IMG/VR virus record: IMGVR_UViG_3300001338_000004
Span: 1-55,193 of that record
Origin: a virus
Taxonomy: Duplodnaviria; Caudoviricetes
Strand: one strand, 5' to 3'
Length of the DNA: 55,193 bases
Shown: positions 1 to 55,193 of the stretch, piece by piece
Layout of the letters: each line of letters starts with the position of its first letter
How positions within the stretch are numbered: the stretch's first letter is position 1
Translations under genes and position numbers: made by a program
Notes under the pieces: generated by a model
Told to the model about the DNA's origin: nothing
Seen by the model: only the letters and a program-made list of their open reading frames with translations
The model's database searches: none

Positions 1-10
1 CGCGGCGCGG
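1..10. repeat. Terminal direct repeat CGCGGCGCGG, identical to 55184-55193 (circular overlap or end signature)
   Basis: First 10 nt equal last 10 nt, and minus-strand gene orientation continues across the junction. Short and GC-rich, so could be partly chance. Confidence 0.55.
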
Positions 11-273
11 CCCGCCCGCCCGCCCGTGTCCCGGCCCGGGTCGCCCGGGAAACCCAGCCAAAACGGCCCGTAACGTGCTGAACGGCCACAGGTTAACGCG
101 AAGGCTGTAGGAAGGGCGACCGGGCGGGCCTGTGGGGGTCCCGCGTCGGTCGGCCGGTCGGCCCGTATAGGCACGGTTAAGGGGAATTAGGCACGGCCGG
201 GCGAAGGGTCGGAACCCCGGATTTTACCCGGGCGGGCCGGGTGCCGGAATACTCCCGGGGGAGTACCCGGGTT

Positions 274-2406
274 CTAGCGGGCGGGCCGTCGGCGCAATCG
301 GATGCGGCCACGCCGGACATGATCGCGTTCTTCGCTGTCGCGATACAGACCCGCACGCGCCACCATGTCGGCGGTGAAGTCGGACACCGACCACGTATGC
401 TTCCACGTGTTCGCGCCCACGGTCCGTTTCTGGACGAGATGCAACATCGCCATGTCCGTGAGCAACCGGAGGACCGTGGCTTGCGGATAGCCGGACGCGG
501 TGATGATGTCGCTGGTGGAAATGAACGTCCCGCGTGGGCAGAGTTTGATCACCGTGCGGATCAGATCCTCTTGGCGCTGAGACACGGTGTCCAGCATCAC
601 CTTGCGTGTCAACCGGAACACGTCGTCCGAGATGACCGACTCGCCCCGGACCTGGGCCATGGCGCGGGAAAACTTCGCGAGCTGTTCCCCCAAGCGACTG
701 CCGACCTCGGCCGACGGACGGCCGGTCATGATGTCGTTGTTGTAGCGGTCCCGGGACACCGTCCCACGCAAGCGCGACCCGAACCGGGACAGGGCGATCA
801 GCCCACCATGGATCTCGGACGTGGGATCCAGTAGCGGCGGTTCGAACTTGGCCACACGCCGTTCTAAGAATTCACCCACGACCTCGGCGAACTCATCTTC
901 CATCGCGCTCTCCTTGTCGGCGTTGGCGATCGCCCGGGCGATGATGTCCTCTTCGTTTACATGGCGTAGGTTGTCGGCCACGGTGAACTTCAAGAAGCGC
1001 TCCCCCAGCGCCGCGTAGTGGGCGTTGGTATCGTAGATACTTGGCGTCACCGCGGCCAAGATGGTGAACCGACTTTCGTACCGCCGCACAACCCCGTTGC
1101 CAAAGTTCTTGGCGTAGTGACCGTCGAAGGCGTCTCGGAAGGTACTGAAGATCTCTTCCTTGTCATTCTCCCGCATCCCCAGGATCGCGGTGAAGTCTTT
1201 GATCACCAACACCTTGCCGTCCAGCTTCGGCAAGAGGGAGGGATCCATCTGGCCCTGCACGTTCTGGCCTGACGCCAAGGTCCGGGCGGTCAGCGAGCTG
1301 GTACTGTAGACCTGGTCCAGTCCTTTCAAGGACGACAGGATCTTGGTCTTGGCAGATCCGGGCGGGCCGACGAGGAACATCCAGACCGGCGGGCCGTCCA
1401 GTGGACGTGAGGCAACAGTCGCCAGCATGACGTCGATCGCATCGGTCGACGGCAGGAACAGCCATTTCCGAAACACCTTGTGTACGTCTTCCAGTGTCGG
1501 TGCGGTTCGGACCACACGCAAACGCTTCTCGGTTCGGTGCTCCGCGGGCACGGCCCGGGGTTGGGTGGGATCCACCCGACGCGGTTCTGGTTTGAAGAGT
1601 CGCTGCAGTTTGTTCCAGCAGGGTGCGGGCGTCTTGCGCTCAACCGCGCCATAGACGATCCAGTCACGCGTGTCGAATCCGGACGGCAGGTCCACCGGCC
1701 AGTGGGTGTAGGTTAACGTCTTGGCCGCGGAGCCGACTTTCCGTCGTATGGTCCACTCACCCAACTCGCCGGCCGAGTCGTGGTCATACAGCGTATGCAC
1801 GATCCGGTCTTGCAGATACGGCACCCACTCGTTCTTAAACGTCGCGGCCCCGGGCACCCCAACGACGACCGCATCCTCGTGAAGCAGTCGACGCAACCAC
1901 TCGAGGGCAATCGTATCCCACTCGCCTTCGCAGAGGAACACGGGTGCATTGGGCCGTGTCGCCAAGCGGTGCGCGCCGTACAAGCCGATCTGAGCACCAG
2001 CCGTGGTCCGCATTTGCTTCGTCTTGAGATCATACAGACGAATGTCCACGACCCGGCCCGACGGATCGTAGACCGGGATGGAATACCGACTACCGGTCCA
2101 TCCCAGGTCCCAGCCTTTGAACGCGTCCATCGGCAGCTGCCGGTGAAGCGCCAACCGAGCCAAGCGTTTCTTGGTCAGGTCCTCCTTGTACAGTTTGGCG
2201 ATGAGCTTCAAGAAGCTGCCGATATTCCCCGACGTCCCGGCGGTCTTAGAATCCCATAGCCACGTTGTCGTGTTGACGTAAAACTTATCGGCCTTGCCGC
2301 TGAACGGACACGACCCGTACAGCTCTTTCCCGCGCATCCCGCTGAACTCTACGCCATGCGTCGTAAAGATCTTGGCCTTGGGGAACTTTTCGAAATCAAT
2401 CGCCAC
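274..2406 (-). CDS. Primase-helicase fusion (Toprim primase plus AAA+/MCM-like helicase)
   Basis: N-terminal CPF Zn-ribbon remnant; Toprim motifs FLCEGEWDTIAL and YDHDSAGE; Walker A GPPGSAKT, Walker B VLVIKDF, sensor-like ALGERFL; C-terminal wHTH-like region. Confidence 0.85.
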   Translation of the reverse strand: MAIDFEKFPKAKIFTTHGVEFSGMRGKELYGSCPFSGKADKFYVNTTTWLWDSKTAGTSGNIGSFLKLIAKLYKEDLTKKRLARLALHRQLPMDAFKGWDLGWTGSRYSIPVYDPSGRVVDIRLYDLKTKQMRTTAGAQIGLYGAHRLATRPNAPVFLCEGEWDTIALEWLRRLLHEDAVVVGVPGAATFKNEWVPYLQDRIVHTLYDHDSAGELGEWTIRRKVGSAAKTLTYTHWPVDLPSGFDTRDWIVYGAVERKTPAPCWNKLQRLFKPEPRRVDPTQPRAVPAEHRTEKRLRVVRTAPTLEDVHKVFRKWLFLPSTDAIDVMLATVASRPLDGPPVWMFLVGPPGSAKTKILSSLKGLDQVYSTSSLTARTLASGQNVQGQMDPSLLPKLDGKVLVIKDFTAILGMRENDKEEIFSTFRDAFDGHYAKNFGNGVVRRYESRFTILAAVTPSIYDTNAHYAALGERFLKFTVADNLRHVNEEDIIARAIANADKESAMEDEFAEVVGEFLERRVAKFEPPLLDPTSEIHGGLIALSRFGSRLRGTVSRDRYNNDIMTGRPSAEVGSRLGEQLAKFSRAMAQVRGESVISDDVFRLTRKVMLDTVSQRQEDLIRTVIKLCPRGTFISTSDIITASGYPQATVLRLLTDMAMLHLVQKRTVGANTWKHTWSVSDFTADMVARAGLYRDSEERDHVRRGRIRLRRRPAR

Positions 2407-2427
2407 GCTGCCTCGTTTCCAATCGGC

Positions 2428-4542
2428 CTAGGCGGCCGTCACCATCTTCGAGCGTTGCTTCATCCGACGGTTGAAGAGATCGAACTTCTGCGCTTCGTTC
2501 CAGCGTTGTCCGGGCCAGACCACCTTCATCTCTACCGGCAGCGGCACCGGTAAGCCAAGGAGTTTCTGGTCCATCTGCATCGCTTCGACGATCTTGGTCA
2601 TCAACCGGACGCTATGCAATTCATACGGCACCTCAATACAGAGTTCATCGTGGATCGTGAGTAGGAGATACGCCATACGCTGCGTCTCGGTCTCGAGCAT
2701 ATGGTCGACGTTAATCATCGCGTTCTTCATGACATCCGCGGCCGTGCCTTGGATTTCATAGTTGGTTGCGCGATACGCATAATGCGGTTCGAATTCATAG
2801 CGGCGTCCATAGACGTTGAAGATCTCTCCGTCGTCGCGCGCTTTCTCGATCATCGTCTTCATGTACCGTCCGACGCCCGGTAGCTCCCGCTCGTACTGGT
2901 CGATGAATTCCGCCGCCTGATCTCGGCCCATCTTCAAGAGGCCCGCCAGCTTAGCTAACCCGCCGCCGTACAGCTTGGCGAACATGATCAACTTCGCGCA
3001 CTTGCGGTAGTAGTCTTTATGTTCCTGGAAGTCCGGTCGCTTACCAAAGACTTTCTTGGCGATGTCACCGTGATAGTCTGCACCCGACAACAGCGCGACC
3101 TGCATCTTCTCTTCTTTAGAGAGAAACGCGAACAGCCAGACTTCGATCTGCGAATAGTCCGGGAGATACCAGAGGTACCCGGGCCGTGGGCCGAAGGCTT
3201 CACGTGGCCGCGACTGGATATCGGCTTTCCGGCGTCCGGTGGTTTCACTGGCAACCTGCATCAAGTTCGGATCGGAACAGGACAGACGTCCCGTCACCGT
3301 CCCGGTCTGCTTGAAGTTTGGATGTAAAATGTAGACCCCACGGGACTCTTTCACCCACAGCCGTTCGTAGACGTCCAGAAACGACGACACGGTCTGCTTG
3401 GCCGCTTTGTACTCCAACACGGCCTTGGCGAGTGGGTCCGGAATCCGGTGAACCGTCTCCGGGTCTTTGGGGTCACGGGTCCACCCATACTTCTTGGGGC
3501 GTGCGGCAGCGTAGTCCGGCAGTTCGTCGATCAGTGCCGTGTAGCCCGTTGCCAGTTTCAAGAGCTGTTCGCCGTCCAGGGAATAGTTGTGCTTGCCGGT
3601 CTTCTTGTTTACCGTCCCCGTGTACTTCGCAACGTGGCCTCGGTCGTCGTAGAATTTCTCCGTCATCTGTGGCGTCGATCGATAGTTGAGGCCCGCACCA
3701 CCGTTGGCCTCGGCCAAGCGCTGCTGCTTGTTCTGGTACTTGACATAGAATCGACGCAACGACCGCACCCGGCCCGGGAACACGCGTGTGCCGCGGTCCT
3801 CCATACGCTTCAACACGTTGAATAGTTTGTGTTCGCGCTGAAAGAGATTCCACGAGCGAGTGTTCTTACGGCACTCGTCGTACCACAGCATCTTCAACAA
3901 GATCGTACGGAGCGCGTCCCCTCGCGCGTATTCCTCGCAGAGCTCTTCTGGTGCCAGCCAGTAGTCGGCCTTGGCCGGTGACTTGCCCGCGATCTCCTTC
4001 GTCGCGATCGACCAACGCATCTTCCGTGCCCGCGCTCGCGCTCGGTTGAGCGACTGATGCAATTCCTTCTCATCGCCGTCGGGCATCGCCAGCCATTTCT
4101 TCGACAACGGTTTCAACGCATACGTGAGTTCGTTGCCGGCTGTCATGACATGCGACAGGATCATTGTTTCGACAACCCGTCCACGGAACGGGATCTTTTG
4201 GAACTCACACATCCGTCGATCGTGGCCGATATTGTGGCCGACCTTCACGAACGCCTCGTTGTCAGTGACCTCGCTGATCTGCCGCTTCTGCCGGTCGGTC
4301 AAGGTGACCGCCCGTGTCAACGGGTCCACCCGGCCGCGCACGTAGGCGGTCTTACCGCTTTCGTCCGCAAACGAAAATGCGAACGGACGTGCGGGAACCA
4401 CCAGACGCGTTTCGACGTCGCCCTTGCCAAAGTCGTAGGTGATACGTTTCAAGTCACCCCATCCGACCAATCCGGTGTCCTCGGTATCGAACCCGATGAA
4501 CCGGCCGGTGAGTCCGAGGGAGTTCTTAACGCGCAGGAGCAT
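2428..4542 (-). CDS. polA: Family A DNA polymerase with 3'-5' exonuclease
   Basis: ExoI FDTEDTG, ExoII HNIGHD, ExoIII YARGD; TVTGRLSCSDPNL; motif A DYSQIE; motif B RKCAKLIMFAKLYG; IQGTAAD; motif C TIHDEL. Confidence 0.95.
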   Translation of the reverse strand: MLLRVKNSLGLTGRFIGFDTEDTGLVGWGDLKRITYDFGKGDVETRLVVPARPFAFSFADESGKTAYVRGRVDPLTRAVTLTDRQKRQISEVTDNEAFVKVGHNIGHDRRMCEFQKIPFRGRVVETMILSHVMTAGNELTYALKPLSKKWLAMPDGDEKELHQSLNRARARARKMRWSIATKEIAGKSPAKADYWLAPEELCEEYARGDALRTILLKMLWYDECRKNTRSWNLFQREHKLFNVLKRMEDRGTRVFPGRVRSLRRFYVKYQNKQQRLAEANGGAGLNYRSTPQMTEKFYDDRGHVAKYTGTVNKKTGKHNYSLDGEQLLKLATGYTALIDELPDYAAARPKKYGWTRDPKDPETVHRIPDPLAKAVLEYKAAKQTVSSFLDVYERLWVKESRGVYILHPNFKQTGTVTGRLSCSDPNLMQVASETTGRRKADIQSRPREAFGPRPGYLWYLPDYSQIEVWLFAFLSKEEKMQVALLSGADYHGDIAKKVFGKRPDFQEHKDYYRKCAKLIMFAKLYGGGLAKLAGLLKMGRDQAAEFIDQYERELPGVGRYMKTMIEKARDDGEIFNVYGRRYEFEPHYAYRATNYEIQGTAADVMKNAMINVDHMLETETQRMAYLLLTIHDELCIEVPYELHSVRLMTKIVEAMQMDQKLLGLPVPLPVEMKVVWPGQRWNEAQKFDLFNRRMKQRSKMVTAA

Positions 4543-4951
4543 TTTGTCTCAACCACGCCAACGTCTTGCACCGACGACATTCGGTCCCCGGCTCTAAGAG
4601 CGTCGGGCACGTCTGCGCGGTCCAGTGTAAAGTCCACGCGTGGTGAATCTGTTCCCGACGGTCCAGGTACATTCCGAAGAACGCGAAGTAGTTCGCCGCG
4701 TCGCGCAGACGACTATGCGGCGGGTCGCTGTCCAGCTGTTGCACCGCACAGTACCGCTGGAGCGCCGTGCACTGTTTGTCGAGTAGGACACCCAGTACCT
4801 GGAACACGCTCATCTGCCAGTCCACACACGACTGGAGTACGTTGAGTAAGACAACTCCGTCAGGTGCGTAGTCGCTCTGTCGGTTGACGATGATGCCGAC
4901 CGACTGCCGATAGAAGTCGGCGACGTACTCGGCTTGTTGGACGAGATTCAC
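4526..4951 (-). CDS. Nucleotide-modification-associated all-alpha protein (DUF1599/Nmad1-like, MazG superfamily)
   Basis: RQSDYA...DK...RLRDAANY pattern resembles the KNxDYG...DLANY family signature; sits between the glycosyltransferase and the polymerase with overlapping start/stop. Confidence 0.55.
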   Translation of the reverse strand: MNLVQQAEYVADFYRQSVGIIVNRQSDYAPDGVVLLNVLQSCVDWQMSVFQVLGVLLDKQCTALQRYCAVQQLDSDPPHSRLRDAANYFAFFGMYLDRREQIHHAWTLHWTAQTCPTLLEPGTECRRCKTLAWLRQNAPAR

Positions 4952-5763
4952 TTGGCCTCACTGTAGTGATGAAGAATCTTGGACCAGCGCATGGCAAACT
5001 CGCCGGCGGAGGTGAGCTTCCCGAAGTAGCGCTTCAGTTCAGGAAAGTCGCGAAGCAAGATCTTGTTGGACACGCGATTGTTGCGGCGCTTGTGTTCGAG
5101 CGACCCCTGTCCGCCTTTCTGGTGCCGTACCTTCGTCAGTTCGGCGTCGGCGCAGATACGGAACTCGCAGAGACGGTCGCGCAGCAGTGTGAAAATAATG
5201 TGACGGTCGCCTTGTCCGAACATCTCGACCGGCGCACGGTACTCGAGGTACAGACCGGCCGGAAAGACGCGAAAGGGCATGCTCACGCCTTCGAAGGACC
5301 GAAGACCGTAGCGCGACTCCGCACTCCTGACCTTGTCGCGATTCCAGAACTTGAACATCCGGTGAATGCCGGCCATGACCACCGGCCCGCGCCACTCCGC
5401 GGCCGCACGGACGAGCTTGACCGTATCGGCTTGCGTGAACACGGCGTTGTCGTCGTTCTCAATGATGAAGTCTGGCCGATACTTCATCGGCAGATTTCGC
5501 AGATGCGCTCGGAGTACTTCGCGGGCGACGGTGGTTGATCCACCCGGATTGTGAATACGAACCGACTCTGCGTGTTCGAACTTGACACGGTAGTTTGCGT
5601 CCTGGAGCAACGCACTGTCGTCGAATCCGAAGAGGTTGTGCGCCTGATCCAGCCAGCGCATGACGCCCTTCGGCCCATAGCGTCGATTGAACATCCGTGC
5701 GCGGCCGCGGGTCGGGGTGACGACCAGCGCCGTGACGATCCCCTTGCGTGTTTTGATCTGCAT
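4948..5763 (-). CDS. GT-A fold glycosyltransferase (TET/JBP-associated, GREB1-like type), putative DNA glycosyltransferase
   Basis: N-terminal VVTPTRGR, GG..AR, FIIENDDN (DxD-like), GD acid motif and C-terminal KGG; ATG 5763 with AGGAG upstream. Confidence 0.6.
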   Translation of the reverse strand: MQIKTRKGIVTALVVTPTRGRARMFNRRYGPKGVMRWLDQAHNLFGFDDSALLQDANYRVKFEHAESVRIHNPGGSTTVAREVLRAHLRNLPMKYRPDFIIENDDNAVFTQADTVKLVRAAAEWRGPVVMAGIHRMFKFWNRDKVRSAESRYGLRSFEGVSMPFRVFPAGLYLEYRAPVEMFGQGDRHIIFTLLRDRLCEFRICADAELTKVRHQKGGQGSLEHKRRNNRVSNKILLRDFPELKRYFGKLTSAGEFAMRWSKILHHYSEAK

Positions 5764-5784
5764 CGGTTCTCCTGAAAGGTGAAC

Positions 5785-5815
5785 GGCCGAACCGGCCCTA
5801 TTGCCGGTCCGACCT
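5785..5815 (-). terminator. GC hairpin downstream of the SSB gene
   Basis: Imperfect inverted repeat ggccgaaccggc / gccggtccgacc; no clear U-tract. Confidence 0.3.
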
Positions 5816-5828
5816 ACCACCCGGGACG

Positions 5829-6758
5829 CTACTTCTTGCCCTTCTTCGCCTTCGCCTTCTTCGCGGGCGGCTCGACCTTCAGGATGCTGTCGACGCCGAC
5901 GGTAACCTTCTTGCCGGCCTCGGTCTGGATCTGCACTTCCTCGTCGTCCTCATCCAGATCCAGGACCTCGCCCTTCTCCTTCTTGCCCTTCTTGTTCTTG
6001 AAGGTCACCACGCAGCCGACCGTGACGTCGGTGGCCGCCTCGTCGTCTTCCTCTTCTTCCTCTTCGGACTCGTCGTCGTCCTCGTCCTCCTCTTCCTCTT
6101 CGTCGTCTTCGTCGTCCGAGTCCGCGTCTTCGTCTTCCTCGGCGTCGTCCTCGTCTTCTTCGTCTTCGTCTTCCTCGTCGTCTTCCTCTTCCTCTTCGTC
6201 TTCGTCTTCCTCCTCGTCGTCGTCGTCCGAGTCCTCCTCGTCCGAGTCCTCATCTTCTTCGTCCTCGTCTTCCTCGTCCGTGGACATCAACTTGGAGATG
6301 TACACGTTCTGGTACTCGCTGCCGTCCTTGGTCTTCAGCGAGATCCGGCAGACCGGCTTCGCCTTCTCGAGCTCCGCGAGAATGCCCGGCAGATCCTTCA
6401 CGAGATCGTCGATCTCCTCGACGTCGTAGCCGAGGCGGTCGAGGTCGGCGCAGAGGAAGGTGAGGTTGTCCTCGGTCTCGATGCCCTGGAACGCCCACTT
6501 CTCCTTGCCTTCGTACTCGCCCTCAACGAACTTCCAGACGAAGCGAATCTGGGCGCGGCCCGCGTTGGACTTCTCCAGCTTCGCACCGACCAGACGCGCG
6601 AGGTACCGACCGTCGTCAAACTCGACGACCTTCGTACGCTCGCCCATCTTCTTCTTCGCTTTGCGCCAGAGCTTCTGCGCGGCCGCGAGCGCCTTGGACG
6701 CGTCGAACTTCTTGCCGCCCTTTTCCTTGCCCGGCTTACCTTTGGTTGCTTTCGCCAT
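5829..6758 (-). CDS. DUF669-like single-stranded DNA-binding protein with ~80-residue Asp/Glu tract and C-terminal small beta domain
   Basis: DDGRYLARLVGAKLEKSNAGRAQIRFVWKFVEGEYEG is typical of DUF669/OB-fold SSBs found next to Sak4; ATG 6758 with AAGGAG RBS. Confidence 0.7.
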   Translation of the reverse strand: MAKATKGKPGKEKGGKKFDASKALAAAQKLWRKAKKKMGERTKVVEFDDGRYLARLVGAKLEKSNAGRAQIRFVWKFVEGEYEGKEKWAFQGIETEDNLTFLCADLDRLGYDVEEIDDLVKDLPGILAELEKAKPVCRISLKTKDGSEYQNVYISKLMSTDEEDEDEEDEDSDEEDSDDDDEEEDEDEEEEEDDEEDEDEEDEDDAEEDEDADSDDEDDEEEEEDEDDDESEEEEEEDDEAATDVTVGCVVTFKNKKGKKEKGEVLDLDEDDEEVQIQTEAGKKVTVGVDSILKVEPPAKKAKAKKGKK

Positions 6759-6809
6759 GCGAACGACTCCTTGAATGCCTCGTGTCACCGACACGGGCGG
6801 TTGATCGAC

Positions 6810-7727
6810 CTACTTCTTCTTGAGCGAGACGCGCGAACGTTTCTCCTTTCCTTTCTTGACTGGCGGCACGTACTTGTTGTCGAACGCATCGACCAGGTTC
6901 TGGTACGCCTCTTTCGAAGAGGAACCCATGTCGATGGACCGAACCCGCTTGCCTTCTGGCGTCCGAAACCGTTCCTCGAGCCGATGCCCGGCGGATACGT
7001 TTTCATCTCCCAGAATCTGTAACACGCGCCGGTTGCCGTCGTAGCGGTAGTAGGCCCAGATGTCGGCCATCCCCTCGACGATCTCACGTGCTTGCTTCGG
7101 CATCGTTGCGCCGATCTTCGTGGATACGGTTCCATCGGCTCGCGCGATATCCATCTCCGCCGCATGCGAAATAAGGACAACACCCTTGCCCGTCGCGGTA
7201 AGGTCAACCAAAAACCGCTCGACCTCGTCGCGTAGTTTCCGCCACCCCTTGCCGTATCCCTCGTCGCCGATATCCTCGACGCCGTAGTGCTCACGCACCC
7301 ACTCCTCGGCACGCTTCACCATTCGATCGACCGTGTCGATGACGACCGTGTCGAACGACTTGTCCTTGCGGATCAGCTTCAGGTACCCACGTGCCTCGCG
7401 CCAGTCACGCACTGGCTTCCCGAACAGGCGGAGCCCTTTGCCGCCGGGTTCGAAGAACATGAAGAAGGTACGCTTCATGCGCGAGGCCAACGAGGTCTTG
7501 CCGATCTTCTTCTCCCCGAACAGCAAGAAGAGGTAGTCTTGAATCGAGTCCGACGGCTTGGTCTTCTCCGTCGGCAGCGATACGTCGACCGGGACCAACG
7601 TACTCCCGGCTTTCTTCTTGCCTCCCTTCTTTTTGAAGGGACGTTCTTCACGAACCGTTGCCATTGCGTATCCTTTCTTCGCCCACTCGGGCGGCTCGTC
7701 TCCTAGGAGGTAGTCCTCGGCCGACAC
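6810..7727 (-). CDS. Sak4-like AAA+ single-strand annealing ATPase
   Basis: Walker A FGEKKIGKTS, Walker B TVVIDTV, GYGKGW and VVLISHA motifs; adjacent to the SSB. Confidence 0.85.
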   Translation of the reverse strand: MSAEDYLLGDEPPEWAKKGYAMATVREERPFKKKGGKKKAGSTLVPVDVSLPTEKTKPSDSIQDYLFLLFGEKKIGKTSLASRMKRTFFMFFEPGGKGLRLFGKPVRDWREARGYLKLIRKDKSFDTVVIDTVDRMVKRAEEWVREHYGVEDIGDEGYGKGWRKLRDEVERFLVDLTATGKGVVLISHAAEMDIARADGTVSTKIGATMPKQAREIVEGMADIWAYYRYDGNRRVLQILGDENVSAGHRLEERFRTPEGKRVRSIDMGSSSKEAYQNLVDAFDNKYVPPVKKGKEKRSRVSLKKK

Positions 7728-7730
7728 GAT

Positions 7731-8873
7731 CTACTCCGACGCGAGCGACGCGGCAACCGCTTCGTGCGGGTAGGTTCCGTTCGTGGCGATCCACTCGATG
7801 TCGCCACCGTTCATTGCGGCCGGAGTCAGGACCCAGAACGGCATCTGCACCGCGGTGTGCTGGCGCGGCAAGTCACGCTGTGCCGGCGGCACGGGCCACT
7901 TCCCGTCCGGCGGCCACGACTCGAGACCTGCGAACTTCGCCACCTTCGCCATATCGCTATGACTGCCGAGGTAGTACGCCATGAGCGGCGGGCACTTCAT
8001 CCGCACCTCACGCAGCATGAGCTGGGCGACGCAATTGACTTCCCAGTCCATGACATGCTCGAGCCGGTTGCCGAGCACCCCACGCAACGCGACGTAGTTG
8101 TAGTCGCAGTGAATGTAGGTTTGCGTCCCCATCCACAGCAACCGACGGGCGTCCTGCCACGGAATCCCGGCGTCGACCAACGCGCCGTAGAGCGCTTTGC
8201 CTTCGTCGAGGTACGCCTGAATCGCTCCACGGAGTCCGTGGGCTCGATCCTGTTGGTGAATGAACGCGTCGATCGGTGTCCAGTCGATCACACAGCCCTG
8301 TCGGTCGCCGAGATCACCCGACAAGAACGCCGTGTTGTCGGCCGGTCGACCAAGCTCGTCGAGGTCACAGGCCCGGGCCAACGTTTCTGGCATCGTCCAT
8401 CCGCGATGCCGCCAGTCGTTATCGCGACCGCCGTGCTGCATGAACCCGGCCCCGACACGCGTGCGCACGATCTGGTGTGTCTCTGCGCGTGTGCATCCGT
8501 CGACGCAGAAGCTGAACGTGATGCGCTCGAGGACCTGTTGCAGCGTCCGGCCCGCGAAGCACGCTTCAACGTACCCACGTTCGGTGTCGTTGAGTTTGGC
8601 CCAGCCGGTCCGCATGTTCATCGCTCCGGGCACGCGAGCGTCGGCTTTCTCGACCGGCTGTCGGTCCACGGTTCGACTGGGATGCTCACCCCAGTTCGCA
8701 ACCAGCGCGTCGTAGATGGACGAGAACAGATCGTCCTTCGGACCCCAGTGGTCCAGTGTCACCCGAAGCGCGGCCGGTCCCCGGGCGATGAGTGTGGTCG
8801 GTTCTTCTCCTTTGTGGATGGCGTGATTCCGATGCCCGGCATCGGCATAGTTGACTCCGCTATTCGTTGACAC
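7731..8873 (-). CDS. Divergent ThyX-fold (flavin-dependent thymidylate synthase-like) enzyme
   Basis: ERITFSFCVDGCTRAETHQIVRTR..FMQHGGR and GIPWQDARRLL..N..L....NRL....WEV match the ThyX scaffold. GTG 8873 with GAGGAG RBS. Confidence 0.8.
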   Translation of the reverse strand: MSTNSGVNYADAGHRNHAIHKGEEPTTLIARGPAALRVTLDHWGPKDDLFSSIYDALVANWGEHPSRTVDRQPVEKADARVPGAMNMRTGWAKLNDTERGYVEACFAGRTLQQVLERITFSFCVDGCTRAETHQIVRTRVGAGFMQHGGRDNDWRHRGWTMPETLARACDLDELGRPADNTAFLSGDLGDRQGCVIDWTPIDAFIHQQDRAHGLRGAIQAYLDEGKALYGALVDAGIPWQDARRLLWMGTQTYIHCDYNYVALRGVLGNRLEHVMDWEVNCVAQLMLREVRMKCPPLMAYYLGSHSDMAKVAKFAGLESWPPDGKWPVPPAQRDLPRQHTAVQMPFWVLTPAAMNGGDIEWIATNGTYPHEAVAASLASE

Positions 8874-9837
8874 GATACGACTCCTCTGCTTGGAGCACCG
8901 CTCCAAGGTTGGTGACCGACCGGACCTGAGGATGGAGCACTGCGGATCGGTCAGCGCAGTGAACCAGGTAGCTACGAATCCCGTGTTTGGCATATGCATT
9001 CGCCAACACGGGGACGTCGTCTACCGCAAATACGATCTTCGATACCACGTCGTCCTGGAAAAGTCGCTCCATCTTGGACCCTTCAACCGCCCACCAGAGG
9101 AGATCAAAGGGGAGTCGGTTCTCCTCCAGCCAACATACGGTGTCCGTGTAGATATTCGGCCACCGGTCCACCGGCCGCGCCGTCAAGAGCACGATACGCA
9201 ATCCTTTGGCACGGAGCGCCTCGAGAAACTCCCGTGCTCCGGGCATCAGCGGAAGTTTTCGCTTCCAGCCTTCGCTACGGAACCGATGCTTCACTTCGGC
9301 CCACCGCTGTTGGCTCCACCCAAGCGCGTCGGCGTCCAGAAAACGCCGGTCGGTGCAGAGACGGTCGTACAGCGGTGTGTCGATATAGCCGTGATCAAGC
9401 ATCCAGTAAAGCAGACCGCCGATGTAGTCGCAGATCACGTTGTCGATATCAATGACAACGCACGGCCCGTCGGACTCCACGAGCCACTCTTCTCGATAGC
9501 GCTGCTTGACTACCGCGGTCTTCTGGGCATACGCTTCGAGCAGCTTCTCCGGTGACCACCCATGCAACTGGGCGAGGGTCAGCCACATCTTGAAGATGTC
9601 CGTCAGTTCGTTGTCCGCTGCGCCGCTGTTGAACGCTTTGCGATGCCGTCGGTGTTTCTTCCATACGGTCACGTGCAAGAGTTCGTGCAGCTCGTCGGTC
9701 AAGTTCAATACGAACTCGCGAACCAGATCGACGTATTCCGGCGAGCCGACCGGGACCGACGCGCGTAGCTGTCGATTGAACGCTTCCTGGTCCGCCCACA
9801 GCGCCCGTAGTCCCGCCCCCAGTGTTTCGTTGCTCAT
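8860..9837 (-). CDS. Dimeric dUTPase/dCTPase (MazG fold) fused to HAD 5'-nucleotidase
   Basis: N-terminal DELHELL..WK..ELTDIF..AY..K..R; C-terminal HAD motifs IDIDNV, LLTAR, K, VDD. ATG 9837 overlaps the upstream TGA (ATGA). Confidence 0.8.
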   Translation of the reverse strand: MSNETLGAGLRALWADQEAFNRQLRASVPVGSPEYVDLVREFVLNLTDELHELLHVTVWKKHRRHRKAFNSGAADNELTDIFKMWLTLAQLHGWSPEKLLEAYAQKTAVVKQRYREEWLVESDGPCVVIDIDNVICDYIGGLLYWMLDHGYIDTPLYDRLCTDRRFLDADALGWSQQRWAEVKHRFRSEGWKRKLPLMPGAREFLEALRAKGLRIVLLTARPVDRWPNIYTDTVCWLEENRLPFDLLWWAVEGSKMERLFQDDVVSKIVFAVDDVPVLANAYAKHGIRSYLVHCADRSAVLHPQVRSVTNLGAVLQAEESYRVNE

Positions 9838-10673
9838 GAGAACCATCCGTCGCGTGTCCACGCTTTCAATGTTTTGAACGATACGTGCGCGAGCTCGTCC
9901 GGTTCCCATCGCGCGAACCGGCCGACGCAGAGGATGCCGTACGTTTGTAGCCAATCCAGGGTTTCACTTGTTCTGGGATTGGTGTATACCTTGCCCGGTG
10001 CGATGCGCGTCGCTGGTTGTTGTCCTCGCGGATCAAGCCGCTCCGCGTGCCGGTCATCTTCACGATCGGTGATTCGATACACCGACGTGGCGGGGTCGGC
10101 GATGTAGTTCACGTACACCGCCGGAGGCATGATGTCGGTGACCGGACGCGGTTCGACGACCACGTAGATCGGTTTGGACTGCAGCTTGCCGACCGGCTCT
10201 GGTCGCTTGCACAGCGACAGGAGGGCCGGTAGGGGAATCGTGGAAATTAATACGTCGAATTCGATCCGCTCGCCCGAGGCCATGAATAGGATTCGGTTGA
10301 ACGGATTGATTTCATTGACCCGCTGATTGTACTCCACCGTCAGCGGCGGAAGTTCCACGGAGTAGCCCGTGGTGTGCTCAATGAACTGCTTTCGAAAGTC
10401 ACGCAGCCGGAGATCCGAACTCTTGCCGACCTTGGCTTTGTACTGTTCGATCGCGCCGTCCGTTGCCGGTGACCCGTCGATATGCGTCACGACCGAGAAT
10501 TCGTGACACGGCAGTCCCGTGAGCGGTTCGTGCAGGTAGTTAGCTCCGTAGAACCGCGACTGACCTTTGGTCTGCGGTTGCGGCCGCCAGTCCAACACCC
10601 GTGCTTGGGTGATGAGGGTCTTGGCCAGCTGACCGAGAAACCCACCACCCACGATGACAACTTTGCGACTCAT
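9834..10673 (-). CDS. FAD-dependent oxidoreductase/mutase, UDP-galactopyranose mutase (Glf)/HemY-like fold
   Basis: Rossmann VVIVGGGFLG, YGANYLH (compare Glf YGAHIFH), DVLISTIP and C-terminal VGRFARW. Confidence 0.7.
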   Translation of the reverse strand: MSRKVVIVGGGFLGQLAKTLITQARVLDWRPQPQTKGQSRFYGANYLHEPLTGLPCHEFSVVTHIDGSPATDGAIEQYKAKVGKSSDLRLRDFRKQFIEHTTGYSVELPPLTVEYNQRVNEINPFNRILFMASGERIEFDVLISTIPLPALLSLCKRPEPVGKLQSKPIYVVVEPRPVTDIMPPAVYVNYIADPATSVYRITDREDDRHAERLDPRGQQPATRIAPGKVYTNPRTSETLDWLQTYGILCVGRFARWEPDELAHVSFKTLKAWTRDGWFS

Positions 10674-11047
10674 GTCGGCTCCTGTCGCAGATTTGGTGTG
10701 ACCGACGACACACGCCCGACGTATTCCCGGCCTCCGTGACTGCCGATGAACAGACGCGCGTTTCGTCGTCTCGAGACCTCGTTGAATTTCTCGATCACCT
10801 CCGCCTCCAAATCAATACCGAGGCTGGACGCGAGTAGGGTCAGGTACGCTTGCACATCCGCGAGTTCTTTGGCAATGTCCTTGTCAGAAATGTGCTCGCC
10901 CCGTAGCCGCTTCTTCAAGAAGTTCGCGGCTTCGCCCACTTCGCCGACGAGTGCGGTCATCCAATCGGATGCACTCCAGTGATGCAACGGGTGGAACACT
11001 TCTTCACATCGCTCTTCGTTGATATGTTGGAAATCTCTCAGATGCAT
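10670..11047 (-). CDS. mazG: MazG-like nucleotide pyrophosphohydrolase
   Basis: GEVGEAAN..KK...ELADV...IDL....KF signature; ATG 11047 with GGAGG RBS. Confidence 0.85.
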   Translation of the reverse strand: MHLRDFQHINEERCEEVFHPLHHWSASDWMTALVGEVGEAANFLKKRLRGEHISDKDIAKELADVQAYLTLLASSLGIDLEAEVIEKFNEVSRRRNARLFIGSHGGREYVGRVSSVTPNLRQEPT

Positions 11048-11048
11048 G

Positions 11049-12095
11049 TCAACCCTCCAACTCTCGGAACATCTTGTTGCGTTTGAAGAACCCGGACCGT
11101 CCCGCGCCCTCGCCGCCACAGAACGCGCCGAGATACCCGCAGCGGCCATACTTGCCCTCGCACTGATCCGAATTCTTGTAGTGACCCGACTCTCCGGCCC
11201 ACCACAGCAAGAAGTCGCTCACCAGCGCCGTCAACTCCTGCCGGACTTTCTGGAGATCCTTCTTGCTCATGTCAACACGAAGCCGAATGAAGTAGTGTTG
11301 CGGTTTCTTCTGGACCTCCTTCGCCACCCGGGCCGTGTACGACGTGATCGTGTCGCTCTTCTTGAAATGTTGGCCCGGTCGGCGAATGATGTTGTAGATC
11401 AATCCGGACGGCTCGACTCCATGCAGATGCTGGAGTGCCGTCAGGTAGACGCCGGTTTGAAAGTCATGCGGCAGCATGTCCACCAAGACATCCGGTGAGA
11501 TGCGTGACTTGGTCTTCGTCTCCAGCAAGCGGATCGCGCCGGACCCCTTGCCGGCGAGAAGGTCTCGGAAGACGCCGTCCATTTTGCCACGGAGAAAGGT
11601 TCGCATGTGCTTGCCGCTCTTCGTGACGACCTCGAACGGAATCTTGAATTCCTGTTCCAGCTGAATCCATGCCATGCGTTTCAGATCCAGGCGATGGTGC
11701 TTGAAGTACGCCGGCATCAAGACCCGGGCCATCGCGATACTCAACTCGAGTTCTTTGATCGCGTCGCCGGACGCCCGTGGGTTGTCTTTCTTCCAGACCT
11801 CCCCGGCCGTGTGGCACATCTTGAGGATCCATTCAGCGGACGGAGCCTCCGTGAGTTTCTTCCGCCGGATGCGATCGTAGGTCTGCTCCAGAACGTAGTG
11901 GCAGATGGACCCAAAGATCGTGGCCATCTTTTCCCGACGCGAGGTCCACCCGACGAGGAAGAGACGGGCACGTTCGCGGCATCCTTTGAAGTTGCTCAGC
12001 AACCCGGCCGTGACGCCGTCGCGCTCCGGATCGTACAGGTTGCCTCGGTCCATGTCAGACTCAACGACGCGCAGTGGAATCAGTTTCAGTTTCAC
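11049..12095 (-). CDS. PD-(D/E)XK (RecB/Cas4-like) exonuclease
   Basis: C..R, FGSICH, LEQEF, RGKMDG, LETKT, Q..VY and C-terminal Cys cluster. Confidence 0.85.
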   Translation of the reverse strand: MKLKLIPLRVVESDMDRGNLYDPERDGVTAGLLSNFKGCRERARLFLVGWTSRREKMATIFGSICHYVLEQTYDRIRRKKLTEAPSAEWILKMCHTAGEVWKKDNPRASGDAIKELELSIAMARVLMPAYFKHHRLDLKRMAWIQLEQEFKIPFEVVTKSGKHMRTFLRGKMDGVFRDLLAGKGSGAIRLLETKTKSRISPDVLVDMLPHDFQTGVYLTALQHLHGVEPSGLIYNIIRRPGQHFKKSDTITSYTARVAKEVQKKPQHYFIRLRVDMSKKDLQKVRQELTALVSDFLLWWAGESGHYKNSDQCEGKYGRCGYLGAFCGGEGAGRSGFFKRNKMFRELEG

Positions 12096-12602
12096 TCAGA
12101 ACCTCCCTACGGCCCATAGGCCAATACCCGTTGCGTCCCACGCATGGGTTTCAATCTTCAGTTTACGACACACCGTCGCGCCGAGGATCTTTCGGATGCG
12201 ATCTTCGACCACCGGTTTCGGTAGTTGCCCCTTCCAGTCCATCGGTAGGATCGGAAGGAACGGTGCCGGCCGGAGTCGTTCGTACAAAACACCGTCGAGA
12301 AATGTGAGTCGCTGCAAGTCGCCGGTCTTCCAGCCCATTCCGGTACCCATGTACTGGGTGGTCTCACAGACGACACGATACGGCGTTGCCCGGCTCCATG
12401 TCGTCTTGCGCGACTCCTCTTCGGTGATCTGGGCGACCGCGTCCGCAATCGCTCGTGCCCGCCGCCACCATTCAGCACCGCGCTTCGTGTACACGACCTC
12501 GGTCCTGATCGGGGTGGCGTCTTGAAATACGGCCACCCCAGTACCGTTCAAACCCGGATCGAGAGCCACGAGCAGCCGACACTGTGCTATTCGGGACGGC
12601 AT
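12096..12602 (-). CDS. RuvC-like Holliday junction resolvase
   Basis: VALDPGLNGTGVA, VVCE, WK..K and HAWDATGIG. Confidence 0.8.
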   Translation of the reverse strand: MPSRIAQCRLLVALDPGLNGTGVAVFQDATPIRTEVVYTKRGAEWWRRARAIADAVAQITEEESRKTTWSRATPYRVVCETTQYMGTGMGWKTGDLQRLTFLDGVLYERLRPAPFLPILPMDWKGQLPKPVVEDRIRKILGATVCRKLKIETHAWDATGIGLWAVGRF

Positions 12603-13015
12603 CGCCCGGCCCTCCGCTCGCGTTCGATCCAGTCACGCAAGTGTTCGGAGGTCTGGTTGAGCGGACCCGCCAGCTGGACCGCCGTATCCACCGCAGCGAG
12701 CGCCGACGAACACATCAGCGCAACGCGAAGTGTTTCTTCGTAGCGCCGTGGCCGTAACGTTTGATAGGACAAACTCCGTTCGATCAGTACACGCGGAAAG
12801 ACCTGCAGTGCCGCCACGAGAACTGCCTCTGACGAATCGGTCAACGCGTCGAACCGTCCCTGGGCCGCATCCAAGAGCTCGAACATCTCTCGGAGTACCT
12901 CGTAGGTCAGATCCACCTGACAGGTCAGCAGCGGATTCTGCGCGGCCGCAATCACCGGATGTTGTCGTACCTTTACGAATTTCTCGTCGAACACTTGCAC
13001 GTACGTCTTGGTCAT
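12587..13015 (-). CDS. Hypothetical protein
   Basis: ATG preceded by GGAGG; tightly packed in the operon. Confidence 0.6.
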   Translation of the reverse strand: MTKTYVQVFDEKFVKVRQHPVIAAAQNPLLTCQVDLTYEVLREMFELLDAAQGRFDALTDSSEAVLVAALQVFPRVLIERSLSYQTLRPRRYEETLRVALMCSSALAAVDTAVQLAGPLNQTSEHLRDWIERERRAGRCRPE

Positions 13016-13031
13016 CGATGCCTCCGAATAG

Positions 13032-14414
13032 TTATGCTGCGATCGTTCGAATCAACGTCTCCAACATGCGTGAAGAGAAACGCTTGATATCCCACGACTT
13101 GTCCTTCAACGATTCCACCACATCGTCGTCGGCCGACCCCCGTGTGATCAAGTCGATGTAGAGAAGTGGCCGGTCCCGCTTGGCCATATGCTCGATACGC
13201 TTCTCCGTCTGCGACCGGACCTCCGCATCATACGTGTTGGAGTAGTAGACCGCCACGTCGGCTACCGATAGATCCAACCCGTACTGACCCACCTGCCCCT
13301 GCATGAGGAGAACCTGAATCTGTCCGCGCTGAAATTTCGAGATCAGCGGCCCGCGCTCCGCTTTCGGCGTCGCCCCGTTGATCGCCGCCACCCGCACGCG
13401 TTTCTTTCGTAGTCGATGGAGCGCCTCGTCCAGTTCGTGATTGAATCGGAACCAAACCACGATCGGCTTGCCGGCAAACTCTTCGCGGACGATACGGTCC
13501 AACTCTTTAAACTTGGCATCCGACACCAGCGTGTTGTCGGGCGCAAACCCGCCCGCGAGCTTCGACAGCCACGTCACACGCGCCCCGACCCACTTCGTGT
13601 CCGTCCCCGACACGCCGGAGCGAAACTCTTTCAGGATCAGCTTCTGTTCCCGCCGCTGGGTCGCATTCATATTGACGACCCGCGCTTTGTAGATCTTCTT
13701 GTTGCCCATCTTCGCTTGCTTCAGTGTCAAGCAAAACGCCCGTGTGTGCGTCTCGCGCTTGATAAGGTCGCGTGTGCCCTTATTCGGTTGCCAGTCGTGC
13801 TCGAACCAACCCTGATGATATTTCGCGGACTTGAACTTCCAGTAGTTGTCGTAGCCGCAGAACTCGCCGTTGAGAAAACGGAACTGACTGAACACGTCGA
13901 GGTCGCTCTTCGGCCGTGGGAGTCCCGACAGGATCGCCTTCGACCGCACGTGCTGGAATCCGTTCGTCAACAGTTTCGTAATCTGGGCTTGTGGATTTCG
14001 TATCCGAGTTGACTCGTCCACGATAACACAGTCCCAGTTAATGAACGCCAACGCCGGAATCGCGCGCAGCCCTTCGAAATTGATTAGGTGCCACCCTTCG
14101 TGTTGTTTGACGTATTGAAACCGTTGCTTCGTTGGGAGATCCGACAGTAGGTGGATCCGTCCCATTGGTACACCTTCGAGACGTAGCTCTCGAGACCACG
14201 CCGGGGCCGGGAGCGTGGTCAGCGGCGCCACCAACAGGATACGTTTCCAGTTGTGCGCCTCGGCCCATCGAATAATGACCGGACTCTTCCCCAGACGCAT
14301 CTCCATGAAGAGTGCCGGCGTATCGGTTTGCTCGCAGTACCGGTAGGCCCGCTTCTGGTGCGGGTAGAACGTCCTCGGTGCGAACGGTTCAGAGCGCAGA
14401 CGGAAGAGGGCCAC
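13032..14414 (-). CDS. SNF2-family (SF2) helicase
   Basis: EMRLGKS, VIVDEST, LSGLP, GLDLS and QTEKRIEH motifs. Confidence 0.9.
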   Translation of the reverse strand: MALFRLRSEPFAPRTFYPHQKRAYRYCEQTDTPALFMEMRLGKSPVIIRWAEAHNWKRILLVAPLTTLPAPAWSRELRLEGVPMGRIHLLSDLPTKQRFQYVKQHEGWHLINFEGLRAIPALAFINWDCVIVDESTRIRNPQAQITKLLTNGFQHVRSKAILSGLPRPKSDLDVFSQFRFLNGEFCGYDNYWKFKSAKYHQGWFEHDWQPNKGTRDLIKRETHTRAFCLTLKQAKMGNKKIYKARVVNMNATQRREQKLILKEFRSGVSGTDTKWVGARVTWLSKLAGGFAPDNTLVSDAKFKELDRIVREEFAGKPIVVWFRFNHELDEALHRLRKKRVRVAAINGATPKAERGPLISKFQRGQIQVLLMQGQVGQYGLDLSVADVAVYYSNTYDAEVRSQTEKRIEHMAKRDRPLLYIDLITRGSADDDVVESLKDKSWDIKRFSSRMLETLIRTIAA

Positions 14415-14418
14415 AGCG

Positions 14419-14850
14419 TTACATCAAGCAGACAACGCACTTGCTGTCGCGGATGACCGGTCCACGTCCGCAGGTGTTGCAGCTCTCGCCCTCGCCGTGA
14501 AGGATGTGCCAGTCGCATACCGGAAACGAGTGGACCAACGCCACGGCTCGCTCTGGACAGATCGTGCACCGACGACCTTCTTCTTCGATGCGAATCAGCT
14601 CGTTCGGTTTCACTGGCTCCGGGGCCGTCGGCGTGTCTACGTCGAACAAGCGGACCTGTTCTGCCCGAGGGCCGCGCTCACCAGGTCGTTTATCGTTGGT
14701 CAGGAACTCCACTTGCTGACCCTCTTCCAGCAACGCGAACACGGCCGGTTTGACTACCGCTGTGTGGTGAAAGAACCGCTGCTGGCCGTCCTCACCTTTG
14801 ATAAATCCGAACCCACGATCACTCACGATCTTCGCAATGACTCCAACCAC
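14419..14850 (-). CDS. Cold-shock domain protein with C-terminal Cys/His-rich extension
   Basis: RNP1 RGFGFI, RNP2 FFHH and GPRAEQV, followed by CxxC, CxxH, CxxC and CxxC motifs. Confidence 0.85.
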   Translation of the reverse strand: MVGVIAKIVSDRGFGFIKGEDGQQRFFHHTAVVKPAVFALLEEGQQVEFLTNDKRPGERGPRAEQVRLFDVDTPTAPEPVKPNELIRIEEEGRRCTICPERAVALVHSFPVCDWHILHGEGESCNTCGRGPVIRDSKCVVCLM

Positions 14851-14872
14851 GAGATGCTCCTGTCAGAAATGT

Positions 14873-14902
14873 GGGTCCCGCAAGCCGGTGCTCGCGGGAC
14901 CC
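14873..14902 (-). terminator. Stem-loop after the 14912 gene
   Basis: gggtcccgc / gcgggaccc inverted repeat, followed by acattt on the minus strand. Confidence 0.5.
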
Positions 14903-14911
14903 GGTGCCGGC

Positions 14912-15787
<876 letters not shown>

Positions 15788-16018
15788 AGGCTGCCTCCTG
15801 TTGTGAACGAATGTCGGATTGGACGCTCTCGGTCACCGCACGCCCGCACGCTCGGTCGGAGGCAGCCGCCGGAGCAGACAACGCAGAAACACGAGAGCGC
15901 CCAATTCGACATTCGTGCATGTCGAGGTGGAGCTGGCACAGGCCGTCGCGGACTACCGGCCGAAATCGAATCCGTCCGTTCGACCGGACGGCCTGTACCG
16001 AACACTCCACGCACCGCA

Positions 16019-16345
16019 TTAGCCGCGACCTTTCTGGGACGACCGGAACATCCGACGCCCGAAGCCACGCAACGACGACACCGGGGACGCGACGACGTTC
16101 AAGAAACGCCGGAAGTGTGTTTCCGGTTGATTCTCCACCAGCAGTCGGTGCGGCCCGTTGCCTCGCGCGATATCGTCGATCAGCTGCTGATTGTTGCGGA
16201 CGATCTTCTCCCGATACATCGCGTATCGAACCTCCCGATCCGTTGCCTCCGCGGCCCGGCGCAGCCGCTTGAAGTACCGACGCCGACGCTCACCCACCGA
16301 CCGACGGACGTCGAGCGGCTTTCCGATTCTGAGTCCACCCACCAT
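16019..16345 (-). CDS. Hypothetical basic protein
   Basis: ATG with GGAGG RBS; co-oriented with neighbours. Confidence 0.5.
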   Translation of the reverse strand: MVGGLRIGKPLDVRRSVGERRRRYFKRLRRAAEATDREVRYAMYREKIVRNNQQLIDDIARGNGPHRLLVENQPETHFRRFLNVVASPVSSLRGFGRRMFRSSQKGRG

Positions 16346-16354
16346 GATTGCCTC

Positions 16355-17068
16355 CTATTGAAGTTTCCAGATGAATTTCTTCTCGAACTCTTTCGGCTTG
16401 ATCCCGGCGACCCGACACACGATCGCCTTCTGCTTCTCCATGTCCTCTTCCCGCTTGCCGCTCCAGACTTGCGTACCGACCGTCTTGTGGAACGCGTCGT
16501 ACAGGAAGATACGGTACCGGCGCTGCTCCATCTTGGTCTTGGAGACTTTCTTCGCCAACCGCATCCACTCCTTCATATCGAACGTATGCCCGCACGTGGC
16601 CTCAACCAACCCGGTGTCGGTCATCTGTTTGAAGGCCACCCACTTGCCGCACAAGTTACAGTGGCTCTCCTTGCTCTTCGGGCCTTTCGATTTTTTGACC
16701 CGGACCTTCTTGATCTTCGGCAACTTGCACGACACCTGCACCGCGGCCCGGGCCAGGTACACGCGAATGTGCGGTGTCGGCAAGACGAGCGGTGGCTGTT
16801 CCTGCCAGGCATGCTTCTTTTTCGACCAGCTCTTGGCACCCAACGCCTTCTGCGCGGCCGCATGTTCGGGCAACGACAGGCCGCATGTCGCACACGCCGT
16901 CGTTGTGAGCTCGGTCCCTACGTGCGTCTTGCTCTGCACGAAGGCGATCAAGTCAATCGGGTGTTCGAACAAGGCGGTATGGACAGCCACCAACTTTCTG
17001 GGGTTGGTCGCGTCCGGTTCGTAGTAGCTGACTGCCAGAAGACGCTGGCGTCGGGTACGCGCCTTCAT
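16355..17068 (-). CDS. Hypothetical Zn-finger-containing protein
   Basis: CxxC...H, CNLC and CGH motifs; ATGA overlap with the upstream gene; GGAGG RBS. Confidence 0.6.
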   Translation of the reverse strand: MKARTRRQRLLAVSYYEPDATNPRKLVAVHTALFEHPIDLIAFVQSKTHVGTELTTTACATCGLSLPEHAAAQKALGAKSWSKKKHAWQEQPPLVLPTPHIRVYLARAAVQVSCKLPKIKKVRVKKSKGPKSKESHCNLCGKWVAFKQMTDTGLVEATCGHTFDMKEWMRLAKKVSKTKMEQRRYRIFLYDAFHKTVGTQVWSGKREEDMEKQKAIVCRVAGIKPKEFEKKFIWKLQ

Positions 17069-17232
17069 CGTCCACCTCCCTTCGTCAGCGGCATGCGTTG
17101 CACCGCCGGGTCGGTTGGCGTTCGGCCGGTCACCGTCGCCGGGTACGGTCCTTTGCAGAGACACGGACCCAGTCCCTCGCGTTCGGCTTCACGGTCCACC
17201 TGAAGCATCTTGCCGCAGCGGAGGCAGATCAT
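17065..17232 (-). CDS. Small Zn-ribbon protein (DUF6011-like)
   Basis: CLRCGK.L......GLGPC pattern; ATGA overlaps at both ends. Confidence 0.45.
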   Translation of the reverse strand: MICLRCGKMLQVDREAEREGLGPCLCKGPYPATVTGRTPTDPAVQRMPLTKGGGR

Positions 17233-17513
17233 CGCGCCCTCCGCAACGGTCCCATGATGCGGTCGACTTCCGTACCGTCGGGCAGCGGGAGTCCGGACTC
17301 GTACCGAAGTACGGCACGGACCGCGCCTACCGGGTCGACCGTCTTGGTATCGAATCGACGTACCGCCCATACGATCAACGTATCGGACGGTAGCGAGGTG
17401 ATCGAACTGTCGGGTGTTAAGACCGTGTACATGCTTTCGGCCAACACCACCATCGCGTTGGGTGTCTGACTACGCTTCTTTGCCATCGGCTGCCTCCGTA
17501 TGGTTGTCGTCAC
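17229..17513 (-). CDS. Hypothetical protein (likely internal start MAKKRS)
   Basis: ORF track plus operon packing. Confidence 0.5.
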   Translation of the reverse strand: MTTTIRRQPMAKKRSQTPNAMVVLAESMYTVLTPDSSITSLPSDTLIVWAVRRFDTKTVDPVGAVRAVLRYESGLPLPDGTEVDRIMGPLRRAR

Positions 17514-17664
17514 ATTCGTGCGTCTCGTCGAAATCGCCGAGCGCCCACTTCACAAACTCTTGATACGACCCGACGCCGTCGAAATTGTATCGGGTCTCTT
17601 CGTTGCACTCGGAACACGATACGACCGTGTCCATCGTGCCGTCGTCTCCTAACACCGCTGCCAT
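17470..17664 (-). CDS. Small acidic Zn-binding hypothetical protein
   Basis: GGAGG RBS; CSEC...HEC. Confidence 0.55.
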   Translation of the reverse strand: MAAVLGDDGTMDTVVSCSECNEETRYNFDGVGSYQEFVKWALGDFDETHECDDNHTEAADGKEA

Positions 17665-17730
17665 GGCTGCCTCCAGGCCTTATAAGTAAGTTACGGACCG
17701 GAGCAGGATATCTGCCCCGGCCCGGCCGAG

Positions 17731-18009
17731 CTACTCGTCGTCTTCGTCGTCGTCTTCGTCCGTGTCGTCGTCCGGCTCCGTCGCTTCGCCGGCGACCAGC
17801 GCGTCCATCGCCTTCTGGAGTGCCGTGCGTGCCCACTCCTTCACATCGTTGCGACGCGCCTTGCCTTTGCCGCTGCCGTCCCGGCCGAGCGCCTTCGCGA
17901 ATGTCCGGCTGTATTCGAACCGCACGTTCGTCGCGACCATCTTCTCGCCCTTCGGCTTGCCCTTGCCCGCCGTCTTGCCCTTGCTCTTCTTCACAACCTT
18001 CTTCGCCAT
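17731..18009 (-). CDS. Small protein with basic N-terminus and acidic C-terminus
   Basis: AGGAGG RBS; K-rich start and D/E tail. Confidence 0.7.
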   Translation of the reverse strand: MAKKVVKKSKGKTAGKGKPKGEKMVATNVRFEYSRTFAKALGRDGSGKGKARRNDVKEWARTALQKAMDALVAGEATEPDDDTDEDDDEDDE

Positions 18010-18089
18010 TGCGTCCTCCTGTGTCTGACACCGACCCTCGGTGCCAGGTTCTCCCGCGGATGTTTATCCGCGCAAGTTCATTTTGCTTC

Positions 18090-18317
18090 CTACGGGACCC
18101 ACTGCAAGTCGAACACCGCCGGATAGTACGCTTGGGTCATCGTCGGTGCGCGCTTCTTCGTTCCCTTCGGAAGCACTTCCTGTACGAGCACCCGGCCCGT
18201 ACTGCCTTCGTGTTGAGGTTCGATTGAACCCACCACCACGTATCGGTCGCCACGAAAGCTGACGACCTCGTCGCCGATGAACACTTCACGATTCTGGTTC
18301 GTATGGACGAGACGCAT
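18090..18317 (-). CDS. Hypothetical protein
   Basis: TAATG overlap with the upstream gene. Confidence 0.6.
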   Translation of the reverse strand: MRLVHTNQNREVFIGDEVVSFRGDRYVVVGSIEPQHEGSTGRVLVQEVLPKGTKKRAPTMTQAYYPAVFDLQWVP

Positions 18318-18859
18318 TACAGTCCTCGCAGTCTGGCCAGGAACGACCGGCCGGACAAGGCGGACCGCAGCTCGGCGATCTCCTGCCGCAGCTCGGCGAT
18401 CTCCTGCCGCATCTCTTCCTTAAGTTCCTGAAGCGCCTCGTCCGACGCGGTGTCCTCTTCCACCATACGCCGGACACCCCGGATGTCCTTCTCCAACACT
18501 TCGATATGCGGTTCCATCTCCTCCCGCACACGCTGGTTGATATCGAACTCCTCCAGCGCTTTCTCGATCAAGGTTTCAACCTCGTCTTCGTCAACCGTCT
18601 CCAACTCGTCGAGCGCTTCCTCGATCGCTTCCGCAATCATCTTCTCGACGTCGCGCTCCTTGACGGAGTCGCGCTCCAGGCTCGTCATCTCCTCGGTGAG
18701 GTCGTCCATCCGCTCATCCAGATCTTCAACCTCCTTCGTGGAGCCGAACTCGCTGCGACAGCCGTCGCACACCCGACGCCCGCCGAACGCGAACGTGTCT
18801 TCACAGATTGCACAGATCCGAGCGAGGCTAGCGACGGGAACGAAATTACCTTTTGCCAT
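18317..18859 (-). CDS. Zn-finger plus acidic coiled-coil protein
   Basis: CAIC..CDGC then heptad repeats; AGGAG RBS before ATG 18859. Confidence 0.7.
   Translation of the reverse strand: MAKGNFVPVASLARICAICEDTFAFGGRRVCDGCRSEFGSTKEVEDLDERMDDLTEEMTSLERDSVKERDVEKMIAEAIEEALDELETVDEDEVETLIEKALEEFDINQRVREEMEPHIEVLEKDIRGVRRMVEEDTASDEALQELKEEMRQEIAELRQEIAELRSALSGRSFLARLRGL
18365..18411. repeat. 21-bp tandem repeat encoding RQEIAEL heptads
   Basis: ccgcagctcggcgatctcctg occurs twice in tandem. Confidence 0.8.
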
Positions 18860-18947
18860 TGTGTCTATTCTCCTGCCTGAGAATGAACGTTGAAATACCG
18901 ACACGTCGCTCCCCATGAGCGACGATCATCCGCCGTTCTCGTGTTTC

Positions 18948-19304
18948 CTACTTCGCGGCCAACAGGCCCGCCATTTCGATTTGAAACTTGCCGCCGGGCC
19001 GCTCCTGGTGATAGTGGAACACCGTGTTGGGGTTGTACATCGCCAGCTGCCGTGCTTCGTACCGCGCTTCGCTCAACTCCGCAAAGCGCTGCGGCCGTGT
19101 CCGGGTCTGCTCGCCCAGTACCAGCGTCTTGCGCTCCGCACACGCCAGCAGCGGCAAGCGAATCGCGCCGAGGCCACGAGCACGAGACAGCGACAGGCCG
19201 CTCGGCACGAAGCCGTTCCATCGGTTGGTTTTCTTGGCGGATTTCTTCGCGGATTTCTTCGTGGTCTTGCGCCGTGCCGGTTTGCCGTGTCGTCGTTTCG
19301 CCAT
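18948..19304 (-). CDS. Basic hypothetical protein
   Basis: MAKRRHGKPARRKTTKKSAKK start with GGGAG RBS. Confidence 0.65.
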   Translation of the reverse strand: MAKRRHGKPARRKTTKKSAKKSAKKTNRWNGFVPSGLSLSRARGLGAIRLPLLACAERKTLVLGEQTRTRPQRFAELSEARYEARQLAMYNPNTVFHYHQERPGGKFQIEMAGLLAAK

Positions 19305-19364
19305 TTCCGAATCTCCCGTCCCGTATGCTCTCCGGCCGGTGTGGCCGCAAAGGCGCTGTAACGC

Positions 19365-19570
19365 GCGTCTAATTATCCCCCGAAACGGCCCGGGAAACCC
19401 ACACCAATTTTCGTGAGGTTTCCGGAGCAATTCAGCGAAACCTCCCAATTGGCGTGGTCCGGCCCGCCCGTACACGTGCCTTCAGGGTGGGCTTCCCTGG
19501 GCCCGGTTCGTGGAAACCTCAGCAATTCCGGTGATGAATTCAGGCCCGGAATTGCTGACGTTTCACGTGA
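19365..19570. promoter_or_regulatory. Intergenic control region with inverted repeat and putative leftward promoter
   Basis: 13-bp perfect IR tcagcaattccgg (19519-19531) / ccggaattgctga (19546-19558); minus-strand GATAAT near 19375. Confidence 0.55.
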
Positions 19571-20015
19571 TGGGTGTCGATTCCGTGGTCCAATAAAATG
19601 TGACCGCCCACGGCGCGTTCGTCCCATCTTTGGCAATGCCGTACGGTGTTTTCTTCGCCATTTTCCAGAGTGCCGTAGCCGCCGGCTCCACACTCTCGAT
19701 CGTAGCGAACTTCGCCGACGGGAACAGGGCCGCGAACCCGCCGGACGCCTTGTGTTTCTCGATCCGTTCACAGCCCAGCGCCTTGGCAATTCCCCAGACC
19801 GCCAGCAAGCTGGGATGGGGTATCGAGGCTAGCTGTTGGTGCGGTTTCACGCGGACGATCTTGGTCCGGTGGATCGTTTTCGGTTGGCGTCCGAAGCGAC
19901 GTTTCATCCCCTCGCTGATTGCGGTACAGTGGCGTGGGGACAGGGTCCGACCTTTGAGTTTCTTAACCCGTCGCGCCCGATGCGTCGGACTTTGCTTATA
20001 CCCTTTTCTTGGCAT
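19563..20015 (-). CDS. NUMOD3-motif DNA-binding protein
   Basis: KGYKQSPTHRARR..KGRTLSPRHCTAIS tandem NUMOD3-like motifs. Confidence 0.55.
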   Translation of the reverse strand: MPRKGYKQSPTHRARRVKKLKGRTLSPRHCTAISEGMKRRFGRQPKTIHRTKIVRVKPHQQLASIPHPSLLAVWGIAKALGCERIEKHKASGGFAALFPSAKFATIESVEPAATALWKMAKKTPYGIAKDGTNAPWAVTFYWTTESTPIT

Positions 20016-20421
20016 CGCGCTCCGCCCTTTCGAAGTCGTCTTCCAACAATTCGATTGCGCGACCGGCCCGCGCTTTGATGAGCTCGTCGATCAGGTAGTA
20101 CATATGCCCGAATGCCAGTAGGCCCGCTTTATACCCCGGCGTAACCTGTGTCGCCGGCTCCTGGCCGACACGCCACTCGTCGTGTAAGTTGCGCAACGAC
20201 CGACGGAGTTTCTGGAGGTCTGTCAACGACCGTGGTGGCTCATCGTCGTGCTGATACGGGTACCGGTGCCGGATCCACCGATAGCGAACCCAGTTATACA
20301 GCGGTGCGACGCGGGCGAACAGGGAAGAGCGCTTTTTGCCGACGACGGACATAGTCACTATAGTTTTCCTCTGGTGTTTGCCACGACAAGTGGCGCAAAT
20401 CAACGCATTTATAGTTGTCAC
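19996..20421 (-). CDS. Hypothetical protein
   Basis: ORF in operon; start uncertain because it overlaps the HNH gene end. Confidence 0.45.
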   Translation of the reverse strand: MTTINALICATCRGKHQRKTIVTMSVVGKKRSSLFARVAPLYNWVRYRWIRHRYPYQHDDEPPRSLTDLQKLRRSLRNLHDEWRVGQEPATQVTPGYKAGLLAFGHMYYLIDELIKARAGRAIELLEDDFERAERDAKKRV

Positions 20422-20716
20422 ACGAATGGGCGGCGTGTAGTCCCACGCGTTCTTCGAGGGGTACGCCGTCCTTCAAAAACAGTACTACCCGGGCCACGTG
20501 CACGACCGGCGTTCCCTGTCCACCCAGGTGAATGACGGGACGCGGATTGCAGTGTGCGTGTGACTTCTTCCACTTCTTTGTCGAGTACGCCCCGGTCCAC
20601 TCCCGGCATCCGGTCTGCCGGTTGTACTTTACGTAGCGTATGAGACGTTCTAGCAACGTCCCTCGGGTACGCGGCGTCCGTGGATGCAACGACGGTTGGC
20701 GACGACGGGTCTTCAC
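20294..20716 (-). CDS. HNH (His-Me finger) endonuclease
   Basis: GCREWTGA...VHVARVV...AAHSCDNYKCVDLRHL...EN; GTG overlaps the upstream TGA. Confidence 0.8.
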   Translation of the reverse strand: MKTRRRQPSLHPRTPRTRGTLLERLIRYVKYNRQTGCREWTGAYSTKKWKKSHAHCNPRPVIHLGGQGTPVVHVARVVLFLKDGVPLEERVGLHAAHSCDNYKCVDLRHLSWQTPEENYSDYVRRRQKALFPVRPRRTAV

Positions 20717-21519
20717 GCGAGCAACGACCGCATGGTGCGAGTGCGAATGAAACGCTGTGCGGCCCGGCCGTGAGCCACGATGGCGATCGATTTCGCATTC
20801 ACCGTATTGCCCTGGCACAGCTGACATTTCTGGCACACCGTCTGATGGCCCGCTTCAGCCGACGCCGGACAGACAATTTCATCCCGTGCCAGGAGTTCCT
20901 CGGGCGTACGACACCGGAACGTACGCCAGCCGAGGAGACGCGCCTCACGCTGCTCCGCTGCATTGTCCACGCTTGCCATCAAGAAGTACCGCAAGGCCGC
21001 GTTCGCCGGGTCACGCCAGAAGTGCGTGTACCCCGTCCATCCGGCCAGCACCGGCAGGATCAACTGCCATATCGGTAGCGGCACTGCGGCCGGGTCACCG
21101 TACGCGCCGATACGTAGATACCCGCCGTTCAACACCGAACGAATCTGCGTGTTCGAGTAACGTGGGTACGGCTCCCGCTGTTCCCGTCGCCAGATGGACT
21201 GCGGCCCGCGCCATACCGGCACGTAACAGGTGCGTCCGGTTTGCTCGTTCCCTTTGCGATGCACGCAGTTGCCACAGATCGCGCGGTCGTCGTCGTGGCG
21301 GTTCGCAACCCCTGGGGTGGTCTTCGCGACGAGGATCCAGGCTTGCCACATATCGCCGAGTTTGCGATTCGGCGTAGCGGCGGGCGGTGTCACAACGACC
21401 AGGATGCGTGGGCCGGCAAATCCTGGAAGGACGGACGGCCCGTCGTAGATCACGAAGCTATCGGGGCGTATTGGCACGGTCCACCTGTTCGATCTGGAGA
21501 TTGACCCGGTCGATCGCAA
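20713..21519 (-). CDS. Cys-rich phage protein, putative Fe-S/radical-SAM-like fold (start uncertain)
   Basis: NRKLG, CGNC...CY, RIGAYGDP, GYTH, MASVD and CPA...CQKCQLC. Confidence 0.55.
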   Translation of the reverse strand: MRSTGSISRSNRWTVPIRPDSFVIYDGPSVLPGFAGPRILVVVTPPAATPNRKLGDMWQAWILVAKTTPGVANRHDDDRAICGNCVHRKGNEQTGRTCYVPVWRGPQSIWRREQREPYPRYSNTQIRSVLNGGYLRIGAYGDPAAVPLPIWQLILPVLAGWTGYTHFWRDPANAALRYFLMASVDNAAEQREARLLGWRTFRCRTPEELLARDEIVCPASAEAGHQTVCQKCQLCQGNTVNAKSIAIVAHGRAAQRFIRTRTMRSLLA

Positions 21520-21633
21520 ATTGAATCCCGTCGCGGTAGCCCGCCTTGTACGCTTCGTATGTGATGCCGTGCATCGCGAACAGCGCTACCACGGCGATCA
21601 GAATCCACCACGCAACGCGCTCTGCCGTCGGTT

Positions 21634-22491
21634 TCATTCGTCCTCCCATCGGTCCCACATCACGGGTCCTTGATAGCCGCCGTCGCGTGTCCACCGGGGA
21701 AACTCGATGCGCAGCATCCGTCCGATATCCGGATGTTGGGCATGCCCAGAGACCGACCGTGCGCGCTCTTCGAATCGTCGGAGCTGCTCGTTGTCCAGCG
21801 TCTTCACACTGGTGGTTTTCCCTCGGGCATCACGGAGCAACACCACCGCATAGCGGCCGCGATTCACTTTCTCACCCCGGCTTTCTTCGAACCCGACTAC
21901 GCGAAGGGCCGCGGTCTTGAAGCGTTTGTATTTCAACCACGTACGCGTCCGTTCGCCCGGTTCGTACGTCGACACCCGGTGTTTGAGCATCAGACCCTCG
22001 CCGCCGCGCTTGATGATGCGCGTGGCCAGCGCCTTCATATCCGCTTCGGTACGTACCGTCGCTTGGTCGATCAGCCGAACCACCGGGGTCCATGACCGGG
22101 TGTACGCCTCTTCGAGATACTGCCGTCGTGCGGCAAGCGACTGCCCGATCAGTAGTGTGCCGTTGCGTTCGAGCACGTCGAACAATACGACGCGTGCTTC
22201 GTGTTGCAGGTCCTTGCGCTTGACGTCGGTCGCCGTATCGCCGGCCAGCAACTCACCGTCGTACAGTCCCGGACGAAGCCACGAGAGATGCGTCCGCAGA
22301 TGGTCGGGAAGCTCCGCCACCGGCATCTGACCACGACGCGGCCGCTTATAGGCGGTGACCCGCTTGCCGACTCGAATGAATACGCGGTGGCCGTCGAGCT
22401 TCTCTTCCAGGACCCAGTCACGCCAACACTGCTCCACGTACTTGGGTTGATACGCCGTGGCGAGCATTGGATGGAGTTTCAGTCCAGGCAT
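21634..22491 (-). CDS. ATP-dependent DNA ligase
   Basis: PMLA, motif I EEKLDGHR, YDGEL, VLFDVL, EGLMLK and WLKYK; GGAGG RBS. Confidence 0.93.
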   Translation of the reverse strand: MPGLKLHPMLATAYQPKYVEQCWRDWVLEEKLDGHRVFIRVGKRVTAYKRPRRGQMPVAELPDHLRTHLSWLRPGLYDGELLAGDTATDVKRKDLQHEARVVLFDVLERNGTLLIGQSLAARRQYLEEAYTRSWTPVVRLIDQATVRTEADMKALATRIIKRGGEGLMLKHRVSTYEPGERTRTWLKYKRFKTAALRVVGFEESRGEKVNRGRYAVVLLRDARGKTTSVKTLDNEQLRRFEERARSVSGHAQHPDIGRMLRIEFPRWTRDGGYQGPVMWDRWEDE

Positions 22492-22693
22492 ATCCCCTCC
22501 ACCAGCGTCCACTTGCGCACACAGTACCAACACGAGGGCCGCTGCTCACACGGCGCGGTCACCCGTCCGTCGAAGGATAGGTGAACCGTTGTCGGCACCA
22601 AACGGATGCCTACATGTTGCTCGGATGCGCCGACGAGTACGGTCGCCTCGGGTAGCGCAGCCAGGGCCTCGGCGAGTTGTCGGGTCGTGGTGA

Positions 22694-22942
22694 TCATGAC
22701 ACCACCTCCCACTCTTCCGTATCCCGGTCCGCGATGCGATGCTCGAGGACGAACTCCATTCCCGCAATAGCGAGTTCGCTCTTCAGATGACGGACATGCG
22801 TGAGCTCCGCGTCGGTCCACAACCGCCGATCCCCCGACATCACGCCCGTTGCATCGAGGGTCACCCGTTTGATGCGTCCGTTGCCTACCCGTTCTACCCC
22901 GGCAAACAGCCAGGCACCGTGTCTCAGTCGATACATCTCCAC
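22694..22942 (-). CDS. Hypothetical protein
   Basis: GGAGGT RBS; operon packing. Confidence 0.5.
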   Translation of the reverse strand: MEMYRLRHGAWLFAGVERVGNGRIKRVTLDATGVMSGDRRLWTDAELTHVRHLKSELAIAGMEFVLEHRIADRDTEEWEVVS

Positions 22943-23164
22943 CGTCCTACCTCCGTTTGAGTACCGTCACCTGTTCCGTAATGTCTTTCGCTTTTTCGAA
23001 TCGCGTCGCTTCGTCTTCAACGTAGTTGTACGGCATACGCTGTTTCGCTTCATGCATCAACGCCTCGGCCTCGGCGACAAGCGCTTTATGTATCAAACTC
23101 TCGATACCCTTGCCGTCGAGGGCCTCGGCAACGAACGAGAATGCATCCGGGTGAAATTGAATGT

Positions 23165-23572
23165 TCAGAGACCCGGCACGTTTCGTACAAGGCCGTCGAT
23201 CGCCCACACGTCCCGATGCAGTGGATGCTCGGAGTTGACGCGCAGGTACTGCCACACGAGGCGAAGGCTGATGCCGCTTCTTGGGTCCCATACTTTTGTC
23301 CATCGGGTCCGTTCGTCTACCTGTGGGTCGGGCAGGGTCATGAACTCCACCCACCCGGGAATATTCTGGAGTACGTACTGTAGTAAACACCCGACGCAGA
23401 CCTGTACCCGCTCTTCGTCCAACGGCCCGAAGAACTGCAGCTGGAAGTGAAATGCCTCTGCTCGTACCTCGGCTGACCATGGTTGGGCAATCACCGGGCC
23501 GACGTTGCGTATCTTGGACAGTTCGTCTTCGACACGCGTGAGAACATCGTACAGAAATTCGTTGGGTGTCAT
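23165..23572 (-). CDS. Hypothetical protein
   Basis: ATGA overlap with the upstream gene. Confidence 0.6.
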   Translation of the reverse strand: MTPNEFLYDVLTRVEDELSKIRNVGPVIAQPWSAEVRAEAFHFQLQFFGPLDEERVQVCVGCLLQYVLQNIPGWVEFMTLPDPQVDERTRWTKVWDPRSGISLRLVWQYLRVNSEHPLHRDVWAIDGLVRNVPGL

Positions 23573-23949
23573 AGGTCGCCCAACTTGTCGGCCATCTCAT
23601 CCGTCAGGAACCCGCCGAACTCGCCGCGAGCGGCTCGAATACTCGACGGAATATACATCTCGTAGCTGCCGTCGAGTGACGTGATCGCATGCCGCTCGGA
23701 TTTGATCGTAATGGACCGCAACGTTCCGACCGGAATCAGTGTGCCTTTCCGGCCGAGGACAAAGACGTCGAGTCCTGCCATGGCGGCGGTTGGGTCCCAC
23801 CGTGGCGTCTCTTGCACCACCCGGACGGGGTCGCGTTCTTTCAGCAACGCCGCTTCGGTGGGTGAGGCGAGTGTCACCAACGCGGTGGACCCGGCCACCG
23901 AGGCGATGAGGCCCTGTAAGAAGGAGCGACGTTCAATCGGTTCAGCCAT
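23569..23949 (-). CDS. Protein with twin-arginine (Tat)-type signal
   Basis: MAEPIERRSFLQGLIASVAGSTALVTLASPTEAA; GGAGG RBS. Confidence 0.65.
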   Translation of the reverse strand: MAEPIERRSFLQGLIASVAGSTALVTLASPTEAALLKERDPVRVVQETPRWDPTAAMAGLDVFVLGRKGTLIPVGTLRSITIKSERHAITSLDGSYEMYIPSSIRAARGEFGGFLTDEMADKLGDL

Positions 23950-24403
23950 TGGTCCTCCACGGCCCGGCGTCCCGGCGAATGGCACCGCAGTCGAGGCACT
24001 GTTCAACCGGGAGAATCCGCTGCGTGGCGGTATTCCCCCACCCGGGTCCGCGTACCGTCTCTGCCTGGTCGGTCTTCCGCGTCCGTCCGTGAACGCACGA
24101 GGTCCGTATCTTCTCGACGACCAACCCGACGCCCGGGAATACCGCTAGCGGCCGCGTGATCGTGGTCGTAGGGTGGGGTGACAGTAGATATGTCTTGTCG
24201 GAGGCGTCGAAGGTGATCGTCCACTTCAGATGCGCGTCGAAGGTTTTCACCTTCACCCGGACGCCGTTGGGGAACTCGGCAGCCAACGCGCCGATGAAGG
24301 AGCGAAGCGAGTCCACCTCGTTGCGCAACCCGGCCGCGGCCGAGGCATCGCCCAACAGCGCGTCGACGCTATCCCAGACGCGGTCGCCGATCCGTACGTT
24401 CAT
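23942..24403 (-). CDS. Hypothetical protein
   Basis: ATG 24403 with GGAGG RBS. Confidence 0.55.
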   Translation of the reverse strand: MNVRIGDRVWDSVDALLGDASAAAGLRNEVDSLRSFIGALAAEFPNGVRVKVKTFDAHLKWTITFDASDKTYLLSPHPTTTITRPLAVFPGVGLVVEKIRTSCVHGRTRKTDQAETVRGPGWGNTATQRILPVEQCLDCGAIRRDAGPWRTNG

Positions 24404-24603
24404 CGCGTCCTCCAGATGAGAAACAGGATCCCCAACACCAGCAGCGTGTTGACAACCGCGACGGTCCCCGGCGTTTCGGCGGTACGGGTCTTCTCGGCTG
24501 CTACGCGCACCCGATGTCCGTGGTCGTGCATCGCGAAGATGACGACGTACCACGAGGCGATCACTTTCCCGACGATCCAGACGTAGGTCCCAATCCATTC
24601 CAT
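24400..24603 (-). CDS. Small two-TM membrane protein
   Basis: AAGGAGG RBS; two hydrophobic segments. Confidence 0.55.
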   Translation of the reverse strand: MEWIGTYVWIVGKVIASWYVVIFAMHDHGHRVRVAAEKTRTAETPGTVAVVNTLLVLGILFLIWRTR

Positions 24604-24798
24604 CGCTTCCTCCTTAATTACGAACGGGTCCAAGCACAAGGGTGTGGTGGATGCCGTCGTAGGTCCATTCTAATCCGTTGCCAACGCACACACGCACTAC
24701 GAATAGCGTGCCCACGAAGGAGAGGAACAGCCACACCACGAGCAGTATCACGCTCAACAGGCGGTGGGTTTGATCGAGGGCGATCGACGCATTATAAT

Positions 24799-25080
24799 TC
24801 ATAGTGTCTCCGTATTGACGATTTCCAACCAGACGTACGCGTGACATTGCTCCGGAGCGCACCAACAGACGAGGTGTTTTCCTTTGAGCGCTTTCTTCGC
24901 GGCGGCTACGAGGGCCGGCTGATCGCGCAGGTATTCACGAAAGCGGGATACCACCATTTCCCGGCTGCCATCGCGGCCAAGAAGAAAAGGGTTGCCCCAT
25001 TTCGTGGGTCGGCCGACGTACACCGCATTCTCCGGCGTACGGGGATCACGGCGGTTCCAGACGGTGGGTGTCATCGCCAT
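24799..25080 (-). CDS. DUF4326-family protein
   Basis: VYVGRPTKWGNPF...L.GKHLVCWCAPEQCHA signature. Confidence 0.85.
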   Translation of the reverse strand: MAMTPTVWNRRDPRTPENAVYVGRPTKWGNPFLLGRDGSREMVVSRFREYLRDQPALVAAAKKALKGKHLVCWCAPEQCHAYVWLEIVNTETL

Positions 25081-25439
25081 ACCGAATCTAGTATGGACGC
25101 AATCGTCATCAGTGCGACGCCGGTGAGCATACCAAGCCAGAACATCTGCTGCTTCGTCATACCTATCTCTCCTACGTCTCCTGCCGCGCCGTGAGCATGG
25201 CTTGTTTTGCTCGGTAATCTGTGAACTCTCGGCACAGCAGCACGGCCTTCACAGCTAATTGTCGCGTGTTCAAGTCGGCCAGCGGATCGTCAAGCGGAAT
25301 AGACCGCACCACGTGTAGACACTCGCGCTCGAATAACTCGATAGACATCGGAAGGATGCGGCCTTCTACTAGCGCCGGTCCCCCATCATCACTCTTTCCC
25401 ATTGGTCGTCTCCTGTCGCACCCCGGGCGGTGCCGGGTC

Positions 25440-26000
25440 GGTTTCACGTAACTTTATTATCGCTCGGCCCGGGGTCCGTTTATCAACTAGTTGATAAACA
25501 CCGACGAATGCACGAAACAGGTTACGGGGAATAAAAGTCGATAAACTCGTTGAATTTGGGCGGAAATCTCGTCAAGAAGGAAATGCGGAAAGTGGATGAT
25601 CATGCGTCAGTACGTACGGTGGTTGGTGCATCGGTGAAATTCACGCCGAATTCCGCGCCCCCAGGGGAGGGCCGCCAAGTCGATAAACTTCCTTCTAACC
25701 TAAGTTAAATAAACGTTTTCCGTTCAATTAAGGGTTAAAACAGCCGAGACCCCCTCGGGGGCGGGGATTCGGCGTGAACCCGAATGAGCAACGAAACGGG
25801 ACCGGAATTGCTGATCGAACCTCGTGAGAATTTGAGGTCTACGATGAAAGGCACGAGAAAACACAAGAAATCAAGCGGATGATTTTGAAATAACGTTGTG
25901 CCATCGTGGCGAAACCACACAGGGCACGTGCCGCCGGCATTATTTCGATAGAAGCATGCACCGGTTGCGTTCCTTGTGTTTTCGTGTGTCCACCTACTCT
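25440..26000. promoter_or_regulatory. Divergent early/late control region (AT-richer; palindrome and repeated motifs)
   Basis: Strand switch point; 22-bp perfect palindrome at 25478-25499; AAGTCGATAAACT at 25535 and 25677. Confidence 0.7.
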
Positions 26001-26016
26001 GGAGAGGATTAGAACC

Positions 26017-26427
26017 ATGCAGTTGATGTTGCGAAATGCGATTCGGGTGCTGTCCGTGATGCTCGCGCTCAGCGCCTTCTTACTTATTACGCCCGCCCGG
26101 GCCACCAGTCGCGTCGACATGACGCCGCTGCAGCAGTGCCAGGCGGACCTCGGCTCCCAGAAGATCCTGACGGCACAAGCGAACGAAAGCGTGCGCTCAC
26201 TGACGGCCTCGGTGAATGCCGCGCAGGGCACCATCAATGCGCTCCTCCAGAATGCCGCGCAGGGCGTCGGGGCGCAGTTGGACAAGGAACTAAAAGTGCT
26301 GGAGAAGGATCTCGTCACGGGGCTCGGCGGCACCTGGAAGGACGACGGCACCGGCGATCGATTCGATTGGACCACCAAGACCGTGAAGAAAGCGACGCCG
26401 GCCACGCCACCGTTGCCGACGCGGTAA
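26017..26427 (+). CDS. Signal-peptide-bearing coiled-coil protein
   Basis: MQLMLRNAIRVLSVMLALSAFLLITPARA| with n/h/c regions; GGAG RBS. Confidence 0.7.
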   Translation: MQLMLRNAIRVLSVMLALSAFLLITPARATSRVDMTPLQQCQADLGSQKILTAQANESVRSLTASVNAAQGTINALLQNAAQGVGAQLDKELKVLEKDLVTGLGGTWKDDGTGDRFDWTTKTVKKATPATPPLPTR

Positions 26428-26451
26428 CTATCGTTATTACGGGAGGACACG

Positions 26452-27195
26452 ATGCGAGAACGACGCGTGCTATTCGGGTGGATGCTGGGGATGCTCTTGA
26501 CAGCATCACTGGCCTCGGCCCAGACCACCATTTACCCGGCGGGCAGCATTGGCGGCCTACCGGATCCCTTGCCGGCGGTGAGCGGACAGAACCTGACGAA
26601 TCTGCCGGTCGCCAACTTGCTCGTCGCCTCCCAGGCGCAGGGCGACGTCCTGTGTGCCTCCAGCGCAACCGTGTGGGGACGATTGGCCGGGGCCGCGACG
26701 GGCAATGCGCTGATCAGTGGCGGCGCGACGACGTGTCCCTCCTGGGGCAAGGTCACGCTGACCGGCCATGTCTCCGGTATCTTGCCGGTGGCCAATGGCG
26801 GTACCAACAACGCCTTCTTCACTATCGCCGGTCCTGCCAGCACGGCCAAGACCTACACATTCCCGAACGCGGACAGTACGGTACTGACGACGAATGCGTT
26901 GGTGACATCGGCCCAGATTGCGGGCGGCACGACCGTGACCGGGACATCGGGATTCGGGGTCACTCCGGGAACGATTGAAGCCGGGTCGGTGGACTTCGCC
27001 GGTCGGGTGACCACGGGTGCGGGCGGCGATACGGGTGGGGTGATCACGTTCGCCGGCACCTACTCGGTTGCGCCGCATTGTGTGGCCAACAACGAATCTA
27101 GTGTGGCGGCCGTGAATGTGATCGCGACCACCACGACGCTGACCTTCACCGGCGTCTTCACCGCGGCGGACAAGATTACGTGGGTGTGCCGATGA
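26452..27195 (+). CDS. Fibre-like virion protein with Sec signal peptide
   Basis: MRERRVLFGWMLGMLLTASLASA|Q; fibre motifs QGDVL...WGRLAG...GNALISGG and VSGILPVANGGT; C-terminal beta domain. Confidence 0.7.
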   Translation: MRERRVLFGWMLGMLLTASLASAQTTIYPAGSIGGLPDPLPAVSGQNLTNLPVANLLVASQAQGDVLCASSATVWGRLAGAATGNALISGGATTCPSWGKVTLTGHVSGILPVANGGTNNAFFTIAGPASTAKTYTFPNADSTVLTTNALVTSAQIAGGTTVTGTSGFGVTPGTIEAGSVDFAGRVTTGAGGDTGGVITFAGTYSVAPHCVANNESSVAAVNVIATTTTLTFTGVFTAADKITWVCR

Positions 27196-27539
27196 CCCGA
27201 ATTCTTTCATGCGTGCTCGTGCTCTGCCTCGGGGTGAGTGGACTCCTATGCGCGCAAGTAGCGGCGCTCACCAAGGAGACGATGACGATTACCGCCAGTG
27301 TGACCATGTTCGACAGTGCCACATTGGACAAGCAAGTTGGGCGCTGTACCGGCGTGACCGAGACCGCATCGTTTCGGTTCTGGACAACCGGTGACGCGCC
27401 GACGTCGTCGGTTGGCAAGTTGGTGAATGCCGGCAGTGTGATCGAGATTGTCGGCGCGGCCAGCTTGCGGAACTTCAAAGCGATCCGCACCGGCGGGACG
27501 TCGGCTACGGTGTCGTGGGAGTGTTACGGCGTTCGCTAA
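27192..27539 (+). CDS. Small beta-sandwich protein with Sec signal peptide
   Basis: MTRILSCVLVLCLGVSGLLCA|Q; ATGA overlap; two Cys in the mature part. Confidence 0.65.
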   Translation: MTRILSCVLVLCLGVSGLLCAQVAALTKETMTITASVTMFDSATLDKQVGRCTGVTETASFRFWTTGDAPTSSVGKLVNAGSVIEIVGAASLRNFKAIRTGGTSATVSWECYGVR

Positions 27540-27541
27540 CG

Positions 27542-27742
27542 ATGGACGGCGCACTACATGTACTGCCTGACGCGGATCTTCGAATGCACGACGAGACCGA
27601 CGCGTGTTGGTGCGTGCCGCGGATCGTGTGGGCCGACGGAGAATTTGTGGTGATCCACTTTGCGGCGGACGGACGCCAATTCTCTGAACGCCGACCACGG
27701 ACGGTGTCGTTGCGTTCGAAAGCGTGTACGGGAATTCACTAG
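27542..27742 (+). CDS. Small hypothetical protein
   Basis: HVLP..D...H....CWC.P....H pattern seen in small phage proteins. Confidence 0.5.
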   Translation: MDGALHVLPDADLRMHDETDACWCVPRIVWADGEFVVIHFAADGRQFSERRPRTVSLRSKACTGIH

Positions 27743-27759
27743 TCCTCGGGGAGGACACA

Positions 27760-28272
27760 ATGATCGAACCCTTTGACGTATCGTATCGGTGTGGTGGGCC
27801 CTGTGGGCGAACCCACTACGTGCCGTTGTCTCCCGGTGGAGAGTTCTACGGCATCTGCCCGGAGACGGGCGACGGCAAGAAGATGCAGCTCATTCCAGGG
27901 ACGCTGCGGATCTTGCAGACGAGGAACGCGCGATCGCCGCAAACGATGGAACGCGTGTACATCGTTCATCGAGCGGAGGCACCCACCGAATTGCAGCAAG
28001 CGTGCAGTGAGTGTGGAACGATCTTGCTCGACTATCACGCGCTGACCCAGCAGAAAGCGAATGCCGCCGTCTGCTACGATCCGGGTCGGTTGGTGGGACT
28101 GGCGCTGAACGCGCCGTGGGACCAGTACGTGGTGGCGGAGCCGCTGAGTCCCCATCGGGAGTTGCGTTGCTACGAATTGCCAACGCGATTCTCGCGCATT
28201 GAAGACGCGGTCCGTCGTTTGTTCCGGTGGCCGGGACCGACACGGATGACCGCGGAACCCGATATGAGGTGA
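27760..28272 (+). CDS. Hypothetical Zn-ribbon protein
   Basis: GGAGG RBS; CGGPC, CP and CSECG motifs. Confidence 0.6.
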   Translation: MIEPFDVSYRCGGPCGRTHYVPLSPGGEFYGICPETGDGKKMQLIPGTLRILQTRNARSPQTMERVYIVHRAEAPTELQQACSECGTILLDYHALTQQKANAAVCYDPGRLVGLALNAPWDQYVVAEPLSPHRELRCYELPTRFSRIEDAVRRLFRWPGPTRMTAEPDMR

Positions 28273-28276
28273 GCCG

Positions 28277-28702
28277 GTGGCTACCAAATCCGTTGAGGCC
28301 CGGCGGGCGTCGACGAACTCGAAACGCTTTCAGACCGGCAACCCCGGAGGGGGACGGCCGAAAGGTGCGAAGGACAAAGTCCCGGGCGCACGGAAGCTGC
28401 GTGCCAGTATTCGACGGTACATCGCTCGGCTCGTAGGAAAGAATCCGGCGTCGGTGAAACGCGCACTGCGTCGGGGACTCTTCTCGTACGATCCCAAGGT
28501 GGCGTTTCCGTACGTGCAACTCGCGACGCACATGCTCGACGGTAAGCCGGTGGAGTCCATCAAGATGCATTTGGACAAACCGCAGGGCAACGATCGGCAT
28601 GACTGGAGCAAACTGGAGCCGAAAGAGCAAGTGGTGCTCCTGGGCTTGCTCGCCAAGGCGAAGGTGGACGAGCCACCGGAGTCGATTGAGGACGACGAGT
28701 AA
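28277..28702 (+). CDS. terS: Terminase small subunit
   Basis: FQTGNPGGGRPKG motif; immediately upstream of terL with TAATG overlap. Confidence 0.75.
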   Translation: MATKSVEARRASTNSKRFQTGNPGGGRPKGAKDKVPGARKLRASIRRYIARLVGKNPASVKRALRRGLFSYDPKVAFPYVQLATHMLDGKPVESIKMHLDKPQGNDRHDWSKLEPKEQVVLLGLLAKAKVDEPPESIEDDE

Positions 28703-30210
28703 TGGTGGCCTTCGCTGGGGTCAACCAACTGTCGTTGGAAGCGGAGGTCGGGGCCGGGTCGTTGCGTCAGTTCCTTGAAATGGGCTGGCACAATTTGGAA
28801 CCGGAGAAGCCGTTCATCGGGGGATGGCACCTCGACGCAACGAGTGAGCATCTGCAAGCGGTGGCGACCTTTGAGATCGAGAACTTGCTCATTTGTCAAC
28901 CACCCAGAACGACGAAGTCGCTGCAGATGTCGGTGGGGATGCCCTCGTGGGCGTGGATCAAGTGGCCGGAATTGCGGTTCTTGTTCGGCAGCTACTCGAG
29001 CGGCCTGAGTACGGAACATGCAGTCCTGTCACGACGGTTGTTGGACAGTGCGTGGTTTCAAGCGCGGTGGGGTCCGGAAAGTTGGTGGGCGCGCAAAGGC
29101 CGACCGACGTTCAAGATGACGACGGACCAGAACGTGAAGACGAACTACGAGAACAACCGACGCGGGTATCGGATCAGTACGAGCGTTGACGGCACGGCGA
29201 CCGGACGCGGGGCCGACATTTTGTGTGCGGACGACTTGCACAACCTCAACGAGATCTACTCGGAGACGGAACGGGAAGGCACGGTGCAGTTTTACCGCAA
29301 TGTGTGGAGCAATCGCGTGAACACGCCAACGCGGTGCGGGCGCATCATTGCGATGCAGCGTGGGCATCTGCGGGATGTGGCGGGATGGGCCAAAGAGCAT
29401 GGCTACCAGTGCCTCATTCTGCCGATGGAGTACGAAAAGAAGTTGGTGATCGACTTCCCGAAGGCCGTGCCGGGTGTTGGGCCGCGGGATCCGAGAACGA
29501 CGGAAGGCGAGCCACTGTGTCCGTCTCGGTTTCCGCCTCGGATTGTTCACGAGCTGAAGACGACACTACTGGATCCGGATTATCGAGCCCAGTATCAACA
29601 GGATCCGCAACCCGAAGGCGGTGCCCTGTTCATGCGTGCGTGGTTCGATAAGTACGTTGACGAGGTACCGCGGAATCGTGTGATGCGGCGCGTCCGGTTC
29701 TGGGATATGGCGTCGACGGAACAGTCGTCGAAGAATCGCAACCCGGACTGGACGGTAGGCACGCTGATGGCGTTGTTGGACGACCAGAGTGTGCTGATCG
29801 AAGACGTGATCCGCGGCCGGTGGAGCTCGACGCAAGCGGACGAGCAAGTGAAAATGGCCGCCCGAATGGACGGACCCGGGGTCGAAGTGCGTGAAGAAGA
29901 GGAAGGCGGATCGTCTGGCAAGGCGGTCACCACTTCACGTAAGAACGACCTGGTGGAGAGCGAAGGCGCGGTTGACTACCAAGGGTTGAAGTCAACCGGG
30001 GACAAACGGACGCGAGCCAAGCCGTTCGCGATTCGTGCAAAGAATGGGAAGGTCATCTTGAAGCGGGCCGGGTGGAACGCCGAGTGGATCAACGAGGTCT
30101 GCGTGTTCCCGGGCGGCGCGCACGATGACCAGGTGGATAGCGCCAGCGGCGCACACAACGAGTTGACTCTGAAGGGTGGCGTGACCGTGGTGAAGGTGAG
30201 AGGCTCCTAA
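28702..30210 (+). CDS. terL: Terminase large subunit
   Basis: PPRTTKS Walker A, ADILCADD Walker B, AQYQQDP; nuclease motifs RFWDMA and HDDQVDS. Confidence 0.95.
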   Translation: MVAFAGVNQLSLEAEVGAGSLRQFLEMGWHNLEPEKPFIGGWHLDATSEHLQAVATFEIENLLICQPPRTTKSLQMSVGMPSWAWIKWPELRFLFGSYSSGLSTEHAVLSRRLLDSAWFQARWGPESWWARKGRPTFKMTTDQNVKTNYENNRRGYRISTSVDGTATGRGADILCADDLHNLNEIYSETEREGTVQFYRNVWSNRVNTPTRCGRIIAMQRGHLRDVAGWAKEHGYQCLILPMEYEKKLVIDFPKAVPGVGPRDPRTTEGEPLCPSRFPPRIVHELKTTLLDPDYRAQYQQDPQPEGGALFMRAWFDKYVDEVPRNRVMRRVRFWDMASTEQSSKNRNPDWTVGTLMALLDDQSVLIEDVIRGRWSSTQADEQVKMAARMDGPGVEVREEEEGGSSGKAVTTSRKNDLVESEGAVDYQGLKSTGDKRTRAKPFAIRAKNGKVILKRAGWNAEWINEVCVFPGGAHDDQVDSASGAHNELTLKGGVTVVKVRGS

Positions 30211-31700
30211 TGGGTGTCGACACGAAACATCCGCAGTATCGGGATCACCTCGCGCAGTGGTCGCGCTGTCGCGATGCGTACGACGGGACCGATGCGGTGA
30301 AGACGGCGGCGACGACGTATTTGCCCCAGCTTGGGGGACAGGACGCCGTTGAGTACCGCGGATACAAAGAACGCGCCCTCTTCTACAACTGCACGTCACG
30401 GACAGTGCACGGGTTGAGCGGCACGATCATGCGCAAGGCCCCGACGATGAAGTTGCCGCCGGTGCTGAAGGAGTGGGAGAAGGACGTCACCCGCAACGGC
30501 GATACGCTGGCCGCGTTCGTTCAGAAGAACTTGGACGAGACGCTCAAGATCGGTCGACTCGGGGTACTGCTTGACGTGCCCAAGGCGGGTGCGCTCAACA
30601 TCAAGCCGTACTGGGTGGTGTACCGCGCCGACCAGATCGTCAACTGGGAGTATCGCTGGGAACAGGGCGAACGCAAGTTGATGCTCGTCGTACTGTTCGA
30701 GTGTGTCACCGAGGGCGGTGTCTTCGACAGCAAGGAAATCGAGCAGTACCGCGTACTGTCGCTGACCGAGGGCCGGTATACGGTTCAGCTTTGGCGGCAG
30801 AAGACGAAGACGACCGAAGGGTCGATGGTGACCGGCGTTGCGGACACGGCGATCGAGTGGGTCAAGTTCGAAGAGGAGCAGGTGCCCCAGATTAAGGGTG
30901 CGCCGCTCCCCTACATTCCCTTTGTCGGGTTCTCGTCCCGCTCAATTACGCTGGAGTGCGAGAAACCGCCGCTGTTGGACTTGGTGGATGTGAACCTCTC
31001 GCACTACCGGTCGTCGGCGGATCTGGAGAACGGACGGCACTGGTGCGGTACGCCACAGCCGTGGGTCTCTGGGGTGGCCGGGACGGCGACACTGACCATC
31101 GGCGGGCAGAATGCGTGGAAGTTCAGCGATGCCAACGCGAAAGCGGGCATGTTGGAGTTCACCGGCCAGGGGTTGACCGCGCTCGAGAAAGCGTTGACCG
31201 AGAAGGAAGCGCAGATGGCGGTGCTCGGGGCACGGCTGCTCGAAGGCCAGCCGACGCGAGTGCAAGAGACGGCCGAAGCGGTTCGCACACGGCATCGGGG
31301 AGAAGAGTCGGTGCTCGCCACGATTGCCTCCACGTTCTCTCAGGGGATCACGCAGCTCTTGAAGTGGACGGCCGAGTGGATGTCCGTGTTGAACGCGGAT
31401 ACGGTGCAGTTCGAATTGAACCGCGAGTTCTTCGACGTCAAACTGTCGCCGCAGGAGTTGACCGCGTTGGTCACCGCGTGGCAGTCGGGCGCGATTAGCT
31501 TCACCACGCTGTTCTTCAACCTCAAGCGCGGCGAGGTCATGGCCCCGGAGCGAACCGAAGAGGACGAGAAAACCGATATCGACAAGGATTCGGAGGACGA
31601 TCCGCAACAGGATTTGCCGCTGGATCCGAACGACCTCGTGCCGCCGGTGAAAGGCAAAGGCAAGGGGAAGACGCCGGTGCCTCCGGATGACGAGCTGTAA
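30210..31700 (+). CDS. Portal protein (DUF4055-like)
   Basis: HPQY...YLP...Y..RA.FYN, IPFV, KPPLLDL..NL.HYRSSAD; follows terL. Confidence 0.9.
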   Translation: MGVDTKHPQYRDHLAQWSRCRDAYDGTDAVKTAATTYLPQLGGQDAVEYRGYKERALFYNCTSRTVHGLSGTIMRKAPTMKLPPVLKEWEKDVTRNGDTLAAFVQKNLDETLKIGRLGVLLDVPKAGALNIKPYWVVYRADQIVNWEYRWEQGERKLMLVVLFECVTEGGVFDSKEIEQYRVLSLTEGRYTVQLWRQKTKTTEGSMVTGVADTAIEWVKFEEEQVPQIKGAPLPYIPFVGFSSRSITLECEKPPLLDLVDVNLSHYRSSADLENGRHWCGTPQPWVSGVAGTATLTIGGQNAWKFSDANAKAGMLEFTGQGLTALEKALTEKEAQMAVLGARLLEGQPTRVQETAEAVRTRHRGEESVLATIASTFSQGITQLLKWTAEWMSVLNADTVQFELNREFFDVKLSPQELTALVTAWQSGAISFTTLFFNLKRGEVMAPERTEEDEKTDIDKDSEDDPQQDLPLDPNDLVPPVKGKGKGKTPVPPDDEL

Positions 31701-32536
31701 TGCCCGGCATTCGTACGCTCGAAGAACTGGAACGCGTTCTCGGAACGCAGCATGACACGCTGACCCGGGAATTGGTTCGTGCCTTTGCGCAACTGAAACG
31801 GGACATCGGGGAGAATGCGTTGCGTGCGGCCTTACTCCGTGGACCGACGGCAGTGGCGGCGTTGGTGAAGGCGACGTTGGTACGGCCGGCACTGAGTCGA
31901 TCACTTACGTTGCTGCAGCGCGTCGTGGAGCAGAGTGCGCGGATCTCGGTGGCCTCGGTCACGACGGAGTCGTTGACTACCATCCACCAGAATGTGGTGG
32001 CCGCCGCTGAAGCGAACGCCGGTCGGCTGGTGACGCAATTGACGGCGTCGTCGCGTGCGGGATTGCGTCAGGCGGTGATTGATGCGACCAAGCGCGGGTT
32101 GAGTCCCGATCAGTTGGCGCGAGAGCTTCGTCCGATGGTTGGGTTGACGAAGATGCAGGCGCGGTCGGTGGCGTTGTATCGAGAGTACTTGATTAAGAAC
32201 AACGTGACCGGGACGACGCTGAAAGATCGGGTGGCGGCGTTTGCGGCGAAGAAGATTCGCCAACGGGCCTCGGCGATTGCGGAGACCGAATTGACGGATC
32301 ACGCAAATCTCGGGACTCTGACCGGATGGCGTACGGCGGCGAAGGCGAAGATGCTGAGCTCGCGTGCGCGGAAGATGTGGATGGCCGATAGTCGGGCGTG
32401 TCCGATTTGTCGTTCACTTGACGGACAGAAGCGACGTTTGAACGAACTCTTTAGCTCCTCGAGGATTCGACGGAGCGTGCAACATCCACCGATCCACACG
32501 CGATGTCGATGCGCGTTGGGCTTGTCGGTGCACTAG
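31700..32536 (+). CDS. MuF-like minor head protein
   Basis: RASAIAETE, CPICRSLDG and PPIHTRCRC. Confidence 0.85.
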   Translation: MPGIRTLEELERVLGTQHDTLTRELVRAFAQLKRDIGENALRAALLRGPTAVAALVKATLVRPALSRSLTLLQRVVEQSARISVASVTTESLTTIHQNVVAAAEANAGRLVTQLTASSRAGLRQAVIDATKRGLSPDQLARELRPMVGLTKMQARSVALYREYLIKNNVTGTTLKDRVAAFAAKKIRQRASAIAETELTDHANLGTLTGWRTAAKAKMLSSRARKMWMADSRACPICRSLDGQKRRLNELFSSSRIRRSVQHPPIHTRCRCALGLSVH

Positions 32537-32583
32537 CTTCGTGTCCAGGGTGGACGCGATGATTCAGAAGGACGGTTACGATC

Positions 32584-33345
32584 ATGGGACTGAAAGCGGT
32601 GCTTTCGGCAACAGAGCACACGGCGCTGCCTGAGGCGGTGCGTGCGTTCTACAAGACGGACGACAAGGGCAACTTCAACCTCGACGTGGACGGCATGGTA
32701 GCGAAGGAGCGGCTCGACGAGTTCCGCACCAACAACATCAACCTGCTGCGCGACAAGGACGCGTTGGCCGGCGAGGTCACCACGCTCAAGAAGAAGTTCG
32801 AAGGCATCGACCCGGAAGAAGTCAAAGCCCTCAAGGCGAAGAAGAAACCGGACGATGCGGACGCTGACGAGGCGCGACTGAAGACGCTGCTCGAGGAGCA
32901 CACGAAGCCGTTGACCGAGCAGATCACGACGCTCGGTATGCAGCTCAAAGCGGAGCAGGCGCGCGCGGATGATGCGATCCTCAACGGGCAGCTCGTGGAG
33001 ATGGCCACGACGGCACGCGTCAAGCCGACGGCGATCGACGATTTCAAACGGCGTGCCCGTGACGCTGGGTTCACGGTGAAGGGCGGGACCGTGGTGGCCG
33101 AGAAGAACGGGACCACGGTGTTGGACCCGGATAACCCGGGCGCACCGCTAACGCTCGGCAAGTGGACCGAACGGGAGCTGGCTTCGGCCACGCATCTCGT
33201 GCAGGATTCAACCGGCGGTGGTGCGGCTCCGGGCGGGACGTCCGGTGGTCGTGCGCCAGTGAAGGTACTGGTCAATCCGTCGGCGGAAGAGTTCGGCCGC
33301 AACCTGAAAGGGATTGCGGACGGAACGGTGCAAGTCAAGAATTGA
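32584..33345 (+). CDS. Head scaffolding protein
   Basis: Coiled-coil with STGGGA tail; between MuF and capsid genes. Confidence 0.75.
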   Translation: MGLKAVLSATEHTALPEAVRAFYKTDDKGNFNLDVDGMVAKERLDEFRTNNINLLRDKDALAGEVTTLKKKFEGIDPEEVKALKAKKKPDDADADEARLKTLLEEHTKPLTEQITTLGMQLKAEQARADDAILNGQLVEMATTARVKPTAIDDFKRRARDAGFTVKGGTVVAEKNGTTVLDPDNPGAPLTLGKWTERELASATHLVQDSTGGGAAPGGTSGGRAPVKVLVNPSAEEFGRNLKGIADGTVQVKN

Positions 33346-33419
33346 GGACGTCGGGGACGTACCAACGGTCGCCGGTGGCGGTCGGGATGAACGGATAACA
33401 ACTTTCCAAGGAGTGAGTA

Positions 33420-34541
33420 ATGGCGAATGATCTGAGTGCGGTCATCCCGCAGTTGCTGGCGCAGGGCCTGATTGCCCTTCGGCAGACCATTGTGATGCCG
33501 CGAATCGTGAACACGGGGTATTCGGCGCTGGCCGGCTCCAAGGGCTCCACCATTGACGTCCCGATCGCGTCGGCCGTCACGGTTCAGGATGTCACGGCCG
33601 CGGCGACGCCGCCGTCCACTGCATCGCAGACGCCGACCAGCGTCTCGATTCCGCTGGACAAGTGGAAGGAAGCGCCCTTCTACCTCGATGACAAGGACAT
33701 GCTGCAGGCGATGAACGGATTCATCCCGCTGCAGGCTGCGGAGGCGATCAAGTCGCTGGCCAACCAGGTCGACACCGACATCCTGGCCAACTACGTGGAT
33801 CTGTTCGGCTTCGCCGGAGTGGCGGGGACGACGCCGTTCGCGGTGGACACGTCGGAACACGTCCAGGCGCGGAAGATCCTCAACAAGCAGCTGTGCCCGA
33901 AGGACAACCGGTTCGTCGTGCTCGACCCGGATGCCGAAGGCAACGCGCTGATGTTGCGGGCGTTCCAGGATGCGTCGTTCGGCGGCGGAGACGGGGTCAT
34001 CGTCAACGGCCAGATCGGCCGGAAGATGGGTGCGCTCTGGCTCATGTCGCAGAACATCCCGTCGCACACGCTGGGTGCGGCCGGTACGGTGCTCGTGGAT
34101 CAGGCCGACGTCGAAGTCGGCGACACCACGGTGCACTTCGACGGGTTGACGACCAAGGCGTCGGCCGGCGACGTGTTCACGGTGGCGGGCGATACGCAGA
34201 CGTACAAGGTGACGTCGGCGACCGACCTGTCCGGTACGGACGGCGATATGGTGTTCTACCCGGCCGCGAAGGTCGCGTGGGCCAACGACGCCGCGGTGAC
34301 GTTCAAAGCGAGCCACGTGGTGAATCTCGAAATCCACCGTGACTGCTTCGCGTTCGCCAACCGTCCGCTCGAAACGACCGGCATGGGTCTGGGCAACTTC
34401 CAGTCCGTCGTCGATCCGGAGAGCGGTCTCACGCTTCGCCTCGAGGTGACGCGCGAGCACAAGCGCACGCGGTTCTCGTACGACATGCTGTACGGCTCCA
34501 AGTGCGTTCGCAAGGAGCTCGGCTGCCGGCTCGCCGGCTAG
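33420..34541 (+). CDS. Major capsid protein (P22-coat-like HK97 fold)
   Basis: KGSTIDVP, LANQVD, GQIGRKMG..MSQN and DMLYG; strong codon bias; position. Confidence 0.9.
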   Translation: MANDLSAVIPQLLAQGLIALRQTIVMPRIVNTGYSALAGSKGSTIDVPIASAVTVQDVTAAATPPSTASQTPTSVSIPLDKWKEAPFYLDDKDMLQAMNGFIPLQAAEAIKSLANQVDTDILANYVDLFGFAGVAGTTPFAVDTSEHVQARKILNKQLCPKDNRFVVLDPDAEGNALMLRAFQDASFGGGDGVIVNGQIGRKMGALWLMSQNIPSHTLGAAGTVLVDQADVEVGDTTVHFDGLTTKASAGDVFTVAGDTQTYKVTSATDLSGTDGDMVFYPAAKVAWANDAAVTFKASHVVNLEIHRDCFAFANRPLETTGMGLGNFQSVVDPESGLTLRLEVTREHKRTRFSYDMLYGSKCVRKELGCRLAG

Positions 34542-34557
34542 CGCACCTCACCGGGAT

Positions 34558-34640
34558 GGCACAGACGTTGACGACGGACCGGGCGAGCGCCCGGTGAGTA
34601 GGACTGGGTTCAGCCTAACGCCGTTCGTCGCGTCTGTGCC
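34558..34640 (+). ncRNA. Putative multi-branched RNA structure after the capsid gene
   Basis: Outer stem ggcacagacg/cgtctgtgcc, second stem gacgacgg/ccgttcgtc and two inner hairpins. Confidence 0.45.
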
Positions 34641-34666
34641 TACCATTTACTAGGAGCGAAGCAGAC

Positions 34667-35107
34667 ATGTCGAATCCCAAGAACTTTCCGAGCGGCTCCC
34701 AGAGCATCGGGTCCGGCGACGTGGTCACCACGCCGACGACCTCGTGGCTTTTGGAGATCTACAACAGCACGTCGACCAACATTCGCAAGGCCGTGTCCAT
34801 TGCGAATCTGTTGGCGACGCTCAAGGGCGTGATCGGCGTCGCGGCCGGCTACAAGGTCGCACGCGTCGAAATGGCACTCGACGGCTCCAACCCCACGGCG
34901 TGGGCAACGGGTCTGACCTCGGTGGTCGCGGTGTGTCTCACGCTCAAGGGGACCGCCGCACCTGGGGTGGGTACGACCGTACTCACCTACGACATTTCGG
35001 TGGCTACCGTGAACGTGTACGCGTGGAAGCCCACGGCCACCGATAATTGCACACTCATCGCGTCGACGGGAACGGAGACGTTCTCCGGCATCGCGATCGG
35101 CACGTAG
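34667..35107 (+). CDS. Putative capsid decoration protein
   Basis: T/S/G/A-rich beta protein right after the major capsid gene; AGGAG RBS. Confidence 0.55.
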   Translation: MSNPKNFPSGSQSIGSGDVVTTPTTSWLLEIYNSTSTNIRKAVSIANLLATLKGVIGVAAGYKVARVEMALDGSNPTAWATGLTSVVAVCLTLKGTAAPGVGTTVLTYDISVATVNVYAWKPTATDNCTLIASTGTETFSGIAIGT

Positions 35108-35181
35108 TTCGCGTTCGATAACCTGAGACGTCTCGGTCGTCGCGGACGGCCGGGACGTTCTCCTTCCTACTCAAGGAGCAG

Positions 35182-35502
35182 ATGATGGATTTTCCCAAGA
35201 CCCGAGTGGTCAGTATGAAAGCAACCGGAGAACGTGCGGTCATCAACGACGCGGATTTCAACCCGGACGTGCACGTACCCGAGGGTACACCGGCTCAGGA
35301 CACTGCGCCCGTCGGTGAGCTCGAGGCACCGCCGTTCCTGAAGATGACGCAGAAGGACGCGATTGCGTTCATCAAGAAGAGCACCGATCCCGTGCTGCTG
35401 GGCGTCTACCGCGACATGGAGCTGAACGCCGACGCGCGAACCAAGGTGGTCGACGCGATCGACAAGCAGCTCGAGACGCTGGCCGACGAAGACGAGGAGT
35501 AA
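35182..35502 (+). CDS. Hypothetical head-associated protein
   Basis: AAGGAG RBS; INDADF and RTKVVDAI motifs common after capsid genes. Confidence 0.6.
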   Translation: MMDFPKTRVVSMKATGERAVINDADFNPDVHVPEGTPAQDTAPVGELEAPPFLKMTQKDAIAFIKKSTDPVLLGVYRDMELNADARTKVVDAIDKQLETLADEDEE

Positions 35503-35508
35503 TCGATC

Positions 35509-36027
35509 ATGGCTTGCAGCGCCGTAACGACGCCCGGGGCTTCCAACGCGACTTCGTATTGCTCGGTCGCCGAGGCCGATGCGTACTTCGAGAGCTCGCC
35601 GTTCTCAGAGACGTGGGATGCCGCGACTGACGACGAGAAGTGCCGAGCGCTCGTTACGGCGACGCGGCTACTGGACGAGCAGTTCGACTGGTTCGGAAGC
35701 GTCGTCACTAGCCTCCAGAAATTGCTGTGGCCGCGCAACGGGATGCGAGGACGCAACGGATTCTACGTGGAAGACACGGTCATCCCACAGGACCTGAAAG
35801 AGATGACCGCACAGTTGGCGTCGGATTTGCTCGACGGCAACCGCACGGCGGACAACACGGCGCAGACCGACGGCATTCTGTCGTTCAAAGCCGGGCCGAT
35901 CGAAGCAACGTTTAAGAATCCGACCGGCAAGGTGTTGCCGGATGCGGTCATCTACGGTCTCGCGCACTACGGCACCCCACGGGATGCGGTGGGCGGAGAC
36001 GGGATGATTCGGTTGGAGCGTGCCTAG
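35509..36027 (+). CDS. Head-tail adaptor
   Basis: SYCSVAEADAYF...ALVTATRLLD...QKLLWPR...IPQDLK. Confidence 0.8.
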   Translation: MACSAVTTPGASNATSYCSVAEADAYFESSPFSETWDAATDDEKCRALVTATRLLDEQFDWFGSVVTSLQKLLWPRNGMRGRNGFYVEDTVIPQDLKEMTAQLASDLLDGNRTADNTAQTDGILSFKAGPIEATFKNPTGKVLPDAVIYGLAHYGTPRDAVGGDGMIRLERA

Positions 36028-36407
36028 TGGTAGACTTCGATCGACTGATCGGCCGGCTGACGGAATTCGCCGATAATTTCTCGGAGACGGCACAGGTGGC
36101 CGTGACGCATACACCGACGGCGTCGGTGGACGGGTATTTGAAGCCGACGGCAGGAACCCCGGTGACGCGCTACGGGATCGTCGAGTACAAGACGACGGAG
36201 ATCCGGTCGCCCGGTGGCGATACGAAGATCAGTCGCGCGCGGGTCACGTTCTTACGGGATGTGACCGTGAATCCGGACGGTGATACGTTCACACTCCCGT
36301 CGGGTCAAGTGGGAAACGTGGTGGATGTAAAATCGTTGGCCCGGCGGTCGGGTGGCGGCTTCTACACGATTGTGTCCCTCGGATGGGACGGAGACTCAGG
36401 AGAGTAA
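36027..36407 (+). CDS. Head-closure/stopper protein
   Basis: Position and beta-rich 126 aa. Confidence 0.6.
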   Translation: MVDFDRLIGRLTEFADNFSETAQVAVTHTPTASVDGYLKPTAGTPVTRYGIVEYKTTEIRSPGGDTKISRARVTFLRDVTVNPDGDTFTLPSGQVGNVVDVKSLARRSGGGFYTIVSLGWDGDSGE

Positions 36408-36409
36408 CC

Positions 36410-36808
36410 GTGGCCTACGGGAAGCTGGAGACGACGTTCGCATTCGACATGTCGCATGTGGAAGGGGAGCTCCAGCGAATTATCGGGGGCACGCTGCGTG
36501 AGGCGCGTATTGCACTTCATGCAGAGGCCGAGATCGAGATGACCGAAGCGAAGCGACGTACGCCGGTCGACAGCGGGGCGCTGAAGCGGAGCGGTCAAGT
36601 GGAAATGAAAGACGAGATGGGCGAGATCACGGCGCATCTCACGTTCGGCGACGCGGCCGTAGGCTACGCCGTCCCGGTCCACGAGGATCTCGAAGCGCAT
36701 CACCCCGTGGGTGAGGCGAAGTTTCTGGAGTCGACCGTATTGGAGTCGGCTCCGTTCATGCACGAACGGGTGGCACGCCGCATTGTGCTGGAACGGACAA
36801 AGTCGTAA
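36410..36808 (+). CDS. HK97 gp10-like neck protein
   Basis: AKRRTPVDSGALKRS, YAVPVHE and AKFLE. Confidence 0.8.
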   Translation: MAYGKLETTFAFDMSHVEGELQRIIGGTLREARIALHAEAEIEMTEAKRRTPVDSGALKRSGQVEMKDEMGEITAHLTFGDAAVGYAVPVHEDLEAHHPVGEAKFLESTVLESAPFMHERVARRIVLERTKS

Positions 36809-37215
36809 TGGTCTCGGTGTTGGACGACCTCGGAACGTACCTCGCGGCCGCTCCGGCAGTGTTTTCGTCGGGTCAGCTGACGAAGGGACGGCGTCCGGAA
36901 TCTCCGGACTTGGTCGGCACACTGTACGAATATCCTGGGGAAGAGGGCGTCCAGAAATTTGGGGGTGTGGGACTCCAGTTCATTAAGCCGCGTGTGCATC
37001 TCGAAGTGCGGGGATCGATCAGAGATTACGTATCGGCCCGTACGTTGATCCAGTCGGCGATCGATAAGATCCATCAGATCACACCGGCGACTACGATGGC
37101 GTCGGGGTGGAAGTACTTGATCGCGGTGGCGGTCACCCCGGCCTACGGCATGGGTCGGGACAAGAAAGATCGACCGATTGTCGCGGTGAACTTTCGTTTC
37201 GAGATTGAACTATGA
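36808..37215 (+). CDS. Tail terminator
   Basis: P.VHLEVRG and GRDKKDRP...NF motifs; position. Confidence 0.7.
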   Translation: MVSVLDDLGTYLAAAPAVFSSGQLTKGRRPESPDLVGTLYEYPGEEGVQKFGGVGLQFIKPRVHLEVRGSIRDYVSARTLIQSAIDKIHQITPATTMASGWKYLIAVAVTPAYGMGRDKKDRPIVAVNFRFEIEL

Positions 37216-37427
37216 GCGAACCGCTGATCGCACTACCGGTTGATTCGCACGAACCGCTGATCGACGATCGTACGCGTGAAGAGCAAGAAGCGCGGATCTC
37301 GGCCACGAGTCGGTGCCCGCAATGTGACGCGCCGCCCTCGTGTCGTGAGTCGTCCGGTGGGCTCGGAAGTGGGCCGTCAGAAACGTTCTGCGGTCGATGT
37401 GGATTTCAGTTTCCAGGAGATAGATAA
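37212..37427 (+). CDS. Small Zn-ribbon protein
   Basis: CPQC...CGRCG; ATGA overlap. Confidence 0.55.
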   Translation: MSEPLIALPVDSHEPLIDDRTREEQEARISATSRCPQCDAPPSCRESSGGLGSGPSETFCGRCGFQFPGDR

Positions 37428-37690
37428 TGGCCAAGACGAGAACGAAGCCTCCAAAGAAGAATGCGTCAACCGGCGCATACGAGGTGTTGGTGCCGGGACT
37501 GACGTATCCAACCGATCCGGCGACCGTGGATCGACTGCGTGCGGGGGAGAACCTTCCGTGGGCGCAACGCGGAATGTGCGATCCACACGACGTGGGCGAT
37601 CGCGTCGACGACATTCCGAAGAACTATCTCGACGACGCGCTCGCCCAGGGCCTGGTCCGACGCGCTGACACCCCGGACGGAGGAGCGTAG
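37427..37690 (+). CDS. Hypothetical protein
   Basis: AGGAG RBS; operon packing. Confidence 0.55.
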   Translation: MAKTRTKPPKKNASTGAYEVLVPGLTYPTDPATVDRLRAGENLPWAQRGMCDPHDVGDRVDDIPKNYLDDALAQGLVRRADTPDGGA

Positions 37691-37692
37691 TC

Positions 37693-38430
37693 ATGGCAAA
37701 GTACGGTTCAGACTCGGTCGGCTTCTTGCTGGTCGACGGATTCGACCTGACGGCGGATCAAACCGAAGTGCAGGAATCTGCGGAAGCAATTTTCGAAGAG
37801 ACCACCGGCCTTGGCGTGGCATGGCGTGCCGAGAAAGCGACGGGTCACCAGAAATGCGACCTCGGCATCAAGGGCTACTACGACGATGAGGCCCTCCGGA
37901 CGGTCGAGGCGCTGGTGCCGTCGATCGCCGCGACGCGGGTGGCGATGCTGGCGCACGCCGGCAACGTCCTCGGACGGAAGTTCATTGGATGGCAAGCCGC
38001 ACTCCAGGGCAAGATGGAGCGCGTCTCGTCCAAGGGCGGGATTACGAAACTCAACACCCACTTCACCGGTGCGGGCGCACGGGACGAAGGGGTGCTCGTA
38101 CATATCCTGGGGGCCGACACCGGCTCTTCAGGCAACACCGAGAGCACCTCGGTGGACAATGCAGCTTCATCGGCAGCAGGTGCGGTGTGCCATCTGCAGG
38201 TGACGGCCGTCACCCTGGGAGGGTATGACGACGTCGTGATCACAGTTCGGAAGAGCACGGACAACATCTCCTTCTCGGACTTGGTCTCGTTCACCGCGGT
38301 CACCGCTCGCACCGCGGAACGAAAGACGGTGGCGGGCACGATTCCACGGTATCTGGCTACCAGCTATGCGTTCTCCGGGTCGGGGACGGGCCAGTCGGTC
38401 ACGTATGCAGTTGGCGTAGCGCGCGGGTAG
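37693..38430 (+). CDS. Tail tube protein paralogue 1 with C-terminal extra beta domain
   Basis: Starts MAKYGS; aligns by eye with the 38459 gene over the N-terminal ~130 aa. Confidence 0.6.
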   Translation: MAKYGSDSVGFLLVDGFDLTADQTEVQESAEAIFEETTGLGVAWRAEKATGHQKCDLGIKGYYDDEALRTVEALVPSIAATRVAMLAHAGNVLGRKFIGWQAALQGKMERVSSKGGITKLNTHFTGAGARDEGVLVHILGADTGSSGNTESTSVDNAASSAAGAVCHLQVTAVTLGGYDDVVITVRKSTDNISFSDLVSFTAVTARTAERKTVAGTIPRYLATSYAFSGSGTGQSVTYAVGVARG

Positions 38431-38458
38431 TCCGGGCGTTCAGTAAAAAGGAGCTCTT

Positions 38459-38878
38459 GTGGCGAAATACGGAAGCAATTCACTGGTCATCAACTTCGAC
38501 AACGTCGGCGGCACTCCGACCGACATGTCGAACTACGTCCAGACCATCAACTCGGTTGAGGTCGAGGCCATCATTGAAGAGTCGACTTCGTTCGGCGACT
38601 CGTGGATGGAGTCGCTCGCAACCGGGATTCGGAAGATGAGCGATGTCGTGCTCGGCGGCATGTTCGACGATACGGCAACGTCCGGGCCGGACGTGGTCTT
38701 CAATGCGGTGGCTAGTGGGCCGTCTGCATCCACCAGAACGCTGGCAATCACGTGGGGTGGAAGCAAGATCACCTCCGTTGAGACCCTCATCGCGAAGTAC
38801 GCGCGCACGTCGGCACGGAACACCATCACCAAGTACGCGGTCACGCTCAAGCCGACCGGTACCGTGACCGAGGCGTAG
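38459..38878 (+). CDS. Major tail tube protein (paralogue 2)
   Basis: GTG with AAGGAG; DMSNYV...EESTSFGDSW...G...FDD...PTGTVT; precedes the chaperones and tape measure. Confidence 0.75.
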   Translation: MAKYGSNSLVINFDNVGGTPTDMSNYVQTINSVEVEAIIEESTSFGDSWMESLATGIRKMSDVVLGGMFDDTATSGPDVVFNAVASGPSASTRTLAITWGGSKITSVETLIAKYARTSARNTITKYAVTLKPTGTVTEA

Positions 38879-38895
38879 TCACGTCGATCTCACGA

Positions 38896-38930
38896 AGTGG
38901 GCCGGTCGGGCATGAGGCTCGGCCGGCACT
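38896..38930 (+). terminator. Hairpin after the tail tube gene
   Basis: Imperfect IR agtgggccggtcgggc / gctcggccggcact. Confidence 0.4.
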
Positions 38931-38954
38931 CCTTCCTACTCAAGGAGCAGAGCA

Positions 38955-39356
38955 ATGGCGTTGGTTGATAACATCACAAACTGGGAACCGATCCCGCATG
39001 AAGAGGGCAACGAGTTCCTTCTTCGTAAGTTGACGTGGAAGCAGTTGGAGCGGGCCGCCGATGCGCGGGCCGATCGCAGTGCACCGCGTGTGCGGGCCGT
39101 CGGTGGCGAAGTCATGGCGGCCTTGCAGACCGTCAAGCGAGACGACCTCGACGAAGGCCGGGAGAATCCGCTCAACACGTACGATCGCGGTACGCTGCTC
39201 GAGATGGGCGTGGCCAATTGGCGTGGACCGCTGTACGAGAAGGACTTCAAGAAGGAGTCGATCGAACAGCTGGACTCGGACACCGCCGACTGGGCCGCGA
39301 CTCGGCTCGTCGAGATGTCGAAGAAGACGAAGACGAAGGATCAGCAGCGGGACTGA
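38955..39356 (+). CDS. Tail assembly chaperone (G)
   Basis: Position between tube and tape measure; AAGGAG RBS. Confidence 0.7.
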   Translation: MALVDNITNWEPIPHEEGNEFLLRKLTWKQLERAADARADRSAPRVRAVGGEVMAALQTVKRDDLDEGRENPLNTYDRGTLLEMGVANWRGPLYEKDFKKESIEQLDSDTADWAATRLVEMSKKTKTKDQQRD

Positions 39357-39691
39357 CGCGGGCGCTGCATGCGGCTCTTGATGGACGACCCGGAAGCACG
39401 GCACCCTTCGCAGACTATGTCTCGCAGGTGTGTTCGGCGTTTCCGGGTCTCCACCCATACAGCGCCATTCGGTTGATCTCGGACGATCCACTGGAGCTGG
39501 TCCCCGACATCCTACTCCTCCGACAGTATCGGGAGGCGTATCGGTTGTGGAACGACGCGCAAGGCGAAGGCAAAGAGAAAGAAGAGCTCCGGAACGAATT
39601 GCTGAACAACGAGCTGATCCGGTGGGTCTTCGAACACGAGTACGAGTTCGTAAAACTCGATCGCGAGAAACGTAAGAAGAAGCAGACGTAA
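39357..39691 (+). CDS. Tail assembly chaperone GT extension (-1 frame; start approximate)
   Basis: Open -1 frame (ORF 39035-39691) runs across the G stop up to the tape measure gene and has no good RBS of its own. Confidence 0.55.
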
Positions 39692-39698
39692 CCCAACT

Positions 39699-42494
39699 AT
39701 GGCATCCACCGTCACCATCGGCGACATCCTCGCGGTTCTCCGGCTCAAGGACGAGATGTCTGGAGCAGTGCGTGGGATTGTGGCGGAGTCATCCTCTCAG
39801 CTGCGTCAGCTCGGCAACGATATGTCGGCGCTGGGCACGAAGATGACGATTGGATTGACCGCGCCGTTGGTGGGTGCGGCCGGGGCCGGACTGAAGTTTG
39901 GGTCCGACTTCGAAACGGCAATGACGAAGGTTTCCACCATTGCCGGTGCGACCGTCGAACAGGCCAAAGCCATTCGTGCGTCCATTATGGCCCTTGCTCC
40001 GGAGACCGGGCAGGGGCCGCTGGCCTTGGCGGAAGCTATGGTCAAGATTCCACTGGCCGCATTGAGTGCGAAGGACGCGCAAGATGTCCTGACGGCGTCG
40101 GCTCGCGCGGCTGCGATTGGCCTCGGCGAAGCCAAGGAAGTCGCGCTGCTGTTGACCGGTGTCATGAAAGCGTATGGGTCCGAGAACATCACGGCCACCC
40201 GGGCAACGGAAATCATGTTGTCCACGGTTCAGGAAGGCAACGTTGAGGTCGGCGAGTTGGCCGGGGTCCTCGGTCGGGTTGTCGGTATCGCCGCTACGGT
40301 GGGCATCTCATTCGAAGAGCTGGGCGGCTTTATCGCCACGTTCTCTCGCTTGGGTGTGGACGCGGGCGAGTCGGTCACGGCGCTGCGTGGCATTATCACG
40401 ACACTCCTCGGTCCCAGCAAGCAAGCCAAGGATACACTGAAAGAGTTCGGCACGAGCATCGACGACGTCAAATCGGCGGTGAAAGAAAAGGGTCTCACCG
40501 CGGCGATGATGGACTTGATGGGGCTGTTCAAAGGCAACGAGGATGCCTTGGACGGTGTGTTCGGCAACGTCCGGGCGTTGGCCGGCGTCATGGGTGTCTT
40601 CACAGCCCAGGGCAAGGACGTCAGTGGCGTCCTGGAGAATATCAAAGAGCGGACTGGCAACGTCGACGCCGCGTTCAAGCAGTTCAAAGAAACCACGAAC
40701 TTCAAGTGGTCGCAGTTCACGGCGGAAATGCAGACAATGGCAATTGCGCTCGGCGATAGTCTGGCTCCCAGTTTCAAAGCGTTGCTGGAAGCGAGCAAGC
40801 CGATCATTGACGTTGTGGTGTCTCTCATCAAGGGCTTTAGTGAACTTCCCGGCCCGGTGCAGACCGGCGTTATTGCATTCTTGTCACTCGTTGCCGTCGC
40901 CGGGCCCACGCTTGTGGTCCTAGGTCAACTGCTCTCGCTCTTCGGCGCGCTTGGCGGCGCGGTTGCGTGGATCATGGAGTTCGCTTCTGCCGTTGGTGCG
41001 TTTGGATTGGCTGAAGCCGCGATGGCGTGGATTCCCGGAGCCACACTGGCGGTTGAAGCATTCGGTGGGGTCCTCGCGGTGATGACCGGTCCGATCGGTT
41101 TGGTGGTTGCGGCGGTCGTTGGTTTGGGCTTGGTCTGGATGACGTGGGGTGACGATATCAAACGCGTCGTCGGCGAGGCCTATGCCGCGGTGAAAGAATG
41201 GCTCTGGGATAAATTCGAGCCAGTGTTGACCCCGATCATCGGATTGCTTCAGTCGATCGGGGAAATGTTCGAAGCGTTCGGCCGTCTCGTTGGTGCCGTG
41301 GTCGAACGCGTGTACACCGTGGCACGGGACTGGATCTACGACAAGCTGGTCGGCGTATTTAATTTCCTACACGACGGGGTGATCAAAGTACGCGACCTTG
41401 TCTTGAAGATGCCGGATTGGATGCTTGCGTTGACTGGCCCGGTGGGTCTGGTGGTCATCGCGTTCAAACACTGGGACCAGATTACGACGGTTGTGACGAA
41501 CGTATACAACGCCGTGAAACATTGGCTCATCGACAAGTTTACCGATATCGTAGACGGCATCAAGGGCAAGATCGATTCGGTGACCGGGTTCTTCAACAAC
41601 ATGTACGAGAAGGTGGTCGGCCACTCGATCGTGCCGGACATGGTGCGGGAGATCGGACTGACGATCGACAAGCTGGACGACAACTTCGTGGACCGGGTTC
41701 ACGGACAGACGACGAAAGCCACGGGTCACTTCGCGTTCATGCAGACGGCGATCATGGACGTCGTCCACGGATGGGTCACCGAACTTGAAGGGGTGATCGA
41801 CCGCGGCATGCAGAAGATCTTCGGTAAGGACGGCCCGATGGGCAAAGTTGGTGAGCTGGCTGCGGCGGTACTGTCGGCCGCGTTGAATTACGCGATCAGC
41901 CGAGCGATGTCGTCGATCATGGGCGCGATCTTCGGTACCGCAGCTGGAGGAGCCGGAGGAGCCGGAGCCGCTGGCGCGGCCGGTGGCGGTATCTCTGCCG
42001 GAGCGATCGGTGCTGCTGCTGGCTACGCGGTAATCCCGGCGCTCCTTGCGGCTCTTATTTGGAATCCGGGTCCGACTGATCCGGGCCAGAATCAGGTTCA
42101 GGATTTGGCGGCGGCGCAGTCGGCGTTCGACAATCTGATCATGCAGGGGCAGGATCCCCTCGAGGGCGGCAACAACTTTACGCAGTTCATGGCGCAGCAT
42201 CCGTGGCTGTGGGGAATGGGTCAGGGCTTTAAGGACGGCGGCATCGTACGTCCGACGGGACTTGATCCGGCAGACACCGTACCGATCTGGGCGCAGCCGG
42301 GTGAGCGGGTTCTTTCGGTACCGGAGACCCAGGCATACGACCGGATGGCCGCGTTCGGAAGTGCGGCCGGCACCACGGTTCATATTCACGTGAACGTGGA
42401 TCGTCCGGTCATGATGGACAAGCGCATGGTGGGTGAGCTGTCGGATCGCTTGGTCCGACGGATTCCGGGCGACCTTCGGAAACGGGGTCTCTAA
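39699..42494 (+). CDS. Tape measure protein (TP901-like)
   Basis: GLTAPL...DFETAM core, periodic W/F repeats and C-terminal FKDGG...DTVP...PGERV. Confidence 0.93.
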   Translation: MASTVTIGDILAVLRLKDEMSGAVRGIVAESSSQLRQLGNDMSALGTKMTIGLTAPLVGAAGAGLKFGSDFETAMTKVSTIAGATVEQAKAIRASIMALAPETGQGPLALAEAMVKIPLAALSAKDAQDVLTASARAAAIGLGEAKEVALLLTGVMKAYGSENITATRATEIMLSTVQEGNVEVGELAGVLGRVVGIAATVGISFEELGGFIATFSRLGVDAGESVTALRGIITTLLGPSKQAKDTLKEFGTSIDDVKSAVKEKGLTAAMMDLMGLFKGNEDALDGVFGNVRALAGVMGVFTAQGKDVSGVLENIKERTGNVDAAFKQFKETTNFKWSQFTAEMQTMAIALGDSLAPSFKALLEASKPIIDVVVSLIKGFSELPGPVQTGVIAFLSLVAVAGPTLVVLGQLLSLFGALGGAVAWIMEFASAVGAFGLAEAAMAWIPGATLAVEAFGGVLAVMTGPIGLVVAAVVGLGLVWMTWGDDIKRVVGEAYAAVKEWLWDKFEPVLTPIIGLLQSIGEMFEAFGRLVGAVVERVYTVARDWIYDKLVGVFNFLHDGVIKVRDLVLKMPDWMLALTGPVGLVVIAFKHWDQITTVVTNVYNAVKHWLIDKFTDIVDGIKGKIDSVTGFFNNMYEKVVGHSIVPDMVREIGLTIDKLDDNFVDRVHGQTTKATGHFAFMQTAIMDVVHGWVTELEGVIDRGMQKIFGKDGPMGKVGELAAAVLSAALNYAISRAMSSIMGAIFGTAAGGAGGAGAAGAAGGGISAGAIGAAAGYAVIPALLAALIWNPGPTDPGQNQVQDLAAAQSAFDNLIMQGQDPLEGGNNFTQFMAQHPWLWGMGQGFKDGGIVRPTGLDPADTVPIWAQPGERVLSVPETQAYDRMAAFGSAAGTTVHIHVNVDRPVMMDKRMVGELSDRLVRRIPGDLRKRGL

Positions 42495-44164
42495 TGGCGT
42501 GGCGTCTCGAGGTCGACGGAGATGATGTCACCCAGTCGGTGGACGCGACGCATCGGGTACAGATTGAACTCGGTCCACTGAACGAACGCGACCGACTCAC
42601 CTTCACCTGCAAGCCGGGTTACCTTCCGAATCGACTCGACGAGGTCTACGCATACAAGCAGGACGGCACGACCTTGCTGTTCGGCGGTATCGTACTACAC
42701 CGGTCGTTCGACGGGATGCTGCCGAGTGCCAATCCCGGGTACTGCGAAGTCAGTTGTGTCGATTTCTTTGCGTACACCGATTGGTGCTACACTGAGTATG
42801 CGTCCGACGTCCCGGTCACTGTGAAGGAAGTCCTCGAGGCGCTGATCGCCGAAGTTTTAACCGACTACGGATTTACGCTGGATGCGGGGCAGGTGGATGG
42901 CCCGTCGGTTGATGCCGTGGATTGGTCTACCGGGATCCGTGTGTCGGATGCCCTACGTGAGATCTTTGATCGCACCGGCTACGTCGTACGGGTGTCGCCG
43001 GATAAGAAGATTCGGATGTTCCTGCCGGGATCGGAAGCGGCTCCCCACGCACTGACCGACGCGGCTCCTCACTGTCGTTCTCTTCGGTGGTCCGACCCGG
43101 ACGACATGGATTCGAATCACTATATTCTGGACATCGGTCCCACAGGAACCGCCTCCCGTGTCCAGGAGTGGACGGCGGACGGGGTCGATACTACGTGGGA
43201 GTTTGACGTCCCGATTGCCGCGTACCCGCCGTTGATTTACGTCGATGACGGCGTGTCTCCGTTTCTCGGGACGATTAGTGAACCGAGCGGCGGCGGTCAA
43301 TTCGAGATTGATCTGGCGGCTAATCGGCTGCAAGTAGGTACGTACGGTACCCCGGCCGCCGGGGTCGTACTCCGCTTCGGTCCCAGTACGGAGTTCGGCG
43401 ACGCGATTGTTGGGTACACGGCTCAGTACCCGTTTCGTATTCGTGTGGGTAGTGGATCTCCAGCGATCTACGGACGGGGCGCGCGACCGGATATTCTCGA
43501 ACCCAGTATTGGGACGTCGGTCGCCGAGGGGTTGCTGGCGCAGATCAATCAGTCGCCGTTGACCGTTGAGGTTGAGAGTCTCGACTCTGGATGGGAGCCG
43601 GGTCAGTCGCTGTCGATTGCGTTGACCGAACGCGTCACCGGGACGTATGCAATCACCACGGCGGCAATCACGTTGATCAGCGACGAGTTCTGGGTGTATA
43701 ATTTCGAGGCAACCGAGACGACCTACCAGGGATCCTACCTGACCGAATGGCGGCAGATGCTCGGAGGTAACGGTGCGAGCAGCGTCTCGGCTCCCGGCGG
43801 CTCAACGTTAACGGTGGCAGCCAATCCGTTTGGGTTGGGTGGTTCGCGTGACCGTGCGGTCACGATGGCGGCGTCGCCGGCGTGGCATGACGTCGTTGAT
43901 TTCTTGGACTACTATCCAACGGTATCGTATACCGGACGGATACGGGGTGCAATTCGTGCACGGAATACCGGAGTCGAGGTGACGCTCCGTTTGCTCAACG
44001 TGACGGACAGTACGTCGGTTGAGTCGGACCCCGTTGAAGATACGGATTTTGTGGACGTGGACTTCACGGCTACGATCACGAACGGAAAGCATTACAAACT
44101 GCAGGTCTACGGAGATGTGGGGAGTGAAGATGTCTACGGCATTGCGACACTGCAAAGTCTATAG
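42494..44164 (+). CDS. Tail tip/hub protein
   Basis: Follows tape measure; LFGGIV and VSDALREI..TGY..VSPDKKI motifs; no signal peptide. Confidence 0.7.
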   Translation: MAWRLEVDGDDVTQSVDATHRVQIELGPLNERDRLTFTCKPGYLPNRLDEVYAYKQDGTTLLFGGIVLHRSFDGMLPSANPGYCEVSCVDFFAYTDWCYTEYASDVPVTVKEVLEALIAEVLTDYGFTLDAGQVDGPSVDAVDWSTGIRVSDALREIFDRTGYVVRVSPDKKIRMFLPGSEAAPHALTDAAPHCRSLRWSDPDDMDSNHYILDIGPTGTASRVQEWTADGVDTTWEFDVPIAAYPPLIYVDDGVSPFLGTISEPSGGGQFEIDLAANRLQVGTYGTPAAGVVLRFGPSTEFGDAIVGYTAQYPFRIRVGSGSPAIYGRGARPDILEPSIGTSVAEGLLAQINQSPLTVEVESLDSGWEPGQSLSIALTERVTGTYAITTAAITLISDEFWVYNFEATETTYQGSYLTEWRQMLGGNGASSVSAPGGSTLTVAANPFGLGGSRDRAVTMAASPAWHDVVDFLDYYPTVSYTGRIRGAIRARNTGVEVTLRLLNVTDSTSVESDPVEDTDFVDVDFTATITNGKHYKLQVYGDVGSEDVYGIATLQSL

Positions 44165-47100
44165 TCTGCTCCTGGCGCTTTGGGCCGCTCCGGCCTTTGC
44201 CCAGTCGAGCTACGACGCAACGAATGTGTACTTTGGTACACTACGTATTACGGCCGGGAGCGGCTCTCCTGAAGGGGTGGTCACGGCTCCAGTCGGTAGT
44301 CAGTACTATCGAAACAACTGCTCCACAACGACACCCTGCGTCTACGTGAAAACCGCGGGGTCCGGCAACACAGGGTGGGTTGCGGTACCGGGATATGGAA
44401 CCGCGTCGGCGAATACGGTATTCGCAGGACCGACGTCCGGTGGGGTCGCGGTACCTACGTTCCGTATCCTTGTTGATGCGGATCTTCCGTTCGGTACGCC
44501 GACACAAGGCGACGTGGTGGTCGGTAATGGGACGCCCGCGTGGTCTCGCCTTGCCATTGGTGCATCGCCAGGGCAGCTGTTGCGGTCAACCGGGACGGCT
44601 CCCGCGTGGAGTACAACCATTTGGCCAAATGCGGCTACAACCGGCGACCTACTCTATGCGGCGAGCGCCAATACCTACGGTAATCTGAACGATGTGGCGA
44701 CCGGCCGTGTGCTGATTAGTGGCGGTGTCGGTACTGCACCCAGCTATAGCGCGACGCCACCGCTGACCGCGGTCTACGGTGATCCGACGAATCATCAGCT
44801 GTCTCTCGGCGGTAGCGGTGTCAGTGGGTGTCCGAATCCCCCGTCGCTCGCAACGTGTGAGGGTGCGGATGTTACGATCACATCTGCGTTCCTTGAGCAG
44901 CGTTTGAAGACGGATAGTTCGTACCGCTCGCAGTGGTTCATCGGCAGTGACGGCGGACATCTGAACGCGTACAACGCGGGCGGATGGATGGCGATGCGGA
45001 TCGACGGCGGTCCCACGCAGTTCGGCGGCGGCGGGGTGCATATCGGTACCAACAACGTTAGTGATCCCGGACTCGGGAACGCGGCCTTGGACGGGTACAT
45101 CGGTACGCCAAACTATGTCTCGAAGACAACCGGATGGCGTATGACGTATGCGGGCGAGCTGGACGCCCGCTACGGCTACCTAGACGAACTTCAGGTTAAG
45201 TTGTTCACAGCTGAACTTCAGCGTGCGTTGAGAGGGTCGGAAATCATTGCACCGTCTTACGGCGTACTGGCCTCTGATTTTACCGTGCCGGCCAAAGGCA
45301 GTATTGCGACGCTGATCTTGAAAGATGCGGAAGGCGTACCCAACGTTCAGGTCCTCACGTCTGGACACACGGTAAACGTTCGCACCATGTCTCGACCGGA
45401 CGGCGGACTTATCGTCGGCAACGCCTTCGGGACCGTCAGTGGATATACGGACAACGCAGACGGCACGCAAAGCTGGACGTTCACCAGATTCCTTGGGAAC
45501 GACGGCGGCAGTTTGCCGACCGGCACAACCGCGTCTTCGGGCGGAGTGGTGCTCGACTACGGGACGTCTGGCAGTGGTTACCTGGAGTTGACCTCGGTTG
45601 ACGGCACTGCGGTGATTACGTCGCTTACGCGGGCCAGCTCGACGGCCACGGCGACAACCACCGCGCCGCACGGTCTGAAGACGGGCGACACCGCAGTCAT
45701 CAGTGGTGCGACGGACTCGGCATACAACGGATCGTTCACGATTACGGCGACCGGATCGACAACGTTTACCTATACCGTGTCCGGCACACCGACGACGCCA
45801 GATCCGAGCACGCAGATTCTTGTGAACGGGACGAACGGTACGAACGCACCCTACTCACAAGTCGTTACGTGGTCTGGGCTGTCTCCACAAGCGGCGAATC
45901 TCACGCTTCGCCAGCGCTGTGGCAATCTGCGCGGTGTCACCGGCACGCTGGAGTATGGGTGTTTGCTCGGTACGTACACTGGATCGAACGCCGACAAGTA
46001 CATGATCTTTTCGGATCAGCAAGCGACGATCCGAAACGTCAACCTCGATATTTATAGTGGGTCGAATCGCGCCATCATCTTGGATCCGGCGACGCCGTAT
46101 CTATCGATGGGCGTGCCGGCCTCGACGGCGTACGGTAGTGGCACGGGTTTCTTCGTCGGTCTCGACGCCGGGTGCATGAAGGTGCACATCGGGGACTACA
46201 GTACGAACTACATCGACTGGAACTGCTCTCAGTTGACGGTCAGTGGAAATATTGTCATCACCGGCACGTCCATCGATGCGTCTTCAGTAAATGGCTACTC
46301 GGGTGCCTCTGTCGTCAGCGCGTCGCAGCGTGGGCTTCTCGGATTCGATAGTTTTGGGAATCCGATCTTGCCGCACGCTGCCACGCCGTCCGGGAGCGGT
46401 CTGTTCCTCGGCTCCGACTACATGGGCTACTTCGCGTCAAGTGCGTGGAAGACCTACATTAGTAGCGGAGGCGATTTCGCGTTTGGCAACTACGGCGACG
46501 GAGGCTCTGGCATCTCATGGACACAAGCCACCGGTACGCTCAGTATCCGTGGTCAGGTGACGATCACCAGCGGAAGTGTCCCGAATGCTTCGGTCACGGG
46601 GCTTGGGGCGCTCGCTACCCAGAATACGGTGGCGATGGGTTCACAGACTACCGGCAACTACGCAGGTTCCTCGTCTGCGGGCGGGAGCGCCAACGACACG
46701 GCACTGGTCAACGGTGTTTCGGCGTCAACCGTCCAAGACGGGGCCGCACGCGCTGCTTCCGGTTTGAACGCCAGCGGCTATCTAGTTACGAAAGTGATCC
46801 CAGGAACCGCCGCCGCTCCTTCGGGGGCTGGTTTGTATCTTGGGTCGGACTACCTCGGGTACTACAGCGGGTCGTCTTGGCAAACGTTCATGCAGTCGAA
46901 CGGTAACTTCTACCTCGGCGGTACGAGCGGTGCGTTGCAGTGGAATGCCTCCGGCGGTACGCTAGCCGTTGACGGGACCATCGTTGCAAGAGCGGGACAG
47001 TTCCTCGGGAGCCTCTCGGTCGGGACCGGCGGCGTACTGTATTCAGGCAAGAGCGCGTGTACGACCGGTACCGGGTTCTGGCTCGCTTATAACTCTGGGA

Positions 47101-47555
47101 CACCGCAAGCGTGCTTCGGAGATCCGAGCGGGAATTTCTTCAACTGGACCGGCGCGGTGCTCGACATTAAAGCGGGGTACAACTCCAGTCTTGGAACGTA
47201 CGCGCTCGTCGTGGACGGTTCCGGTAATAAGCATGTCGGTATGGGAGCGGGACCGATTACCGCCGCCACACTAAACGTTGCGAGCGACGACAATACGTCC
47301 GCGACCTATAGTTTCATTGCGTCGAACCACTCTGCCTCTGCAATCAATCTTGTCGGCTATGGTGATGGTTCAACGTATGTTGGAGGACCGATCTTCTTTG
47401 GTACGGGTCAGTGGGACACGACCGGGAATGGTACGAACCCACCGTCTCAGATGAACGGACCTTTCGGGAACCGACAGCTTGATGGGTGGTTCCCGATTTG
47501 GGTTTGGACCGGTGCGTCCTATCAAAAGGTGTGGCTGCCTGCGTGGTTTGACTAG
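44130..47555 (+). CDS. Large tail fibre/adhesin (1141 aa) with Sec signal peptide
   Basis: ATG 44130 with GGGGAG RBS; MSTALRHCKVYSLLLALWAAPAFA|Q; GSGSPEGVVTAPVGS.Y...YVK..G..GW fibre motif; G/S/T-rich internal repeats. Confidence 0.8.
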   Translation: MSTALRHCKVYSLLLALWAAPAFAQSSYDATNVYFGTLRITAGSGSPEGVVTAPVGSQYYRNNCSTTTPCVYVKTAGSGNTGWVAVPGYGTASANTVFAGPTSGGVAVPTFRILVDADLPFGTPTQGDVVVGNGTPAWSRLAIGASPGQLLRSTGTAPAWSTTIWPNAATTGDLLYAASANTYGNLNDVATGRVLISGGVGTAPSYSATPPLTAVYGDPTNHQLSLGGSGVSGCPNPPSLATCEGADVTITSAFLEQRLKTDSSYRSQWFIGSDGGHLNAYNAGGWMAMRIDGGPTQFGGGGVHIGTNNVSDPGLGNAALDGYIGTPNYVSKTTGWRMTYAGELDARYGYLDELQVKLFTAELQRALRGSEIIAPSYGVLASDFTVPAKGSIATLILKDAEGVPNVQVLTSGHTVNVRTMSRPDGGLIVGNAFGTVSGYTDNADGTQSWTFTRFLGNDGGSLPTGTTASSGGVVLDYGTSGSGYLELTSVDGTAVITSLTRASSTATATTTAPHGLKTGDTAVISGATDSAYNGSFTITATGSTTFTYTVSGTPTTPDPSTQILVNGTNGTNAPYSQVVTWSGLSPQAANLTLRQRCGNLRGVTGTLEYGCLLGTYTGSNADKYMIFSDQQATIRNVNLDIYSGSNRAIILDPATPYLSMGVPASTAYGSGTGFFVGLDAGCMKVHIGDYSTNYIDWNCSQLTVSGNIVITGTSIDASSVNGYSGASVVSASQRGLLGFDSFGNPILPHAATPSGSGLFLGSDYMGYFASSAWKTYISSGGDFAFGNYGDGGSGISWTQATGTLSIRGQVTITSGSVPNASVTGLGALATQNTVAMGSQTTGNYAGSSSAGGSANDTALVNGVSASTVQDGAARAASGLNASGYLVTKVIPGTAAAPSGAGLYLGSDYLGYYSGSSWQTFMQSNGNFYLGGTSGALQWNASGGTLAVDGTIVARAGQFLGSLSVGTGGVLYSGKSACTTGTGFWLAYNSGTPQACFGDPSGNFFNWTGAVLDIKAGYNSSLGTYALVVDGSGNKHVGMGAGPITAATLNVASDDNTSATYSFIASNHSASAINLVGYGDGSTYVGGPIFFGTGQWDTTGNGTNPPSQMNGPFGNRQLDGWFPIWVWTGASYQKVWLPAWFD

Positions 47556-47564
47556 GAGTGAGTA

Positions 47565-47855
47565 ATGACGAAACGTTTTTCTTTAGTCTTGATCGTTTGC
47601 GCCCTGTCGGCGGTTTCGGCTCAGGTTGGTCCTGACGACGCGGCCGCTGCGCGCGTGAAAGCCGTTGAAGCAATCACAGCGGGTATTGAGAGAGCCAAGG
47701 CTGCTGACGCGACGAAAGTGCGTCCCGCGTCTTCTGGTGCCGTTCCAGAGACGCCGTTCTCAAGGATGCAGGCGGAGATCGTGAATCTTCGCCGTGAAGT
47801 GGACGCGCTGCATGCTCGACTGGATCGAATTGATCCGGCTGGCCGCGGCCGCTAG
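47565..47855 (+). CDS. Small signal-peptide coiled-coil protein between fibre genes
   Basis: MTKRFSLVLIVCALSAVSA|Q; C-terminal heptads; AGGAG RBS. Confidence 0.65.
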   Translation: MTKRFSLVLIVCALSAVSAQVGPDDAAAARVKAVEAITAGIERAKAADATKVRPASSGAVPETPFSRMQAEIVNLRREVDALHARLDRIDPAGRGR

Positions 47856-47875
47856 TAGTAATCAAGGAGTTGCTA

Positions 47876-49756
47876 ATGATTTGGATTCGTCGCCTGTTGT
47901 TCTCTCTTGCGTTTGTGGTTGCCCCGACGGCCGGGTTCGCACAAGCGGTCATCGTCCCGTCGCCAGTGCCGTCGTTGACAGCTGGCTGCACGATCCAGCG
48001 TGACGGGACCAATAGTTCGTGGGTCTGCTCAGCGGTTGCGGCTGCAAGCCAGCCGTTGACGGATTCACTGGGCTTGATTGCGAATGCGTCTGACGCGACG
48101 AAGGTCCTGGCGTTCGACGTCTCGGCAATCGCGACCGCAACGACACGGACGGTGACGTGGCCGAACGCGAACGTCACCGTCCCGACGACCATCGCGTCGC
48201 TCGGCGCGAACACGTTCACGGCACTGCAGACCGCGAACGGCGGTATCGCGACGACAACGTTCACGCTCAGTAGTACGATGCAGAGTAATTTGACGTTCAC
48301 CGATGCGACCTACGACATTGGTGCAAGCGGTGCGACGAGACCGAGACACTACTACGGGTCCGGCAACGGCGTGTTCGGCGGAACACTCGCGGTCACGGGT
48401 GTTGCGACATTCACCGCACAGCCGATTCTCTCGTCGTTGACCGCGTCGCTGCCGGTGTTCACGGACGCGTCGAAAGGGCTGGTCAGCAACGCGATGACCG
48501 GCACCGGCAATGTCGTGATGTCGGCGTCTCCAACGTTGAGCGGCACTACGACTCTGGCGATTCTCGTCGGTACGGATACGACCGATGCGTCGTCGAGCAC
48601 TACAGGTGCGTTCAAAACGGCTGGCGGTATGGGAATTGCCAAGAAATTGTTTGTCGGTACGGCACTCGACGTCGGTGGTGCTTCGACGATCACGACCCTT
48701 GTGGGATCGGATGCTACGGATTCATCATCGAGCACGACCGGCGCGTTCAAGACCGCCGGTGGTCTGGGTGTCGCGAAGAAGTTGTTCGTTGGAACTTCGC
48801 TTACCGTTGGAACCGACCTTGCCACTACTGCCGGAACAGGTTCATTTACGAAGAGCGTGAACGACGCCGCCTTTACGTTGAAGGTCCGAAACGCGAGCGC
48901 GACGACTGCATCGGTCACATCTCTGGTGATCGATAACAGCGCGAGTAACGGATGCGGAGTTCTCAGTTCTGCTGGCGGCAGCTTCACAACGAGTGGCCGT
49001 CGAGTTGCAAACGATTTTGACATCAATCAGGCATGTAATCAGGTTCTTAATATCGCTTCGGAAGGCAGCGGCGGTATGAAGTTCTTCTCCGGCGATGCCA
49101 CTACAACTCGCATTCAGATCAACTCTAACGGTAACGTCGGAGTCGGCGCGGGTATCGCGGCAGATACAGCTATCGCTCTTGTCGTAGGCGGTATAACGAG
49201 TGATAGCAGCAAGTTCATTTTCTACGGATACAACCTTGCGACCACGACGGAGTTTTACGTTCGGAACGATGGCTATGGGTTCCTCAACGATACCGCGTGG
49301 CACTACTCCTCGGACGAACGGTTAAAGGAGAACATCGAGCCGGTCACCGACGGACTTGAACGTGTACTCGCGTTGACGCCAAACTACTTCGACCGTCGTG
49401 ACGGCCGCAAGAACCAGATCGGCTTCATCGCACAGCAAGTGTTGCCAATTATTCCCGAAGCGGTCGAAGCCGATCACAACGGCTACATGGGCGTGGCAAC
49501 GGACTTCATCACGCCGCTGTTGGTCAACGCGATCCAGCAACAAGAGGCACGGATCGTTGCACTCGAAGCGAAGGCGAACGTGAACAAACCGAACTCGCCG
49601 AACGCTTCGGCTCGAGCGACGGCCGTGAAGAAGTTGGCGACAGAAAAGAAGGTCGCGGTCGACGCGGAGCTAAAAGTACTGAAGGCCCGCGCCGACTGTA
49701 CTCGACAGAGTGCGCTGATTGTGAAACAGGGCGGCACGCCGTTGGACTGCAATTGA
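47876..49756 (+). CDS. Tail fibre with N-terminal Sec signal peptide and C-terminal intramolecular chaperone (peptidase S74)
   Basis: AAGGAG RBS; MIWIRRLLFSLAFVVAPTAGFA|Q; SSDERLKENIEP...GFIAQQV...PEAV...LLVNAIQQ. Confidence 0.85.
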   Translation: MIWIRRLLFSLAFVVAPTAGFAQAVIVPSPVPSLTAGCTIQRDGTNSSWVCSAVAAASQPLTDSLGLIANASDATKVLAFDVSAIATATTRTVTWPNANVTVPTTIASLGANTFTALQTANGGIATTTFTLSSTMQSNLTFTDATYDIGASGATRPRHYYGSGNGVFGGTLAVTGVATFTAQPILSSLTASLPVFTDASKGLVSNAMTGTGNVVMSASPTLSGTTTLAILVGTDTTDASSSTTGAFKTAGGMGIAKKLFVGTALDVGGASTITTLVGSDATDSSSSTTGAFKTAGGLGVAKKLFVGTSLTVGTDLATTAGTGSFTKSVNDAAFTLKVRNASATTASVTSLVIDNSASNGCGVLSSAGGSFTTSGRRVANDFDINQACNQVLNIASEGSGGMKFFSGDATTTRIQINSNGNVGVGAGIAADTAIALVVGGITSDSSKFIFYGYNLATTTEFYVRNDGYGFLNDTAWHYSSDERLKENIEPVTDGLERVLALTPNYFDRRDGRKNQIGFIAQQVLPIIPEAVEADHNGYMGVATDFITPLLVNAIQQQEARIVALEAKANVNKPNSPNASARATAVKKLATEKKVAVDAELKVLKARADCTRQSALIVKQGGTPLDCN

Positions 49757-50190
49757 CTGGGAGTGGATCCTTGGATAACGAACAGTTTCGCGAGCTGATG
49801 GAACGGATCGAGACTACGCTGGAGCGTCGGATCAGCGACGGACAGCAAGAGACCGGACGGCGATTCGATGAAGTGGATCGACGGCTCGACGATCTGACGA
49901 TCCAGGTACGGCTGACGAACGGTAACGTACGCAACCACGGCGAGTCGTTGGCGAACCACCAACCGCGGCTACTGGCGACTGAGCGGGATATCCGTGAAAT
50001 AAAGCGAACGTTCGCGGAAGATCATCAACTTAAACCGCCCGCCGGATCGACCGTTGTGACGCTGCCGCCGGATATGCAGCCGGTAACCAACTACACGCTA
50101 CAGCGGGTAATCGCGTTGGTCGTGGTTACCGCGACGATTACCGCGACGGTAACGATGTTCGTCTTGAAGGCAATGCAGCAGCGTCCGTAA
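49753..50190 (+). CDS. Coiled-coil protein with C-terminal TM (holin/XhlA-like)
   Basis: RFDEVDRRLD..QVRLTNGNVR, then a hydrophobic C-terminus; upstream of the putative lysin. Confidence 0.5.
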   Translation: MTGSGSLDNEQFRELMERIETTLERRISDGQQETGRRFDEVDRRLDDLTIQVRLTNGNVRNHGESLANHQPRLLATERDIREIKRTFAEDHQLKPPAGSTVVTLPPDMQPVTNYTLQRVIALVVVTATITATVTMFVLKAMQQRP

Positions 50191-50210
50191 TATACAGGAG
50201 CCCCAGGCTA

Positions 50211-50639
50211 ATGCCGTTGAAACTGCGATTGATCCGCGAACCGTCCCGGAACGGGTTCACCACCGGGGTCTTGTTCGCAAACGGAGTCTTCCAGAACTTC
50301 ATTGGAGAGGACCAGATACGTGAGGTCCCCGGACAGCCGGTAACGGAATGGAAAGTCAAAGGCAATACCGCGATCCCGGCCGGAACGTATCGTATCGTAC
50401 TCCAGCAATCGGCGCGGTTCGGCCGGCTCATGCCCTACTTGATACGGGTGCCGGGATTCGACGCGATCGAGATCCACTGGGGGAACAAGAAAGAAGATAC
50501 GGAAGGCTGCCTGTTGACTGGACTGATCCGTGGATATGATTCCGTGGGCGGCTCGAAACAGGCCTTCGAGGCGTTGATCAAAATCATCGAGGCGAATCAG
50601 CCGGTCACGATTACGATCGAGAATCCGGAGGTCCTGTAA
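50211..50639 (+). CDS. DUF5675-family protein, putative peptidoglycan-acting lysin
   Basis: TAIPAGTY...VPGFDAIEIHWGN...DTEGCLL.G signature with His/Cys pair. Confidence 0.8.
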   Translation: MPLKLRLIREPSRNGFTTGVLFANGVFQNFIGEDQIREVPGQPVTEWKVKGNTAIPAGTYRIVLQQSARFGRLMPYLIRVPGFDAIEIHWGNKKEDTEGCLLTGLIRGYDSVGGSKQAFEALIKIIEANQPVTITIENPEVL

Positions 50640-52459
50640 TGCGACGCATCGAGATCCCGGACGGTATTTACCCGGACGCGCTGCCGTCGGGTGAATACGT
50701 TTGTACGCTGAACGATCGATCGCATGTCGTGACGCATCTCAGGAATCTTCCAACCCAGGATCGTGCGATTCCGTTACAGGTACGGTTGACCAATGTCGGT
50801 GGGTTTCAGTTCGCTGGTGCCCGCGACTACGACCCGCCGGCAATGCTGGGCTACAAAAACGGATCCTGGTATACTGATACGACACGACGTATCTGCGGGA
50901 TCAATCCGTGTCTCTTCCTTCCGAACGGAGAGCTGCTCGTCGCGACCTGTTCCGCGGAGACCGGTAGCCAGGGATGGCGGTACGTGGATCCACAGACACA
51001 GCAAGCCGTTCCCGGAGATCGAACGTACGGGCCGTCGCAGGGAGTGCCGCTGTGTGAGTGGACGGATATCGGTGACGACCTATACATCGGGCAAGCAACC
51101 GGGGACTGCCCCATCGGATGTTTCGTATTCAATCGACAGGACGGGTCGCTGCGAGTGCTCGAACCCGGCCGGGCGTGGTGGATTCGAGCCAACCAGGACG
51201 GCGATCAAGTAGCGGTGGCAATGGCATTCCAGCAAGCGGGCAAACCGGCTATCATCGTTTGGACATCGAAGAATGAACTCCGGACGCTGCCGACCGTTGA
51301 GGAACATCTCATGTCTGGCATCGTAGAATTTCCGCCTGTGGCGCGTCTGAAACGCGCCTTCGGTGTTGGCTCCTTCTGGACGACCGCACCGCCGAGTTCC
51401 GGTCGTGTGGGACACGCGCCGGGTCACTTCGAAGTTTTGACCGACGGCGCACTCTGGTCTGACTGTGCCGACAAGACACGACCGATTATCGCGGATATCT
51501 ATAGCGCACCGTCGGTGCCGAACGACAAGCTGGTCGCCCTCTTCGCCGTATGGGCCGACGACAAACATCCGCGGGATACCGTTGAGCGAATGGCGCAGTT
51601 CCGCGGGGTACCGGTGGTGTGGTACTCGGACGCGTTCCCGTATCCGGATGGTGTGCCAACGAACGCGTGGTGGATGGTGAAAGCGTATCCCACAGCCTCG
51701 GTCCGGCAGATCGAGCGCGAGATCGAGCGTCTGGAACGCGTGCACACGCATCTGGCCGTTGCAACACCGCATTATCTGCAACGGCCGGACCCGGTTACGG
51801 GCACGCGCACGTGGACCCTACAACAAGCGTGTGAACATCTGCATCCGTTGGTTGAGATGCTGATCCGCCATCCCTCGATTGCGTTTGCCGCCGGGTTCTG
51901 CGGCGAGGCGCGTCTCGAAGGTATGGGGACGTACCCGATTTTGAAGCAAGGGTACACGCGTTTGGTCGAGGCCAGCGAGGGTCCGATCGATTTTCGTATC
52001 CATACGGTGACTCCGCCCGCTCCGCCGGCCGAGACACCCACGACACCCGAGGAGCCTCAAATGAAACTACCGGCACGCGGCTACGCGATTCTTCACAACG
52101 GCAATATCGCCACCGTTGCTCCTGGCGGATCGCTGGATCTGGCCTATCGTACGCAGGAGTACGCGTCGTACCAGGCCGTCGAGGTCCGCCGGTCGCGCGT
52201 GAATCCGGCGAAGGTTCTTGTGTACTTCCCGGCGTCCGATACCTACTTCCGGGTCGACCGGGTCGAAGCACTGAAAGGTAACTTCAGCGGTGCGGCGGGC
52301 GTCGTCCCGTCGACACACCCGACCCTCGATAGCGGATGGCAGTGGGGCGACCCGTCGGGTGCGTGTGTCCACTTCGGTACCGATAGTCCAGACGGCGTAC
52401 GTCACGGCATCGGCTACACCTTGTTGATCGTTGATCAGAACGGCCGTCCGCTCGTCTAA
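50639..52459 (+). CDS. Multidomain hypothetical protein in the lysis region
   Basis: TAATG overlap; beta-rich N-terminus, middle alpha/beta domain, Pro/Thr linker, C-terminal domain. Confidence 0.6.
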   Translation: MRRIEIPDGIYPDALPSGEYVCTLNDRSHVVTHLRNLPTQDRAIPLQVRLTNVGGFQFAGARDYDPPAMLGYKNGSWYTDTTRRICGINPCLFLPNGELLVATCSAETGSQGWRYVDPQTQQAVPGDRTYGPSQGVPLCEWTDIGDDLYIGQATGDCPIGCFVFNRQDGSLRVLEPGRAWWIRANQDGDQVAVAMAFQQAGKPAIIVWTSKNELRTLPTVEEHLMSGIVEFPPVARLKRAFGVGSFWTTAPPSSGRVGHAPGHFEVLTDGALWSDCADKTRPIIADIYSAPSVPNDKLVALFAVWADDKHPRDTVERMAQFRGVPVVWYSDAFPYPDGVPTNAWWMVKAYPTASVRQIEREIERLERVHTHLAVATPHYLQRPDPVTGTRTWTLQQACEHLHPLVEMLIRHPSIAFAAGFCGEARLEGMGTYPILKQGYTRLVEASEGPIDFRIHTVTPPAPPAETPTTPEEPQMKLPARGYAILHNGNIATVAPGGSLDLAYRTQEYASYQAVEVRRSRVNPAKVLVYFPASDTYFRVDRVEALKGNFSGAAGVVPSTHPTLDSGWQWGDPSGACVHFGTDSPDGVRHGIGYTLLIVDQNGRPLV

Positions 52460-52470
52460 CGGAGAATCCA

Positions 52471-53868
52471 ATGAAGCGACTCCTACTCAGTCTGTGTGTT
52501 TTGCTCGCCGCGTGTGTGGTGCCCGGGCCACGGACGCCCACGCCTCCGGCTCCCACGACATTCACGCTGACCGTGGAAGTCGTCGATGAACGCTCGGAAC
52601 AACCGCTCGTCGGATCCCACGCCTACCGCGACAACAATATGGACGTCGCGGTCTTCGTGGGAGACGCGGGCCGAGTATCTTGGCTGCTCGACGCAGCGGG
52701 ATTCAACGTCTGTGCCCGGGCGACGGCACATCTCACGCGCTGTTTGCCGGTGTCCGAGGTACGGGACCAAACGATACGGCTCGCCCTGACCCCAGAAGCG
52801 GTGGTCGTGCCCGTACCGCCGGAACCGACGCGGCCGGTCGTTGTATGGCCACCCGCACGCCCGCGTAGTCAACTTCCGGAGTTTCCGGCGATCACCAGTA
52901 CGGGCGACGGGGTTTGGTCTAGCGGACCGTACGATCGGACGATCCCCTTCCCGGTACCCTCACGACCGGATATCGATTTCCACCGCGGTAACTTCAGCGG
53001 TATTCGCGTACCGGAGTGTCACCTCCCGCAACTTGAGGCGGGCATCGCGGGACATCCGGAACATGTGATGACCTGGGATCAGCCGCAGTATGCCCCGGCC
53101 GATCAAGCGTGCGTCCTGAACGCGTACGCCAACGTGCGCGGCTACACCCACTTCACAATGTCGATTCCGCAGGCACGGAATCACGGTGTACTGGATCAGC
53201 GGTTGCTCGACGCGGCGGTGTTGGCCAAACAATACAACCAGTTCGTCGTGATGATCGTGTACGGCGGCGACGGCGAGTCGTTTGGAGACGTCCTCCCGTG
53301 GCTCGAGAAGCTGGTTGCGCTGCATGCCGTCGATGAACTCTCGGTCTGCTGGCAGTGTGACTTTCGCTACGACCCATTCGAGCTCGTTTCTCGAACCCAG
53401 GAACTCGGCGAGTGGGCGCACGCACACGGTCTAAAGGTCTCACAGCATTGGGTCAACGAAGCGCTGGCGTGGTGGAACGCGGCTGACGAAGGCGGGACAC
53501 GGAAGAATACCTGCCTTGATTCCGCCGACCTCGGTCTGCCGCCGATCTGCAACCGGTTCGACTACCACCGCGTCATGGCGCAGTATGTCGACTACCAGTA
53601 TCACCAAGGCGACACCGGGGCAGCAATCAACGACGACCGGACCGGCGGCTACCAAGGATCTATCGGTGACGTCCTTCGGTCTCTGACGACCGAGAAGCTG
53701 GTCATCGCCGAATACGACGCACAGCGTGAGTTCGACGACCCGGATCATGCGACCGAAGATCAGGGTGATTTGAAGGGCTACCTACTGATGTGTACGCAAC
53801 GCAATGGGGCGTTCGTACTCGGCGGGTACATGAATGGGGCGCGGCTTCCCAACGGGTCCGTGTTCTAG
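52471..53868 (+). CDS. Lipoprotein with putative glycoside-hydrolase-like barrel
   Basis: Lipobox MKRLLLSLCVLLAA|C; Pro linker; carboxypeptidase-regulatory-like beta domain; W/Y/E-rich alpha/beta C-domain (RGYTHF, LVIAEY). Confidence 0.65.
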   Translation: MKRLLLSLCVLLAACVVPGPRTPTPPAPTTFTLTVEVVDERSEQPLVGSHAYRDNNMDVAVFVGDAGRVSWLLDAAGFNVCARATAHLTRCLPVSEVRDQTIRLALTPEAVVVPVPPEPTRPVVVWPPARPRSQLPEFPAITSTGDGVWSSGPYDRTIPFPVPSRPDIDFHRGNFSGIRVPECHLPQLEAGIAGHPEHVMTWDQPQYAPADQACVLNAYANVRGYTHFTMSIPQARNHGVLDQRLLDAAVLAKQYNQFVVMIVYGGDGESFGDVLPWLEKLVALHAVDELSVCWQCDFRYDPFELVSRTQELGEWAHAHGLKVSQHWVNEALAWWNAADEGGTRKNTCLDSADLGLPPICNRFDYHRVMAQYVDYQYHQGDTGAAINDDRTGGYQGSIGDVLRSLTTEKLVIAEYDAQREFDDPDHATEDQGDLKGYLLMCTQRNGAFVLGGYMNGARLPNGSVF

Positions 53869-53876
53869 GAGGGGTG

Positions 53877-54314
53877 ATGAAAGCGATTCGTATTCTCTGC
53901 GTGTTCGCGTTGTTCATGTTGGTGGCTACGGCGACGCCACCGCTGATCGCACAAGCCGTGTCTTCGGTCGCGGCCGCGAGTCCGGACGGGCCGGTGCGCG
54001 TGCCGAACGCCGCCGACGAGTGGGGTAGCGCCTTCGTGTGGTCGCTGCTGACCTCGTTCGGCCTCCAGTGGTGGCGCTCGAACGCAAAGCTCGGCGGTTT
54101 CTCCGAGAAGACGCACCTGATCGTCCAGCGCACCATCGCCGGTCTCGTCGCGTTCGGCGGGTCGATCGGGATCACCTACGCCTTCGACCCCACCACGGGG
54201 CACCTGTCAGTCGACGGACTACTCTTGCCCACGATGTGGTCGGCCGGTCTTCACTGGGTTCGTCAGTTCGCGCTGCAGGAATTCGCGTACCGTGCGGCGG
54301 TAAAGGAGCGATAG
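53877..54314 (+). CDS. Multi-pass membrane protein (holin candidate)
   Basis: AGGAGG RBS; N-terminal signal-like segment plus 2-3 hydrophobic segments. Confidence 0.55.
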   Translation: MKAIRILCVFALFMLVATATPPLIAQAVSSVAAASPDGPVRVPNAADEWGSAFVWSLLTSFGLQWWRSNAKLGGFSEKTHLIVQRTIAGLVAFGGSIGITYAFDPTTGHLSVDGLLLPTMWSAGLHWVRQFALQEFAYRAAVKER

Positions 54315-54315
54315 G

Positions 54316-54693
54316 ATGTCACTACTGAAACGGATCGGAGCTGTCGCGCTGCAAGCCACGTCGATTCTCATCGGGGTCGGGCCGCTGGTCGCCATGGGCA
54401 ACCCGAAACTCGCTGGGGTGGTTCAACGTGTCGTCAGCGACGCGGAGCAGTTGTCGTCGATCATCCAGCAGGTCGAGATGTTCGGCCAGGTCCTCGGGCT
54501 ACCTGGAGCCCAGAAACTGCAGATGGCGTCCGTGGCCGGCGCGCAGGTCATTTTGCAATCGGCCGCGTTGACCGGCCACAAGGTCGCCAAGCCGGACCTG
54601 TTCAAGCAGGGCGTGTCAAAGGTGATGGACGGGTGGGCGGATATTCAGAACTCGCTGGACGACGGCGGACTGAAGACGGAAGACAAGACCTAG
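54316..54693 (+). CDS. Hypothetical membrane-associated protein
   Basis: Amphipathic/hydrophobic N-terminus; AAGGAG RBS; last late gene. Confidence 0.6.
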   Translation: MSLLKRIGAVALQATSILIGVGPLVAMGNPKLAGVVQRVVSDAEQLSSIIQQVEMFGQVLGLPGAQKLQMASVAGAQVILQSAALTGHKVAKPDLFKQGVSKVMDGWADIQNSLDDGGLKTEDKT

Positions 54694-54703
54694 CCGGAAA
54701 TGA

Positions 54704-54741
54704 CTTGGGCCGGTTGCCGATGTTCTGACAACCGGCCCAAG
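54704..54741. terminator. Hairpin between convergent genes (bidirectional terminator candidate)
   Basis: 13-bp perfect IR cttgggccggttg / caaccggcccaag. Confidence 0.7.
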
Positions 54742-54744
54742 CGA

Positions 54745-55053
54745 CTAGCCGCGAAGTAGCGCCTGTCGGCGTTTGCTCAACACGATCGGTTTCTTGCCCA
54801 TCTTCCGAAGTGTCGCGTTCACCTGTTCCCACGTCCGCTTTGCTTCGGCGCGTTCGCCGGCCACTTCCCGTTCCGCGTCTCGCAATTCTCGCCGATAATC
54901 CGCGGCCGACTCGAGCGCATCTTCCAGCCATTCGAATCGCCCGGCCACCTCTTCGATCAAGTCGGCTACGGTCTCTTTCTTCTTCGTCCTTCGGAACTTC
55001 AGAAACTCCGCATACTCTTCCACGCTCACTTCAACGGTCTTGGCGTTTGCCAT
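54745..55053 (-). CDS. Coiled-coil hypothetical protein
   Basis: ATG 55053 with GGAGG RBS; convergent with the late operon. Confidence 0.7.
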   Translation of the reverse strand: MANAKTVEVSVEEYAEFLKFRRTKKKETVADLIEEVAGRFEWLEDALESAADYRRELRDAEREVAGERAEAKRTWEQVNATLRKMGKKPIVLSKRRQALLRG

Positions 55054-55193
55054 TGTCTGCCTCCAATGCCGCGACATGCGGCCGGGATATTCTTGCGCGG
55101 CCCGCGTCGCGGCACGACAGGAATTTTCCCTTTAACGCGAGCGCGCGCACGGCCCGTGTTTCCGCCCGGGGCGCGGCCCGGGGCGCGGCGCGG

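Follow-up and report, generated by a model that had tools for sequence, protein, structure and literature searches.

Organisation of the locus

The window analysed is a stretch of 55,193 nucleotides from an uncultured phage (IMG/VR record, 93% complete). A run of genes lies on its minus strand in the order MazG, a 279-residue flavoprotein, a pyrophosphatase-HAD (PPase-HAD) fusion, a divergent ThyX, Sak4, an acidic protein, a GT-A glycosyltransferase (GT), orf141 and DNA polymerase (PolA). The features are as follows, with the basis of each assignment in brackets.

11049..12095, minus strand: PD-(D/E)XK (Cas4-like) exonuclease, upstream of the module (PDDEXK_1 1.3e-12; phrog_1218 1.8e-19)
10670..11047, minus strand: MazG-like all-alpha NTP pyrophosphatase, 125 aa, ATG at 11047 (Pfam and PHROG)
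9834..10673, minus strand: mini UGM-fold flavoprotein, 279 aa (family profile and predicted structure)
8860..9837, minus strand: fusion of an all-alpha NTP pyrophosphatase (dUTPase-like) and a HAD phosphatase, 325 aa, ATG at 9837 (Pfam below cut-off; PHROG)
7731..8873, minus strand: ThyX-like protein, 'no-His' subfamily, 380 aa, GTG at 8873 (Pfam Thy1)
6810..7727, minus strand: Sak4-like ssDNA-annealing ATPase (AAA_24 1.8e-32; phrog_124 3.9e-29)
5829..6794, minus strand: acidic protein, 321 aa, with a long D/E run (ORF; conserved beside Sak4 in relatives)
4948..5763, minus strand: GT-A fold glycosyltransferase, 271 aa, ATG at 5763 (AF2 model, Foldseek)
4526..4951, minus strand: orf141, small helical ORF, 141 aa (family A4)
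2428..4542, minus strand: family A DNA polymerase, end of the operon segment (DNA_pol_A 5.5e-67)

All eight ORFs claimed in an earlier note on this DNA were found on the minus strand where it had placed them. The translational coupling that it described can be read directly in the sequence from overlapping starts and stops. The exonuclease/MazG junction is TGAcATG, and both the MazG/flavoprotein and the flavoprotein/PPase-HAD junctions are ATGA. The GTG start of ThyX sits behind AGGAG and overlaps the end of the fusion by 14 nt; the GT/orf141 junction is GTGA and orf141 overlaps the start of PolA by 17 nt. The MazG assignment holds (Pfam MazG 1.3e-4, 22.6 bits against a cut-off of 22; Pfam MazG-like 4.9e-5; phrog_229 7e-7). 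A MazG homologue occurs in only two related loci (L024 and L052), which places it outside the conserved core. The Sak4 and PolA assignments likewise stand on the matches listed above, and Sak4 is syntenic in every related locus. The acidic protein had been called an SSB, a name we drop since it has no OB-fold or SSB family match in Pfam; no significant family was found for it in Pfam or PHROG. Pfam scans of 10+10+40 ORFs agree with the reported absence of any ThyA-like or TET/JBP enzyme. ORF scans of the 93%-complete record found no dNMP kinase, 5-HMUDK, aGPT-Pplase, TET or methyltransferase, and a modified dNMP would thus need host kinases.

The PPase domain of the fusion carries the motifs DELHELL at 48, WKKH at 59 and ELTDIF at 77, and the HAD domain DIDNV at 130, LLTAR at 217 and VDDV at 272. 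Its Pfam matches all lie under the cut-offs (NT5C 1.2e-4, Hydrolase 5e-4, dUTPase_2 0.059), and PHROG gives phrog_420 (2e-13), phrog_415 (4e-9) and phrog_173 (1.5e-4); these matches lend weak support to the proposed dUTPase/dCTPase-HAD identity. In tblastn the N-terminal part finds phage proteins annotated as dUTPases (E 4e-4), and phage 'phosphatases' are found with the C-terminal part. The family HMM matches Onyinye gp80 at 3e-25 and Dryad gp59 at 4e-25.

The flavoprotein has a predicted, reduced UGM fold

The flavoprotein belongs to a family of 13 proteins (alignment A1) and contains GGGFLG at 9-14, LDWR at 27, YKAKVGK at 78, LISTIP at 142, VYRIT at 198 and GRFARW at 251. It has no Pfam GLF match. 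Searching the PDB with the family profile finds the T. cruzi UGM (4dsg, E 1.5e-7), and UGMs are the top Foldseek matches of the AF2 model (pLDDT 90). Against VIA the top 17 entries are eukaryotic UGMs (Z 17.7-19.0), with Z about 15 to bacterial UGM and PPO. The earlier Glf-like call is therefore upheld by profile and predicted structure. UGM of the eukaryotic type (4dsg, 3uka) is the best match in both fold and profile and has the GxGxxG FAD site, the YR and the GRFxxW in common with the flavoprotein. The counterparts of YxxxxxxxxYR and GRFxxW align with A. fumigatus UGM, in which 'YFPEDNCPFYRAT' is matched to 'YisdpetpvYRtt' of the family profile; judging by these alignments, part of the UGM active site appears to be kept. 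The protein is short, with 279 residues against 359-519 for the listed UGM chains. Within the aligned range it lacks equivalents of around 200 residues of A. fumigatus UGM, some 120 of which fall before chain position 227 in profile-alignment coordinates, a region we take to be the uridine-binding helical domain. Further differences from UGM are an invariant YKxKVGK motif without a nameable counterpart and the lack of association with any NDP-sugar user.

In the scheme of the earlier note, as we read it, the ThyX would create a pyrimidine handle of hydroxymethyl type, the Glf-like protein would act as a true NDP-sugar pyranose/furanose mutase and the GT would move the furanose onto DNA. The UGM matches and the TAGT-like character of the GT (below) are consistent with this scheme, and in Rhizobium phage RL38J1 a cluster unites a TS homologue, a phage UGM and DNA GTs that are proposed to cooperate (PMC13326640). 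The RL38J1 enzyme is, however, a full UGM in the available text of that paper, whereas the present protein is truncated and falls outside Pfam GLF. Among the 19 fully covered loci, nine carry the flavoprotein and lack the GT, and the flavoprotein is likewise present in three cultured phages (14-1, Onyinye and Dryad) in which the GT profile matches nothing. It is thus not simply the sugar supplier of the GT, and we regard the furanose scheme as decidedly improbable.

The ThyX-like enzyme and its partner

The ThyX assignment is secure (Pfam Thy1 5.6e-17, 62.6 bits). The family comprises more than 295 proteins; residue numbers given here follow the 422-aa ORF. The window protein has VRTR at 178-181, MQHGGRD and conserved R285 and R312. 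It has in common with canonical ThyX (PF02511; T. maritima TM0449) the Thy1 domain and equivalents of RxR, R90, R147 and R174. It differs in that RHR is RTR, SxRY is GGRD, and Leu-153 stands at the column holding His; the protein is also longer by some 90 residues at the N terminus and some 80 at the C terminus, and has an internal insert. Both C-terminal arginines are kept in the alignment to T. maritima ThyX, and the equivalents of R78, R80, R90, R147 and R174 are retained in the ThyX-like enzyme. By these alignments it keeps the dUMP-holding arginines and has lost the central RHR His, the SxRY Tyr and a His that in T. maritima ThyX probably stacks on flavin and folate. We tentatively equate the Ile/Leu column with T. 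maritima His-53, on the assumption of a 12-residue tag offset. His-53 is described, in the available text of PMC11940539, as stacking on the reduced flavin or the folate pterin, held by Tyr-91 and Asn-85.

We compared 18 hand-picked cultured phage or virus records with a Thy1 gene. The flavoprotein profile matches ten of these, three of them weakly and partially (E 0.006, 0.0012 and 3.8e-4). All ten have Thr, Ser, Asn or Gln in place of the RHR His and lack the SxRY Tyr; in the eight without a flavoprotein match RHR is intact, with His at the stacking column in seven. When the window was added (19 rows), the probable His-53 column was Ile or Leu in 11/11 flavoprotein-linked rows, and in the 19-sequence tree a branch with support 88/86 separates these 11 from the rest. 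The flavoprotein-linked sequences form one subfamily. As there is a single branch, a single evolutionary event suffices, and the correlation shows a subfamily, not repeated co-selection. Unlike canonical ThyX, the no-His form has a partner flavoprotein throughout this sample (10/10 records). The flavoprotein follows the ThyX subfamily, not the GT.

Conserved core and variable cassettes

Co-occurrence was counted in 30 related viral loci in which 2.6 kb or more of DNA is available upstream of ThyX. The flavoprotein, PPase-HAD fusion and ThyX-like genes occur together in 29; the exception (L006) has instead a nucleoside deoxyribosyltransferase-like gene, a YfbR-like 5'-deoxynucleotidase and a P-loop kinase. 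These three genes are the conserved core and the GT is optional. The GT is present in 16/30 loci, its place is taken by an SDR and glyoxalase-fold (VOC) pair in ten, and the 19 fully covered loci divide into nine cores with it and nine without. orf141 is found in 19/30 loci, comprising all 16 with the GT and three without, and in none with the SDR cassette. One site in the relatives therefore holds alternative cassettes, namely GT with orf141, GT with radical SAM/SPASM, or SDR with the VOC fold. According to the available text of PMC8989533, the modification genes of thymidine hypermodification occur in combinatorial permutations. The ThyX-like, Glf-like and GT genes do co-occur in other phages, as the earlier note had wished to see. 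A single synteny is common to all related loci, and the co-occurrence may thus reflect descent.

Glycosyltransferase and orf141

The window GT has no Pfam match and its relatives number 35 among 1.84 billion representative proteins. Its motifs, in 290-aa numbering, are TPTRGR at 35, NDDNA at 122 and GDRH at 204. Sub-threshold TAGT matches are seen in 11/30 family members and Glyco_tranf_2_3 in 3/30; no member examined reaches the Pfam TAGT cut-off. Foldseek matches the AF2 model (pLDDT 91) to GT-A enzymes in the PDB and, in BFVD, to TAGT-domain proteins and a beta-glucosyl-HMC-alpha-glucosyltransferase. These matches bear out the GT-A call, and its reading as a DNA-type enzyme agrees with the presence of TET-associated DNA glycosyltransferases among the nearest viral structures. 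The GT-A fold carries R...DDN...DDRH motifs; those of the phage DNA GT-A class are given as R...DDD...EDY/F in the available text of bioRxiv 10.1101/2023.12.21.572611.

The GT, and possibly the flavoprotein, might instead act on a virion or host envelope glycan or on protein, the position in a replication operon being incidental. GT-A folds are generic, and the same preprint, in the text available, finds no neighbouring base-modification enzyme for ~65% of roughly 25,000 phage GT contigs. Yet the GT lies inside the same replication module in 27/27 GT-centred viral loci, it is translationally coupled to replication genes, and the named viral structures nearest to it belong to DNA glycosyltransferase families. 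A target other than DNA seems to us rather improbable.

An Nmad1-like gene had been said to overlap the polymerase gene. The overlap is real; the Nmad1 identity does not hold, as orf141 has no Pfam or PHROG match. PF07659 was matched by 0/15 family members at E<=0.1 and its search of the window gave nothing at E<=10, leaving an Atlas lead at 0.88 as the sole pointer to Nmad1. Family A4 (15 sequences) corresponds to no Pfam family; its conserved columns include D27, Y28, K59 and D84.

Cultured phages with the core genes

Pseudomonas phage 14-1 has all three core families. ORF65 matches the flavoprotein profile (3.7e-11), ORF59 ('FAD-dependent thymidylate synthase') the ThyX profile (A2, 1.5e-17), and ORF57 ('polynucleotide kinase/phosphorylase') is a HAD_PNKP protein (1.1e-10). 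In the 19-sequence tree its ThyX falls, with that of the window, in the flavoprotein-linked subfamily. According to the available text of a preprint (PMC12191111), thymidine derivatives of 362 and 390 Da, in TG context, replace about a quarter of T in F8 and 14-1 virion DNA, those of 14-1 are sugar-like, and Pbunavirus is without known modification genes. Taken together with the core genes of 14-1, the modified thymidine may be regarded as an experimental pointer to the pathway. Wifcevirus phage ECML-117 has an RTR motif and a weak flavoprotein match. Wifcevirus phages are described in the available text of PMC11990801 as insensitive to all tested RM systems although no protection of their genomes is known; this insensitivity may be a second pointer.

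Proposed pathway

Our tentative reading, to which we give slightly less than an even chance, is a nucleotide-level pathway to a thymidine substitute with optional glycosylation of the DNA, its chemistry being deduced from the genes. The core would convert dUMP to a 5-substituted deoxyuridylate that takes the place of thymidylate in phage DNA, wholly or in part. The pyrophosphatase domain would supply dUMP from dUTP or clear a competing dNTP, and MazG may trim the dNTP pool. ThyX-like enzyme and flavoprotein could form a two-component flavin system, installing a group other than the plain folate-derived methyl. The HAD domain may dephosphorylate either a canonical dNMP or the newly added side chain. 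The TAGT-like GT-A of this phage, usually accompanied by orf141, would then glycosylate the modified base in replicated DNA, and the modified DNA would withstand restriction-type defences.

The cluster resembles a DNA or nucleotide modification pathway founded on a ThyX-derived enzyme, neither ThyA nor TET, as the earlier note had proposed; plain dTMP supply is the alternative. A two-component ThyX could be fed dUMP by the dUTPase while the flavoprotein only reduces or delivers flavin, HAD and MazG being pool housekeeping and the GT an unrelated accessory. The Thy1 score well over cut-off, the retained dUMP-binding arginines, the dUTPase-like N-terminal domain of the fusion, the even division of cores with and without the GT and the failure to find a modified-dNMP kinase in the record all fit ordinary supply. 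The no-His subfamily is moreover widespread in cultured actinophages, from which modified DNA is not known to have been reported. By their titles, 5vwt and 5vwu are structures of A. fumigatus UGM with NADPH and NADH bound, which indicates that a protein of the UGM fold can serve as an NAD(P)H-flavin reductase. The fused nucleotidase-like HAD domain is, however, left without a role, because dephosphorylating dUMP or dTMP opposes dTMP supply. Nor are the retained residues of the UGM sugar-phosphate site explained, or the exchange of GT, radical SAM and SDR-VOC cassettes at one site, or the modified thymidine of Pbunavirus, where there are no other candidate genes. We judge ordinary dTMP supply to be somewhat unlikely.

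Comparison with known systems

Pre-replicative pathways of the T4/SPO1 type combine a dCTPase or dUTPase, a ThyA-family hydroxymethylase and a dTMP nucleotidase. The window follows a similar logic, in which a TS-like enzyme is accompanied by a dNTP pyrophosphatase and a dNMP phosphatase, and differs in the TS fold, the fusion of PPase and HAD and the added flavoprotein. With the 5mYOX/TET and TAGT clusters of cytosine hypermodification it has in common the N-terminal Arg, the acidic DDx and a second acidic motif of the GT, but the record is without TET/5mYOX or a C5-methyltransferase and the GT family stays below the TAGT cut-off.

In Pbunavirus 14-1 the flavoprotein, an RTR-type ThyX and a HAD with a helical domain adjoin the polymerase, as here. 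The polymerase is of DnaE type (by annotation), the HAD is of PNKP type and has its domains in the opposite order, and the GT and orf141 profiles match nothing. The window ThyX is far more divergent than that of 14-1 (GGRD against TSRA; end branch 2.47). Against our nucleotide-level reading, the TG context and the replacement of only about a quarter of T in Pbunavirus fit a DNA-level enzyme better than a nucleotide-pool route.

In the glycosylated 5-hydroxycytosine pathways of RB69, DLP3 and RL38J1 a TS homologue with flavin chemistry builds the handle at the mononucleotide level and DNA glycosyltransferases then add sugars; RL38J1 also has the phage UGM, and HAD phosphatases sit in the sugar branch (PMC13326640). 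There the handle is made by ThyA-fold dCMP hydroxylases, which a cognate dNMP kinase accompanies, whereas the window has a ThyX fold with uracil-type arginines and no kinase. The UGM of RL38J1 is full length in the available text (PMC13326640); its counterpart here appears to be a 279-residue UGM-like remnant tied to ThyX, not to the GT.

Organisation of the replication operon

The record of 55,193 bases has an estimated completeness of 93% and a G+C content of about 60%, with a strand switch near 25 kb. Its replication operon comprises the following genes:

13032-14414, minus strand, SNF2 helicase
12096-12602, minus strand, RuvC-like ORF
11049-12095, minus strand, PD-(D/E)XK exonuclease
10670-11047, minus strand, MazG
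9834-10673, minus strand, flavoprotein of 279 aa
8860-9837, minus strand, pyrophosphatase-HAD fusion
7731-8873, minus strand, ThyX-like protein
6810-7727, minus strand, Sak4
5829-6794, minus strand, acidic 321-aa protein
4948-5763, minus strand, glycosyltransferase (GT)
4526-4951, minus strand, orf141
2428-4542, minus strand, PolA
274-2406, minus strand, primase-helicase

Neighbouring genes of the module overlap by ATGA or GTGA or lie a few bases apart, and AGGAG-type sites precede the internal starts; the genes were therefore correctly described in the earlier note as translationally coupled. Its identification of an SSB did not survive the Pfam scan, by which the acidic 321-aa protein is not demonstrably one. 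A scan of 40 ORFs gave one match to DnaT_2 (‘putative DnaT-like ssDNA binding protein’, 2.2e-25); that ORF may be the genuine ssDNA-binding protein, in preference to the acidic one at 5829-6794. Pfam scans of 60 window ORFs returned no ThyA, TET/JBP, methyltransferase, dNMP kinase, deaminase, 5-HMUDK or aGPT-Pplase, in agreement with the note's reading that neither a ThyA-like nor a TET/JBP enzyme is encoded.

Further genes on the minus strand encode a cold-shock-domain protein with a Cys-rich tail (14419-14850; CSD 1.5e-12), an adjoining 291-aa protein with KAKAKA repeats and an acidic D/E tail (14912-15787), and an ATP-dependent DNA ligase (21634-22533; DNA_ligase_A_M 7e-25). Pseudomonas phage 14-1, a Pbunavirus, likewise has a ligase and MazG near its module. 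The window contains no detected tRNA, and a search of 185,579 species genomes with the ThyX profile found no relative, hence no prophage or host clue. The stretch is present in four DNA runs from a single study of sediment and groundwater metagenomes, and no RNA run is among the listed holders. Base modification is not visible in the source-run data because these are assembled contigs.

The ThyX-like protein

The ThyX-like protein matches Pfam Thy1 (PF02511) at 5.6e-17 and 62.6 bits (cut-off 24.8), and at 64 bits in a six-frame search. Its family, drawn from 8,000 scored candidates, numbers more than 295 proteins of about 350-450 aa, many of them on contigs of 50-130 kb. A search of PDB sequences with the single protein gave nothing useful and the family profile was needed. 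ThyX enzymes carry the motif RHRxxSxxxxSxRY, which is present in the eight canonical viral ThyX proteins of our alignment. The window protein does not match it: at this position it has VRTRVGAGFMQHGGRD, in which the His is absent, the Ser column is Gly and the Tyr column is Asp.

Five arginines (R179, R181, R192, R285 and R312) are invariant across 38 family members and align with arginines of T. maritima and viral ThyX, in T. maritima the nucleotide-binding R78, R80, R90, R147 and R174. By this alignment, the dUMP-binding arginines are kept. The His that stacks on flavin or folate is absent from the window protein, which has L153 in what we take, from the alignment ranges and a 12-residue tag offset, to be the T. 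maritima H53 column. In PMC11940539, H53 is described as stacking on the reduced flavin or the folate pterin and as being held by Y91 and N85. We note that many family members have, by the family consensus, a CxxCGH...CxxC insert near the C-terminus, possibly a zinc ribbon, from which the window protein appears to be free. One 510-aa member (P0030) has a precomputed PF00550 (phosphopantetheine-binding carrier) domain in addition to Thy1.

A small flavoprotein with a UGM-like fold

The 279-aa flavoprotein has no significant Pfam family: GLF and NAD_binding_8 were unmatched, and Amino_oxidase alone appeared, at 1.1e-3 and below its cut-off. With the single sequence, neither the search of PDB sequences (where a family profile was needed) nor that of related loci yielded anything useful, and tblastn against 50,697 phage records gave no match; cultured-phage relatives came to light only through the family profile. 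This profile, built from a small family of 13 proteins, found eukaryotic UDP-galactopyranose mutase (UGM) best among PDB entries (4dsg, E 1.5e-7). The AF2 model (pLDDT 90) gave UGMs as its best Foldseek matches. In VIA-align the top 17 were eukaryotic UGMs (Z 17.7-19.0, rmsd 3.2-3.6, 263-273 of 279 residues aligned), followed by bacterial UGMs and protoporphyrinogen oxidases at Z of about 15.

The family conserves GGGxxG, and its GRFxxW aligns with GRFGSW of A. fumigatus UGM. Y190, Y199 and R200 are invariant in the 13 sequences and are HMM-aligned to the segment YFPEDNCPFYR of that enzyme, so that its active-site Arg and Tyr (R327 and Y317, for which mutants are named in PDB titles) are matched. 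About 270 of some 470 A. fumigatus residues in the aligned range have a counterpart, the flavoprotein being about 200 residues shorter. Profile positions 1-103 correspond to A. fumigatus chain positions 1-227, and there the model has three short helices (72-97). Most of the missing residues fall within what we take to be the limits of the uridine-binding helical domain; this domain, with its mobile-flap Arg (R182 in A. fumigatus), is not seen in the flavoprotein. The earlier note had proposed that the Glf-like protein supplies an NDP-furanose for the GT. UGMs are the best fold matches and their active-site Arg and Tyr are matched, with the helical domain missing; we regard this role as improbable.

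The fusion, the glycosyltransferase and orf141

The 325-aa fusion joins a putative all-alpha NTP pyrophosphatase domain to a HAD phosphatase domain, whose motifs are complete (I, DIDNV at 130; II, LLTAR at 217; IV, VDDV at 272). Its NT5C match of 22.4 bits lies below the cut-off of 24.8, and phrog_415 (PNK-type, 4e-9) competes with it. The N-terminal domain matches dUTPase_2 (0.059), phrog_173 (1.5e-4) and phrog_18650 (‘dUTPase’, 1.6e-3) and, by tblastn, annotated Microbacterium phage dUTPases (33% identity over 127 aa, E 4e-4). Both Pfam matches (NT5C and dUTPase_2) are thus sub-threshold and the PHROG matches stronger, and the halves match separately, one to annotated phage dUTPases and the other to phage ‘phosphatases’.

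The GT (290-aa ORF) has no Pfam match, and the HMM of the TET-associated glycosyltransferases (TAGT, PF20691; cut-off 27.5 bits) is unmatched in the window. A search of 1.84 billion representative proteins found 35 relatives. Sub-threshold matches to PF20691 at E<=0.1 were given by 11 of 30 relatives (best 1.9e-4), and matches to Glyco_tranf_2_3 by 3 of 30; the homologue in a related viral locus (L003) scored 22.4 bits against the TAGT HMM. The AF2 model (pLDDT 91) matches GT-A enzymes of the PDB in Foldseek (E about 1e-6, TM 0.5), and TAGT-domain proteins stand at ranks 3, 5, 7, 19 and 39 in BFVD. The best named viral structure matches are TAGT-domain proteins and beta-glucosyl-HMC-alpha-glucosyltransferase. 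These models and matches uphold the earlier assignment to GT-A. The family conserves R40, D123-D124-N125 and D205 (DDRH). Phage DNA GT-A enzymes have R...DDD...EDY/F motifs and are associated with thymidylate synthases as well as 5mYOX, according to bioRxiv 10.1101/2023.12.21.572611; compared at the level of motifs, the family here has R40, DDN and DDRH. A target of the GT other than DNA is, in our estimate, quite unlikely; this alternative overlaps with two-component dTMP synthesis, and the TAGT-domain proteins among the structure matches speak against it. Searching 50,697 phage records with the GT by tblastn gave no match.

For orf141 we found no family. The earlier note had called it Nmad1-like; taking Nmad1 to be DUF1599 (PF07659), none of 15 relatives matches at E<=0.1 and nothing in the window at E<=10, and the name falls at HMM level. 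What is left is a weak lead, an Atlas score of 0.88 to a cluster with DUF1599 in 32% of its members. The family profile gave chance-level matches only against PDB sequences.

A stable core and exchangeable neighbours

An IMG/VR pattern scan with the ThyX family returned 50 loci, whose six-frame ORFs were searched with the flavoprotein, ThyX and GT profiles and with single proteins. The tally covers 52 loci, the window included; it is not dereplicated, and L004 and L005 were dropped as the same contigs as L024 and L038. Where at least 2.6 kb upstream of ThyX is present (30 loci), flavoprotein and fusion both occur in 29. The exception, L006 (10992-12690), has a nucleoside 2-deoxyribosyltransferase-like gene (4e-17), a YfbR-like 5'-deoxynucleotidase (1.5e-21) and, further downstream, a P-loop kinase, a set that may functionally replace flavoprotein and fusion.

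The interval from ThyX to PolA, covered in 30 loci, holds the GT in 16, a short-chain dehydrogenase (SDR) with a 183-aa protein in 10 and neither in 4; GT and SDR are together in none. The SDR pair takes the position of GT and orf141 before PolA, as in L024 (=L004; 13470-15300, adh_short 1e-29) and in L011, L021, L040, L046, L047, L050, L018, L054 and L055. The Atlas model of the 183-aa protein is glyoxalase/VOC-like, and the pair may be an alternative tailoring cassette. orf141 occurs in 19 loci, namely all 16 GT loci and 3 that lack the GT; none of the 19 has the SDR cassette. Among the 19 loci covered on both sides, the flavoprotein is found with the GT in 9 and without it in 9, and the GT without the flavoprotein in none.

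Variations on this arrangement occur. L003 (2763-5169), L015, L016, L017 and L051 have an ORF of 142 aa directly after the ThyX-like gene, followed by a TAGT-like GT (E 1.3e-4) and a radical SAM/SPASM protein (5e-12 and 1e-9). Two GT paralogues in tandem lie between ThyX-like and Sak4 in L032 (1897-3553) and L056 (854-3031). A GT-centred scan built on a 17-row alignment gave 27 loci, all 27 with the same synteny and 12 of them with new locus ids; the ThyX-like gene is present in 8 of these 12, and the other 4 are cut by the contig end just upstream. A MazG homologue was seen in only two related loci. In L005/L038, PolA is a 1053-aa open frame (L005 12197-15358) with two pieces matching the window PolA about 750 nt apart, pointing to an insertion, for instance of an intein or additional domain.

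With the core in 29 of 30 loci and the GT in 16 of 30, the stable unit is flavoprotein, fusion and ThyX, and the GT is an optional add-on. The genes thus co-occur in other loci, as the earlier note had anticipated, but within one phage lineage.

The flavoprotein accompanies one ThyX subfamily

Relatives of the core exist in cultured phages. The flavoprotein profile matches ‘oxidoreductase’ genes adjoining ‘phosphatase’ genes in Mycobacterium phage Onyinye (gp78, 5.5e-13) and Streptomyces phage Dryad (gp60, 1.1e-11), and ORF65 of 14-1 (3.7e-11). The same phage has a ThyX-profile match in ORF59 (1.5e-17) and, in ORF57, a HAD_PNKP phosphatase carrying a helical tail. Homology links the HAD half of the fusion to the actinophage phosphatases (3e-25, 4e-25) and, faintly, to ORF57 (6e-4). 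That one pyrophosphatase domain is common to all lineages is not supported, as the PPase-HAD family HMM misses the helical domains of Dryad gp58, Onyinye gp81 and 14-1 ORF57. In Pantoea phage Kyle (L072, 50901-53121) the same three activities are annotated in adjacent, separate genes (‘thymidylate synthase’, ‘pyrophosphatase’ and ‘haloacid dehalogenase’).

Using 14-1 ORF59 as a tblastn query, 609 phage records were matched. Fifteen records of different genera, hand-picked from a 60-row spread list, were combined with Dryad, Onyinye and 14-1, and these 18 whole records were searched with the flavoprotein profile. Ten match: Dryad, Onyinye, 14-1, Pantoea Kyle, Cronobacter Ss1, Rhizobium TM3_3_6 and Microbacterium Krampus, more weakly Gumball (3.8e-4), Gordonia Suzy (1.2e-3) and E. 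coli ECML-117 (6e-3), a Wifcevirus with an RTR motif. In each of the ten, the RHR His is replaced by T, S, N or Q and the Tyr following the SxR arginine is missing. The eight records without a match (STSV1, CPQ4, Moorella MTATph1, PSS2, Hardycor2, Alone3, Syn5 and UTK0002) all have RHR, and seven have SQRY. In a 19-sequence alignment, the column about 25 residues upstream of the motif (L153 in the window) is His in 7 of 8 canonical proteins and Ile or Leu in all 11 flavoprotein-linked rows, the window included.

A maximum-likelihood tree separates the 11 flavoprotein-linked sequences from the others by a single branch, whose support of 88/86 is not decisive, with the window protein on a long branch beside Dryad and Onyinye (98/96). 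The correlation therefore defines one ThyX subfamily with a partner flavoprotein and does not show a repeated independent association. Within the hand-picked sample of 18, a ThyX protein that lacks the His of RHR, the stacking His and the Tyr of SxRY is always accompanied by the mini UGM-fold flavoprotein. This diagnostic makes carriers easy to list, among them cultured phages of M. smegmatis, Microbacterium, Gordonia, Pantoea and E. coli. Such a pair could simply make dTMP as a two-component synthase; kept dUMP-binding arginines and a constant flavoprotein partner can be read in this way, and the presence of related genes in 14-1, whose thymidine is modified, bears on the other side. We hold plain dTMP synthesis to be unlikely, yet deserving of weight, and were dTMP the only product, the result would still define a two-component ThyX subfamily.

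A possible link to modified thymidine

By sequence, the predicted flavoprotein/ThyX/HAD core is present in a phage with experimentally modified thymidine, 14-1. A preprint (PMC12191111) reports that virion DNA of the Pbunaviruses F8 and 14-1 resists enzymes with TG in their site, that thymidine derivatives of 362 and 390 Da take the place of about a quarter of its T, and that Pbunavirus has no known modification genes. Wifcevirus isolates, distant relatives of Pbunavirus, are described in the BASEL paper (PMC11990801) as insensitive to all tested RM systems, with no known genome protection. If the modification reading is true, the module provides candidate genes for the sugar-like thymidine derivatives of the therapeutic Pseudomonas Pbunaviruses, and these genes might also account for the insensitivity of Wifceviruses to restriction.

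That reading, a thymidine-substitute pathway with the ThyX-like protein and the flavoprotein at its core and the GT acting on DNA, is one we favour tentatively, at slightly less than an even chance. The pyrophosphatase domain would supply dUMP or remove a competitor. ThyX-like protein and flavoprotein would act jointly on dUMP and install a group other than the folate-derived methyl. The HAD domain would remove a phosphate, the GT would glycosylate the base in DNA, and MazG would be accessory. Against this pathway stand the failure of the 60-ORF Pfam scans to find a dNMP kinase, the single evolutionary origin, several weak profile matches and the hand-picked sample. The TG context and the partial modification in Pbunavirus argue for a DNA-level step, and hence also against it.

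In a more specific version, which we consider a long shot, the rewired ThyX bypasses methylene-tetrahydrofolate and a sugar C1 becomes the ‘methyl’ carbon of a 5-(1-deoxyalditol-1-yl)-deoxyuridylate. N5 of the reduced flavin in the UGM-fold protein would attack C1 of an aldose or aldose phosphate to give a flavin-iminium adduct. On the ThyX-like protein, activated C5 of dUMP would attack the iminium carbon on flavin N5, and the flavin would then reduce the product. The terminal sugar phosphate would be removed by the fused HAD, leaving a polyol for the GT to decorate in DNA. By hand arithmetic, dU with a C5 polyol chain is C14H22N2O9 (362.3 Da) and dU with a cyclised C6 unit is C15H22N2O10 (390.3 Da); both values equal the nucleoside masses given for F8 and 14-1 in PMC12191111. 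If true, this version would add a new kind of flavin chemistry, one that forms C–C bonds, and with it a new way to C-glycityl DNA bases.

Comparison with known systems

To our knowledge, the pyrimidine hypermodification pathways described so far begin with ThyA-fold enzymes or TET/JBP dioxygenases; a ThyX-fold enzyme that began one together with its own flavoprotein would, if true, be a third entry point. Full-text literature searches found no ThyX-fold enzyme or mini UGM-fold flavoprotein tied to DNA hypermodification. A precedent is described in PMC13326640: a ThyA homologue that uses flavin chemistry produces 5-hydroxy-dCMP, the sugars come from DNA glycosyltransferases, and in RL38J1 a full-length phage UGM is proposed as the furanose-sugar supplier. 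The window differs in having a ThyX-like protein in place of the ThyA homologue, and, in place of the full-length UGM, a UGM-fold protein about 200 residues shorter than the A. fumigatus chain. The module appears to group with known pyrimidine modification based on thymidylate synthase homologues and post-replicative glycosylation, with a small chance of new flavin chemistry.

Follow-up and report, generated by a model that had tools for sequence, protein, structure and literature searches.

Described systems closest to the locus

To our knowledge, the known routes to 5-hydroxymethyl pyrimidines and to hypermodified phage thymidine all begin either with ThyA-type enzymes or with DNA-level dioxygenases. 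Pre-replicative base-replacement pathways often carry their own kinase, and enzymes that clear dNTPs or dNMPs accompany the phage dUMP hydroxymethylases. These ThyA-type hydroxymethylases (SPO1, PhiW-14, ViI and M6; 5-hydroxymethyl-dU or hypermodified thymidine) are described in PMC8989533 and PMC3498832 as thymidylate-synthase relatives that stop short of dTMP ahead of replication. The enzyme analysed here could only be analogous to them in role: its fold is unrelated, membership of their group is excluded, and its mechanism would be flavin-based as opposed to cysteine/folate-based.

Its actual relatives are the canonical flavin-dependent thymidylate synthases (ThyX; EC 2.1.1.148) of T. maritima (TM0449) and M. 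tuberculosis, with which it has in common the fold, the Thy1 family, Arg78, Arg80, Arg90, Arg147, Arg174 and Glu58 (canonical residue numbers are those of T. maritima throughout). These proteins have ca. 220-250 aa versus 380 aa for the protein encoded in the window, i.e. the whole stretch of 55,193 nt that was analysed. In the passages cited here, dUMP activation is assigned to Arg174 (PMC8316439) and folate/flavin stacking is tied to His53 (PMC11940539), while Ser88 and Tyr91 are tied to methylene transfer. According to these passages, the variants S88A, R90A and Y91A suffer large losses in rate, and flavin oxidation is ca. 1000-fold slower in a Tyr91 mutant. Two further observations are that 5-hydroxymethyl-dUMP is an acid-trapped intermediate of ThyX catalysis, according to PMC3498832, and that ThyX uses formaldehyde directly, according to PMC8316439. 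A precedent for the ThyX fold outside housekeeping dTMP supply is the paralogue PolB, described in PMC5954106 as the UMP/dUMP C5-methylase of polyoxin biosynthesis. PolB still methylates and sits in an antibiotic cluster, whereas the gene in the window is placed in a phage replication module, among replication and recombination genes.

A ThyX homologue with altered active-site residues

The gene and the segments that carry its active-site residues are located as follows.

7731..8873, minus strand: ThyX-like gene, 380 aa; GTG start at 8871-8873, stop codon at 7731-7733
8881..8886, minus strand: Shine-Dalgarno-like GAGGAG, separated by 7 nt from the downstream GTG at 8873, read from the sequence
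8526..8546, minus strand: TLQQVLE, at the site of canonical G-H-x-S-V-x-E (translation; MAFFT with canonical representatives)
8424..8465, minus strand: altered form of the ThyX motif, together with the beginning of the active-site loop, RTRVGAGFMQHGGR (translation, alignments, column counts)
8142..8153, minus strand: DARR, in which R243 corresponds to T. maritima Arg147
8061..8069, minus strand: NRL, in which R270 corresponds to T. maritima Arg174, the dUMP-activating arginine

The reading frame is open for 422 aa (7731-8999, minus strand), and a start at the GTG at 8873 agrees both with the 380-aa database protein P0001 and with the N-termini of homologues. The Pfam Thy1 match covers residues 96-295 of 380 and profile positions 36-190 of 191. 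It is preceded by an N-terminal extension of ca. 35 aa ahead of the first core strand and by an insertion of ca. 30 aa at residues 63-95, and is followed by a C-terminal extension of ca. 80 aa. The N-terminal tail carries a D-x-x-H-R motif, and a Cys-rich insert occurs in 60 of 111 relatives.

Both its sequence and its fold make the protein a true homologue of ThyX. It scores 62.6 bits with Pfam Thy1 (PF02511; cut-off 24.8) and 51.3 bits with the thyX equivalog model NCBIfam TIGR02170, below the cut-off of 87.9. Searching solved structures with the single sequence gave weak C-terminal matches only (E 0.03), so that a family profile was needed for the structure alignment. With the AF2 model (pLDDT 91.7), the top Foldseek matches were T. 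maritima ThyX, M. tuberculosis ThyX and PolB (E ca. 1e-8, TM 0.62-0.74 by target), including T. maritima 8reo_A (E 7e-9, TM 0.72 by target) and, as second-best structural match, PolB (PDB 4p5b, E 8.5e-9). The homology proposed by the sequence-only reading, for which alignment and superposition on T. maritima ThyX had been suggested, is thus upheld by the profile alignment and by Foldseek.

Positions 8424-8546 (minus strand) translate to TLQQVLERITFSFCVDGCTRAETHQIVRTRVGAGFMQHGGR and positions 8061-8153 (minus strand) to DARR...NRL. The consensus of canonical ThyX representatives reads GHxSVLEH...THQLVRHRxAxSYSQQSQRY. In the MAFFT alignment, His53 corresponds to Leu111 and Ser55 to Gln113, while Glu58 is kept as Glu116. 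Further on, His79 is replaced by Thr, Ser88 and Gln89 by Gly and Tyr91 by Asp, with Arg90 kept, so that the motif RHR-x7/8-S-x-R-Y appears as RTR-x8-G-G-R-D; the loop runs R137, T138, R139 ... H147, G148, G149, R150 and then D151-N-D-W-R-H. All five arginines that bind or activate dUMP (Arg78, Arg80, Arg90, Arg147 and Arg174) are retained as R137, R139, R150, R243 and R270, the last two having been placed by profile HMM alignment with T. maritima ThyX chains. Among 111 aligned family members from uncultured phages, 111/111 show the respective states L, Q, E, R, R, G, G, R, D, R and R, and the position of His79 is the sole one to vary (T in 81, S in 19, A in 11). The loop MQHGGRDNDWR is invariant as well. 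Since these states are fixed throughout the aligned family, the replacements are not due to chance.

The sequence-only reading had already recorded the His to Thr and Ser to Gly changes of the RHR motif, a TLQQVLE segment devoid of the His of H-x-S-x-x-E, the retention of the downstream arginines of DARR and NRL, and the extension of both termini, all of which the translation and alignments bear out. It had also credited the Ser and His of the motif with dUMP activation and folate binding; this has to be amended, given that the passages cited of PMC8316439 and PMC11940539 assign activation to Arg174 and folate stacking to His53 rather than to the RHR histidine. The change from Tyr91 to Asp was absent from that reading.

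At 90% identity the family comprises at least 307 clusters, and a profile search collected 1871 representatives at 50% identity which grade into canonical ThyX. Sequence space is continuous from canonical ThyX to the window family, with intermediates such as L089 (...QQSFRY), which lacks His53 and keeps Ser88, Arg90 and Tyr91. A tree of 138 sequences groups all 22 whose His53 position is occupied by His or Tyr, and no others, in a single clan (support 0.92), and the window protein lies on the opposite side together with gp61 of phage PB1 and gp86 of Mycobacterium phage Onyinye. A tblastn search of 50,697 phage records returned six weak matches to the ThyX-like protein and no close cultured relative, and 43 matches to two family patterns in 185,579 prokaryote species genomes yielded no confirmed case, i.e. 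neither a prophage copy nor a clue to the host was found.

Neighbouring genes and their linkage to the altered enzyme

The ThyX-like gene lies directly downstream of a flavoprotein gene and a fusion gene, and a third gene precedes these.

8860..9843, minus strand: fusion of an all-alpha MazG/dUTPase_2-like dNTP pyrophosphatase with a HAD/NT5C-like 5'-deoxynucleotidase, 327 aa from Val at 9843 (the longest ORF reaches 9954)
9834..10673, minus strand: flavoprotein-like gene, 279 aa, whose product has GGGxxG near the N-terminus and a fold of the minimal UDP-galactopyranose-mutase/amine-oxidase type
10670..11149, minus strand: second small MazG-like pyrophosphatase (Pfam MazG 22.6 bits, phrog_229)

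In the window protein, the matches of the fusion to Pfam NT5C, HAD and dUTPase_2 are all below the cut-offs; a homologue at L071 exceeds those of both dUTPase_2 and NT5C, and the catalytic-type residues of both domains, including a DxDGVxxD-type motif, are invariant in 18 sequences. The flavoprotein gives a weak match to Pfam Amino_oxidase and no tblastn match in the 50,697 phage records. Its AF2 model (pLDDT 92.2) finds UDP-galactopyranose mutases as top Foldseek matches (4dsg_A, E 4.6e-9). In these mutases the N5 of the reduced flavin is the nucleophile on a sugar carbon.

Both the flavoprotein and the fusion were found upstream of the ThyX-like gene in 34 of 50 related loci, that is in 34 of the 34 having enough upstream DNA, the remaining 16 ending within 1.2 kb upstream of the gene. 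The fusion by itself was found in 39 of the 50 and was missing nowhere that upstream sequence covers it. L071 and L077, which are more distantly related, have both genes too, and the second MazG-like gene, present in two of the 50 loci, is not a conserved part of the module. None of 80 viral loci with a canonical RHR-type ThyX, 42 of which had full 7-kb flanks, carried either partner, while the same queries, run as a positive control, matched 40 of the 50 family loci. These data support the view that the partner genes are tied to the rewired form of ThyX and not to canonical viral ThyX. Across module loci the ThyX-like protein is the best conserved (48-65% identity; the flavoprotein reaches 32-47% and the fusion 33-45%). 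One complete relative, G018 (44,338 bp, with terminal repeats), has the same QHGGRDNDWRH loop and neither partner gene; the rewired enzyme therefore works without them. Genes of 335 aa at L089 and 276 aa at L109, located upstream of the fusion, gave partial matches to the flavoprotein profile (probability 48% and 40%) and were not counted.

A search for other nucleotide-metabolism genes in 16 records (the window and 15 related ones) detected exactly one Thy1 gene in each and no second ThyX, no ThyA (PF00303, Thymidylat_synt) and no thymidylate kinase (PF02223). Walker-A proteins of the window are limited to a Sak4-like ATPase and a tail protein, leaving no further Walker-A kinase, and neither glycosyltransferase nor sugar-nucleotide genes were recognised there. 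A dedicated modified-dNMP kinase, a trait of pre-replicative thymidine-replacement pathways, was thus not detected in the window or, by PF02223, in the 15 related records. Nor did an aminotransferase or dNMP-kinase gene turn up in the window or among 52 ORFs scanned in seven distant loci.

Similar gene sets in cultured phages

In Mycobacterium phage Onyinye, the same three kinds of gene lie by the replicative polymerase: gp86 ("ThyX-like thymidylate synthase"), gp78 ("oxidoreductase") and gp80 ("phosphatase"). Gp78 is homologous to the window flavoprotein (E 2e-7), the phosphatase matches the HAD half of the fusion, and gp86 lacks His53 and His79 but keeps Ser88 and Arg90 (QQSMR). Unlike in the window module, the pyrophosphatase is unfused and the polymerase is of the DnaE type. 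Microbacterium phage TinyMiny is another cultured phage with the three genes. Streptomyces phage Dryad gp58, located beside an oxidoreductase and a phosphatase, proved to be no relative of ThyX (hhalign probability 0.05%).

In phage PB1, gp61 ("FAD-dependent thymidylate synthase") also lacks equivalents of His53 and His79 (TIRSPFEF, VRTR). It is 23% identical to the window protein over 169 aa and has T-S-R where the latter has G-G-R. Gp68 is homologous to the window flavoprotein (hhalign 96%, E 2.6e-9) and is not adjacent to gp61. As to a homologue of the fusion, the candidate gp59 ("polynucleotide kinase") gave no BLAST match at E 0.01.

A 2025 preprint (PMC12191111) describes hypermodified thymidine in the DNA of Pbunavirus F8 and 14-1, in the form of sugar-alcohol and aldopentose derivatives, among them a 362-Da nucleoside in F8 and one of 390 Da, and states that these phages have no homologues of known modification genes. 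The reported modification has a TG context, an indication of a DNA-level step. Neither "thymidylate" nor "ThyX" is used in the main text of the preprint (0 occurrences), and no link of gp61 or gp68 to the modification is published there. A report on T-dioxygenase (PMC13229309) mentions neither Pseudomonas phages nor ThyX, so that no other known route for Pbunavirus follows from it.

Possible functions of the ThyX-like protein

Given that the residues gripping the nucleotide are kept while those for folate stacking and methyl transfer have been swapped, the enzyme may make a modified base instead of thymidylate. Our preferred reading, to which we give a probability of roughly 45%, is that it modifies dUMP at C5 and is, most simply, a 5-hydroxymethyl-dUMP synthase. 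The enzyme would still bind and activate a uracil deoxynucleotide, presumably dUMP, with the help of FAD, and the normal ThyX cycle would be left unfinished, another C5-substituted dUMP being released in place of dTMP. Carbon transfer to C5 could be followed by addition of water onto the exocyclic methylene, the hydride reduction being omitted, which would yield 5-hydroxymethyl-dUMP; hydroxymethylation is the mechanistically shortest step from ThyX chemistry. This reading is also favoured by the score below the equivalog cut-off, the invariant new loop, the linkage to the two neighbours, the catalytic-type residues of the fusion, the position in the tree, the parallel with Pbunavirus, and the trapping of 5-hydroxymethyl-dUMP in ThyX catalysis. 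Such a product may then feed a thymidine-replacement or thymidine-modification route, for which the fusion of pyrophosphatase and 5'-deoxynucleotidase would adjust the dU/dT nucleotide pool, while the mutase-like flavoprotein might act on the same nucleotide or in the flavin chemistry of the ThyX-like enzyme. The sequence-only reading had likewise suggested an enzyme that binds FAD and a pyrimidine nucleotide and has a different chemistry. This is partly supported: the conserved arginines agree with the nucleotide, and the folate and methylene residues are replaced by an invariant set, FAD binding and the changed chemistry being predictions. As to the reactions it offered as examples, dCMP appears a less likely substrate than dUMP because every uracil-side arginine is kept, and O2-dependent C5 hydroxylation is unsupported by the present analysis.

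Several points weigh against dUMP hydroxymethylation. A lone thymidylate-synthase-like gene in 16/16 records and the absence of a kinase are what a plain dTMP supplier would show. The loss of the folate-stacking histidine also argues against folate-dependent reactions, hydroxymethylation included, and His147, Asp151, Asp153, Trp154 and His156 of the new loop could replace the lost residues. The link to Pbunavirus is based on 23% identity.

A strong rival, which we regard as a serious possibility, is that the protein is still a flavin-dependent thymidylate synthase converting dUMP to dTMP with a rebuilt active-site loop and folate site, in which case its neighbours would be ordinary pool enzymes, namely a dUTPase as the source of dUMP and a flavoprotein resembling a reductase. 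This would accommodate the Thy1 score above the Pfam cut-off together with the full set of dUMP-side arginines, the lack of any ThyA or dedicated kinase beside this single gene, the complete G018 genome that has the enzyme without its partners, and the continuum of intermediates exemplified by L089; relatives in cultured actinophages are moreover annotated as ThyX-like thymidylate synthases. Less easily reconciled with dTMP synthesis are the replacement, in 111/111 members, of three residues with a published kinetic or structural role, the score below the thyX equivalog cut-off, the absence of the partner genes from 80/80 canonical viral ThyX loci, and an adjacent 5'-deoxynucleotidase-like domain, by which dUMP or dTMP would tend to be lost.

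It is unlikely that the protein is a flavoenzyme of the ThyX fold that has adopted another chemistry or another substrate. Examples would be C5 hydroxylation by O2, the use of dCMP or of a ribonucleotide, or the transfer of a non-folate carbon (formaldehyde or a sugar-derived aldehyde) carried on flavin N5. The loss of the folate-stacking histidine throughout the clan, the resemblance of the partner flavoprotein to UDP-galactopyranose mutases, the direct use of formaldehyde by ThyX and the sugar-type thymidine derivatives of Pbunavirus would all be in keeping with it, as would the flavin-binding ThyA homologue described in PMC13326640, which makes 5-hydroxy-dCMP in RB69 and DLP3 and by which thymidylate-synthase folds are known to have been re-used for hydroxylation. 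On the other hand, the equivalents of Arg174 and Arg147 would suit uracil better than cytosine, the replication-module context suits a deoxynucleotide, and the window has no recognised glycosyltransferase or sugar-nucleotide gene. In a more specific and clearly improbable version, the reduced-flavin N5 of the His53-less clan, together with the mutase-like flavoprotein, would place a non-folate carbon (formaldehyde or a sugar-derived aldehyde) on C5 of dUMP, giving a (poly)hydroxyalkyl-dU and hence hypermodified thymidine by a new, pre-replicative route. According to our arithmetic, the 362-Da nucleoside of F8 fits either hydroxymethyl-dU ether-linked to a tetritol or the isomeric, C-C-linked 5-(deoxypentityl)-dU.

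Finally, a non-catalytic ThyX-derived protein, for instance a regulator that binds nucleotides or a protein with a structural role alongside the replication machinery, would agree with the loss of canonical catalytic-loop residues and with the position among replication and recombination genes, but is very hard to reconcile with an invariant, polar, enzyme-like loop, the retention of all substrate-binding arginines and the very high conservation across diverged phages.

Significance

If the enzyme does modify dUMP at C5, the ThyX fold would constitute a second, flavin-based entry to 5-hydroxymethyl pyrimidines and hypermodified thymidine, and the rewired ThyX would serve as a marker in metagenomes for phages with modified DNA. 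Gp61 and gp68 of PB1 are a candidate pair for the thymidine hypermodification of therapeutic Pbunavirus phages, and this can be tested in culture. Should the protein turn out instead to be a normal thymidylate synthase, ThyX would be able to work without His53, Ser88 and Tyr91, which would bear on its debated mechanism and on the design of inhibitors.

Virus record and gene layout

The 55,193-bp window comprises an entire virus record (CheckV completeness 93%), and no tRNA gene was found in it. A structural module of siphovirus type makes up the plus-strand half; the minus-strand half carries a replication/recombination module ordered as follows:

First block, minus strand: primase, family-A DNA polymerase, acidic protein, Sak4-like ATPase
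Second block, minus strand: ThyX-like gene (7731..8873), pyrophosphatase/HAD fusion (8860..9843), flavoprotein-like gene (9834..10673), small MazG
Third block, minus strand: PD-(D/E)XK nuclease, RuvC-like, SNF2 helicase, cold-shock-domain protein, HNH nuclease, ligase

The acidic protein (321 aa; 5829-6794, minus strand), which adjoins the Sak4-like ATPase and is without a family match, is almost pure Asp/Glu in its middle third and occupies the same place in most related loci, where its identity is 37-56%. A 268-aa protein (20713-21519, minus strand), flanked by an HNH endonuclease and an ATP-dependent ligase, strongly matches PHROG 2554 (E 3.7e-63), a family of unknown function.

A ThyX-like protein with a rewired active site

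The ThyX-like ORF (7731-8999, minus strand) is open for 422 aa; a GTG start at 8873, with GAGGAG 7 nt upstream, gives a product of 380 aa that is the database protein P0001. This protein belongs to Pfam Thy1 (62.6 bits vs. a cut-off of 24.8) and scores below the cut-off of the NCBI thyX equivalog model (51.3 vs. 87.9 bits). Its AlphaFold2 model, built from a 111-sequence family alignment (mean pLDDT 91.7), matches T. maritima ThyX first in the PDB (8reo_A, E 7e-9, TM 0.72 by target), with the UMP/dUMP methylase PolB (4p5b_A) and M. tuberculosis ThyX among the further best matches.

The sequence-only reading had described an RHR motif with His changed to Thr and Ser to Gly, an upstream TLQQVLE lacking the His, and retained Arg residues in DARR and NRL. 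These strings agree letter for letter with the translation, and the description is right because mapping onto T. maritima ThyX bears out the residue changes; a change at Tyr91 had been overlooked. Arg147 and Arg174 of T. maritima correspond to R243 and R270, as placed by aligning the family profile to T. maritima ThyX chains, whose numbers are offset by a 12-residue tag. The remaining positions were mapped by MAFFT with canonical representatives (consensus GHxSVLEH...THQLVRHRxAxSYSQQSQRY).

Active-site residues of T. maritima ThyX and their counterparts in the window protein
His53: Leu111, replaced
Ser55: Gln113, replaced
Glu58: Glu116, kept
Arg78: Arg137, kept
His79: Thr138, replaced
Arg80: Arg139, kept
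Ser88: Gly148, replaced
Gln89: Gly149, replaced
Arg90: Arg150, kept
Tyr91: Asp151, replaced

A word-indexed search with an E-value limit of 1e-3 returned 307 proteins, and the 120 best are all metagenomic, at least 50% identical and 346-510 aa long, often on 45-78 kb contigs. The window protein was aligned with 110 of these 120, leaving out the identical P0001 and nine with <90% coverage. The rewired active site is confirmed far beyond chance: each of the residues at the other mapped positions (L, Q, E, R, R, G, G, R, D, R, R) is found in 111/111 sequences, the loop MQHGGRDNDWR is invariant among them, and the position of His79, which in ThyX contacts FAD, is occupied by Thr (81), Ser (19) or Ala (11).

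According to PMC11940539 and PMC8316439, His53 of ThyX forms a hydrogen bond with Tyr91 and stacks against either the pterin of folate or the reduced flavin; dUMP is activated by Arg174. Ser88 and Tyr91 are proposed there as helpers of the dUMP attack on the flavin carbinolamine, which is strongly slower in S88A, R90A and Y91A, and mutation of Tyr91 slows flavin oxidation ca. 1000-fold.

A Cys-rich insert near the C-terminus, with at least two CxxC, occurs in 60 of the 111 sequences and is missing from the window protein; it spans 30-70 residues (CxxCxH...CxxC) between window-protein residues ca. 327 and 337 and resembles a zinc ribbon. P0017 (510 aa), among the best 120 of the 307 relatives, carries a C-terminal PP-binding (phosphopantetheine-attachment) domain (40.9 bits vs. 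a cut-off of 20.8), which may not be a working carrier since the usual attachment-serine position reads Glu (GFDELD).

Position in the wider ThyX sequence space

When 1.84 billion representatives were searched exhaustively with a profile, 1871 matched at E <= 1e-3, of which 318 reached <= 1e-10 and 45 reached <= 1e-30. These matches form a gradient from the rewired family via many variants to canonical ThyX; the list is biased to the query profile and its proportions of types are not the true ones. In a FastTree of 138 sequences (134 full-length representatives, the window protein, the L081 protein, Pbunavirus PB1 gp61 and Mycobacterium phage Onyinye gp86), the 22 whose residue at the His53 position is His (21) or Tyr (1) group in a single clan (support 0.92), with none outside; the window protein, gp61 and gp86 are all among the other 116.

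A substantial part of the His53-less clan, at least 13 of the 138 sequences, has Cys at the Ser88 position and Asp or Glu at the Tyr91 position (LACD, LSCD, LTCD, LQCE, LQCD, LACE, LNCD, MQCD) and represents another fixed loop variant. Two representatives from outside the window are a ThyX-like protein split by an intein/Hint domain (P0199) and a synthase-kinase fusion of a canonical-motif ThyX with a guanylate-kinase-like domain (P0262).

Partner genes

A tblastn survey of 18 window proteins against 50 related IMG/VR loci gave a constant order of nuclease, flavoprotein, fusion, ThyX-like, Sak4-like, acidic protein, polymerase and primase. The flavoprotein and fusion genes lie upstream of the ThyX-like gene in 34 of the 50 loci and the fusion alone in five; the other 11 have <250 nt of upstream sequence, and no locus with enough DNA is without partner genes. 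All three genes are also present in the more distant loci L071 and L077. The control set comprised the best 80 viral loci with a canonical RHR-type ThyX, 42 with full 7-kb flanks. With the same 41 flavoprotein/fusion queries, partner genes were detected at 0/80 canonical loci at E <= 1e-3 (best E 0.039) vs. 40/50 family loci, and the pairing therefore goes with the rewired enzyme, not with viral thymidylate synthesis generally.

The fusion joins an all-alpha, MazG/dUTPase_2-like N-terminal half to a HAD half nearest NT5C (5'(3')-deoxyribonucleotidases). All Pfam matches of the window fusion are below cut-off; its L071 homologue exceeds it for both families. Among 18 aligned sequences, E79, D82, K85, K108 and E119 and the HAD motifs D132-x-D134-x-V and T221-x-R-P are invariant, K257 and D276 nearly so. 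The flavoprotein shows GGGxxG and a C-terminal GRFAxWxPDELxH; the structures nearest to its model (pLDDT 92.2) are UDP-galactopyranose mutases (for 4dsg_A, TM is 0.65 by query and E 4.6e-9), followed by protoporphyrinogen oxidase and renalase, and the Atlas agrees.

At distant loci, a His53-less ThyX-like gene is found beside a nucleoside 2-deoxyribosyltransferase-family gene (L098:6360-6929) or a short-chain dehydrogenase (L105:8518-9294, also L093); the clan has varied nucleotide-tailoring neighbours.

Predicted product of the enzyme

The proposal that FAD and pyrimidine binding are kept while the chemistry differs is partially supported: in the active site, the half that handles the nucleotide is preserved and the half for carbon transfer has been remodelled, and a specific gene partnership goes with this remodelling. 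We put at about 45% the probability that the window enzyme makes a C5-modified dUMP other than dTMP, 5-hydroxymethyl-dUMP being the simplest. This compound is described as an acid-trapped ThyX intermediate (PMC3498832), PolB is a precedent for recruiting ThyX paralogues to other pathways (PMC5954106), and in RB69 and DLP3 a flavin-binding ThyA homologue makes 5-hydroxy-dCMP (PMC13326640). No description of a ThyX-type hydroxymethylase or of the rewired clan was found in the literature covered, outside which most subscription journals lie.

A divergent yet ordinary thymidylate synthase is a somewhat weaker candidate. Across 16 records, the window and 15 large related ones, neither ThyA nor thymidylate kinase was found (0/16 each) and Thy1 matches exactly once per record (16/16); the window holds no further Walker-A kinase. 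G018, a complete related genome (44,338 bp, terminal repeats) whose ThyX-like protein reads ...SFAQHGGRDNDWRHRGWTMPET, has neither flavoprotein nor fusion. Both partners are also missing from the available sequence of L079 and L080, which encode a QQSMR-type enzyme, but these records are fragments. These observations weigh against a multi-gene pathway. Some other chemistry or substrate for the ThyX-like enzyme is unlikely, and a non-catalytic protein, given positions kept throughout the family, highly improbable.

Cultured relatives

In Onyinye, the oxidoreductase gp78 is homologous to the window flavoprotein (E 2e-7) and is grouped with phosphatase gp80 and ThyX-like gp86 around DnaE genes. 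In PB1, gp61 reads ...TIRSPFEF... and ...THQLVRTRTGAYQQETSR..., and gp68 matches the flavoprotein profile with 96% probability over 243 columns. According to a 2025 preprint (PMC12191111), which uses neither the word thymidylate nor ThyX, the DNA of Pbunavirus F8 and 14-1, formerly believed unmodified, carries 362- and 390-Da derivatives of thymidine in place of ca. one quarter of thymidines, in TG context, and these phages are without homologues of genes earlier implicated in modification. We infer, beyond any claim of the authors of PMC12191111, that gp61 and gp68 are involved in this thymidine modification of Pbunavirus.

What the first reader, a model, noticed from the sequence alone, without database searches (positions are those of the whole stretch)
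44130..49756. Tail fibres carrying Sec signal peptides: possible extracytoplasmic folding and assembly of the phage adsorption apparatus
Seen: all three genes after the tail hub begin with a basic n-region, hydrophobic h-region and AxA|Q cleavage site: MSTALRHCKVYSLLLALWAAPAFA|Q, MTKRFSLVLIVCALSAVSA|Q and MIWIRRLLFSLAFVVAPTAGFA|Q. Each start has a good RBS. The two large ones look like fibres (GSGSPEGVVTAPVGS motif, G/S/T repeats, S74 chaperone SSDERLK). Capsid, tube, tape measure and hub proteins lack such peptides. Established: tailed-phage virions normally assemble entirely in the cytoplasm, with fibres attached by their N-termini. Inference: these fibres are exported, fold in the periplasm and join tails at or after inner-membrane lysis. 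Alternatively they are displayed or released as receptor decoys or exclusion factors.
Basis: partly seen in the sequence, partly recalled or inferred. Interest (0 to 1): 0.92.

Follow-up and report, generated by a model that had tools for sequence, protein, structure and literature searches.

The report
Phage tail fibres with export signals
In this uncultured tailed phage and its relatives, every tail-fibre gene starts with a classic bacterial export signal. The fibres also carry the paired-cysteine pattern of proteins that fold outside the cytoplasm, which is not how tailed phages are thought to build their host-recognition parts.

Summary
The window is a near-complete (93%) uncultured siphovirus. 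The three genes after the tail hub (44130, 47565, 47876) start behind good ribosome-binding sites with an n-h-c leader and Gln at +1.

The leaders are conserved. All 45 of 45 cluster representatives carrying fibre C's N-terminal domain start with a leader plus Gln. At the cut, -1 is Ala or Gly in 43 of 43 and +1 is Gln in 43 of 43. Ten of 10 hub-family phage loci have a leader-bearing protein directly after the hub.

New independent evidence comes from cysteines. Mature A has 5 local Cys pairs and C has 3. Among 166 fibre homologues, 48 of 50 leader-bearing ones have an even Cys count, against 25 even and 44 odd without a leader (p 3e-12). A small fibre module has a Cys pair in 12 of 13 copies behind a leader and in 2 of 87 elsewhere.

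Gln at +1 fits the Bacteroidetes Q-rule. Export and oxidative folding are therefore well supported (about 0.85). Attachment to virions after the holin acts is plausible (about 0.45) but untested, and an envelope-only role remains open. I found no report of this in the literature searched.

The parts
42494..44164 (+). Tail hub (556 aa), no leader, 5 Cys. Its C-terminal ~125 aa are a candidate docking domain.
   Evidence: It directly follows the tape measure (PHROG). Homologues sit in the same place in 9 other loci. It is homologous to the N-terminal part of the fusion protein P0010 (E 2e-16). There is no Pfam, PHROG or PDB sequence match.
44130..47555 (+). Fibre A precursor (1141 aa).
   Evidence: ORF and RBS. 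Eleven of 50 homologues have a leader plus Gln. The body is homologous to the MS-identified structural protein of Salinibacter phage M8CR30-2 (E 3e-21) and to P0010. The mature part has 10 Cys in 5 local pairs.
44130..44201 (+). Leader of A (24 aa). Predicted cut after Ala24, with Gln25 at +1.
   Evidence: Gln25 is invariant in alignment A2 (7 sequences), while the leader sequences differ.
44235..44381 (+). GSPEG module (~50 aa) with the Cys64/Cys70 pair, at the mature N-terminus of A.
   Evidence: This module is C-terminal in 56 other distinct viral copies. A Cys pair is present in 12 of 13 leader-linked copies and in 2 of 87 others.
47565..47855 (+). B: small exported coiled-coil protein (96 aa; leader 19 aa, Gln20 at +1).
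   Evidence: There is a weak Trimer_CC match below the cut-off. It is an orphan in 5.8 billion proteins. Unrelated small leader-bearing ORFs lie beside the fibres in L086, L005 and L089.
47876..49756 (+). Fibre C precursor (626 aa).
   Evidence: PHROG tail-fibre families. Profile matches to PDB tail fibres 8jov (E 1e-12) and 6f45. The mature part has 6 Cys in 3 local pairs.
47876..47941 (+). Leader of C (22 aa). Predicted cut after Ala22, with Gln23 at +1.
   Evidence: 45 of 45 representatives have a leader plus Gln.
47942..48049 (+). Two-Cys cap (starting QAVIVPSPVP, Cys38/Cys51), followed by a generic fibre repeat.
   Evidence: A24, P28, P32 and C51 are invariant in A3. The first Cys shifts position but a pair is always kept. 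The downstream part matches as a repeat, with up to 22 copies in other proteins.
49310..49465 (+). Peptidase_S74 intramolecular chaperone domain of C, with the S-D-x-x-x-K motif.
   Evidence: Pfam PF13884, residues 479-530. The motif definition is taken from PMC10769870.
26452..27195 (+). Fourth leader-bearing, fibre-like protein (247 aa; Gln at +1; 4 Cys).
   Evidence: It shares a fibre motif with ORFs in L025/L026 and L040/L042.
27180..27539 (+). Small leader-bearing protein (119 aa; Gln after LLCA; 2 Cys in the mature part).
52471..53868 (+). Predicted lipoprotein (465 aa; lipobox LAAC).
   Evidence: No family match.
53859..54314 (+). Membrane protein with a leader-like N-terminus and two further hydrophobic segments. 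Possible holin.
   Evidence: No family match. The function is inferred from position only.

Best explanation
A, B and C are made as pre-proteins and exported unfolded by the host Sec system. Signal peptidase I cuts them after Ala24, Ala19 and Ala22. The new N-terminal Gln is probably cyclised, as in Q-rule (Bacteroidota-type) hosts.

The two fibres then trimerise and fold in the oxidising periplasm with local disulfides. C uses its S74 intramolecular chaperone. B may be a periplasmic helper.

The fibres are the receptor-binding fibres of this siphovirus lineage. They meet the cytoplasmically built head-tail particles only when the holin opens the inner membrane, and they dock on the hub, perhaps on its C-terminal domain.

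What is shown here by sequence statistics: leader conservation, cut-site rule, Gln at +1, cysteine pairing, synteny, and fibre homology. What is inferred: actual export, pyroglutamate, disulfides, late docking, the role of B, and the host phylum.
For: 1. Leaders with good RBSs.

2. Conservation.
- A-type: 11 of 50 homologues have a leader plus Gln, and Gln25 is invariant in A2.
- C-type: 45 of the best 150 representatives of 1.84 billion clusters carry the whole N-domain. All 45 have it at the very N-terminus behind a leader plus Gln.
- At the cut, -1 is A37/G6, -3 is A25/V9/T4/G2/L2/S1, and +1 is Q in 43 of 43.
- Leader identity is 0.25, against 0.45 for the first 12 mature residues.

3. Cysteines.
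- A has pairs 64/70, 234/243, 597/611, 682/699 and 977/995. C has pairs 38/51, 360/387 and 608/625.
- Of 166 homologues, the 50 with a leader all contain Cys and 48 have an even count. Of the 116 without a leader, 47 have no Cys, 25 are even and 44 are odd. Fisher p is 2.8e-12. Density is 6.5 against 2.1 Cys per 1000 aa.
- Beyond the conserved cap, C-type representatives have 0 further Cys in 27, an even number in 16 and an odd number in 2.
- The GSPEG module has a Cys pair in 12 of 13 leader-linked copies against 2 of 87 others.
- The leaderless fusion P0010 has no Cys at six of A's Cys positions (597, 611, 682, 699, 977, 995).

4. Twin arginine occurs in only 9 of 45 and 3 of 11 leaders, so the route is Sec, not Tat.

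5. Every SPI-type leader seen in the window (A, B, C, 26452, 27180) and the extra ones noted in relatives (L005, L086, L089, L049, L015, L100) has Gln at +1. This matches the Q-rule (PMC5837995, abstract and passages).

6. Virion role.
- Tape measure, hub and leader-bearing protein lie in that order in 10 of 10 hub-family loci.
- Hub stop and fibre start overlap or lie within 4 nt.
- Leaderless endolysins follow the fibres (GH108, SLT, Hydrolase_2).
- P0010 fuses hub and fibre body.
- A's body matches a Salinibacter phage protein listed as structural, and that study identified structural proteins by LC-MS/MS.

7. Feasibility: Bdellovibrio MAT fibres are S74-type fibres with signal peptides that reach the cell surface (PMC10769870, passages).
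Against: - No signal-peptide predictor was available. My scan is loose (9.9% of shuffles pass).
- The cysteine tests use related sequences, so the p-values overstate independence.
- Three of the 10 proteins directly after the hub have odd mature Cys counts (L098 11, L100 5, L004 3).
- No recognisable N-terminal virion adaptor is present. A starts with a module that is a C-terminal tip elsewhere. C starts with a 35-aa cap and then a generic repeat. L098 starts a weak pectate-lyase-like part about 18 aa after its leader (below the cut-off).
- B has no relatives.
- There is no cultured relative, no prophage and no named host.
- The time between holin action and lysis is short, so late docking may be inefficient (established lysis biology, recalled).
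- MAT fibres show that the same architecture can be a cell-surface organelle and not a virion part.
Confidence: 0.45

Rival explanations
1. The fibres are exported but never join virions. They act in the envelope of the infected cell. They could mask or bind the receptor (superinfection exclusion, or protection of progeny from adsorbing to debris), strip surface polymers, or be displayed like MAT fibres. The virion would then adsorb through the hub or an unrecognised protein.
For: - All the export evidence applies.
- No N-terminal virion adaptor is recognisable.
- In Bdellovibrio, MAT fibres with the same layout are cell-surface structures.
- P. gingivalis prophages encode Q-rule leader proteins that the authors suggest may modify the host outer membrane (PMC10367356, passages).
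- Unknown large proteins lie downstream (50639-52459, 606 aa; no family match).
- Four homologues have lipobox-like leaders.
Against: - Ten of 10 hub-family loci place the leader-bearing protein directly after the hub, with coupled starts. No leaderless fibre candidate lies before the lysis genes.
- The conserved N-end with a variable distal end is the pattern of a docked fibre.
- The hub-fibre fusion P0010 exists.
- No integrase was found among the 20 ORFs scanned, and the phage encodes its own PolA, ThyX and ligase. Long-term display by a lysogen is therefore unlikely here.
Confidence: 0.3
2. Dual fate. Most copies are exported and act in the envelope, while a fraction that escapes export, or keeps its leader, is built into tails in the cytoplasm.
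For: It would reconcile the tail-module position with the missing adaptor. Some known phages make both free and virion-bound forms of depolymerases (recalled, not checked here).
Against: No internal start is conserved after the leader: the mature N-terminus begins exactly at Gln in 43 of 43. The paired cysteines imply that the functional form is oxidised. No call supports this reading directly.
Confidence: 0.12
3. The hydrophobic N-termini are not export signals. They would be structural anchors buried in the hub or tail tip, or membrane-active segments used during infection, and the fibres would assemble in the cytoplasm as usual.
For: Tailed-phage virions are known to assemble in the cytoplasm (established). 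The Hankyphage paper treats the absence of signal peptides as a mark of phage origin (PMC6199706, passage). The tape measure also has hydrophobic stretches.
Against: - A buried anchor would be conserved in sequence. The leaders are the least conserved part, yet keep the n-h-c form, the -3/-1 rule and Gln at +1.
- The even, paired cysteines track the leader.
- The leaders are short (mostly 17-25 aa).
Confidence: 0.08
4. Annotation artefact: the true starts lie downstream and the leader-like stretches are untranslated or arise by chance.
For: My scan passes 9.9% of shuffled N-termini. The ORF of A extends upstream to a TTG at 44019.
Against: Each ATG has a proper RBS. The same feature recurs in every relative with an unrelated leader sequence. 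The independently called proteins in the public collections start at the same place.
Confidence: 0.03

Closest known systems
Bdellovibrio bacteriovorus MAT (mosaic adhesive trimer) fibres (PMC10769870; passages read)
   Same: Both have a signal peptide, then a conserved N-terminal domain directly after it, then a long trimeric phage-like fibre with variable tips. Some have an S74 chaperone/protease with the S-D-x-x-x-K motif (13 of 21 MATs). They are exported proteins of a Gram-negative cell.
   Different: MATs are chromosomal genes of a predatory bacterium and sit on its surface. Here the genes lie in the tail module of a phage, directly after the hub. Homology of the N-terminal domains could not be tested, because no MAT N-domain sequence or structure was within reach of the tools.
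S74-type phage tail fibres and spikes (T5 L-shaped fibre, K1F endosialidase; PDB 8jov and 6f45 matched)
   Same: C has the Peptidase_S74 domain and its distal part matches solved tail fibres.
   Different: As far as I recall, the known ones have no signal peptide and assemble in the cytoplasm through an N-terminal virion-binding domain. The phage records matched cover only the S74 end of C (19% of the query at best).
Long tail fibre of Salinibacter phages M8CR30-2 and M1EM-1, and the hub-fibre fusion P0010
   Same: Both share a homologous fibre body (E 3e-21 and 1e-42). They sit in the same place after the tape measure. The host is a Bacteroidota-type bacterium for the Salinibacter phages.
   Different: These are single giant leaderless proteins that start directly after the tape measure. 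P0010 carries a hub-like N-end, but the Salinibacter protein shows no significant match to the window's hub. The window splits hub and fibre and puts a leader at the split. P0010 lacks the cysteines at six of A's Cys positions.
Q-rule signal-peptide proteins of Porphyromonas gingivalis prophages (PMC10367356) and the Bacteroidetes Q-rule (PMC5837995)
   Same: These are phage-encoded proteins with SPase I leaders exposing Gln at +1.
   Different: In the passages read, the five Q-rule proteins there are of unknown function and are discussed as modifiers of the host outer membrane. They are not described as tail fibres.
Exported phage proteins of tailed phages: signal-peptide or SAR endolysins, spanins, Lom, Cor, Llp (recalled; endolysin case read in PMC8878798)
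   Same: These are phage late or moron proteins that use the host Sec machinery.
   Different: They are lysis or exclusion factors, not fibre-like proteins of the adsorption module.
Filamentous phage adsorption protein g3p (recalled)
   Same: It is an adsorption protein made with a signal peptide, disulfide-bonded in the periplasm and added to the virion at the membrane.
   Different: It belongs to a non-tailed ssDNA phage that assembles by extrusion. No capsid or tail is built in the cytoplasm.

Membership tests
Sec / signal peptidase I signal peptide | Basic n-region, uncharged hydrophobic h-region of about 8-15 residues, total length about 15-30 aa | tested here: met
   A, B and C have leaders of 24, 19 and 22 aa. 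Forty-five of 45 C-type representatives have a leader. Most are 17-25 aa.
Sec / signal peptidase I signal peptide | Small neutral residues at -3 and -1 (the AxA rule) | tested here: met
   At -1: A37, G6. At -3: A25, V9, T4, G2, L2, S1. Counted over 43 placed sequences.
Sec / signal peptidase I signal peptide | Not a lipoprotein leader (no Cys at +1) and not Tat (no conserved twin arginine) | tested here: met
   Position +1 is Gln in A, B and C. RR occurs in 9 of 45 C-type and 3 of 11 A-type leaders.
Sec / signal peptidase I signal peptide | Score from a trained predictor (SignalP, Phobius) | not testable with these tools
   No such tool was on hand. My own scan is loose.
Sec / signal peptidase I signal peptide | Export and cleavage demonstrated | not testable with these tools
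   This needs PhoA or BlaM fusions, or N-terminal mass spectrometry.
Bacteroidetes Q-rule substrates | Gln directly after the SPase I cut | tested here: met
   Five of 5 SPI-type leaders in the window have it (A, B, C, 26452, 27180). So do 43 of 43 C-type sequences. Gln25 is invariant in A2.
Bacteroidetes Q-rule substrates | Host belongs to Bacteroidota (or another high-Q lineage) and has a glutaminyl cyclase | tested here: inconclusive
   No prophage or named host was found. The only cultured relatives of any part are Salinibacter phages.
Peptidase_S74 intramolecular-chaperone fibres | Pfam PF13884 match above the gathering score | tested here: met
   C residues 479-530, 48 bits against a cut-off of 22.
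Peptidase_S74 intramolecular-chaperone fibres | Catalytic S-D-x-x-x-K motif | tested here: met
   SDERLK is present in C. The motif is as given in PMC10769870.
Peptidase_S74 intramolecular-chaperone fibres | Autoproteolytic release of the C-terminal chaperone | not testable with these tools
   This needs expression and SDS-PAGE.
Virion tail fibre / receptor-binding protein of a siphovirus | Gene in the tail module downstream of the tape measure and hub | tested here: met
   The same order holds in 10 of 10 hub-family loci.
Virion tail fibre / receptor-binding protein of a siphovirus | Homology to proteins shown to be in virions or solved as tail fibres | tested here: met
   A matches the Salinibacter phage structural protein. 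C matches PDB 8jov and 6f45.
Virion tail fibre / receptor-binding protein of a siphovirus | Leaderless N-terminal domain that docks on the tail in the cytoplasm | tested here: not met
   Leaders are present, and no known adaptor follows them.
Virion tail fibre / receptor-binding protein of a siphovirus | Presence in purified particles | not testable with these tools
   There is no cultured phage. Supplements of the Salinibacter paper were closed.
Bdellovibrio MAT fibres | Signal peptide followed at once by a conserved N-terminal domain, then a trimeric fibre with or without S74 | tested here: met
   The architecture of C fits.
Bdellovibrio MAT fibres | Sequence homology of the N-terminal domain to the MAT N-domain | not tested
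   No MAT N-domain sequence was reachable. PDB entries cover only the tips. Profile A3 hit no MAT entry by name.
Bdellovibrio MAT fibres | Chromosomal gene of a bacterium, displayed on its own surface | tested here: not met
   The genes lie in a 55-kb virus record with terminase, portal, capsid and tail genes.

The most novel reading that the evidence does not exclude
A whole lineage of tailed phages builds its adsorption apparatus in two compartments. Heads and tails assemble in the cytoplasm. Every receptor-binding fibre or spike is exported by Sec, capped with pyroglutamate and disulfide-bonded in the periplasm. The two halves are joined only when the holin breaches the inner membrane. This would be a virion assembly step outside the cytoplasm, not known for Caudoviricetes. 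Exported phage fibres of this kind could also be the evolutionary source of bacterial surface fibres such as the Bdellovibrio MATs.
Probability: 0.4. Interest if true: 0.93.

Novelty: new variant of a known kind. Interest (0 to 1): 0.8.

Why it matters
Textbook assembly of tailed phages is wholly cytoplasmic, and the lack of signal peptides is even used as a mark of phage origin (PMC6199706). This lineage breaks that rule at all of its receptor-binding genes, and an independent cysteine signature suggests the break is functional.

If the fibres do end up on virions, several things follow:
- Lysis timing, holin type and fibre attachment become mechanistically linked.
- Fibres can use disulfides and pyroglutamate for stability outside the cell.
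- Host-range prediction and fibre engineering would have to take export into account.
- Signal-peptide filters used to separate phage proteins from bacterial ones would misclassify these proteins.

If the fibres do not end up on virions, this is a large, conserved, unrecognised class of phage-encoded envelope fibres. Gln at +1 also gives a simple host-lineage marker for uncultured phages.

Tried and rejected
- **Tat export:** rejected. Twin arginine is not conserved, the leaders are short, and the cysteine pattern points to folding after export.
- **Lipoprotein leaders for A, B and C:** rejected, since +1 is Gln. Four distant homologues do have lipobox-like leaders.
- **T9SS-type C-terminal signal:** no family match on A or C beyond S74. 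Not pursued further.
- **Position-by-position conservation of A's cysteine pairs:** not found. Only 234/243 recurs in several relatives, and each protein has its own set. I therefore used parity and density instead.
- **Host search:** a scan of one genome per prokaryote species with the C-type profile gave one 3.3-kb contig binned as a Nanoarchaeota MAG, probably a stray viral contig. Cultured phages share only the S74 end of C and a 170-aa piece of A.
- **Identity of the hub and of the 606-aa protein:** no Pfam, PHROG, PDB or Atlas answer.
- **A-type profile against PDB:** nothing.
- **Lysogeny:** no integrase among 20 ORFs scanned with Pfam. The record is 93% complete, so absence is not proven.
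- **Literature:** four searches for signal peptides on tail fibres, plus passages read in PMC6199706, PMC5723332 and PMC8878798, gave no report of a leader-bearing tail fibre. This covers only the held open-access library. Supplements were closed, including the Salinibacter proteomics table, which may bear on which protein was seen by mass spectrometry.
- **Complex prediction (hub C-domain with the mature N-end of A) and structure prediction:** both were switched off, so no docking test and no fold comparison were made.

Full report
**What the window is.** It is a whole IMG/VR virus record of 55,193 bp, estimated 93% complete, with about 60% G+C and no tRNA. The right arm is a standard siphovirus late module. 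In order it holds the large terminase, portal, head morphogenesis protein, scaffold, major head protein, adaptors, two tube-like proteins, a chaperone region and a 931-aa tape measure. Then come a 556-aa hub (42494-44164), the three genes of the finding, and a set of unknown, lipoprotein and membrane proteins. The left arm encodes a family A DNA polymerase, ThyX, an SNF2-type helicase, a PD-(D/E)XK nuclease and an ATP-dependent ligase. No integrase was found among the 20 ORFs scanned.

**The observation.** A (44130-47555), B (47565-47855) and C (47876-49756) each start at an ATG 5-6 nt behind a purine-rich ribosome-binding site. Each has a leader of 24, 19 or 22 residues with basic residues, an uncharged hydrophobic core, small residues at -3 and -1, and Gln at +1. 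C carries a Peptidase_S74 domain above Pfam's cut-off and matches several PHROG tail-fibre families. A profile of its family matches solved tail fibres (8jov at E 1e-12, and 6f45). My crude leader scan flagged 11 of 60 ORFs, seven of them with a score of at least 2.5. These were A, B, C, two further proteins upstream of the terminase (26452 and 27180), a lipoprotein (52471) and a membrane protein (53859). None of the head, tube, tape-measure or hub proteins was flagged. The scan is loose, since 9.9% of shuffled N-termini pass, so the case rests on what follows.

**Do relatives keep the leader?** Yes.
- *A-type.* Eleven of the 50 homologues of A (P0001-P0008, P0013, P0014, P0031) begin with a leader of unrelated sequence followed by Gln. 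In a 7-sequence alignment Gln25 is invariant.
- *C-type, word-index search.* A search with the first 330 residues gave 1037 hits. Of the best 120, 37 have a leader by my scan. About 27 of these share the same mature N-terminus, QAVIVPSPVP followed by two cysteines.
- *C-type, exhaustive search.* A profile search of 1.84 billion cluster representatives found 2058 hits. Of the best 150, 45 carry the whole N-domain. All 45 carry it at the very N-terminus behind a leader and Gln, with two cysteines in the next 45 residues. The other 105 match only a generic fibre repeat, present in up to 22 copies.
- *The cut site.* At the cut, -1 is Ala in 37 and Gly in 6. Position -3 is A25, V9, T4, G2, L2, S1. 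Position +1 is Gln in 43 of 43 sequences. The script could not place the other two, which by eye also read Ala then Gln. The leader is the least conserved stretch. Twin arginine is not conserved.

This is the signature of a working Sec/SPase I signal, not of a structural segment.

**An independent line: cysteines.** Mature A has ten cysteines forming five neighbour pairs, and mature C has six forming three. The hub has 5, the portal 5 and the tape measure none. Of the 170 fibre homologues collected, four that do not start with Met were dropped, leaving 166.
- The 50 with a leader all contain cysteine, and 48 have an even number. Density is 6.5 per 1000 residues.
- Of the 116 without a leader, 47 have none, 25 are even and 44 are odd. 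Density is 2.1 per 1000 residues.
- Fisher p is 2.8e-12.

The sequences are related, so the p-value is generous. But among the C-type representatives, the cysteines beyond the shared cap number zero in 27, even in 16 and odd in 2.

The roughly 50-residue GSPEG module gives a cleaner test. In most viral ORFs it is the extreme C-terminal tip of a fibre (56 distinct copies), and there it has no cysteines. When it sits behind a leader it carries a cysteine pair in 12 of 13 copies, against 2 of 87 elsewhere. One of those two is in fact leader-linked but was missed by my pattern, and one leader-linked copy without Cys (L006) was binned among the others. The leaderless hub-fibre fusion P0010 has other residues at six of A's cysteine positions. 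Even, locally paired cysteines are a known mark of exported, disulfide-bonded bacterial proteins (recalled: Dutton and colleagues 2008, not read here).

*Results against this line.* Individual pairs are not conserved across A-type relatives. Three of the ten proteins directly after the hub have odd counts (L098 11, L100 5, L004 3).

**Gln at +1.** Every SPase I-type leader in the window has Gln at +1, and so do the extra ones in related loci. In Bacteroidetes most SPase I substrates expose Gln, which is cyclised to pyroglutamate. The mean Q-value is 71% there, below 9% in most Chlorobi, and 77% in Ignavibacterium (PMC5837995, abstract and passages). The host is therefore probably a Q-rule organism. 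The only cultured phages sharing any part of A infect Salinibacter. No prophage or named host was found, so this remains an inference.

**Are they the phage's fibres?** The order of tape measure, hub and leader-bearing protein is conserved. It holds in the window and in L003, L004, L005, L015, L049 (the same contig as L099), L085, L088, L098 and L100. That is 10 of 10 loci whose hub is clearly related. The hub stop and the next start overlap or lie within 4 nt. Two AT-rich loci with only distantly related hubs (23-26% identity, L102 and L103) have no leaders on the next genes.

The bodies behind the leaders differ. Some are A-type, others are unrelated, and one has a weak pectate-lyase-like start below Pfam's cut-off. 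The leader therefore goes with the position, not with one fibre family. In L085 and L088 an A-type fibre and then a C-type fibre follow the hub, as in the window. In L084, L049 and L004, leaderless endolysins (GH108, SLT, Hydrolase_2) follow the fibres. This leaves no other fibre candidate and implies canonical, large-hole holins (inference).

P0010 fuses a hub homologue (E 2e-16) to A's body (E 1e-42) in one leaderless chain. The Salinibacter phage protein matching A is a 1954-aa product directly after the tape measure and is annotated as structural, in a study that identified structural proteins by LC-MS/MS.

**What speaks against a virion role.** Nothing after the leaders looks like a tail adaptor. 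A begins with a module that is elsewhere a distal tip. C begins with a 35-residue two-cysteine cap followed by the generic repeat. L098 starts its spike-like part about 18 residues after the leader. Leaderless homologues of C instead begin with long conserved N-termini of the usual kind.

The hub residues from about 432 to 556 have no counterpart in the alignments with P0010 and are conserved among hubs. That makes them a candidate docking site. The complex prediction that would have tested this was not available, and neither was structure prediction. B is an orphan. Its role as a periplasmic helper is a guess from its position, leader and coiled-coil look (a weak Trimer_CC match below the cut-off).

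**Comparison with what is known.** The closest described thing is the MAT fibre family of Bdellovibrio. All 21 members have a signal peptide followed at once by a conserved domain of about 130 residues, then a trimeric phage-like fibre with variable tips. Thirteen have an S74 domain, and the fibres are located on the cell surface (PMC10769870, passages). C has the same layout but sits in a phage tail module. Homology of the N-domains could not be tested.

P. gingivalis prophages encode five Q-rule leader proteins of unknown function (PMC10367356, passages). Exported endolysins are well known (PMC8878798). In four searches and the passages read I found no report of a signal peptide on a tail fibre. 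One paper uses the absence of signal peptides as support for phage origin.

**Verdict.** Export by Sec, cleavage before Gln and oxidative folding outside the cytoplasm are well supported by three independent sequence signatures (about 0.85). That these exported proteins are the virion's fibres and are added after the holin acts is the most economical reading of the gene order, but it is unproven (about 0.45 for the full chain). An envelope-only role comes second (about 0.3). Either way this is a new variant of phage fibre biology that deserves bench work.

Noticed in passing
window 26452-27195 and 27180-27539: Two more leader-bearing proteins with Gln at +1 lie just upstream of the terminase genes. 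The first (247 aa, 4 Cys) is itself fibre-like and shares a motif with ORFs in L025/L026 and L040/L042.
   Followed up: partly
window 44235-44381; loci L003-L082: The ~50-aa GSPEG module (GSGSPEGVVTAP ... GNTGW) is very common in viral contigs. It usually forms the last ~45 residues of a fibre ORF. Its function is unknown. It can be tandem (P0034 has 4 copies, L067 has several).
   Followed up: partly
P0088, P0102, P0128, P0134 (homologues of C): These fibre-like proteins have leaders ending in a lipobox-like motif with Cys at +1. They may be lipid-anchored fibre-like proteins. Their genomic context was not seen.
   Followed up: no
P0010 (1202 aa, 5-kb metagenome contig): A natural fusion of a hub homologue and an A-type fibre body in one leaderless protein.
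   Followed up: yes
L083 (3.3-kb contig): The only hit for the C-type N-domain among species-representative genomes lies on a short contig binned as a Nanoarchaeota MAG. It is most likely a viral contig binned by mistake.
   Followed up: no
window 52471-53868: A 465-aa predicted lipoprotein (lipobox LAAC, 9 Cys in the mature part) with no family match, sitting between an unknown 606-aa protein and the putative holin.
   Followed up: partly
window 50211-50639: A DUF5675 protein (E 3e-23) in the place where relatives have an endolysin. No recognised endolysin was found in the window, so this may be the lysin. This is inference only.
   Followed up: no
window 37693-38430 and 38459-38878: Two adjacent tube-like proteins have similar N-termini (both start MAKYGS) and both match PHROG major tail proteins. 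L049 and L005 show the same arrangement.
   Followed up: no
window 49753-50190: A 145-aa coiled-coil protein with a C-terminal hydrophobic segment lies directly after fibre C. A protein of the same size annotated with transmembrane regions follows the fibre in Salinibacter phage M8CR30-2.
   Followed up: no
P0171-P0176 and others: The stretch of C from about residue 55 to 115 (SQPLTD ... TTRT.T.PDAN) is a repeat unit. It is found up to 22 times in giant proteins of 1600-5400 aa.
   Followed up: no
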